Shown: positions 1-18,967 of the stretch, piece after piece | Numbering within the stretch: position 1 is the stretch's first letter | Layout of the letters: each line of letters starts with the position of its first letter | Source: Fibrobacterales bacterium | GTDB taxonomy: Bacteria; Fibrobacterota; Fibrobacteria; Fibrobacterales; JAOPTW01 | Length of the DNA stretch: 18,967 nt | NCBI GenBank assembly: GCA_051532055.1 | Contig: JAOPTX010000046.1 | Location: forward strand, 1 to 18,967 | Reading direction: 5' to 3' | Made by a program: the position numbers and the translations under genes | Notes under the pieces: model-generated | What the model was told of the DNA's origin: nothing | The model's database searches: none | The model's input: the letters and a program-made list of their open reading frames with translations, nothing else

Positions 1-1208
1 TCAAAAACATAGATAAGAATGCACCATCTATCATACGATCTCAGTTAGAAAGTGAAAAGTCATATGCACTAAAAGGTAAATCTCGTAGACTCCTCCTCCC
101 AACAATCAAGGCAGAGGGTGAATTTGAATATACCCAACAATCTATTGGCAATCCAACAATTGAATATCAGAATTATTATGGTCGTTTAATTATACGACAA
201 GAGTTGATAAATCTATCTCGTTTTTTTGATTTTAGAGCTGCAAGTGTAGGGGCTGCAAAAAGTACCCTTACGGTGCGGCAGCAGAAGTATGATGCGCTTC
301 TCCTTTATTGCTATAAATGGGCAGACCTGTGGAAGGCTCAGGAACGATACAAAACAGGACGTGAGAATGAAATACTCCGAAAAGGGAATTTAGAGTCTGC
401 ACGGCAACGCTATAGTGGGGGAGACCTCACAAAAAGTGATGTGAGCCAAATTGAGCTCGAATATATTGATGCACAAAGCACAACACTTGGGGCTTATGAG
501 GCATTGAACAGTAGCCGAGATAAACTTTTTATTGACTTTGGTGTTGTGGTTGATACGAATGAAATAATAGACTTGCCAGATGTTGCACTTACCAATGAGT
601 CTATTCAGAGCACAACTCAACTGACTATTGCTGAACTCTCAAAAAATGAAGCAGCCCAGAGTGAGTATGCAGCTCTGAGTAAACACTTTCCCGTACTTTC
701 TGTATTTGCGAGCTATGAACGAGCATGGACTGAAAATGAGCCACTGAAAAAAAGACCCTATGATGATGCCGTTGTCGGAGCAGTGGTATCTATTCCGCTC
801 TTTAGTAGTGGTGCAGAATACTATGGACATATTGAACGAACTGCAGATAGAAAAATTGAAGAAGTCAACTATGCTCAGTTAAAAAGGGAATATGAACAAT
901 CTAAAGTGCAAAATCTATTCGATATTAATCAAAATATTAAACGATTAGCGACGGCAAAGAAACGACACGCTATTGCGCAGCAAAATTATACTTGGATCGT
1001 TGAGGAATATCAATCGGGCAATAGATCAACAGTAGAAGTAACCATTGCACAGGCTGCAATATTACGCGCTGCTCAGGAACTGATTTTTTATATACATCGT
1101 TCTTTTTTAGGAAAGATAGAACAACTCTATTTGAATGACCTCCTCACTGTTGAATATTTAGATGCGCATTTACAAACACCAGAAACCTTGAGTGTAGATG
1201 GCCCTTAA
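1..1208 (+). CDS. TolC-family outer membrane channel of a type I secretion system (5'-truncated by window edge)
   Basis: Frame is open from position 3 (KNIDKNAPSII...LLPTIKAEGEF...IRQELINL), so the TTG at 204 is not the real start. Two OEP-like repeats (RYSGGDLTKSDVSQIE; EYQSGNRSTVEVTIAQ; FPVLSV...VSIPLFSSG). Lies upstream of ABC and HlyD genes. Confidence 0.85.
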   Translation, partial: KNIDKNAPSIIRSQLESEKSYALKGKSRRLLLPTIKAEGEFEYTQQSIGNPTIEYQNYYGRLIIRQELINLSRFFDFRAASVGAAKSTLTVRQQKYDALLLYCYKWADLWKAQERYKTGRENEILRKGNLESARQRYSGGDLTKSDVSQIELEYIDAQSTTLGAYEALNSSRDKLFIDFGVVVDTNEIIDLPDVALTNESIQSTTQLTIAELSKNEAAQSEYAALSKHFPVLSVFASYERAWTENEPLKKRPYDDAVVGAVVSIPLFSSGAEYYGHIERTADRKIEEVNYAQLKREYEQSKVQNLFDINQNIKRLATAKKRHAIAQQNYTWIVEEYQSGNRSTVEVTIAQAAILRAAQELIFYIHRSFLGKIEQLYLNDLLTVEYLDAHLQTPETLSVDGP

Positions 1209-4200
1209 TTCTGTAGAACATTCGATGTTTAAGCTTATCAAGCTGCTCCCTTACTTTCGTAAGGAGTCAAAATATATGGTTACCGTTTCCATTGGAATCA
1301 ATATATTGATGCTTGCAATGCCCATAGCATTGATGCAGGTGTATGATCGTATTATTCCAAATAATTCTATGAGTACCTTGTGGTGGCTTATGATTGGGGT
1401 GGTGACGGCTGTTGTGATCGAGGCAGTGATGCGTATTGTAAGAAATATGATCGGTAACTGGTTGTCGGCGGGGTATGAACATGAGCTTAGTACACGGGCG
1501 GTGAATTCACTGGTAGATATGTCTCATGAAGAGTTTGATGAGGTGGGCCCGGGTGTGCACCTCGAACGATTAAATTCTGTTAAAGTCTTGCGTTCCTACT
1601 TCTCGGGTCAACTCTTTCAGGTGCTCGTTGATCTTCCTTTTGTGTTCTTTTTTATCGGTATTCAAATAATGTTGGGCGGGCTTCTTGTGCTCTATACATT
1701 GTTGTTGGTCGGGCTGTTTTTGGGGCTCGTTTTCTATGCTGCTCGCAAATACGAGATGTATATAAAATTGTATAAGGATATTAATAACCGGCATTTCAAC
1801 TATATTGTAGAAACTATTGGGGGAGTGCATGCTGTAAAATCGATGTCGATGGAAGAGCAGATGTTGCGACGGTATGAAAGTATTCAAGAGAGTTTAACGG
1901 CAATTGAATTAAAAAAGAATTTTTGGAGTAATTTGCCAAAAAATGTTTCTCCAGTCTTGTCGAATATGAACTTGTTGGGGGTGATTTCTTTTGGTGCAGT
2001 TATGGTACTAAAGGGTGAGTTAACTCTTGGGGTGATGACTGCTTGTACTATGGTTGCTACTAGGATTCTTCAGCCAGTAGTACAGGTTGCCTACTTTTGG
2101 ATGAAGAAATCAGAAGCTGAGATAGCGTATGAACAGTATTTACAGCTCTTCTCGAAAGATGAATTTGAGCCTGATGAAGAAATCCCCTTGGTGAATGATA
2201 TTGAGGGGAAAATTACTATTCAAGGTCTTTCAATATTTCAAAATAACCCAGACTATACCTATAGTGGGGAGATAGAAGCCGGGGAGTGTATCTGTATTAT
2301 TGGACGTAACTCGGGGCCTACAACGCAGTTAGTTAAATCACTCTGTGGTATTTTAGAAGTTGATAAAAATACGGTGGTCATAGACGAGTATGACCTCTCT
2401 TACTGGCGGCATAGACATTTTAATGGGCGTATTGAGTATTTGAGTCGAAATGGAAAAATATTTAGAGGGACTATTCTTGATAATATTACCATGTTTTGTC
2501 CTGAAAATTATCTCATTGCACAAGATACCGCTGCACTGGTTGAGCTTGATCAAATGGTTGCAGATCTTCCACTCGGCTACGAAACACCGGTAGATCCCGC
2601 CTCGAACCTAACCTTGCCCCATGGGCTTATCCAGCGTATTTGTATTGCCCGGGCCCTAGTGGTCCGACCACGGATTCTTGTGGTTGATCGAACCATCCAG
2701 GCACTTGACTCTGGTTCGGGTAGAATTCTTATAGATGTCATCCAAAAATTACAAGGGTCATGCACAGTGATTGTTGCATCTGAGACAGTTCCGGTGGGGT
2801 TACATCCTTCAAAGGTGTTGAGCTGTACGGGTGATAGCCTTATTGAGTATAAGTGTGATGCCGGAGAGTTTACTGATGGGACCAATCAAGGTAAAGTGCG
2901 ACAGAAACTGTCACGAGAAGAGCTGCTCAGTGGTGATGTATGGATTCGTTGGATGATGCAGACCGCCACCCGATTTGAAGATATTGAACCAATCCTTCAA
3001 GAGACATCCATTGAGCTTATCGATCATGATCACCGTAAAATAGCACAGTATGCTATTGAGATGAATCTTCTTGTCGGGGAGATTTCCACTACTGTAAATA
3101 AAGGGCTTATTGAGAAACAAAAAATGCTTCTTGAAAACTTTTATGAATTTACACGGGGTCACTTTACGCGTGAAGAGGAGTTTATCGAACGTATGAATCT
3201 CGATGGACTCGATAAACAGAAGAAAGAGCATAGGGAAATACTCACCACTTTTAGTGAAATTATTGAAGACTTCCGTCAGGGACGTTCAAAAATTACGCAT
3301 TCCCTGAAGCTCTCACTTATGGATTGGGTTATTTCTCATATTAATAACCTTGATTACGAGACATTTCGATTACATACTATTATTCCCTTTATTCGAAAGT
3401 TAAAGACTTGGAAAGAGATGTCGTATTTTATCTATTCGACAGGGATTCCCTTTGTTGATACAGACCATGAACGGCTGACTCGATCACTCATCGAACTTGC
3501 ATGTACTATTGGGTCAGAAATGAGACAAAAGGCAAATGTAGAGGTTGAGGATCAGTTTGATCAGTTGTATACGTTGGCTCAAGAAATATTGGATCGTGAA
3601 GAAGCATTTCTCAATACCTATTCGATTGATGTGAATGGTATACATAGAAAGAAACATGAAGAGTTTTTATCGCTTATACAGGAGTGTAAAGAGGGGTACC
3701 AAGAGGGTGAACTTAATAGAGATGGGGTCTATGCGCTGCTTCTTGGAGAGTGGATAGATCATAGTAATGGAAGAGATATGGTGGACTTTTCTATACCACA
3801 TCTGCTTCCCATTGTTCTTTCGGATGCTTCAAAAGAGAGCGACCTCACGTGGATGCTGAGAAAAACAGGTATTGCAGAGATCGATACTCAGCATCTTGAT
3901 GTGATCACTGCCGTGATGAAGACTACCACATTGGATAGCAGTACAATGGATCCTGGTACCCTAGATACAACCCTCAGCGGAATTCTGGCCTTGGTGAAAA
4001 AACACTTTAGCTATGAAGAGAAGTACATGGAATCTATTGGTGAAAGTAGTTTGAAATCACATAAAGAAGAACATCGACATATACTGAGCAGTATTGAAGA
4101 GTATCTCGATAACGTACGAAAAGATCGTATCAAATTTTCCGATCGTTTTAGATTGCGTCTCCTTGATTGGTGGGTTAATCATACCAATGGTACCGACTAC

Positions 4201-4236
4201 CAGACTTTTATTCTTAATCGTGTTGAGGGGGAATAA
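1198..4236 (+). CDS. T1SS ABC transporter subunit (TMD + degenerate NBD) fused to three C-terminal hemerythrin domains
   Basis: PrtD/HlyB-like TMD (INILMLAMPIALMQVYDRII; DLPF; GELTLGVM). NBD with altered motifs (GRNSGPTT, LPHGLIQR, ILVVDR). From about 3001 there are three repeats with the hemerythrin H..HxxxEE..HxxxH..HxxxxD pattern. Start may be 1198 or 1225. Confidence 0.88.
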   Translation: MALNSVEHSMFKLIKLLPYFRKESKYMVTVSIGINILMLAMPIALMQVYDRIIPNNSMSTLWWLMIGVVTAVVIEAVMRIVRNMIGNWLSAGYEHELSTRAVNSLVDMSHEEFDEVGPGVHLERLNSVKVLRSYFSGQLFQVLVDLPFVFFFIGIQIMLGGLLVLYTLLLVGLFLGLVFYAARKYEMYIKLYKDINNRHFNYIVETIGGVHAVKSMSMEEQMLRRYESIQESLTAIELKKNFWSNLPKNVSPVLSNMNLLGVISFGAVMVLKGELTLGVMTACTMVATRILQPVVQVAYFWMKKSEAEIAYEQYLQLFSKDEFEPDEEIPLVNDIEGKITIQGLSIFQNNPDYTYSGEIEAGECICIIGRNSGPTTQLVKSLCGILEVDKNTVVIDEYDLSYWRHRHFNGRIEYLSRNGKIFRGTILDNITMFCPENYLIAQDTAALVELDQMVADLPLGYETPVDPASNLTLPHGLIQRICIARALVVRPRILVVDRTIQALDSGSGRILIDVIQKLQGSCTVIVASETVPVGLHPSKVLSCTGDSLIEYKCDAGEFTDGTNQGKVRQKLSREELLSGDVWIRWMMQTATRFEDIEPILQETSIELIDHDHRKIAQYAIEMNLLVGEISTTVNKGLIEKQKMLLENFYEFTRGHFTREEEFIERMNLDGLDKQKKEHREILTTFSEIIEDFRQGRSKITHSLKLSLMDWVISHINNLDYETFRLHTIIPFIRKLKTWKEMSYFIYSTGIPFVDTDHERLTRSLIELACTIGSEMRQKANVEVEDQFDQLYTLAQEILDREEAFLNTYSIDVNGIHRKKHEEFLSLIQECKEGYQEGELNRDGVYALLLGEWIDHSNGRDMVDFSIPHLLPIVLSDASKESDLTWMLRKTGIAEIDTQHLDVITAVMKTTTLDSSTMDPGTLDTTLSGILALVKKHFSYEEKYMESIGESSLKSHKEEHRHILSSIEEYLDNVRKDRIKFSDRFRLRLLDWWVNHTNGTDYQTFILNRVEGE

Positions 4237-6311
4237 TGAAAGGGTTCGAGCAGGATATACTGGTAAATGAGGCTGCACTATCACAATGCCTTTTGCCATT
4301 TTTAGATGCGCTTGGGTGGGTAGGTAAAGAGAAAACTATACTCGAAGCGCGTCCACATCTCGTCTCTGACTTTGATGTGATTGGATTCTTGAATACTATG
4401 GCGAACTTAGGGTATGAGACCCATGTGCTCAAACGTCAACTCGATAACTTGAGTGATCAACTTTTTCCTCTTATTCACATAGAGTCAAAAGGAAAGCCAC
4501 GGGTGATTCTGAGACGCGAAGATAATGGGATCTTGGTGTATGATGGAGAAGAAGAGAGTTACGAAGTTGTACCTTACATTGATGGTGGTCTCTTTTTACT
4601 CGTACATAAGACGAGTGGGTTACATCGTAAAGTATTTGAACCACAAAAGAATTGGTTTTATCATGTGGGGATGCGTTTTAAGAGTATCGGGTTTGTCGTA
4701 CTCTTTTTATCCTTGCTCTTAGTGCTCCTTGCGTTCTGTATACCCATTATCGTTATGGGGGTTTATGATGTCCTTCTCACGGGTGATTCGGTAGACAGTC
4801 CTATTCTCTTGGGAGTTGGAATTGCGATATTTATTTTGTCAGAGGCGGCTATCAGACTTCTTCGTTATTTTATCATGAACTATGCGGGGTCTCGACTGGG
4901 TAATATTGTCAATAATCAAGTAATGAGGCGAATCTTATACTTACCACCATCCTACACCGAAACCTCATCGGTAGGATCTCAAGTGTCACGTATTCGTGAT
5001 TTTGGTACGGTAAAAGAGTTTATAGAAGGGAATGGAAGCGTTGCAATGATCGAAGCACCTTTTTATATGCTTCTTATTGTTGCCCTTGTATTGCTTGCGG
5101 GTAATCTTGCCTATATACCAGCAATTACTGCGTGTCTTTTTATTTTAATTGGAGTGGTTCTCTCGCCGTTTGTAAAACAGATTAATGAAGAGTCAGCTTC
5201 AAATTCAATAGCAAAACAAGAGTATACTATTGACTTGATTAATAACTTTCACGACATAAAACAGGTGGGGCAGCATGGGCTTTGGAAAAAGCGGTTTCGC
5301 GATTTTTCAGCAGAGGCTTCTTTTTCAAACTATAAAACGGCACAAATAAATGGCGTAATAACGAACCTCTCTCAAATGCTTATAACTATAGCGGGCGCGT
5401 TAACTGTTGGGTTTGGGGCCTATAAAGTTATGAATAATACTCTCACACCAGGGGCACTTGTAGCGGCACTTATTATCGTTTGGCGTATATTGGGCCCCGT
5501 AAAGGCTGCGTTTTCTGTGGGTACTCAGTCTACTCGGTTGCGCAGAAGTATCACTCAGTTAAATCGATTGATGTCCATTAAGATCGAAAAGAATGTACAG
5601 CAAGAGGCGGTGCTCTCACGTTCACTCCGCGGGTCAATTTTTTTTAATAATGTTTCGTTTCGCTATAATAACGAGGCACACCCGGCGTTACTTGGGGTGA
5701 ACCTTGCTATTAAAAAGGGTGAATGTATGGCGTTTACGGGGCATGATGGGTCAGGTAAAAGTTCTATATTTAAGTTGATACTGGGTATGTATAAACCACA
5801 ATCGGGTCGTGTACTCATTGACTCTTTTAATGTACAACAATTAGATCCGATACAGGTGCGTCACTCAATAGGGTACTCTCCAAAAAATGATACCATGTTC
5901 TATGGTACTATTGAACAAAATCTTAAATTGGTTACCCCCGAAGCAACAGAAGATGATATGATTGAAGCGGCAAAGCTGTCTGGATTGTGGAGCGCCATGG
6001 AACAGGATGCCATTACTTTTGGCACCCGTATTGGTGATAACCTTTCTCATGGCGTACGTCCTTCTTATAATAAACTCATAAATTTAACACGTATGTTTCT
6101 CAAGAAAAGCCCTATATTGCTCCTTGATGAACCTGAACAACTTCTCCAAAATGATGAAGTAGAATTTTTAGCAAAAAATATTGCAAAACTCAGGGGAGTG
6201 AAAACAATTCTCCTTATTACCAAGAACCCCATACTATTAAAGGTAGCTCAATCGGTTACGGAATTTGAACGGGGTCGAGTAGTGTCAAACAGTGTGAACA
6301 AACAGGAATAG
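4236..6311 (+). CDS. T1SS ABC transporter subunit (peptidase C39-like N-terminal domain, TMD, NBD)
   Basis: TAATG coupling to the previous gene. N-terminal LSQCLLPFLDALGW C39-like region, TMD, Walker A GHDGSGKS and Walker B ILLLDEP. Signature motif is degenerate. Confidence 0.9.
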   Translation: MKGFEQDILVNEAALSQCLLPFLDALGWVGKEKTILEARPHLVSDFDVIGFLNTMANLGYETHVLKRQLDNLSDQLFPLIHIESKGKPRVILRREDNGILVYDGEEESYEVVPYIDGGLFLLVHKTSGLHRKVFEPQKNWFYHVGMRFKSIGFVVLFLSLLLVLLAFCIPIIVMGVYDVLLTGDSVDSPILLGVGIAIFILSEAAIRLLRYFIMNYAGSRLGNIVNNQVMRRILYLPPSYTETSSVGSQVSRIRDFGTVKEFIEGNGSVAMIEAPFYMLLIVALVLLAGNLAYIPAITACLFILIGVVLSPFVKQINEESASNSIAKQEYTIDLINNFHDIKQVGQHGLWKKRFRDFSAEASFSNYKTAQINGVITNLSQMLITIAGALTVGFGAYKVMNNTLTPGALVAALIIVWRILGPVKAAFSVGTQSTRLRRSITQLNRLMSIKIEKNVQQEAVLSRSLRGSIFFNNVSFRYNNEAHPALLGVNLAIKKGECMAFTGHDGSGKSSIFKLILGMYKPQSGRVLIDSFNVQQLDPIQVRHSIGYSPKNDTMFYGTIEQNLKLVTPEATEDDMIEAAKLSGLWSAMEQDAITFGTRIGDNLSHGVRPSYNKLINLTRMFLKKSPILLLDEPEQLLQNDEVEFLAKNIAKLRGVKTILLITKNPILLKVAQSVTEFERGRVVSNSVNKQE

Positions 6312-6315
6312 TGTG

Positions 6316-7662
6316 ATGAATAATAATCAAAAACTCAATGAAGAGATTGCACGCATTAGAACAGAGAGTAAATTCCTTGCTCGGTCGGTACTTCTCGAAG
6401 AGACCGGAAGTAAACGGTATGTACATATTACTATTTTGGTCTGTAGTTTGTTACTTGTGTCGTTTATAGTGTGGTCTGCCGTGATGGAGGTTGATGAGGT
6501 TGCTATTGCAGAAGGGTCAATAGTACCCAAAGGTGAACTCATTAAAATTCAACATCTATTGGGGGGTAAAGTTTCACGGATACTGGTACGGGAGGGGGAG
6601 TATGTTGAAAAAGATGCGATTGTTATAGAAATTGACCCAGAAAATTCACAATTACTCCTTGGTGAATTAAATGTTGAGTATCAGGAGTTGAAAGCCGCTG
6701 CACTATGGCTTCGTGCACTGATTGATGAAACTAAACCAACTTTTACTCTTGGGGTAGGTGAGTATAGTGAGATTTATAAAGATCAAATGGAACTCTATAC
6801 TCGAAATAAAGCTCAAGATAAATCTGGAGAAAATATTATTGTGCAACAGATTGAACAAGTGAAACTCGAAATAGCGGAATTGAAAAAGAAACAGATAAAG
6901 CTTAAAAAAGATGTTGGTCTTCTTACTAAAGAACATAGAATTCGGAAGAAATTAGTTTCGAAAGGATTGAATTCAAAATTGAGTATCATAACCCTCGAAC
7001 GTGATCTCAATGACGCACAAGGTGAGTTAGCAGAATCGAGACCAAAATTAAAGCGACTCCGTGTACGGCTTAAAGAGTTGCGCACACGGCGTATAGAGTA
7101 TTCGGGGCTGCGGAAAAAACAATATGCCGAAGAATTGACTAAAACAAAAAGCGCACTTTTGATGCTGCAACAAAAACAAGTGTACCTGAGTAGTAATCTT
7201 GATTATTTAAAAATTCGATCCACCGCAAGTGGGTATGTTCACGGTCTTCAGGTAAATGCATCGGGAGAGGTGGTCAATCCTGGTGAGACGCTTTTTCAGA
7301 TTGTACCGGCAGACAGAATTCTGGAGGCGCATTTGAAAATTGCGGCAGCTGACATTGGACACCTTAAAACAGGGCAGTCAGTACTTATTAAATTTAAAAC
7401 ATTCAACTATCGTCGCTATGGTGGGGTCCATGGTGTGTTATCAGAAATATCCAATTCAGCCTTTCTTGATGAAAATGGAAACTCTTTTTATAGGGGTATC
7501 GCACGTTTGAGTGATGACGCAGACAAGTTATCGTTACAGGATAAACAAATTATTCCAGGAATGACCATTACAGCAGATATTAAAACAGGTACTAAAACTG
7601 TTCTAGAATATTTGCTTCGTCCACTCTATAGCTCTACCGAAACAGCATTTTCTGAACGGTAA
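6316..7662 (+). CDS. HlyD-family T1SS membrane fusion protein
   Basis: Single N-terminal TM helix, IQHLLGGKVSRILVREGEYV lipoyl-like half, long coiled coil, C-terminal IIPGMTITADIKTGTKTVLEYLLRP...FSER. AGGA SD precedes ATG 6316 (GTG 6313 is an alternative). Confidence 0.93.
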   Translation: MNNNQKLNEEIARIRTESKFLARSVLLEETGSKRYVHITILVCSLLLVSFIVWSAVMEVDEVAIAEGSIVPKGELIKIQHLLGGKVSRILVREGEYVEKDAIVIEIDPENSQLLLGELNVEYQELKAAALWLRALIDETKPTFTLGVGEYSEIYKDQMELYTRNKAQDKSGENIIVQQIEQVKLEIAELKKKQIKLKKDVGLLTKEHRIRKKLVSKGLNSKLSIITLERDLNDAQGELAESRPKLKRLRVRLKELRTRRIEYSGLRKKQYAEELTKTKSALLMLQQKQVYLSSNLDYLKIRSTASGYVHGLQVNASGEVVNPGETLFQIVPADRILEAHLKIAAADIGHLKTGQSVLIKFKTFNYRRYGGVHGVLSEISNSAFLDENGNSFYRGIARLSDDADKLSLQDKQIIPGMTITADIKTGTKTVLEYLLRPLYSSTETAFSER

Positions 7663-7668
7663 TAGCAG

Positions 7669-9252
7669 TTAAGGCAAGAGACTGAAATCTTCTTGATTGC
7701 GCCATTTTCCATTTTCACCTTCGGTAATTGGGTCATCAGAAATAATGTTACCCCTATGGCCGTTTCCAGATGCATCTTCAATTTGGTCGGGTTTTGTTGA
7801 GTCATACTTAAATTCGTAACTGAGTACCAGACGTCGAGTTTCTTCAATGTGTGCTGTCGTTTGGAAACGGCTTGCAGCAATTTGATCTGCAGTACGAGCA
7901 GTATTCCAGATGCGTATATTATCCATCTGTCCGCGAAAGCCACTATCAATATTTTCGGTGCTGGTACCAATATAATTTACGGTACGAATGGTATCGATAG
8001 GAAGAGCGTCGAGCCCCCCTTCAGTCGATGGTTGCGGTTCACCGTTTACGTAGAATGTTATAAGCCCTGTTGGTGTTACGGTAACCGCCAGGTGGTTCCA
8101 TTCATCTAATTTAAAGGCGTCATTCATATGTGCATCGGTCAAGTCATTATTGGTTATTCCTCTCTCGGTATTAGACACTGCATATTTGAGTAAGTTGTTT
8201 CCGTTATCGTGTACTGCTCCAAAAATAATCATGTGTTTTCGGGTTGGGCCATTTGAGAGATGAATCATATGAGTGGTTGTTTGAATTTCATCCCATAAAA
8301 CCCAGAGCTCCATGGTGATGCCCTCAGAAGACCAATTGTAATCAATAGGATTTTGAATGCTCACGTAGTCGGGGTCGCTGTGTATGTGAAAAGTCTTTGT
8401 TGAATCGATTGTGCTTTGACTCGATGAACCAAGGTTCATCGTAGAAGAAGAACTTTGCAGGACGACCTCAGAAGAAGAGAGCATTGTACTACTCGATGAA
8501 ATAATTATTTCTGTTGAAGATGAGCCTGGGGTAATAGGGATGCTACTCGATGATGAGTGAGCCTCGTAGAGAATATCGATGGGAATTATCAAGTCGCTTT
8601 CGAAGGTAAGAGTTTCATTGGGAATAATAGTCATACTGTCTAGTGTGAGCTTGGTACTTTTGAGTGAGAATGGCTGGGCCCAGTATACTGAGGTATAGAC
8701 TCCGGGGGGGACGTGGGTAAATAGTACCCTAAAGGTTGCACTATCGGTATTGGTGTAGGCTCTTTCACCTTGTGCAACCATTGTGGTGTTTTCAATATAG
8801 AGCTTACCGAGTTCTGGTGATCGCCCCAGCGAAGAAAGAGGGAGAGTTATGACCACTGCCCCTGTAGCTTTGAGGGTATCAGTGAGGTTAAGCTGTGCGT
8901 CCGGAGTATAGGTGATTTCTTTTTTATAGAGTCCGGTTGACTTTGTCTCGTTAATGGTTTGAAGGCTATAAGTCCCTGAGGTTATATTCGTAAATTGATA
9001 GCGCCCCATATCATCGGTTTCTGTTTGTTGTTTGGTAACAAGGGTACTATCGTGAATTGGGTTATATGAATTAGGAAAAATCACTACTGCAGCATAGGAT
9101 TCGGGTTCACCTTCTGGGGTGTAGAGCGTTCCTGCAATGTAGCCTCCTGTTTCAACATCGGAAGCGCCTGCAAGTTGGTTGTCCGGATTTGAGCAACTGG
9201 TGAGCACCCAAAATAGTAAGAGTGATAGTAGATACATTGATTGATTATACAT
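7669..9252 (-). CDS. Lipoprotein with carboxypeptidase-regulatory-like/prealbumin-fold domain, Ser-rich linker and C-terminal LamG/ConA-like domain
   Basis: Signal peptide with lipobox LTSC after the ATG at 9252 (or 9237). AGASDVETGG..IAGTL..TDDMGRYQF; poly-Ser linker; ITMELWV..WNHLAVT..FYVNG..FRGQMDNIRIWN LamG motifs. The ORF-track start at 9453 overlaps the upstream gene and is unlikely. Confidence 0.8.
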   Translation of the reverse strand: MYNQSMYLLSLLLFWVLTSCSNPDNQLAGASDVETGGYIAGTLYTPEGEPESYAAVVIFPNSYNPIHDSTLVTKQQTETDDMGRYQFTNITSGTYSLQTINETKSTGLYKKEITYTPDAQLNLTDTLKATGAVVITLPLSSLGRSPELGKLYIENTTMVAQGERAYTNTDSATFRVLFTHVPPGVYTSVYWAQPFSLKSTKLTLDSMTIIPNETLTFESDLIIPIDILYEAHSSSSSIPITPGSSSTEIIISSSSTMLSSSEVVLQSSSSTMNLGSSSQSTIDSTKTFHIHSDPDYVSIQNPIDYNWSSEGITMELWVLWDEIQTTTHMIHLSNGPTRKHMIIFGAVHDNGNNLLKYAVSNTERGITNNDLTDAHMNDAFKLDEWNHLAVTVTPTGLITFYVNGEPQPSTEGGLDALPIDTIRTVNYIGTSTENIDSGFRGQMDNIRIWNTARTADQIAASRFQTTAHIEETRRLVLSYEFKYDSTKPDQIEDASGNGHRGNIISDDPITEGENGKWRNQEDFSLLP

Positions 9253-9260
9253 ACGTGCGC

Positions 9261-10091
9261 CTAGCCTTCCAAAGTATTGGAGAGGGGGAAAAAATTGATA
9301 TTGAGCATATACACTTGTTCGGGATTCTGATCGTTGACGGCGAGTTTCATAAGGCGAGATCGGCAGTCGCGAATGATGTCGATATAGCTCTTGTAGCTTT
9401 CTTTTGAAAATGAGAGTGTGGTTGCAGAGGAGAGTCGTTTCTTGGGTTTCCAACGGTCAAATGCGGTAATTGCCATTTGTAACATCTCTACTTGATAGTT
9501 AATCACTTGGTGCGCCCCTAAATTACTGGTTTGCTTGGCATTGAGCAGGGGTTCTGTTTGTTGGTATGTGCCCTCTATTCGTTTTAAAAAGCCGAGCTTT
9601 ATCAGAAGTACAACAGATGCTTTTGCTTGCTTCGCACTAATAGCAGGTTTTAGAAATTTTCCGAGGAGCCCATAATCTTCTTTAAAGTCTAAAAGGGTGA
9701 CTGCCTCGCGTATTGCACTGTGATACCATGCAGAGAAGTACTCATACTGCTCTTCGGAGATGGTTTTTACATGGCGCATTTTTTGTTTTTCAATCATCTT
9801 TTCAAAAAAAACATTTTGGGCTTTAACGGATTTAGCTTGATTAAAGGATACTAGGTTTTCAAAATATTCGGCTTCATCGTCATCAAGTCCAAAGGCGATA
9901 CAGGTTTTAAGAATGGTCTCTTTCGTAAGGTTTCTTTTTCCTTTAATTACTTGGGGATAAAAAGATGATGAGTTGATATCTGCTTTTTGTGCATAGTAAC
10001 GGTATGAGAAGGTGCGGTTTTGTGCCGACTTCATCGCTTGAAGATCACTTAAATATTTTCGGTAGTCCGAATAGTCATATACTGAAATCAT
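9261..10091 (-). CDS. TIGR02147 family protein (N-terminal HTH, DUF4423-like C-terminus), putative regulator
   Basis: Typical family pattern YDYSDYRKYL..FSYRYYAQKA..SSSF..VIKGKRNLT..YFENLVSFNQAK..YFSAWYHSAIRE..VYMLNINFFPLS; 276 aa. Confidence 0.9.
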   Translation of the reverse strand: MISVYDYSDYRKYLSDLQAMKSAQNRTFSYRYYAQKADINSSSFYPQVIKGKRNLTKETILKTCIAFGLDDDEAEYFENLVSFNQAKSVKAQNVFFEKMIEKQKMRHVKTISEEQYEYFSAWYHSAIREAVTLLDFKEDYGLLGKFLKPAISAKQAKASVVLLIKLGFLKRIEGTYQQTEPLLNAKQTSNLGAHQVINYQVEMLQMAITAFDRWKPKKRLSSATTLSFSKESYKSYIDIIRDCRSRLMKLAVNDQNPEQVYMLNINFFPLSNTLEG

Positions 10092-10263
10092 GTGTGTCTC
10101 GCTTATATCGCTCTTACTGGTATATGGTGGATAATAATATTAATCCCTTAATAATATACTCAGTTTTTGGTCTAAAAGATCATTCTAGGGCGTTTTTTAT
10201 CGAAGTGGTAGTTTTTTGTGTAATCACCTTGCTCGGGTCCTTGAATGCATTCAAAACAGAGTT

Positions 10264-10301
10264 AAAAAAATAGATAGGAGCGCTAACTCTCTATCTATTT
10301 T
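10264..10301 (-). terminator. Intrinsic terminator-like hairpin downstream of the small ORF (possibly bidirectional)
   Basis: AAAATAGATAG-GAG cgctaa CTC-t-CTATCTATTTT (10267-10301). The A7 at 10264-10270 gives a U-tract on the minus strand. A second small IR, AGTACTAA/TTAGTACT, lies at 10303-10324. Confidence 0.65.
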
Positions 10302-10346
10302 GAGTACTAATGGGGGTTAGTACTATGAAAGTCTTATGTAGGATGG

Positions 10347-10445
10347 TTATACGGCAGTAAGGAACCCTGCATAGGATACTACAAGTGTTACCAGAGCTAC
10401 AAATGAGTATTGTGCGAGGTCGATAAGTATTTCGTGATATTTCAT
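10347..10445 (-). CDS. Small 32-aa hydrophobic membrane peptide (MKYHEILIDLAQYSFVALVTLVVSYAGFLTAV)
   Basis: Manually translated; below the ORF-track cutoff. SD AAAAGGGAG 7 nt before ATG, a hydrophobic C-terminal stretch of about 20 aa, and a downstream terminator hairpin. Confidence 0.6.
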   Translation of the reverse strand: MKYHEILIDLAQYSFVALVTLVVSYAGFLTAV

Positions 10446-10588
10446 GGTGTTACTCCCTTTTGTCACAGGTTTGGTGTTTTAGCGTCTTTGTGTATGTGTA
10501 CCTGTGTGTACTTGTTCCCGTTCTCTTACCTTAAGTTAAATTCAGAAAGGAGTGAGTGAACAAAAATTGAATATTTTTAGTTCATTTG

Positions 10589-10670
10589 TGGTTACAGATG
10601 TAATCAGTAAACTTATGTAAACAGTCAAAAAGGCTATTTTAAACAAATTTGGTCAAAAACATGTAATCAC
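10589..10670. promoter_or_regulatory. Cluster of TGTAAYCA-like boxes, candidate transcription factor operator
   Basis: Palindrome TGGTTACA-GA-TGTAATCA (10589-10606), TGTAAACA (10616-10623), TGTAATCAC (10662-10670). Another TGTAATCAC is at 10219-10227. Confidence 0.45.
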
Positions 10671-10731
10671 TTGGGTGGGTGTAGGCGTGTATTTCTGTTA
10701 TGGACAAATGACAGTAAGTGTCGTACACTGA

Positions 10732-11958
10732 ATGAAATCTATCTTACTAGAGTTATCTGTGTCTGAGTTAGAACATGGCCATATGAAATACACCGGTATC
10801 AACTCACTCCGATTGGTAGTAATGATTTTTGTCGTTATTTTTACTTTCGACCATGAGTATCTGTTATATAAATCTATCTGTATTGGTAATCTTGTCTTTT
10901 CCGCTCTTTGGTTGATTGCCGAAGAGTTTCGCTATATTGATGTATCTAAATATCCTCGACTCTCTTGGGTAGCAACGTCGTCAGATTTGATAATGGTTGC
11001 CTTGGTATTTTTTATGACGGGAACGGTTAACTCATTTATAAATATTGGCTTTCTGTTAGTTACTGCCGTCTGTTGTCTTAATTTAAAAACGGGTCAGGGC
11101 CTTTTTTCTGCAATTGTATCGATACTCTTCTATGTTTCAATATCTCTAATGGTCCTACTTGGCTTATTTCCAGACATCAATATACTCGGTGCAGAGAATG
11201 GAGTGACACTTCAGGCTTTCTTGATCTCTTCGGTATTGTTTACGGCAGCGAATATTGCTGTGTACCTCTTGGTGACTGAATTGATGAAACGAAATAAAAA
11301 TCTATATCTTGAAGTAGAAGATCAGAAACATAAAAATGAAGAGTTGCTTCTTAATATACTTCCCTATAGTACGGTTAAAGAGCTACAACTCTATGGTCGC
11401 TCAATCCCCCGTAAAGTAAATCAGGCAACAATCTTCTTTTCTGACTTTGTCAATTTTACCAATATATCAAAAGGAATGCTTGCCGAAGACCTGGTAGATA
11501 AACTCGACGGCTTTTTTACGTTTTTTGATAAAACCTTAGAGCAATATCAGATTGAAAAATTAAAGACGATCGGTGATGGATATATGGCGGTATCGGGGGT
11601 GTTGGGTGACTATAAACAGCAGGCAGTAAATATGTGTAATGCGGCATTGGATATTCTTGAATATATGAAGATTCATGAACTGGATGATAAAAATGTGTGG
11701 AACGTACGTATTGGGATTAATACCGGTCAAGTGATTGCAGGCATTATAGGGAAATCAAAATTTTCGTACGATGTATGGGGTCAGGCGGTTAATTTGGCAG
11801 CGAGGCTCGAGAGTGCGAGTGAATCAGGCAAGATCAATATTTCTCAAGAGACTTATGCACTGACAAAAGATGTTTTTGAATATGAGTATCGTGGTAAAAT
11901 CAGTGTTAAGGGTATTGAGGGGGTTGATATGTATTATTTGGTTGGGAGGAAGGAGTAA
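10732..11958 (+). CDS. Membrane-bound class III adenylate/guanylate cyclase (probably adenylate cyclase)
   Basis: Multiple N-terminal TM helices; EELLLNILP; IFFSDFVNFT; EKLKTIGDGYM; RIGINTG..GIIG..KFSYDVWGQAVNLAARLES. The K and D substrate-specifying residues indicate ATP. Confidence 0.93.
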   Translation: MKSILLELSVSELEHGHMKYTGINSLRLVVMIFVVIFTFDHEYLLYKSICIGNLVFSALWLIAEEFRYIDVSKYPRLSWVATSSDLIMVALVFFMTGTVNSFINIGFLLVTAVCCLNLKTGQGLFSAIVSILFYVSISLMVLLGLFPDINILGAENGVTLQAFLISSVLFTAANIAVYLLVTELMKRNKNLYLEVEDQKHKNEELLLNILPYSTVKELQLYGRSIPRKVNQATIFFSDFVNFTNISKGMLAEDLVDKLDGFFTFFDKTLEQYQIEKLKTIGDGYMAVSGVLGDYKQQAVNMCNAALDILEYMKIHELDDKNVWNVRIGINTGQVIAGIIGKSKFSYDVWGQAVNLAARLESASESGKINISQETYALTKDVFEYEYRGKISVKGIEGVDMYYLVGRKE

Positions 11959-12262
11959 GGTGCAAGGTGCAGGACGCGCACCTCACTAATTGAGTAATAA
12001 TCTTTTAGATTACTCTAATGTGTTCTAAAACTGGAGCATATTTCTGGATGTGAATGGATTAGAGTTTTTCTGGTATATAATAAAGGGCACTTTTAGGCCG
12101 TTTAAGGTGCTTTTAGAGGGTTTTCAAAAAGAAGAACGGTTTGAGTACAACTTCGGTGCGATTTTAGAACGGTATCTGGTGCGCCTCTGTGTTGGGAGTG
12201 TGTCCTCTTTTCTCAATAAGGTATCCTTGTGTTATTAAACAACAACACTTTAAGGACTCTCT

Positions 12263-14017
<1,755 letters not shown>

Positions 14018-14086
14018 TAATCCGGTATTTATCTACTTGATTCAATCAGTGTAGGTTTTGCGTGACTGGTTACTCAGCAAAGAAAA

Positions 14087-14123
14087 TATGAAAAGGACCT
14101 GTACTGTGCAGGTTCTTTTCATA
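14087..14123. terminator. Hairpin between convergent FISUMP and integrase genes, probable (bidirectional) terminator
   Basis: TATGAAAAGGACCTGTAC / GTGCAGGTTCTTTTCATA inverted repeat. Both mismatches are G:U pairs on the + strand. Confidence 0.65.
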
Positions 14124-14353
14124 GTGGAGTGCGTTGTGTCAGAGCGGTATCTAGACAGCTTTATTTGTGTTGCTTATTGATTTATGGATTAACTATAAGC
14201 TTTATTGCGAATAAGTAGTGAGGGCCATATTTATGTTGTTGTAGATGAGGGACACTACTATGAGATGGCTAAAGAAGATGAAAGCGTCAGACTAACAGGC
14301 AAAAGTGCCAAACGAACATACAATAGTAGGTGCTGAGCTCATTTGAGAAATAA

Positions 14354-15448
14354 CTACAGTAGAGAGGGAAGGTGACTTAACGACTCCTGAGCTACCTTTG
14401 TATAGCGGGTGGTAGTGTTTATATCACTATGACCCATCAGTTTTTGAATATAACGCAGATCAACCCCTTTTTCGAGAAGATGTGTCGCAAAGCTATGACG
14501 GAAGGTGTGAGGAGAAACAGTCTTGGTAATGGACGTTTTAGATGTGGCCTTTTTTACGATGGCGGCGATAGTTCTCGGAGAGAGCCCGCCACCTCGTTCA
14601 CTGGTAAATAAGTGATCACCGGGTTCCCGCTCACTGATCATTGAATTAATGTCACTACAGAGGCTAGGAGGGATTATGACAATTCGATCCTTTTGCCCTT
14701 TAGCGTTTTTGAGATGAATACTTCGTATTTGAAGATCTAAATCCTTGATCAGCAGGTTGCACACCTCTGAAACCCTCATACCTGTGGCATACATCAGGGA
14801 TATGGCCATATGGTGTTTGGTGTTTTTGATTTTACTTAAGATCTCTTGTACTTCTTGAGGATTGAGAACAACCGGCAGATGCTTAGTTCGACGAGGACGA
14901 TGGTGCAGTACGAAATCAAATGGTCTCTTGAGAGAGTGAATATAGAGAACTTTTAACGCTGAGATTGTGATGTTGATGGTAGAGCCTTTGTAGCGTTTTT
15001 CTTCTATTAAGTAGTGTAGGAATGCTTCGATTTTTTCGTTATCAATCTTATTAAAGGAGTAGCCCAAATAAGTGTCGAGCATTTGTAGATTACTGATATA
15101 GTTTGTGATGGTGCATTGACTATAATTTTGGCGAGTAAGTGCTTTGGTGACTGCTTTGAAATGCTTTTGGTTGATTGATTGTTCTTGTACTTCGACCGTC
15201 GGGTATATGTTATTAAAGAAGTATAAAATGATATACCGCACGTACTTTGCATCAGAATCTTTTAATTGTTCTCGAAGCTCAATATAAGTGTTCACCACAT
15301 TGATTGTGAGTTCATCTTGAGTCTCTGACCATTTAAGGAATTGCTCAATAAGTTTTGTATGATATTTAATAACGGTTTCAGTTTTATTTTGAGTTTTTAG
15401 GTATTGCTCTAGTGCGGTAAGGTAGTCTGTCATGGTGTATAGTTCCAT
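14354..15448 (-). CDS. Tyrosine recombinase (integron-like integrase lacking the IntI-specific insertion)
   Basis: Complete catalytic set: GMRVSE (R), AKGQKDR (K), HTFRHSFATHLLE (H-x-x-R), LMGHS (H), TTRYT (Y). Also has KHLPVVL and SAM-like N-terminal domain(s). Divergent from the cassette array. Confidence 0.92.
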   Translation of the reverse strand: MELYTMTDYLTALEQYLKTQNKTETVIKYHTKLIEQFLKWSETQDELTINVVNTYIELREQLKDSDAKYVRYIILYFFNNIYPTVEVQEQSINQKHFKAVTKALTRQNYSQCTITNYISNLQMLDTYLGYSFNKIDNEKIEAFLHYLIEEKRYKGSTINITISALKVLYIHSLKRPFDFVLHHRPRRTKHLPVVLNPQEVQEILSKIKNTKHHMAISLMYATGMRVSEVCNLLIKDLDLQIRSIHLKNAKGQKDRIVIIPPSLCSDINSMISEREPGDHLFTSERGGGLSPRTIAAIVKKATSKTSITKTVSPHTFRHSFATHLLEKGVDLRYIQKLMGHSDINTTTRYTKVAQESLSHLPSLL

Positions 15449-15505
15449 TGAAATATAGTTAGACGCAACTCAGCATTCTTATGGGACAGTTATTTTTAAA
15501 TAGTT

Positions 15506-15636
15506 CCTACATCTCCGGTTTTTATAGAGAAGTAGGCAATGTCTGACATACTTTAGCGGAATATCTGGAGAAGTACGCAATACCTACTTCTTGGTGTTGT
15601 GGTGGAGAGTTGGCAGTATTGCGTACTCTTTTAGTT
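15506..15636 (+). promoter_or_regulatory. attI-like region with repeated candidate recombinase/regulator binding sites ending at the GTT crossover core
   Basis: Direct repeat GAGAAGTA(G/C)GCAAT at 15527-15540 and 15568-15581. Inverted copies CCTACATCTC (15506-15515) and CCTACTTCT (15583-15591). Perfect 12-bp IR AGTACGCAATAC/GTATTGCGTACT (15572-15583/15616-15627). GTT at 15634. Confidence 0.55.
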
Positions 15637-15751
15637 GAGGCTAATTACAAAGGGCAGGAAACATCGCTCAGTATAATTAAAATGTCACATTATATGATAT
15701 CAATGTTTATTACTATTATTATACATATAAGAAAAACACCGAGGGTATATT

Positions 15752-16711
15752 GTGAAGGCAGTATTTTCATATCCAACAAAATTTTGGATTGAGAACACAA
15801 GTGAAAATAAATTTGATCTTAATTCTCAATTTGCTATAAATGATATCCAGTGTTCGTTGACCTTAAAAACAAATCAGGTTTCCGATATTAAGAATGAAGA
15901 TGGTTCAATTAAATATTTTTATTGTAATTGTTATTTGTTACAAATGGAATTGCAAAAAGAAGGTGTCATATGGGAAGAATTGTCCAAAGAAAAGGTATAT
16001 TCGATAGTATATAATATGATATCTGAGGTCATAAAATATTTGAGATCAATAGGCTTAACCAAGCACATTAGGGTGCCTGTTTATAATAAAAAATATTCTG
16101 AATATTATTTAGATAAATGGGAGTTTAATTATTCAGCAGATGAGCAATTGATACCTTTAATTTCTAAATCAGGGATTATTCCTATAGGTCTTCACACTGA
16201 TACTCCAAATACTGAGTTTAATGGCGAACTAAAAGTAAATCAATGGGATGCTATAGACAATGCGCTGAAAAATCAAGACAAACCACCAATTCAAAATGAA
16301 TTTATAGTTCGTGCCTTGGAGTATTTAGAAAAAGAAGATTTAAGATCTAGCATCATAGAGGCAACTATAGCACTTGAAATTGTAGTTTCAAGTTATCTCA
16401 CTAAGCAGCTAGAAAGTAGGGAATTTGCTAATGAAAAGATTAAAAATTTCTTAAAGCCTACTCTGGATCTGCATTCAAGAGTCAGTGTGCTAATTAGCTT
16501 GTTTGCACCCAAAATTGTTCTTGATCATTTGAATTTTACTAATGTTTTGACTTGTATTAAATGGCGGAATAATATTATCCATAAAACAGGAGATTTACCT
16601 GAGGGAATAAATACTGAGGAATCAAAGGATAAAATATTTTCAATGATCTCAATGGTATTTTATTTGGATACTGCTATTGAAATGAAAACAGAAACTAAAC
16701 TAGTGGAATGA
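15752..16711 (+). CDS. HEPN-motif protein (ApeA/HEPN-like putative RNase)
   Basis: GTG start with GAGGG SD. C-terminal helical domain with SIIEATIALE and the RxxxxH motif WRNNIIH. Confidence 0.6.
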   Translation: MKAVFSYPTKFWIENTSENKFDLNSQFAINDIQCSLTLKTNQVSDIKNEDGSIKYFYCNCYLLQMELQKEGVIWEELSKEKVYSIVYNMISEVIKYLRSIGLTKHIRVPVYNKKYSEYYLDKWEFNYSADEQLIPLISKSGIIPIGLHTDTPNTEFNGELKVNQWDAIDNALKNQDKPPIQNEFIVRALEYLEKEDLRSSIIEATIALEIVVSSYLTKQLESREFANEKIKNFLKPTLDLHSRVSVLISLFAPKIVLDHLNFTNVLTCIKWRNNIIHKTGDLPEGINTEESKDKIFSMISMVFYLDTAIEMKTETKLVE

Positions 16712-17637
16712 ACCAAATGATGGAAGAAGAAAGAGAAAGGACTGGAGTCCAAGGTTGGAAACAGTTTTTGTCAAATAAAAAAGTTTTATTGGATCATTTT
16801 GACAGAGCAAAAGAAAAAGATCAAATTCATAAGGTACAAACATATCGAGGTGTGGTAGCTGAAGAAGAATTTAGGAAATGGTTATCAGAATTTCTTCCCA
16901 AAAAATACGCTGTTACATCTGGATATATTATATCCCAAAATGTATCTGAAGATATAAAGGCTCCACATTATGATGTAATTATTTACGATTATCTAAATTC
17001 TCCTATTTTGTGGTGTGATGATCACTCAGGGGCATCAAGTAATGGTAAATCGAGGGCTATTCCAGCCGAACATGTTATGGCTGTATTAGAAGTAAAATCA
17101 AAACTTAATTCAACAACTGTTAAAGATTCGATTAATCATTTATCTGAATTGAGCTCCTTATGCCCAACCTCGGATCAGCAAACAGATAGGTATAACAGTT
17201 ATTTACCAAGCCATTTCTTTTGTGGAATCATTTGTTATGAGTTGATTAAGCAGGATGAGTATAGCATTGCAATTTTTGAAAATATGCTTAGGGACGAAAA
17301 AGAGGTGCCCGATGGTTTTTTTGGAGTATTAATTTTAAGAGGAGAAGGGCTGCCAATAAATTGTACTGGTAAAATTGACCTTTTAGTAGGAACAACTAAT
17401 ATAAAGTGTTCAATAAAAAAAGATGAGATTTCACTTCTTAGTAAACATTCTGCAAAATTAAGTAATTCAGTAAAATACAAAAACAAGTTTATGTGTGCTA
17501 TGTTAGATTGGAATGAAGCTGTATTTTCTCAATTTGCTTTTGATTTGATTGCAAGATTGACAGGTGATTATAGGCCTGGCTATGCTTCAAGTATGCATGC
17601 GATGAACTGGGTGAAGCCTAAAAATAAAATTGATTAA
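16708..17637 (+). CDS. DUF6602-like PD-(D/E)XK nuclease-fold protein
   Basis: ATGA overlap with the upstream gene. GVVAEEEFRKWLSEFLPKKYAVTSGYII..YDVIIYD..IPAEHVMAVLEVKSKL is the DUF6602-type E..D..EVK pattern. Confidence 0.72.
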   Translation: MNQMMEEERERTGVQGWKQFLSNKKVLLDHFDRAKEKDQIHKVQTYRGVVAEEEFRKWLSEFLPKKYAVTSGYIISQNVSEDIKAPHYDVIIYDYLNSPILWCDDHSGASSNGKSRAIPAEHVMAVLEVKSKLNSTTVKDSINHLSELSSLCPTSDQQTDRYNSYLPSHFFCGIICYELIKQDEYSIAIFENMLRDEKEVPDGFFGVLILRGEGLPINCTGKIDLLVGTTNIKCSIKKDEISLLSKHSAKLSNSVKYKNKFMCAMLDWNEAVFSQFAFDLIARLTGDYRPGYASSMHAMNWVKPKNKID

Positions 17638-17709
17638 CTCCTACCAGAGTGAAGCAATTCATAAATATATTTAAAATATTAAAAGACTATTTAGAGATAG
17701 AATGCGATA

Positions 17710-17797
17710 GCCCTTTGTAACTAGCCTCAACAGCGTGAGCATGCAATTATTCCCCTAAAGATGGGAATAACTGCATACTGGCACACAAACGTTGTCA
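17710..17797 (+). other. attC-like recombination site 1
   Basis: AAC (17729-17731) ... GTT (17791-17793) enclosing the imperfect hairpin GCGTG-AGC-ATGCAATTATTCCC [CTAAAGAT] GGGAATAACTGCAT-ACT-gg-CACAC, with two extrahelical bases and an unpaired spacer. Confidence 0.75.
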
Positions 17798-17912
17798 CAA
17801 ATTATTTGGAGTAGAGAGGCTTTACTTTTGTAGATACTTTTTAAAGAAAAGTAATATGAGGAATTGGTTTTCTATATTTTTAAAATTATGATATAACAAA
17901 TGTAGGGATTTC

Positions 17913-18842
17913 GTGATTTGTAATAAATTGATTCTAATGTTAATTGCTCTAATCTGTATATGCGCCTCCATTTCATTTTCTCAAGAAGCAATTGATTCTG
18001 AATACTATAATATCGATTCAATCATTAAAAGGCAAAATCTAACCCTTACAAGTATTAAGGCAAAAACTCCTACTATTAAATGCTCAAAAAAAGAAGAGAG
18101 TAACTTTTGGATTACTGGATTAATCTTGCCATTTTTGGTTACTGTAGGAGCTTCTATGACTATTCTAATTATAAATAAAATTAATACCACCAGAGCAGAA
18201 ATTCAAAAGAAATTATATACTTTGAACTATATGATGAATGCTTGCGACAAAATTCTACACGCTGAATTAATTGTATTAAATCATACTATAAATCCTCATT
18301 TAGATGCTACACAACAGATATTGAAAGGTAATTCTGAATTGAAACATACAATGTTTGTATCTGGTGAGTTTAATATATTAACAGATAAGCCTATTAGCTT
18401 TTCTGGTATAACAGAAGAAAACAAAACACTTGTTGGGTATGACAAAATTGGTGTAATTCATTCTTATGATGTTTTAATTCACAATTTAACGAATGATAAT
18501 GATAGGATTGCATTGAATAAATTTGTTGAAAATTGTTTATCTAGTGAATTAGCCTTTGATCAATATTTACCTGAAGTACAAAAAGATTTATTGAATCAAT
18601 ATTGGGATCACCTTGATAGAATAAAACATAATTCTGAACGAAACATATTTTTTATACACTATATAATCACACGGTTTGTAATGGATTATTTGAAGGACAA
18701 ACAATTTAAGTCATATAAAAAAGATGAAATTTATAATACTATTCATCAAACTAAATTATTAGCTAACCAATACAAAGATCTTATACCAGATGCTGATTTC
18801 ATGGAAAAAGTGAAAAACGGTGGTATTCAAAATGCTATTTAA
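17913..18842 (+). CDS. Hypothetical membrane protein (signal-peptide-like N-terminus, second TM helix, soluble helical C-terminal domain)
   Basis: 309-aa ORF with GTG start and AGGGA SD. Hydrophobic segments LILMLIALICICASISFS and FWITGLILPFLVTVGASMTILII. No family recognised. Confidence 0.7.
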   Translation: MICNKLILMLIALICICASISFSQEAIDSEYYNIDSIIKRQNLTLTSIKAKTPTIKCSKKEESNFWITGLILPFLVTVGASMTILIINKINTTRAEIQKKLYTLNYMMNACDKILHAELIVLNHTINPHLDATQQILKGNSELKHTMFVSGEFNILTDKPISFSGITEENKTLVGYDKIGVIHSYDVLIHNLTNDNDRIALNKFVENCLSSELAFDQYLPEVQKDLLNQYWDHLDRIKHNSERNIFFIHYIITRFVMDYLKDKQFKSYKKDEIYNTIHQTKLLANQYKDLIPDADFMEKVKNGGIQNAI

Positions 18843-18860
18843 TCCAAAGCATGTAGCGTA

Positions 18861-18967
18861 ACTCCAAATAACTCGTGACAACAGCCGAAGCACGCAAGCT
18901 TTTTTCTATGCACTGAAGTGCAAAAAGCCTGCGTACGTTCGTCGGACTTCACCCGAAAAGTCAAGCA
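18861..18967 (+). other. attC-like recombination site 2 (probably incomplete)
   Basis: AAC at 18880-18882, then stem ACGCAAGCTTTT..TGCACT-GA-AGTGCA-AAAAGCCTGCGT. Shares CAACAGCnnnAGCAYGCAA and CTGCRTAC with attC-like site 1. Confidence 0.65.

Follow-up and report, generated by a model that had tools for sequence, protein, structure and literature searches.

A type I secretion locus in which a degenerate ABC subunit is fused to three hemerythrin domains

A protein of 1012 residues (P0001), encoded in the genome of a Fibrobacterales bacterium, joins an ABC subunit of a type I secretion system (T1SS) to three tandem hemerythrin (Hr) domains. Our window is the whole of contig JAOPTX010000046.1 (18,967 nt), and all coordinates are positions on its forward strand. 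The reading that we favor, with a probability of about 0.5, is that P0001 belongs to a T1SS with two ABC subunits, in which the hemerythrin module of the dead first subunit (ABC1) docks on the nucleotide-binding domain (NBD) of that subunit and gates export of a probable acidic surface protein by redox state or O2. That such machines form a widespread T1SS subclass with a fifth component, a hemerythrin subunit working as an allosteric redox switch at the dead ATPase site, is a broader proposition, which we put forward tentatively.

The fusion and its junction

ORF calling gave a single uninterrupted frame for P0001 (1198-4236, +). Pfam recognizes ABC_membrane (Table 1), ABC_tran at residues 356-497 and then Hemerythrin in three stretches; summed over these, the scores are 67.4 bits for Pfam Hemerythrin (PF01814, cut-off 25.3), 167.2 bits for TIGR02481 (cut-off 51.75) and 141.2 bits for NF033749 (cut-off 84). 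An earlier note, made from the sequence alone, had described an ABC transporter and three tandem hemerythrin domains in one protein, and on this Pfam, TIGR02481 and the single intact frame agree. Its repeat starts stand; the start of the module has to be moved to approximately 2941, as a conserved helix precedes repeat 1.

Given that Hr is encoded separately in most relatives, and that the contig belongs to a fragmented assembly built from a sample with two strains, the fusion might have been produced by misassembly or a frameshift. This reading is refuted. In read run X1 one contig covers 2707-3038 with 0 differences and a contig of the second strain covers 2842-3076 with 23 substitutions and 0 gaps; over the junction both are free of indels or joints. 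X1 is possibly the source sample of the P0001 genome, and independent support therefore comes from the second strain and from five distant fused homologues: P0002 (1026 aa, 40-41% identity, three Hr domains) and P0010, P0011, P0021 and P0027 (733-738 aa, one Hr domain each). The same 1012-aa frame is also intact in a sister genome (G001, locus L001), with 96% amino-acid identity to P0001 and 93% nucleotide identity to the source across the first 7.7 kb.

Table 1. Features of the locus (positions in the window).
Feature	Positions	Strand	Basis and remarks
TolC-family outer-membrane channel	3..1208	+	Pfam OEP 90.4 bits; 5' end off contig
ABC1 transmembrane domain, N-terminal part of P0001	1198..2172	+	Pfam ABC_membrane, residues 29-291
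ABC1 degenerate NBD	2194..2865	+	Sequence, alignments, Foldseek fold
Flexible linker	2866..2940	+	pLDDT <50 at model residues 227-237
Family-specific helix WxRWxxQ[T/S]AxxWxD	2941..2982	+	Alignments; opens both free and fused Hr proteins
Hemerythrin repeat 1	3001..3390	+	6/7 ligands, His->Gln674; Val at O2-pocket position
Hemerythrin repeat 2	3436..3810	+	6/7 ligands, His->Ile797; Trp in pocket
Hemerythrin repeat 3	3862..4236	+	7/7 ligands; Trp in pocket
ABC2 partner subunit	4236..6311	+	Profiles, motifs; start codon overlaps P0001 stop codon
HlyD-family T1SS periplasmic adaptor	6313..7662	+	TIGR01843, 317 bits (cut-off 208.65)

A dead ABC subunit and its operon partners

The best NCBIfam matches of ABC1 are T1SS permease/ATPase models, all under their cut-offs. 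Its NBD has the ABC fold according to Foldseek (e.g., the LipB NBD 5x7k, TM(target) 0.80), and none of the three catalytic residues of an active ABC ATPase is in place: Lys is absent from Walker A (2302-2325), Arg replaces the Glu of Walker B (2674-2691) and the H-loop (2773-2790) is devoid of its His. The signature reads LPHGL (2614). Judged by these motifs ABC1 is a pseudo-ATPase that has lost its catalytic residues; what had been called a T1SS ATPase is thus a T1SS ABC subunit but not a working ATPase. None of the 20 Hr-associated ABC1 proteins compared has the Walker A Lys or the Walker B Glu, whereas both are kept in 24 of 32 Hr-less relatives. In 5 of the 32 Hr-less loci both are also missing, showing that a dead ABC1 does not require Hr; moreover, the Hr module and the catalytic loss arose on one branch, so that their co-occurrence amounts to a single event and not to a statistical correlation. 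The notion that sensors of various kinds attach at the ABC1 C-terminus found no support: the extensions of 17 longer ABC1 relatives contain no Pfam domain.

The order of genes is TolC-ABC1-ABC2-HlyD, and an ABC exporter, an HlyD adaptor and TolC, the gene set of type I secretion, are therefore encoded together. The TolC gene, which matches TIGR01844 with an E-value of 2e-21 (under the model cut-off), continues on contig C179 of genome G000 through an 82-bp overlap with 96% identity. ABC2 has an N-terminal extension of ~140 aa that is C39-like by position and by TIGR03375 coverage. Its Walker A (5739) and the DE of its Walker B (6117) are intact, its signature is eroded (6054) and Lys replaces the His of the H-loop (6216). 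Across 14 Hr loci the Walker A Lys of ABC2 is invariably kept, the Walker B DE is found in nine, and a canonical H-loop His in five, or eight if a shift of one residue is allowed. Because the H-loop His and Walker B of ABC2 are often altered, the capacity of Hr-branch machines for ATP hydrolysis is uncertain. RNA run X2 yielded eight short, shallow contigs on the operon and beyond, which do not demonstrate transcription.

The hemerythrin module

The ligand sets noted earlier (H-H-E-Q-H-H-D in repeat 1, H-I-E-H-H-H-D in repeat 2, complete in repeat 3) were recovered, and the motif H-HxxxE-HxxxH-HxxxxD is accordingly complete in repeat 3 and incomplete in repeats 1 and 2. Graded affinities among the repeats, which the earlier note had proposed, find no support: His->Gln ranks first among ligand changes in bacterial hemerythrins (24 of 71 alterations; PMC2556348) and is present in 4 of 19 unrelated control Hr domains, the Ile of repeat 2 is peculiar to the P0001 lineage (in 16 of 17 second repeats the position is still His), and many relatives have a single domain. 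All seven ligands are present in 34 of the 71 domains of the family (an unrelated two-domain Hr protein, P0132, was dropped from the tallies). At the level of proteins, and in sets that are not fully de-duplicated, at least one complete set is found in 19/19 three- and four-domain proteins and in 10/12 single-domain proteins. Of 17 three-domain proteins just 5 have a ligand-complete repeat 1, and in four loci (L012, L016, L025 and L046) this repeat is badly eroded; its non-ligand residues are conserved even where the ligands are gone.

Comparison with the sister genome revealed 16 synonymous and 1 non-synonymous codon differences in repeat 1, 19 and 10 in repeat 2, and 9 and 6 in repeat 3. By these counts repeat 1 is the most constrained and is under purifying selection, while constraint on repeats 2 and 3 is relaxed between the two genomes; repeat 2 is probably eroding in the P0001 lineage. 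At the position equivalent to L114 of McHr, Trp occupies 51 of 71 family domains compared with 1 of 19 controls. The three P0001 repeats have Val, Trp and Trp, in order, and the Leu of O2-carrying hemerythrin is absent. A Trp in the pocket may hinder access of O2, and its presence argues against ordinary reversible O2 binding. The WxRW helix motif, found in 0 of the 19 controls, likely marks a docking element.

The model of the Hr tail (pLDDT 87.6) reached a pTM of 0.81, where unplaced domains would limit the value to ~0.4-0.5. The fold is the four-helix hemerythrin fold, with McHr, DcrH-Hr and invertebrate Hr as top matches: Foldseek aligned the model to 4xpx with an rmsd of 1.4 Å and TM(target) 0.83 (probability 1.0, although E-values for the fold matches are just 0.02-0.1), and VIA gave Z-scores of 17.7 and 15.7 to bacteriohemerythrin structures, the former for repeat 3 against McHr 4xpw (rmsd 2.1 Å over 129 residues). 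No solved structure containing an NBD and Hr together was matched in the Foldseek search. An AlphaFold2 model of the natural NBD-linker-repeat 1 segment, run without a control, reached a pTM of 0.88 despite the disordered linker (unplaced domains would limit it to ~0.6), with the WxRW helix at pLDDT ~92 compared to 73-86 in the tail-only model; AlphaFold2 is able to pack tethered domains confidently, and the putative contact is read from pTM and pLDDT values, as indirect evidence. Prediction of a complex between the free Hr protein and both NBDs of locus L027 gave a median of 0.52; two partner-replaced controls gave 0.00, and the control with the ABC2 NBD replaced gave the same 0.52 as the real complex. 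The result counts neither for nor against a contact.

Distribution of free and fused forms

Of 80 related metagenome loci, 17 have the Hr family as a separate gene after ABC1, with its motif 15-208 nt past the ABC1 end; wherever the contig includes ABC2 (14 of the 17), that gene comes immediately next. The linker of P0001 has no counterpart where the Hr gene is separate. Complete genome G281 reads TolC-ABC1-Hr3-ABC2-HlyD-RTX protein; an open frame of 1013 aa there, considered as a further fusion, proved to be an alternative reading frame in GC-rich DNA, and Hr has a gene of its own. The number of Hr domains per protein ranges from 1 to 4.

In the ABC1 tree the Hr-associated proteins form one side of a branch (21 versus 29 rows, SH-aLRT 100), and the same split is seen in a tree of the ABC1 transmembrane domain alone and in the ABC2 tree (14 versus 29 rows). 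The trees leave out 21 loci (near-duplicates, loci without ABC2 on the contig, and L021), and some counts exclude L029, which is cut, and L021, whose ABC1 frame is split. Fused three-domain and fused one-domain forms occupy different sub-branches, interspersed with free forms, which implies that fusion (or splitting) took place more than once. All 21 rows of the branch, from at least three phyla, have the Hr gene in a fixed position. About 110 ABC1 proteins of the branch type are represented by protein sequences alone. On gene order and phylogeny, then, this T1SS branch has the Hr gene, fused or free, as a constant component, and the link to secretion is much stronger than a single fusion could make it.

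Among 296 genomes of the phylum the Hr profile sets three apart (275-532 bits; the next score is 138, from the same gene, followed by 71), and the ABC2 profile picks out the same three (256-336 bits; next 180). A search of other Fibrobacterales genomes matched 0 of 59 at 1e-30, plasmids gave no match at 1e-40, and a scan of genome contigs with the single P0001 protein found the sister genome as sole match. The Hr tail alone returned just itself from the homologue index; as real relatives exist, the index is insensitive to this sequence. Where hosts of the Hr family are named, they belong to the Desulfovibrionaceae and Magnetococcales, organisms of oxygen gradients, and G000 encodes a cbb3 oxidase subunit, CcoN, that scores above cut-off.

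Cargo

The exported cargo is probably an acidic surface protein, and a cargo family with acidic repeats is, from the sequences, common to Hr-branch systems. In G281 a gene for a 2099-aa RTX-repeat protein follows HlyD. In G000 the cargo N-terminal profile has a single match, an ORF running off contig C90 (E 8.5e-9; 1 of 19113 ORFs), and an acidic C-terminus is encoded before TolC on C179; the assembly does not join the two. Matches to the C-terminal cargo profile were compositional and did not set C179 apart, and none of the loci read showed a MARTX-like cargo.

How the module might act

ABC1 and ABC2 would form a heterodimer in which the ABC2 Walker A/B motifs and the ABC1 signature make up the one usable ATP site, the other site being dead. 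The ABC1 NBD would be bound by repeat 1 together with the WxRW helix, and the redox or O2 state of the predicted di-iron sites would gate export; O2, redox state, NO and iron are all candidate signals. The direction of gating is a guess: by analogy with Bhr-DGC, export would proceed when the sites are reduced (low O2). Extra repeats could add sensing sites or buffering; one-domain forms exist, so the extra repeats are not essential to the system.

The module may instead be a structural or assembly subunit that stabilizes the dead NBD or replaces its lost contacts, with a metal state of no regulatory import. It is found in every branch member examined, several of the repeat 1 ligands are less well conserved than its non-ligand surface residues and the WxRW helix, and repeat 1, the most constrained, carries Gln. 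Indeed, the presumed docking repeat is mostly ligand-incomplete across the family, which fits a scaffold as well as a sensor. We nevertheless regard this as unlikely: retention of complete ligand sets in all multi-domain and most single-domain proteins is unexpected of a pure scaffold, and the number of domains varies. A module that reports iron or other metal availability, metal loading folding or shifting the domain and thereby licensing export, would suit the prevalence of Trp in the O2 pocket and the iron-mineralizing Magnetococcales among the hosts, and for the Hr domains of P1B-5-ATPases the choice between iron and O2 sensing is itself unresolved (PMC9388753). Yet motif and fold are those of the canonical O2-binding class (TIGR02481 and NF033749 are exceeded), whose characterized fused members respond to redox, and we consider the metal reporter improbable.

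Up to four predicted di-iron sites in a defined cluster could also serve as a local sink for O2 or reactive oxygen species, an electron store, or a signal to some other partner, leaving the ATPase cycle ungated; supply or scavenging of O2 is ascribed to single-domain bacterial hemerythrins in the part of PMC4919030 consulted. But no O2-sensitive cofactor is known in the transporter, and the place of the module on the dead NBD better fits a regulatory site, leaving this a rather slim prospect. Slimmer again is the chance that the Hr gene is a co-inherited passenger of the operon. In the free form the genes abut or overlap, so fusion by read-through is easy, and loss of a stop codon between neighbors could be neutral; against this stand the fixed position of the gene across phyla, the family-specific motif, the fused forms in separate sub-branches and purifying selection on repeat 1.

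Relation to known systems

Vibrio RtxB/RtxD/RtxE with TolC likewise has two ABC genes, an adaptor and TolC; it exports a large protein, and a heterodimer has been proposed (PMC4316617, in the part consulted). The present system differs, on a comparison of descriptions, in its pseudo-ATPase ABC1, the Hr subunit in the operon and the acidic repeat cargo. LapB/LssB-type systems (LapBCE, Desulfovibrio BfsEBC) export large low-complexity surface proteins (PMC11784015) and, in the part of that source consulted, have one ABC gene, c-di-GMP-controlled retention and no described Hr subunit. TIGR03375 (LssB/LapB) is the best-scoring model for both ABC1 (278 bits) and ABC2 (419 bits), although both fall far under its curated cut-off of 693.

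TmrAB and TM287/288 pair one working with one degenerate nucleotide site (PMC8277102), as ABC1 and ABC2 would by motif; in the excerpt of that source consulted, their degenerate site retains an acidic residue (Asp500 in TmrB), whereas here the Walker A Lys is gone and Arg or Lys usually replaces the catalytic Glu, so the dead site may not bind ATP at all. Of the four sensor types covered by a review (PMC9388753), the P1B-5-ATPase (Acidothermus, Sinorhizobium) is the only characterized transport ATPase to bear an Hr domain at its C-terminus, a placement shared here. It is, however, a P-type metal pump with one domain and the motif H-HxxxE-HxE-HxxxxD, whereas the present system is an ABC exporter of protein whose 1-4 domains follow the canonical motif. 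With DcrH, Bhr-DGC, Bhr-HD-GYP and McHr the module shares fold and ligand motif; it differs in its output, a transporter and not a receptor or enzyme, and in tandem copies, the extra N-terminal helix, Trp at the L114 position and frequent encoding as a separate polypeptide.

In the literature searched, which did not extend to the supplement of PMC4919030 (56 Hr architectures), we found no description of an Hr-equipped T1SS nor, as the earlier note held, of a characterized T1SS ATPase with a hemerythrin fusion. In the T1SS literature surveyed, regulation works either through expression or through c-di-GMP-dependent cargo retention; with a sensor subunit coupled to the motor, control would operate at a new level, and docking of hemerythrin would give the degenerate ABC site a use. 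Protein export would join the outputs of bacterial hemerythrins, for which a 2022 review has three classes: chemoreceptors, c-di-GMP enzymes and P1B-ATPases. If redox gating holds, sulfate reducers, magnetotactic cocci and marine Fibrobacterota would switch export of cargo directly at the machine, with neither transcription nor c-di-GMP involved. This lends itself to a direct test: a free Hr form of 170 aa, small enough for spectroscopy and pull-downs, is encoded by the cultured species Maridesulfovibrio frigidus and M. ferrireducens.

The fusion and its genuineness

The earlier note had proposed a type I secretion system (T1SS) ABC transporter fused to three tandem bacteriohemerythrin (Hr) domains, and this is borne out by a single ORF, that of P0001, whose domain matches lie above the cut-offs. 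The window takes up all of contig C46 of the source genome (G000). Its product, P0001, is the first ABC subunit (ABC1) of a four-gene operon. The ligand sets read from the three repeats also match, with Gln674 in repeat 1, Ile797 in repeat 2 and a complete set in repeat 3.

Features of the window
Feature	Position	Strand	Remarks
TolC gene	3-1208	+	5' end missing at contig edge
P0001 ORF	1198-4236	+	1012 aa; Pfam and NCBIfam matches
P0001 domains	aa 29-291; aa 356-497		ABC_membrane; ABC_tran; then Hr x3, above Pfam and NCBIfam cut-offs
WxRW helix	2941-2982		opens the Hr module
ABC2 gene	4236-6311	+	second ABC subunit
'HRP' motif site	6216-6230		H-loop of ABC2
HlyD gene	6313-7662	+	last gene of the TolC-P0001-ABC2-HlyD operon
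Middle region	7669-14017		TIGR02147 gene; LamG lipoprotein-like gene (minus strand); adenylate/guanylate cyclase; FISUMP-domain protein
Right-hand region	14354-18967		tyrosine integrase (minus strand), then, on the plus strand, three genes with a lower GC content (31-33%), among them one DUF6602 gene

An artefactual origin of the fusion is ruled out by three observations. The sister genome, G001, carries the same intact P0001 frame with 43 residues changed; synonymous to non-synonymous codon differences number 57:7 in the TMD, 64:15 in the NBD, and 16:1, 19:10 and 9:6 in Hr repeats 1, 2 and 3. The proposed check of the junction with reads came out in favor of the fusion, contigs of two strains from run X1 crossing from NBD to Hr without gaps. 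Finally, five distant proteins are likewise fused, one to three Hr domains (P0002) and four to one (P0010, P0011, P0021 and P0027), the named ones coming from Humidesulfovibrio sp. and Desulfovibrio sp. Run X1, in which two strains of the operon are present, is a marine metagenome and possibly the source sample; plastisphere runs X3 and X4 yielded a few short operon pieces (identity at least 99%, depth 2-3). At two loci (L021 9992-11762 and L028 1299-3016) ABC1 lies in two frames, probably through sequencing or assembly errors.

A branch of two-ABC systems with a dedicated Hr module

The pattern extends beyond one odd fusion: there is a branch of two-ABC T1SS that always has a dedicated Hr module beside an ABC subunit predicted to be catalytically dead. 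A metagenome scan gave 80 annotated loci, in 17 of which an Hr gene of the same family directly follows ABC1 (11 three-domain, four one-domain, two cut by the contig end); ABC2 comes next in all 14 that have it on the contig. ABC1 and ABC2 are present with no Hr gene within the fetched stretch in 37 of the 80, the rest being too short or broken to judge. In the complete genome G281 the gene order is TolC-ABC1-Hr3-ABC2-HlyD, and a 2099-aa RTX-repeat protein is encoded after HlyD. Stand-alone Hr proteins, known as proteins alone, include one-domain forms from Maridesulfovibrio frigidus, M. ferrireducens and Pseudodesulfovibrio, as well as three-domain forms and, in Magnetococcales, four-domain forms. 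Hr is usually a separate gene occupying the slot of the fused module.

In a quick tree of 50 ABC1 sequences (SH-aLRT support, no bootstrap), the 21 Hr-associated members form one side of a single branch with SH-aLRT 100. The grouping recurs with the transmembrane domain alone, which excludes the degenerate motifs, and the ABC2 tree gives the same split (14 versus 29). Another 249 homologues are on record at the protein level alone; 114 of them score higher with the profile of the Hr branch, and in 110 of the 114 the Walker B Glu is missing. Hosts named in this group include Sedimenticola, Desulforhopalus, Magnetococcus, Magnetospirillum, SAR324 and Methylococcaceae. Because Hr module and dead ABC1 represent a single evolutionary event, their coincidence is association and not cause. 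Three-domain and one-domain fusions fall in separate sub-branches, interspersed with free forms. Across the phylum, three of 296 genomes stand out for the Hr and ABC2 profiles alike, and this patchy spread suggests horizontal transfer. One Magnetococcales protein, P0133, has a profile score intermediate between the two ABC1 groups.

Catalytic state of the two subunits

P0001 lacks the Walker A Lys and the H-loop His, and its Walker B Glu is Arg; judged by these residues it is a pseudo-ATPase, so that the earlier description stands as to the T1SS fusion and fails as to the label 'ATPase'. Its partner ABC2 has intact Walker A and Walker B motifs; the signature there is eroded, and Lys replaces the H-loop His. 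By the established mechanics of ABC transporters, a heterodimer of ABC1 and ABC2 would form a single usable site from the ABC2 Walker motifs and the ABC1 signature, and its other site, eroded in both halves, would be dead. Single-chain ABC1-ABC2 fusions of about 1300 aa, with mostly intact catalytic motifs (P0009, P0012, P0133 and others), support the heterodimer.

With sequences collapsed at 95% identity, Walker A Lys and Walker B Glu are both missing from 20/20 Hr-associated ABC1; at Hr-less loci both are kept in 24/32 and gone in 5/32. The 'HRP' motif is gone from ABC2 in 14/14 Hr loci (L009-L046) and kept in 25/32 Hr-less ones; given this loss, the working ATP site of Hr-type systems may itself be unusual. 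Three Hr-less two-ABC systems on other tree branches (L050, L086, L087) have also lost the ABC1 catalytic residues. Nine ABC1 relatives (P0152, P0153, P0160, P0165, P0167, P0169, P0188, P0219 and P0239) bear C-terminal extensions of about 200-540 aa, which matched no Pfam family.

A two-ABC T1SS has precedent in RtxB/RtxE (PMC4316617), and degenerate ABC sites (PMC8277102) and Hr on a P1B-ATPase (PMC9388753) are already described. No Hr-T1SS link was found in the literature searched, which lies mostly outside subscription journals, nor does the supplement to a hemerythrin survey (PMC2556348) contain a match for ABC or secretion.

The Hr family

Free and fused members alike open with an N-terminal helix, WxRWxxQ[T/S]AxxWxD, which was found in 0/19 unrelated Fibrobacterota Hr domains (controls). 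Repeat 2 of P0001 is probably impaired, since Ile797 would remove a ligand of the O2-binding iron. The position aligned with Leu114 of the known hemerythrin McHr, which presumably lines the O2 pocket, is Trp in 51/71 family domains versus 1/19 controls, and in only 4/17 first repeats of three-domain proteins. PDB titles of L114 and L98 mutants and PMC2556348 concur with such a role.

All seven ligands are present in 34/71 family domains, His-to-Gln is the sole change in 22/71, and every multi-domain protein (19/19) has at least one complete set, some near-duplicates being included in these counts. The 'graded affinities' proposed for the repeats have no support: the change to Gln occurs in 4/19 controls and is the commonest substitution in the survey (PMC2556348), which argues against any special tuning.

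Gating and its alternatives

The model of the P0001 tail (pLDDT 87.6, pTM 0.81) matches McHr and DcrH-Hr and implies that the three Hr domains form a defined cluster. For the natural segment NBD-linker-repeat 1, whose linker is disordered in the model, pTM is 0.88 where unplaced domains would have a ceiling of about 0.6; the value, an uncontrolled one, gives a hint of Hr docking on the NBD.

The reading we favor, with a probability of about one half, is that the N-terminal helix would anchor Hr to the catalytically dead ABC1 NBD, and that the di-iron state of Hr would decide whether the single usable ATP site cycles. The N-terminal loop of DcrH is ordered in the oxidised protein and becomes disordered on reduction, which also raises the activity of Bhr-DGC tenfold (PMC9388753); the equivalent loop here sits right behind the conserved WxRW helix. 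The source genome encodes a cbb3 oxidase, consistent with a low-O2 lifestyle. Several points tell against gating: some members show erosion of ligands in the very repeat that presumably docks, Trp fills the O2 pocket, and the ABC2 H-loop is imperfect. The module might instead be a structural subunit, which we consider unlikely; that it senses iron status is distinctly improbable, that it acts as a local sink or has another output is less probable again, and we give least credence to its being a passenger.

Cargo and remaining genes

An acidic or repeat-rich protein adjoins the operon in seven Hr loci, and these proteins have an N-terminal motif in common, whose profile matches Hr loci only among the fetched metagenome loci. 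In the source genome it finds exactly one ORF (E 8.5e-9; G000:C90:1-1199, L007), which encodes an acidic repeat protein, shows no obvious signal peptide and continues past the end of its contig; the copy in G001 likewise stops at a contig end. Contig C179 (L004), which overlaps the window by 82 bp, has an acidic C-terminus immediately upstream of the TolC start. The two pieces are probably the ends of one cargo gene, broken at its repeats and lying upstream of TolC. From its anatomy we infer a putative adhesin or surface coat.

Genes of the middle region are ordinary ones for Fibrobacterota, with no evident tie to the operon. In the right-hand region, close to the contig end, lies a repeat of about 64 bp, copies of which occur on at least nine other contigs; the region is possibly an integron-like cassette array.

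What the first reader, a model, noticed from the sequence alone, without database searches (positions are those of the whole stretch)
14354..18967. Non-canonical integron-like system: cassette array next to a tyrosine recombinase that lacks the IntI insertion
Seen: a complete tyrosine recombinase is divergent from a repeat-rich spacer, followed by two co-oriented AT-rich gene units. Each unit starts at GTTG and ends in CAAC plus a related hairpin. Known: this is the intI-attI-cassette-attC layout, but canonical IntI integrases carry an extra segment (including helix I2) between KDR and box II that is used to recombine folded single-stranded attC. Here KDR to HTFRH is only about 60 aa (XerD-like), so that segment is absent. 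Inference: a gene-capture platform run by a different recombinase clade, likely missed by IntI-HMM-based tools.
Basis: partly seen in the sequence, partly recalled or inferred. Interest (0 to 1): 0.9.

Follow-up and report, generated by a model that had tools for sequence, protein, structure and literature searches.

The report
Integron-like array with Xer-type integrase
A gene-cassette array built like an integron sits next to a recombinase that lacks the protein segment thought essential for integron integrases, and similar pairings turn up in other bacterial phyla, which suggests a second, overlooked kind of gene-capture system.

Summary
Window 14354-15448(-) encodes an intact 364-aa tyrosine recombinase. 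About 188 nt from its start codon an array begins: two cassettes, each starting GTTG and ending CAAC plus an imperfect hairpin.

The hairpins are attC-type sites. The family has at least 31 copies on about 15 contigs of this genome. It shows compensatory covariation, three invariant G.T wobbles on one strand, and better folding of that strand in 24 of 25 copies.

The recombinase lacks about 43 aa of the IntI-specific insertion. It scores as XerA-like, falls below the integron-integrase cut-off, and lies outside the IntI clade. It is not the housekeeping XerC/D.

A same-genus genome carries the ortholog at the same chromosomal site, with different cassettes.

Main caveat: both genomes also encode a canonical IntI elsewhere. 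That IntI has its own array, built from a different attC family.

Beyond the window, insertion-less XerA-like recombinases adjoin attC arrays in 6 Flavobacteriia loci, whose genomes show no canonical IntI, and in 6 Planctomycetota loci.

No recombination activity is shown. I put about 0.58 on this recombinase being the array's own integrase. Five literature searches found no description of such a system.

The parts
14354..15448 (-). Tyrosine recombinase P0001 (364 aa). XerA-like, without the IntI insertion, with an extra N-terminal four-helix domain (residues 1-84).
15449..15635 (+). attI-like spacer. It holds direct repeats at 15516-15540 and 15557-15581, an inverted copy near 15618-15629, and a GTTAGAC box at 15463-15469. 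It ends in TAGTTG, as in the G156 ortholog's spacer.
15636..17731 (+). Cassette 1, from the GTTG start arm (15636-15657) to the CAAC end arm (17710-17731). Each arm is the reverse complement of the other.
15752..16711 (+). Cassette 1 ORF of 319 aa, with no family match.
16708..17637 (+). Cassette 1 ORF of 309 aa. DUF6602, with PD-(D/E)xK and NucC-like nuclease matches.
   Evidence: PF20247, 7.4e-22; PADLOC PD_DExK 1.1e-19, NucC effector 3.5e-17.
17725..17797 (+). attC site 1, a divergent type A member, from R'' CCTCAAC to R' GTTGTCA. The folded strand is the bottom (-) strand.
   Evidence: 67 bits.
17791..18882 (+). Cassette 2, with start arm 17791-17812 and end arm 18861-18882.
   Evidence: I6: 22 nt, 91%.
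17913..18842 (+). Cassette 2 ORF of 309 aa, with no family match.
18876..18947 (+). attC site 2, the type A consensus form. It is complete up to the base before the expected R' GTT.
   Evidence: (72.7 bits).
18948..18967 (+). End of an IS110-family insertion sequence inserted in attC site 2. The same end follows four other type A sites (C72, C122, C141, C153).

Best explanation
The window holds the integrase-proximal end of an integron-type gene-cassette array.

The cassettes are bounded by attC-type sites. Each site has an R box (CAAC/GTTG), an unpaired spacer, and an L stem with bulges. They appear to act as folded hairpins of the bottom strand, with crossover at G|TTG.

Each cassette carries, at its two ends, the two halves of a roughly 22-bp outer stem. 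That is the pattern expected if cassettes move as circles.

I infer that the adjacent, divergently transcribed recombinase P0001 is the array's own integrase. It would act on the attI-like site beside its gene and on this attC family. It would do so without the I2 insertion of IntI, perhaps using the long outer stem and its extra N-terminal domain for recognition.

Shown: the anatomy, the covariation, the strand asymmetry, the missing insertion, the conserved position with variable cassettes, and the separation from the canonical integron of the same genome.

Inferred: that P0001 catalyses the reaction, that the substrate is single-stranded, and the exact cleavage point.
For: 1. Layout. The gene start lies 188 nt from the first GTTG in this genome and about 185 nt in G156, and both spacers end in TAGTTG.

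2. Conserved site, variable content. Flanks are 80-96% aa identical, the recombinase 56%, and the cassettes unrelated.

3. attC structure. In 25 sites and 18 pairs, 96.9% of cells are paired, against 84.7% in shuffles (0 of 500 shuffles as high). There are 50 double-change cells against 15. Slid controls give 44-55%.

4. Strand asymmetry. G.T wobbles at three pairs, invariant at two and in 23 of 25 at the third, occur on the bottom strand only. The bottom strand is the more stable in 24 of 25 sites, mean -16.1 against -12.0 kcal/mol.

5. Own-end complementarity.
- Start arm against own end arm scores a mean of 8.3, against -0.9 for other cassettes' ends.
- The own end ranks first in 10 of 17 intervals.
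- Arms across one junction score -0.8.
- An attC shared by two contigs stays identical through GTTG and diverges right after it.

6. Two systems in one genome.
- The canonical IntI on C108 has an array of a different 125-nt TAAC/GTTA family, found on C108, C30, C31, C32, C74, C130 and C157.
- Type A sites lie on other contigs, and no contig carries both in one array.
- The type A model finds nothing on C108 (best 11.3 bits, E 1.4).
- The same split is seen in a Novipirellula genome.

7. Co-occurrence. Type A sites occur in only 2 of 151 genomes of the order, the two that carry P0001 orthologs.

8. Recurrence elsewhere.
- By eye, 12 of 80 loci of 31-44%-identical, insertion-less XerA-like recombinases adjoin attC-type arrays.
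- The 6 Flavobacteriia genomes among them have no TIGR02249 match above cut-off.

9. Cognate attI. The abstract of PMC2095811 (listing) states that attI is recognised only by its cognate integrase.
Against: - No activity is shown. Laid contigs of the one run found gave no usable excision joint.
- The additional domain is held to be necessary for IntI activity. I saw this only as the title of Messier and Roy 2001 in reference lists and in the abstract of PMC4792948.
- Both genomes with P0001 orthologs, and 6 of 6 Planctomycetota genomes examined, also encode a canonical IntI or fragments of one.
- Type A architecture is otherwise canonical.
- The co-occurrence in point 7 is confined to one genus and so is not independent.
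- The G156 array beside the ortholog is short: one type A site and one small TAAC/GTTA hairpin.
- Cury et al. [quoted passage not shown]
Confidence: 0.58

Rival explanations
1. The cassettes are ordinary integron cassettes moved in trans by the canonical IntI encoded on contig C108. P0001 is a bystander next to a secondary array (a CALIN), or it serves another role at this site.
For: - A canonical IntI is present in both genomes that carry P0001 orthologs: 372.6 bits in G000 and 286.8 bits in G156.
- Type A sites have the canonical R box, unpaired spacer and L stem.
- IntIs accept varied attC sites (abstract of PMC2095811, listing).
- The additional domain is reported as necessary for IntI activity (title seen).
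Against: - The insertion point lies at a conserved distance from the P0001 gene in two species, and attI sites are cognate-specific according to the same abstract.
- The two attC families never share an array.
- Six Flavobacteriia genomes have the same pairing and no canonical IntI was found in them.
Confidence: 0.25
2. P0001 does run the array, but as a conventional Xer-like enzyme on duplex DNA. It would make two strand exchanges at palindromic double-stranded sites, with no folded single strand.
For: - P0001 is closest to XerA, with 136.9 and 134.5 bits to 4a8e and 5hxy and Foldseek top hits to 5hxy.
- It lacks the domain tied to the single-strand pathway (abstract of PMC4792948).
- The outer stem gives about 22 bp of potential duplex arm.
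Against: - attI and attC share only about TAGTTG / CGTTG around the crossover, too little for a homologous overlap region.
- Stem sequences vary with compensating changes rather than being conserved as protein-binding sites.
- The G.T wobbles and the energy bias favour one strand.
Confidence: 0.1
3. The array is an inactive relic, and P0001 is the integrase of some other integrated element or an unrelated Xer paralogue. Adjacency would then be historical accident.
For: - P0001 diverges faster than its neighbours: 56% against 80-96%.
- An IS has invaded attC sites.
- The clade is rare, with 4 proteins known and none closer than 45% in the metagenome scan.
Against: - The catalytic residues are intact in all 4 members.
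- Cassette content differs between the two species at the same site.
- The adjacency recurs in three phyla.
- Covariation shows selection on the hairpins.
Confidence: 0.07

Closest known systems
Sedentary chromosomal integrons (for example the Vibrio cholerae superintegron, IntIA/IntI4 with VCR attC sites; PDB 2a3v)
   Same: - Integrase gene divergent from attI, followed by co-oriented cassettes.
- Homogeneous, species-specific attC hairpins with AAC...GTT R boxes, an unpaired spacer and a bottom-strand bias.
- Cassette content varies between related genomes.
- Many copies break the assembly.
- Some cassettes look like defence genes.
   Different: - The adjacent recombinase lacks the roughly 40-aa IntI insertion.
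- It falls outside the IntI clade.
- It carries an extra N-terminal four-helix domain.
- Complementarity between a cassette's own ends runs about 22 nt beyond the GTT, with a recurrent A/C (bottom-strand G.T) mismatch at position 11.
CALIN (cluster of attC sites lacking an integron integrase), as defined by IntegronFinder (PMC4889954)
   Same: A tool that requires the intI_Cterm profile would probably call this array a CALIN. I could not run that profile. TIGR02249 below its cut-off is my proxy.
   Different: A complete, conserved recombinase sits in the integrase position, with an attI-like junction. Cury et al. reported recombinases without intI_Cterm only beside fewer than three attC sites. 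Related loci here have 15-16.
Archaeal-type XerA (NF040815; PDB 4a8e, 5hxy)
   Same: Best family and best structural match. The score of 230.2 bits is above the 220-bit cut-off. It has no insertion.
   Different: - XerA is a chromosome-dimer resolvase acting at dif (recalled, not tested here).
- This protein has about 95 extra N-terminal residues.
- It occurs in only 2 of 157 genomes of its order.
- It coexists with XerC-like and XerD-like genes and sits beside a cassette array.
[quoted passage not shown]
   Same: The Flavobacteriia and Novipirellula loci have the recombinase followed by co-oriented cassettes.
   Different: Those known integrases are canonical IntIs with the insertion (recalled). 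The window itself has the usual divergent layout.
pdif / Xer modules of Acinetobacter plasmids
   Same: Gene modules bounded by inverted recombinase sites and served by Xer-type recombinases (recalled, no call).
   Different: Here the units are separated by 70-80-nt covarying hairpins rather than 28-bp dif-like duplex sites. They form a one-directional array beside a dedicated recombinase.

Membership tests
Integron integrase (IntI) | IntI-specific additional domain of about 35 aa near patch III (I2 helix) | tested here: not met
   Query residues 271-294 align opposite 2a3v residues 181-247. The gap against three canonical IntIs is visible in alignment A4. TIGR02249 profile positions 180-237 are unmatched.
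Integron integrase (IntI) | Score above the curated cut-off of TIGR02249 or PRK15417 | tested here: not met
   183.6 against 265 bits, and 138 against 435 bits.
Integron integrase (IntI) | Placement inside the monophyletic IntI clade | tested here: not met
   The IntI clade is supported at 100 and 98 SH-aLRT and excludes the P0001 clade. A sister relationship is not rejected (p-AU 0.417).
Integron integrase (IntI) | IntegronFinder intI_Cterm profile | not testable with these tools
   The profile is not in any library offered.
Integron (system level) | attC sites: imperfect hairpins with RYYYAAC / GTTRRRY boxes, an unpaired spacer, extrahelical bases and a bottom-strand bias | tested here: met
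   Only CAAC/GTTG of the 7-mers is conserved. IntegronFinder's attC model could not be run.
Integron (system level) | attI adjacent to the integrase gene, with cassettes inserted at a fixed G|TT | tested here: met
   A TAGTTG junction lies 185-188 nt from the start codon in both species. That it functions as attI is not shown.
Integron (system level) | Cassette content variable between related genomes | tested here: met
Integron (system level) | Integrase-dependent excision as circles and integration at attI | not testable with these tools
   Only assembled contigs of one run were available.
Housekeeping XerC/XerD | Equivalog score, near-universal presence, about 300 aa | tested here: not met
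   XerD scores 196 against 329.6 and XerC 179.5 against 335. Orthologs occur in 2 of 157 genomes. A separate XerD-like gene (311 bits; PRK00283 302 above 279) and a XerC-like gene (264 bits) exist.
XerA (NF040815) | Score above the curated cut-off | tested here: met
   230.2 against 220 bits. NCBI's own name for this model is 'site-specific tyrosine recombinase/integron integrase'.
XerA (NF040815) | Sole dimer-resolution recombinase acting at a dif site | not tested
   Its context, its rarity and the presence of XerC/D-like genes argue against this role.

The most novel reading that the evidence does not exclude
Integron-type gene capture may not be exclusive to IntI. Under this reading, XerA-like tyrosine recombinases that never had, or do without, the I2 insertion serve as dedicated integrases of attC cassette arrays.

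- They usually carry extra N- or C-terminal domains.
- They occur in at least Fibrobacterota, Flavobacteriia and Planctomycetota.
- In Flavobacteriia they would be the only integrase present.

Many arrays now filed as CALINs would then be complete systems. The insertion would not be a prerequisite for recombining folded attC sites.
Probability: 0.45. Interest if true: 0.9.

Novelty: new variant of a known kind. Interest (0 to 1): 0.82.

Why it matters
Integrons are defined, and found by software, through the IntI-specific insertion. That insertion is taken to be what allows recombination of folded single-stranded attC sites.

If a recombinase without it runs cassette arrays, several things follow:
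- The census of integrons is incomplete. Flavobacteriia, where complete integrons are reported as nearly absent, would have them.
- Many 'orphan' attC clusters would gain an integrase.
- The structural rule for attC recognition would need revision.
- The step from Xer-like recombinases to IntI would become testable with living intermediates or parallels.

These enzymes might also be useful as new structure-specific recombinases.

Tried and rejected
- A generic AAC...GTT hairpin finder written by me was either too strict or unspecific, and I dropped it.
- One public run holds the stretch. Its laid contigs gave four joints with sides of 26-31 nt. These are explained by other cassettes sharing arm or attC sequence. 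They are not evidence of excision, and no raw reads were available.
- The Rfam scan of 14000-18967 found nothing below E 0.29.
- The metagenome scan with P0001 gave 52 loci, none above 45% identity except short fragments, so no new members of the close clade.
- The genome-contig scan returned no relative closer than 44%.
- Megablast among the array contigs found only one shared cassette piece, C89 8025-8380 against C100 10101-10457. Cassette mobility within the genome therefore rests on one case.
- The AU test did not resolve whether the P0001 clade is sister to IntI.
- My automatic repeat criterion flagged 14 of 80 loci. On inspection L077 is not attC-like and L079 is uncertain, so I count 12.
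- MFE strand bias was not seen in the Planctomycetota arrays: 7 of 15, 11 of 15 and 4 of 8.
- The Planctomycetota sites are too conserved to show covariation (1 of 20 pairs).
- Five literature searches found no paper describing insertion-less integrases with attC arrays. The library lacks most subscription journals, and I opened no supplements.
- One call failed on a too-short search term, and one on wrong coordinates.
Full report
**What is in the window**

ORF 14354-15448 on the minus strand encodes a 364-aa tyrosine recombinase, P0001. It has a Phage_integrase catalytic domain (PF00589, 2.3e-43) and a SAM-like core-binding domain (PF13495). The catalytic R, K, H-x-x-R, H and Y residues are all present. 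They are invariant in its four closest relatives and in a 60-sequence alignment.

Upstream of its start codon lies a 187-nt spacer with two direct repeats and one inverted repeat. At 15636 the sequence reads GTTG and an AT-rich block begins (GC 0.28-0.34 against about 0.40 upstream).

- Unit 1 (15636-17731) carries two overlapping ORFs of 319 and 309 aa.
- Unit 2 (17791-18882) carries one ORF of 309 aa.
- Each unit begins with GTTG plus about 18 nt that are the reverse complement of its own last 22 nt, which end in CAAC (38 nt at 79% and 22 nt at 91%).
- Each unit is followed by a 60-70-nt imperfect hairpin.

**The hairpins are attC-type sites of a large family**

The second hairpin matches about 20 other places in the same genome at 84-98% identity. 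A profile search gave 37 rows. A covariance model built from 25 copies found 31 in this genome, and at most 31 candidates per genome were scored. The copies lie 1-4 kb apart in the same orientation on small contigs (C45, C89, C100, C103, C115 and others). Many of these contigs end in a copy, which is the usual sign of a repeat-rich array breaking an assembly.

The consensus has this order: a cassette-specific arm, CAAC, an unpaired stretch, a stem with bulges, a loop, the return stem, an unpaired stretch, GTTG, then the next cassette's arm.

On the bottom strand:
- 18 pairs are 96.9% paired, against 84.7% in column shuffles (0 of 500 shuffles as high) and 44-55% when partners are slid.
- 7 pairs show compensatory double changes.
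- There are 50 double-change cells, against 15 in shuffles.
- Three pairs are G.T wobbles, invariant at two and in 23 of 25 at the third. On the top strand these would be A.C mismatches.

The bottom strand folds better in 24 of 25 sites, with a mean of -16.1 against -12.0 kcal/mol. Covariation with strand asymmetry is what a site used as a folded single strand should show. It is the known behaviour of attC sites (abstracts of PMC2727003 and PMC3458562, listing).

**Where the crossover lies**

I examined 17 intervals between consecutive sites.
- The start arm is complementary to the same interval's end arm (mean score 8.3), but not to other intervals' ends (-0.9).
- It is also not complementary to the arm across the same junction (-0.8).
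- The own end ranks first in 10 of 17. The failures are mostly long intervals that probably hold undetected sites.

Two contigs share one attC with its upstream cassette end. They stay identical through GTTG and diverge directly after it. One cassette start, GTTGGTGGACATAGGAATGGGCAG, follows the attI-like spacer in G156 and follows attC sites in this genome.

Together these place the exchange at or next to G|TTG. Each cassette owns both halves of a long stem, as expected for circular intermediates.

A recurrent A-for-G difference at position 11 of the start arm (7 cases) adds a further bottom-strand G.T pair in the outer stem.

**What the recombinase is and is not**

Family scores:
- NF040815 (XerA type, named by NCBI 'site-specific tyrosine recombinase/integron integrase'): 230.2 bits, cut-off 220.
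- XerD: 196 bits, cut-off 329.6.
- XerC: 179.5 bits, cut-off 335.
- TIGR02249 integron integrase: 183.6 bits, cut-off 265, in two stretches that skip profile positions 180-237.

Against solved structures, the best matches are XerA 4a8e (136.9 bits) and 5hxy (134.5 bits). Next is the V. cholerae integron integrase 2a3v (111.8 bits). There, query residues 271-294 stand opposite chain residues 181-247, so about 43 residues are missing. An alignment with three canonical IntIs shows the same gap.

The genome has separate XerD-like and XerC-like genes, and P0001 has no paralogue in it.

In a 70-row tree, the IntI clade (SH-aLRT 100) excludes the P0001 clade (SH-aLRT 100, four members). The P0001 clade sits in an unresolved XerA-like radiation. 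A 94-row tree agrees. Forcing P0001 and IntI into one clade is not rejected (p-AU 0.417). The protein is therefore outside crown IntI, but a sister relationship remains open.

An AlphaFold model (mean pLDDT 89.7, 60-row alignment) shows the usual two domains preceded by a confident four-helix domain at residues 1-84. Foldseek's best matches are XerA and IntI4.

**Comparative evidence within the genus**

Among 157 genomes of the order, only the same-genus genome G156 has an ortholog, at 56% identity. One further genome has a 37% match.

The 14 kb upstream of the gene is collinear between the two genomes at 80-96% amino-acid identity, and the recombinase occupies the same position. Nothing after it is similar.

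In G156 the spacer again ends in TAGTTG, about 185 nt from the start codon, followed by cassettes and a type A site scoring 97.7 bits.

Type A sites were found in 2 of 151 genomes searched, the same two. This is one genus, so it is weak as co-occurrence evidence.

**The main complication**

The genome also encodes a canonical integron integrase on contig C108 (372.6 bits, with the insertion), and G156 has one as well. In all, 6 of 157 genomes of the order have a match above cut-off.

The C108 integrase has its own attI and its own cassettes. These are bounded by a different 125-nt family with TAAC/GTTA boxes, which occurs on C108, C30, C31, C32, C74, C130 and C157. None of these contigs carries type A sites. 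The exception is a 48-nt partial match on C3, 92 kb from the type A sites there. The type A model finds nothing on C108.

So two platforms, two integrase types and two attC families coexist without mixing. Because IntIs accept diverse attC sites, I cannot exclude that the canonical enzyme also acts on type A sites. That is the leading rival, at 0.25.

**Beyond the window**

A scan of species-representative genomes with the four-member alignment returned 80 loci of 31-44%-identical recombinases.
- A self-repeat screen flagged 14.
- After reading the repeats, 12 are attC-type arrays directly beside the recombinase.
- Six are Flavobacteriia: Winogradskyella, Xanthomarina, Maribacter, two Flavobacterium, and Wocania.
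- Six are Planctomycetota: two Novipirellula, Aureliella, two Rhodopirellula, and Allorhodopirellula.
- One flagged locus is not attC-like, and one Myxococcota locus is uncertain.
- Up to 16 sites are visible in 10 kb, spaced about 600 bp apart.

Nine of these twelve recombinases were scored, and all nine behave like P0001: XerA profile best for all nine, TIGR02249 below cut-off in two stretches for eight (one for L075). Five of them are aligned, and all five show the gap.

A further 15 Bacteroidota-clade loci end at a contig edge within 750 nt of the gene, as repeat arrays would cause.

Layouts differ between loci. The gene is divergent from the array in Aureliella and Rhodopirellula. It is co-oriented, with the array downstream, in Novipirellula and Flavobacteriia.

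Canonical IntI in these genomes:
- No TIGR02249 match above cut-off was found in any of the 6 Flavobacteriia genomes. Their completeness is not given.
- A canonical IntI, or fragments of one, was found in 6 of 6 Planctomycetota genomes.
- In Novipirellula herctigrandis the canonical IntI has its own array of a different family. The other family has no BLAST match there. This repeats the two-system pattern seen in this genome.

The array-associated recombinases fall in three separate lineages of the tree.

**Prior literature**

Cury et al. 2016 looked for this and found tyrosine recombinases without the IntI C-terminal profile near attC sites. They report that these always stood beside fewer than three sites, and they concluded that such proteins are not IntI (PMC4889954, section 18, passage read).

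IntegronFinder 2.0 reports only a Salinibacter complete integron in Bacteroidetes proper (PMC9024848, passages read). The archaeal-integron paper again uses the additional domain as the defining trait (PMC9668308, passages read).

Five full-text searches turned up no description of cassette arrays served by insertion-less recombinases. The library omits most subscription journals, and I read no supplements.

**Verdict**

Activity is untested.

I rate it a new variant of a known kind of system. It is of high interest because it contradicts a working definition in the field and is directly testable.

Noticed in passing
window 18948-18967; also the ends of G000 contigs C72, C122, C141 and C153: An IS110-family insertion sequence sits in five different type A attC sites. 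Its transposase is 434 aa on C122, with DEDD_Tnp_IS110 and Transposase_20 domains. In each site it lies at the same point, immediately before the expected R' GTT. This resembles the published IS1111-attC group, which I saw only in a search listing.
   Followed up: partly
window 15752-17637: Cassette 1 is a two-gene unit. One gene is an unknown 319-aa protein. The other is a DUF6602 protein with PADLOC matches to PD-(D/E)xK and NucC-type nuclease effectors. It may be an anti-phage defence cassette, as proposed for sedentary integrons (preprint 10.1101/2024.07.02.601686, seen in a listing only).
   Followed up: partly
G000 contig C44:9986-11191 (L121:3987-5192): A 401-aa protein next to efp matches the integron-integrase profile in one continuous stretch (193.6 bits, below cut-off, profile positions 6-298). 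It falls as a long branch inside the IntI clade. It may be a degenerate third integrase. No array was looked for beside it.
   Followed up: partly
window 15463-15469; L021 about 80; G000 C108 about 9440: The 9-mer AGTTAGACG contains a perfect GTTRRRY box. It occurs next to the P0001 start codon, in the G156 ortholog's spacer, and in the attI region of the canonical IntI on C108. It might be a shared regulatory or secondary recombination site.
   Followed up: no
L021:690-755 (G156); G000 C3:135169-135234; G000 C153:723-776: A short hairpin of about 57 nt with TATAAC...GTTATA ends lies inside type A arrays, between two ORFs. It may be a second, small attC type or a relic. If it is an attC, the arrays are not purely of one family.
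   Followed up: no
L072, L075, L085, L088 (Planctomycetota loci): The array-associated recombinases of Planctomycetota carry a conserved C-terminal extension of about 120 aa after the catalytic tyrosine (alignment A4). Its function is unknown.
   Followed up: no
G000 C3:131676-134483, C47:69989-70068, C75:19269-19341; G156 C11: Single or paired type A sites lie inside long chromosomal contigs, away from arrays. They may be cassettes inserted at secondary sites.
   Followed up: no
window 15569-15629: The attI-like spacer contains GTACGCAAT and its inverse ATTGCGTAC. These resemble the conserved CACGCAAG and CTGCGTAC motifs of the type A stem. It may be a shared binding motif. It is not conserved in the G156 spacer.
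   Followed up: partly

Follow-up and report, generated by a model that had tools for sequence, protein, structure and literature searches.

Extended inverted repeats of integron-type cassettes in a Fibrobacterales genome and their possible role as a circle-specific recombination stem

Organization of the locus

The window analysed here is one whole contig (18,967 nt) of a Fibrobacterales MAG, and all coordinates refer to it. A tyrosine recombinase gene is located on the minus strand (14354..15448); its ORF comprises 364 amino acids, and the database protein, which starts five codons later, has 359. All further features lie on the plus strand. The attI region contains two direct repeats (15516-15540 and 15557-15581, together 15516..15581), which were recognized by sequence reading and as family D5 of a repeat search and which carry an L-box-like motif in direct orientation. 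The simple attI site (15618..15637), delimited by sequence reading and the repeat search, is composed of the L box ATTGCGTACT, a 6-nt spacer ending in TA and the GTTG core at positions 15634-15637, with the minus-strand recombinase gene on one side and two plus-strand cassettes on the other. The same layout recurs at five integrase-less attI-like sites in the genome.

Cassette 1 starts with the 5' arm GTTGAGGCTAATTACAAAGGGC (15634..15655), found by sequence reading and the repeat search, followed by two overlapping ORFs (15752..17637), which according to the ORF list and a family search encode a protein of 319 amino acids without a family and one of 309 amino acids that belongs to DUF6602 (PD-DExK/NucC-like nuclease). 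Its 3' arm (17710..17731) ends with the R'' core CAAC and is complementary to 15634-15655 at 21 of 22 positions. The classical part of attC 1, 67 nt from CAAC to GTTG (17728..17794; nhmmer E 1.5e-06 and pattern match), consists of R'', an unpaired spacer, L'', a loop, L', a spacer and R'. Cassette 2, delimited by the same means, has the 5' arm GTTGTCACAAATTATTTGGAGT (17791..17812), a single ORF (17913..18842) whose 309-aa product had no family match in family profile searches, and a 3' arm with CAAC at its end (18861..18882), which is complementary to 17791-17812 at 20 of 22 positions. It is followed by attC 2 (18879..18947; nhmmer E 3.7e-17), which represents the commonest attC type in the genome and is broken off right before its GTTG. 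Alignment with 13 other copies revealed a common order of CAAC, 5-nt spacer, L'', loop, L', 7-nt spacer and GTTG in all 14. The bottom strands fold into an R stem, an internal loop and single-base bulges, with energies of -17.5 versus -10.1 kcal/mol for the top strand and, at attC 1, of -16.8 (z -5.2) versus -13.0 kcal/mol. The cassettes in the window are of the integron type, as an earlier note on this DNA had proposed from the sequence.

The right end of the window does not coincide with the end of attC 2; an IS110-family element begins at position 18948, and its first 20 nt (18948..18967) close the contig. The same 20-22 nt are found at the ends of contigs C72, C141, C122, C153 and C45, the third of which encodes a 434-aa DEDD/IS110 transposase, and the other junction of the element, which reads ...GAGAAC immediately followed by GTTG, is seen at C47 and C136. 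The multi-copy element is hence inserted between attC 2 and its expected GTTG, and it occupies one fixed point, in one orientation, in several attC sites including attC 2. It is likely that the contig stops at 18967 because of this multi-copy repeat.

Inverted repeats and their occurrence across the genome

The two 22-nt inverted repeats described in the earlier note, one around each cassette, lie exactly at the coordinates it gave, as judged from the sequence and a repeat search. The latter returned repeat I1, with arms at 15618-15655 and 17710-17747 that include the 22-nt core with its 21 complementary positions, and repeat I7, with arms of 22 nt at 17791-17812 and 18861-18882 (91%). A scan for inverted repeats anchored by GTT...AAC between 15400 and 18967 found exactly these two pairs at a score of at least 12, and the same scan of positions 1-14300 found no pair at this score; a chance origin of the two pairs is excluded. 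At all three mismatches, the 5' arm has an A opposite a C of the 3' arm, and position 11 is affected in both cassettes, in agreement with the earlier description. The conservation of C8, which had also been proposed, did not hold beyond the window, since only four of 14 arm families carry it; invariant in addition to GTTG are A11 and T12 on the 5' arm and A12 and C11 on the 3' arm.

Further cassettes carry such repeats as well. Among the 39 attC sites of this type in the genome, 26 have an anchored partner of score 12 or higher within 7 kb upstream, with a length of 15-33 nt (median 23), and the two halves of a cassette are separated by 0.3-3.9 kb in the array. No partner was found at any of the 39 sites with shuffled arms, nor in a downstream control (0/39 sites; 0/29 with at least 1 kb of searchable sequence). 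Each of the 26 partners starts with the G of a GTTG; 16 start at an R' of an attC or attI that had been called in advance, and reading of the flanks placed the other ten behind five attI-like sites, two IS ends, one divergent attC and two attC tails cut by the contig start. Of the 13 partnerless sites, eight have less than 2.5 kb of upstream contig; among the five with enough sequence, three have degenerate cores according to the site list, and one scores 10 at a called R'. A comparator scan of two class 1 integron arrays yielded no repeat at a score of at least 12. In a sister species, the repeat is present at two of three evaluable sites, both belonging to one arm family, so support beyond this genome is thin.

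The arms of the 26 cassettes fall into 14 families, which are shared by cassettes with unrelated cargo. As judged by sequence comparison, the arms are thus modular families and not unique to each cassette, and the earlier view that they are cassette-specific does not hold strictly: the arms of cassette 1 recur on C47 and C115, with compensatory changes, next to unrelated cargo. Inverted repeats that bracket each unit, with a tyrosine recombinase nearby, could also be the terminal inverted repeats of transposons or the sites of an invertible, shufflon-like segment. However, 14 different arm families offer no common end for one transposase, and no homologous protein is common to the 26 cassettes. 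No target-site duplication was apparent by eye at the two cassettes of the window and attI, and every partner adjoins an attC, an attI-like site, an IS end or a contig start. Furthermore, the polarity at position 11 is the same in all 26 cassettes, so that no inverted copy is seen among the assembled contigs, and 37 of 49 ATG-started ORFs of at least 60 aa run with the array. The transposon or invertible-segment reading is therefore poorly supported and, in our opinion, very improbable.

Strand bias and covariation of the arms

All 26 cassettes have A versus C at position 11 of the top strand (A/G when the 5' arm is compared with the reverse complement of the 3' arm). The other mismatches in these cassettes comprise 17 that form G:T pairs on the bottom strand, two that do so on the top strand, eight transversions and six indels. 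After removal of within-family repeats, the transition mismatches amount to 15 bottom-strand G:T pairs versus two (binomial p 0.0012). Across positions 5-19 of the ten indel-free families, the bottom strand can pair in 145 of 150 cells (96.7%), whereas the same cells with deranged partners pair in 54.5% (maximum 64%); most arm positions show two to four types of Watson-Crick pairs. Both the covariation and the position-11 wobble that would be expected if the observation of the earlier note were general are therefore present in the wider set. Together with the fold energies, the 15:2 wobble bias and the covariation identify the bottom strand as the strand under selection for pairing.

The strand bias also bears on the idea that the arms pair in the cassette transcript, where they would build an RNA structure that serves processing or stability. 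In favour of this, the coding region lies between the arms, and G:U pairs are normal in RNA; however, the sense transcript has the sequence of the top strand, in which the mismatches are A.C, the wobble bias resides on the antisense strand, and there was no match to an Rfam family. We regard a role in RNA as hardly probable. According to another reading, the repeats are a by-product of cassette making, in which a conserved terminal module is copied onto new cargo and pairing has no role. This would fit the fact that the arm families, together with some 50-90 nt of adjoining sequence, recur on unrelated cargo, and that a cassette of 292 nt without any ORF exists; the compensatory changes, however, preserve arm pairing within and between families, and the excess of bottom-strand G:T pairs would not be expected from copying alone; we consider this reading quite unlikely.

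Circularized and arrayed cassettes

The term R box is used here as defined in PMC7439510; according to PMC5371416, a match between R' and R'' is not required in the array. The earlier note had expected that the stem forms when the ends of the same cassette are joined, leaving only GTTG and CAAC to pair in the array. Folding of 14 cassettes circularized in silico bears this out: mean energies were -40.6 kcal/mol for the bottom and -32.7 kcal/mol for the top strand of the circles versus -23.8 and -19.7 kcal/mol, respectively, in the array. The bottom strand folded better than the top strand in 14 of 14 circles, and its circularized form is around 17 kcal/mol more stable than the array form, all energies being nearest-neighbour predictions for naked DNA. 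At 30 sites, the R-box score of the array form had a median of 4, which corresponds to GTTG/CAAC pairing only. The repeats are thus an extension of the R''/R' stem, as had been proposed. The 292-nt cassette is present in two array contexts, its two copies being 98.7% identical, and their match extends from ..ACGTTG up to the next GTTG, which places the unit boundary within the GTTG core, again where the earlier note had located it.

These observations suggest the following mechanism. The 5' end of a cassette bears one half of the stem, starting with the GTTG core, and the other half, ending with CAAC, lies directly upstream of the attC of that cassette. In the array, an attC meets the foreign 5' arm of the next cassette, and hence only GTTG and CAAC can pair. 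Excision and circularization would bring both halves next to the attC, and the bottom strand of the circle would then fold to a hairpin with an R stem of 15-33 bp instead of about 7 bp. The layout of the stem, with GTTG, five free positions, A/C, and A11 T12 on the 5' arm against A12 C11 on the 3' arm, gives an invariant T.G wobble on the bottom strand one helical turn from the crossover. From its sequence, the stem looks like a full 11-12 bp binding arm of a Xer-type recombinase beside an unpaired central region of 5/7 nt, on the other side of which an L arm of similar length would be positioned. As the R arm would be complete in the circle only, the circular cassette should be well suited to insertion at attI, and the array sites should serve less well for excision. 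It is plausible that this predicted asymmetry of the stem biases recombination towards integration over excision; however, excision should be a rare event if array sites were truly poor substrates, and the move or duplication of at least one cassette counts against such a bias.

The opposite role is conceivable, too: the stem might form in the single-stranded array across the cassette body of 0.3-3.9 kb and thereby promote excision, with the arms building the R box at the upstream junction and bringing both crossover points together, for instance on the lagging-strand template or in DNA that enters by conjugation or transformation. Selection for pairing on the bottom strand fits this version equally well, stems of 15-33 bp are strong enough to close a kilobase loop according to the predicted energies, most attC copies have common L boxes, so that a hybrid L box could form beside the stem, and cassettes move or duplicate as units. 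Such pairing, however, would create a three-way junction, in contrast to a folded attC with its coaxial R-spacer-L duplex, and would require as much as 3.9 kb of DNA to be single-stranded and naked; we consider it improbable. By contrast, we think it fairly probable that the repeats constitute the outer R-box stem of an integron-type site folded from single-stranded DNA, in the full version of the circle-stem model with a Xer-type recombinase as the catalyst.

The adjacent recombinase and the canonical integrase

The recombinase encoded next to attI matches the Pfam family Phage_integrase (2.3e-43) and reaches 230 bits with NCBIfam NF040815 (cut-off 220), but 183.6 bits with TIGR02249 (cut-off 265), the latter match being split in two and leaving out profile positions 180-237. 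Its best PDB matches are the XerA structures 4a8e (7.7e-39) and 5hxy (4.1e-38) in a phmmer search, and 5hxy was also matched by Foldseek (7.8e-17). The region of the IntI-specific insertion comprises 22 residues in the recombinase versus 65 in IntI4 (2a3v). By sequence and profile comparison, the protein is a Xer-type recombinase without the IntI-specific insertion. The AlphaFold model shows four helices within residues 1-78 (pLDDT >90), and this extra N-terminal four-helix bundle was found in only three other proteins among 5.8 billion searched. Its location beside attI and the array, together with the rarity of the N-terminal extension, argues for a role other than that of a dimer resolvase. 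Further Xer-like genes are present on contigs C44 and C35. Recombinase, attI and cassettes are arranged alike in the sister species, whose recombinase is 56% identical.

The genome also encodes a canonical IntI on C108 (372.6 bits with TIGR02249, cut-off 265), and so does the sister species. The question arises whether the canonical IntI serves these sites, which would then be ordinary attC sites, with the Xer-type gene being a bystander or accessory and the arms a lineage-specific embellishment that stabilizes folding without being read by the enzyme. IntI enzymes accept structurally diverse attC sites, a tolerance that favours this view, as does the inner part of the sites, which has all classical attC elements. 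On the other hand, sequence reading beside the IntI gene of C108 identified a junction of the GTTA type and another attC family with TAAC/GTTA cores and a length of about 120 nt, in which complementarity extends over only 7-10 nt in the four valid cassettes; a fifth pair spans an uncalled site and lies outside these four. The extended repeat is absent from the canonical integron of this genome. In addition, the attI adjoining the Xer-type gene has, in both species, an L box that matches those of these sites, and the invariant A11 T12 and A12 C11 point to sequence-specific reading past the 7-bp R box. Service by the canonical IntI thus appears possible but rather doubtful. The divergently encoded Xer-type recombinase without IntI insertion is the likely catalyst, as far as gene order can tell; since canonical IntI in both species might act on the sites, it is solely adjacency that links the Xer-type enzyme to them.

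Relation to known systems

Like integrons, the arrays contain co-oriented cassettes split by imperfect palindromes with ..AAC and GTT.. cores, an unpaired spacer, L boxes and a variable loop, have a divergent tyrosine recombinase and attI at their head, and fold better on the bottom strand of attC; the R' half of a cassette's site is provided by the 5' end of that same cassette. As judged by the 14 aligned copies and the bottom-strand folds, the sites have the R''-L''-loop-L'-R' palindromes, unpaired spacer and bulged bases by which IntegronFinder-type definitions describe attC. In classical integrons, only 6-7 bases of the cassette 5' end belong to the recombination site. Here, the complementarity restored upon circularization is 15-33 nt instead of 7 and includes the invariant T.G at position 11, an extension that is unusual for integron recombination sites. 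The adjacent recombinase differs from the IntegronFinder definition of integrons as well, since it lacks the additional IntI domain around patch III; this IntI-specific domain defines integron integrases according to the archaeal-integron paper (bioRxiv version).

In sequence and fold, the recombinase is closest to the Xer proteins (archaeal XerA, XerC/D and XerH). The proposed layout of two arms of about 11-12 bp around a central region of 5-8 nt would resemble a dif site. Unlike in Xer/dif systems, the proposed site consists of a single strand that is folded, and its two R-arm halves are separated by kilobases of chromosome. Such sites are numerous, with cassettes lying between them, and the enzyme has its extra N-terminal four-helix bundle. 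It is tempting to speculate, albeit tentatively, that the system is a second kind of integron lacking the IntI-specific domain, with a Xer-type enzyme bearing an N-terminal helical domain, hairpin sites whose full R arm of 11-12 bp, marked by the fixed T.G wobble, is assembled on the circle only, and intrinsically directional capture, which exists alongside a classical integron in one cell. If so, it would either be an intermediate, still in existence, between Xer/dif and IntI/attC recombination or have arisen independently as a means of capturing cassettes.

How the balance of excision and insertion is set is a live question in the integron field, and a covarying stem predicted to form on the circle only, across 26 cassettes and 14 arm families, would provide a mutable handle on site-driven directional capture. 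Should the Xer-type enzyme be the catalyst, current integron finders would miss a class of cassette platforms, and the system would offer a testable intermediate for the origin of integron integrases from Xer-like ancestors. The arm families common to unrelated cargo and the empty 292-nt cassette bear on the unsolved origin of cassettes. Finally, with its insertion at a fixed point of attC, the IS110-family element may resemble the IS1111-attC group of that family, a likeness that concerns this side observation and not the repeats.

Cassette structure of the array

Each cassette of this array holds both halves of a long stem, whose arms covary and which is favoured on the bottom strand. The stem abuts the crossover core, and only circularisation of the cassette allows it to form beside attC. 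The window corresponds to one entire contig, C46, of the 5.17-Mb assembly, which comprises 181 contigs designated here by C and a number. Its left part (3-14017) contains ordinary chromosomal genes, including those for an outer-membrane efflux protein, a HlyD-type protein, an adenylate/guanylate cyclase, two ABC transporters, one of which is fused to hemerythrin domains, and Fib_succ_major and DUF4423 proteins, which are typical of the group. These genes are followed by a minus-strand gene for a tyrosine recombinase of 364 amino acids, located to the left of the repeats. The interval between the recombinase gene and the first GTTG contains a pair of direct repeats as well as a simple site, which consists of ATTGCGTACT, six bases and GTTG and is the attI. 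Five sites resembling it (TTGCnnACnnnnnTA, then GTTG) head short arrays elsewhere in the genome, with no recombinase gene adjoining: C3, minus strand, 125890 (oriented coordinate), C47 65262, C72 19840, and C115 2756 and 11230.

The cassettes end in imperfect palindromes of 67-73 nt, composed of CAAC, a 5-nt spacer, L'', a loop, L', a 7-nt spacer and GTTG. These palindromes fold better on the bottom than on the top strand and possess an internal loop and single-base bulges; the order of their elements and the bottom-strand fold are classical attC features. Reading of the sequence and a repeat search (pairs I1 and I7) placed all four 22-nt arms where the earlier note had seen them: in cassette 1, 15634-15655 and 17710-17731 are complementary at 21 of 22 positions, and in cassette 2, 17791-17812 and 18861-18882 at 20 of 22. 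All three mismatches set an A on the 5' arm against a C on the 3' arm, and position 11 is mismatched in both cassettes. Exactly these two pairs were recovered as GTT...AAC-anchored inverted repeats with a pairing score of at least 12 in 15400-18967, and the 14.3 kb on the left, which contain ordinary genes, yielded none.

Cassette 1 carries a two-gene operon (15752-17637), which encodes a 319-amino acid protein that matches no family and a DUF6602/PD-DExK nuclease matching NucC-type defence effectors (PADLOC, 1e-13 to 1e-19); it is likely an anti-phage cassette.

Distribution of the cassette-end repeats

A nhmmer profile combined with a two-half pattern identified 39 attC sites of the CAAC/GTTG type on 14 contigs. 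The best match to the 3' arm of each site was then sought in the 7 kb upstream, independently of the attC calls, and a partner scoring at least 12 was found for 26 of the 39 sites, on contigs C3, C45, C46, C47, C72, C89, C100, C115, C116, C136 and C141. The same search directed downstream yielded no partner for any of the 39 sites (0/29 for those having at least 1 kb to search), and neither did five shuffles of each arm (0/39). The extended inverted repeat, which the earlier note had suggested looking for in further cassettes, is thus shared by them, with lengths of 15-33 nt (median 23), and the cassettes span 292-3852 nt. Every partner starts at the G of a GTTG (26/26), and 16 of the 26 coincide with the R' of an attC or attI called beforehand. 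The flanks of the other ten, read by eye, place five of them behind attI-like sites, two behind insertion sequence (IS) ends, which represent attC sites interrupted by the IS, one behind a divergent attC and two behind attC tails truncated at a contig start. For eight of the 13 sites lacking a partner, the contig extends less than 2.5 kb upstream, and one of these eight has its partner at the end of another contig; the remaining five have enough sequence, and of these, one scores 10 at a called R' and three have degenerate cores by eye.

In a second species with a similar locus, the sister species, the order of recombinase gene, attI and cassettes is the same, the recombinase is 56% identical, and the repeat is present at two of three evaluable attC sites. 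Among 296 Fibrobacterota genomes, the attC pattern was matched 20 times in this genome, four times in the sister species and in no others, and a reversed control pattern gave no match in the same set. The cassette-end repeats are confirmed and general in this genus. A crude repeat scan of 36 loci of distant recombinase relatives, which is insensitive in AT-rich DNA, revealed comparable cassette repeats only in the sister species. Metagenome contigs gave 78 single matches to the attC pattern, and viral contigs eight matches and one recombinase relative; the attC profile confirmed none of the metagenome matches and none of the viral candidates was confirmed, and both sets are attributed to chance.

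Several attC sites are long variants of 139-185 nt, some inner stretches of which appear alike by eye (unaligned): C89 7858-8030 and 10753-10922, C100 6867-7039, C45 7744-7914, C47 67106-67238, C72 25247-25379 and C33 2241-2419. No Rfam family was found in the array region of the window, in three array contigs or on C89, C100 and C45.

Strand bias and covariation of the arms

The mismatch at position 11 recurs in all 26 cassettes, always as an A of the 5' arm opposite a C of the 3' arm. A11 T12 on the 5' arm and A12 C11 on the 3' arm are invariant in all 14 families into which the arms fall; three families, which account for 4 of the 26 cassettes, have one extra base in the 3' arm immediately before these invariant positions. 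The remaining mismatches comprise 17 bottom-strand G:T pairs, two top-strand G:T pairs, eight transversions and six indels. Counted once per family, the transitions comprise 15 with the G:T pair on the bottom and two with it on the top strand (binomial p 0.0012); the three mismatches of the window are all bottom-strand G:T pairs, as described in the earlier note.

The arms also covary. In the ten families without indels, positions 5-19 make up 150 cells, of which 145 are paired on the bottom strand, compared to 54.5% (maximum 64%) with deranged partners, and most of these positions are occupied by two to four different Watson-Crick pairs. Cassette 1 of the window and the cassettes of C47 and C115, which belong to one family, differ at positions 5 and 13-15, where both arms have changed together. 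Mutational bias cannot yield the observed strand asymmetry, and the asymmetry contradicts a structure in sense-strand RNA.

The arms had been described as cassette-specific, which did not hold up: the 26 pairs fall into 14 families, and arm families are shared by cassettes with unrelated cargo. Members of a family share the arms and around 50-90 nt beside them, and no shared cargo was found within families, either by blastn of the cassette bodies or by blastp among 49 ORFs, a duplicated 292-nt cassette excepted. Therefore, the arms act like a component of a modular site, independent of the cargo. The sharing of arm families may be relevant to the way in which cassettes are put together.

Folding and the boundary of the mobile unit

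For 14 cassettes, the attC was linked in silico to the 5' arm of the same cassette, and the product was folded using DNA parameters; three cassettes with an IS-interrupted attC, including cassette 2 of the window, were left out. The bottom strand is the more stable one in 14 of 14 circles, in agreement with the bottom-strand hairpin proposed for the excised form, with mean energies of -40.6 kcal/mol (bottom) and -32.7 kcal/mol (top) in the circle and of -23.8 and -19.7 kcal/mol, respectively, in the array. In the array, where the R'' arm faces the 5' arm of the next cassette, the median anchored score is 4 (30 sites), which corresponds to GTTG and CAAC alone; two sites score 9 or more.

An ORF-less 292-nt cassette (no ATG-start ORF of at least 60 amino acids) is duplicated at C89 8030-8380 and C100 10107-10457, with 98.7% identity and different neighbours. 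The identity starts at ..ACGTTG and ends directly after the next GTTG, which places the exchange point in or beside GTTG. This agrees with the proposed crossover at GTT(G), but a resolution to G|TT lies beyond the data of the duplicated cassette. It is an 'empty' cassette, consisting of hardly more than the terminal module.

The assembled contigs of one sequencing run (X1), from which the assembly probably derives, include no joint indicative of a circularised or a deleted cassette; the two joints that start from 17732 reflect paralogous arms beside other attC types. One low-depth contig of this run (15.7 versus 472) connects 15659 with 17705 and thereby runs straight from the end of the 5' arm of cassette 1 into the beginning of the 3' arm. 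This contig might represent either a paralogous site or a form consisting of arms only.

The recombinase and a canonical integron in the same genome

The recombinase beside the attI passes the NCBIfam XerA model (230 bits, cut-off 220) and fails the integron-integrase model (183.6 bits, cut-off 265), and its closest solved structures are archaeal XerA proteins. In the region of the IntI-specific domain, it has 22 residues versus 65 in the Vibrio integron integrase (2a3v); this domain defines integron integrases in IntegronFinder, as stated in the bioRxiv version of a paper on archaeal integrons. The AlphaFold model (mean pLDDT 87.9) contains an extra N-terminal four-helix bundle of residues 1-78 (15199-15433, minus strand; pLDDT >90), which precedes the core-binding and catalytic domains and has no Pfam match. 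The helix count had suggested that this bundle might be a duplicated core-binding domain, but a BLASTP comparison of the halves gave no significant match (E 16). Only three other proteins of 5.8 billion share the full length (55-71% identity), and the recombinases with 71% and 55% identity are encoded on two short contigs; the next relatives are Xer-like proteins of around 270 amino acids with 38-48% identity.

A protein that possesses the insertion and passes the integron-integrase model (TIGR02249, 372.6 bits) is encoded on C108 (7927-8862, minus strand). It adjoins a second attC family (C108 9827-10365) of around 120 nt with TAAC/GTTA cores, which is also found on C32, C30, C157, C31, C74 and C130. 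Circularisation restores 7-10 nt in the four valid cassettes of this family, a fifth pair spanning an uncalled site, and anchored repeats scoring at least 12 are absent from two class 1 arrays from plasmids. Thus, the stem extension belongs to the CAAC/GTTG family, whose attI adjoins the Xer-type gene. The main rival for the catalyst is that the canonical IntI acts at the CAAC/GTTG sites as well, and such an enzyme is encoded in this genome and in the sister species. Two different cassette systems are thus found together in one genome, and likewise in the sister species, which also means that presence or absence of the enzymes cannot separate them.

Implications for cassette capture

Xer sites have 11-bp arms. 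In the cassettes described here, GTTG and the following eight bases, which end with A11 T12, might likewise constitute a full recombinase-binding arm, and this candidate arm would adjoin the unpaired spacer as well as an L arm of comparable length. The IntI-specific domain grips extrahelical bases; a Xer-type enzyme without this domain might therefore need a complete duplex arm. We consider this structural reading of the extended stem probable. If a complete duplex arm is required, the circle would be the preferred substrate and the system would be biased towards capture and retention, which is the switch suggested in the earlier note. For this directional consequence, that the circle is preferred and capture favoured over loss, we put the chances at slightly below even. 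As regards function, the main rival is that the arms pair while the array is present as a long single strand; excision, not capture, would then be favoured. Overall, the earlier interpretation is partly supported.

The R box is a 7-base RYYYAAC sequence, as stated in PMC7439510, and PMC5371416 points out that R' in an array may differ from R'' at its four variable bases. In contrast to these 7 bases, 15-33 nt are restored in the CAAC/GTTG cassettes of this genome. No report of a cassette-borne lengthening of the R stem, or of a Xer-type enzyme lacking the IntI domain at the head of an attC array, was found in the literature outside subscription journals. The CAAC/GTTG cassette system is a variant of the integron kind, and the reading would be considerably more novel if the Xer-type enzyme is the catalyst.

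An IS110-family element in attC sites

At 18947/18948, the second attC of the window is interrupted by an IS110-family element present in multiple copies, and this insertion probably accounts for the end of the contig; a group II intron, suspected first at this end, proved to be this element. It inserts at a single fixed point and in one orientation, between the last ..AC of attC and GTTG, and breaks the assembly. Rfam yielded no family on the small IS-bearing contigs. Insertions are located at 18948-18967 of the window, at the ends of C45, C72, C141, C122 and C153, at C47 68792 and at C136 111. The fixed-point insertion into attC presumably resembles that of the IS1111-attC group, and C122 encodes the 434-amino acid DEDD transposase of the element.
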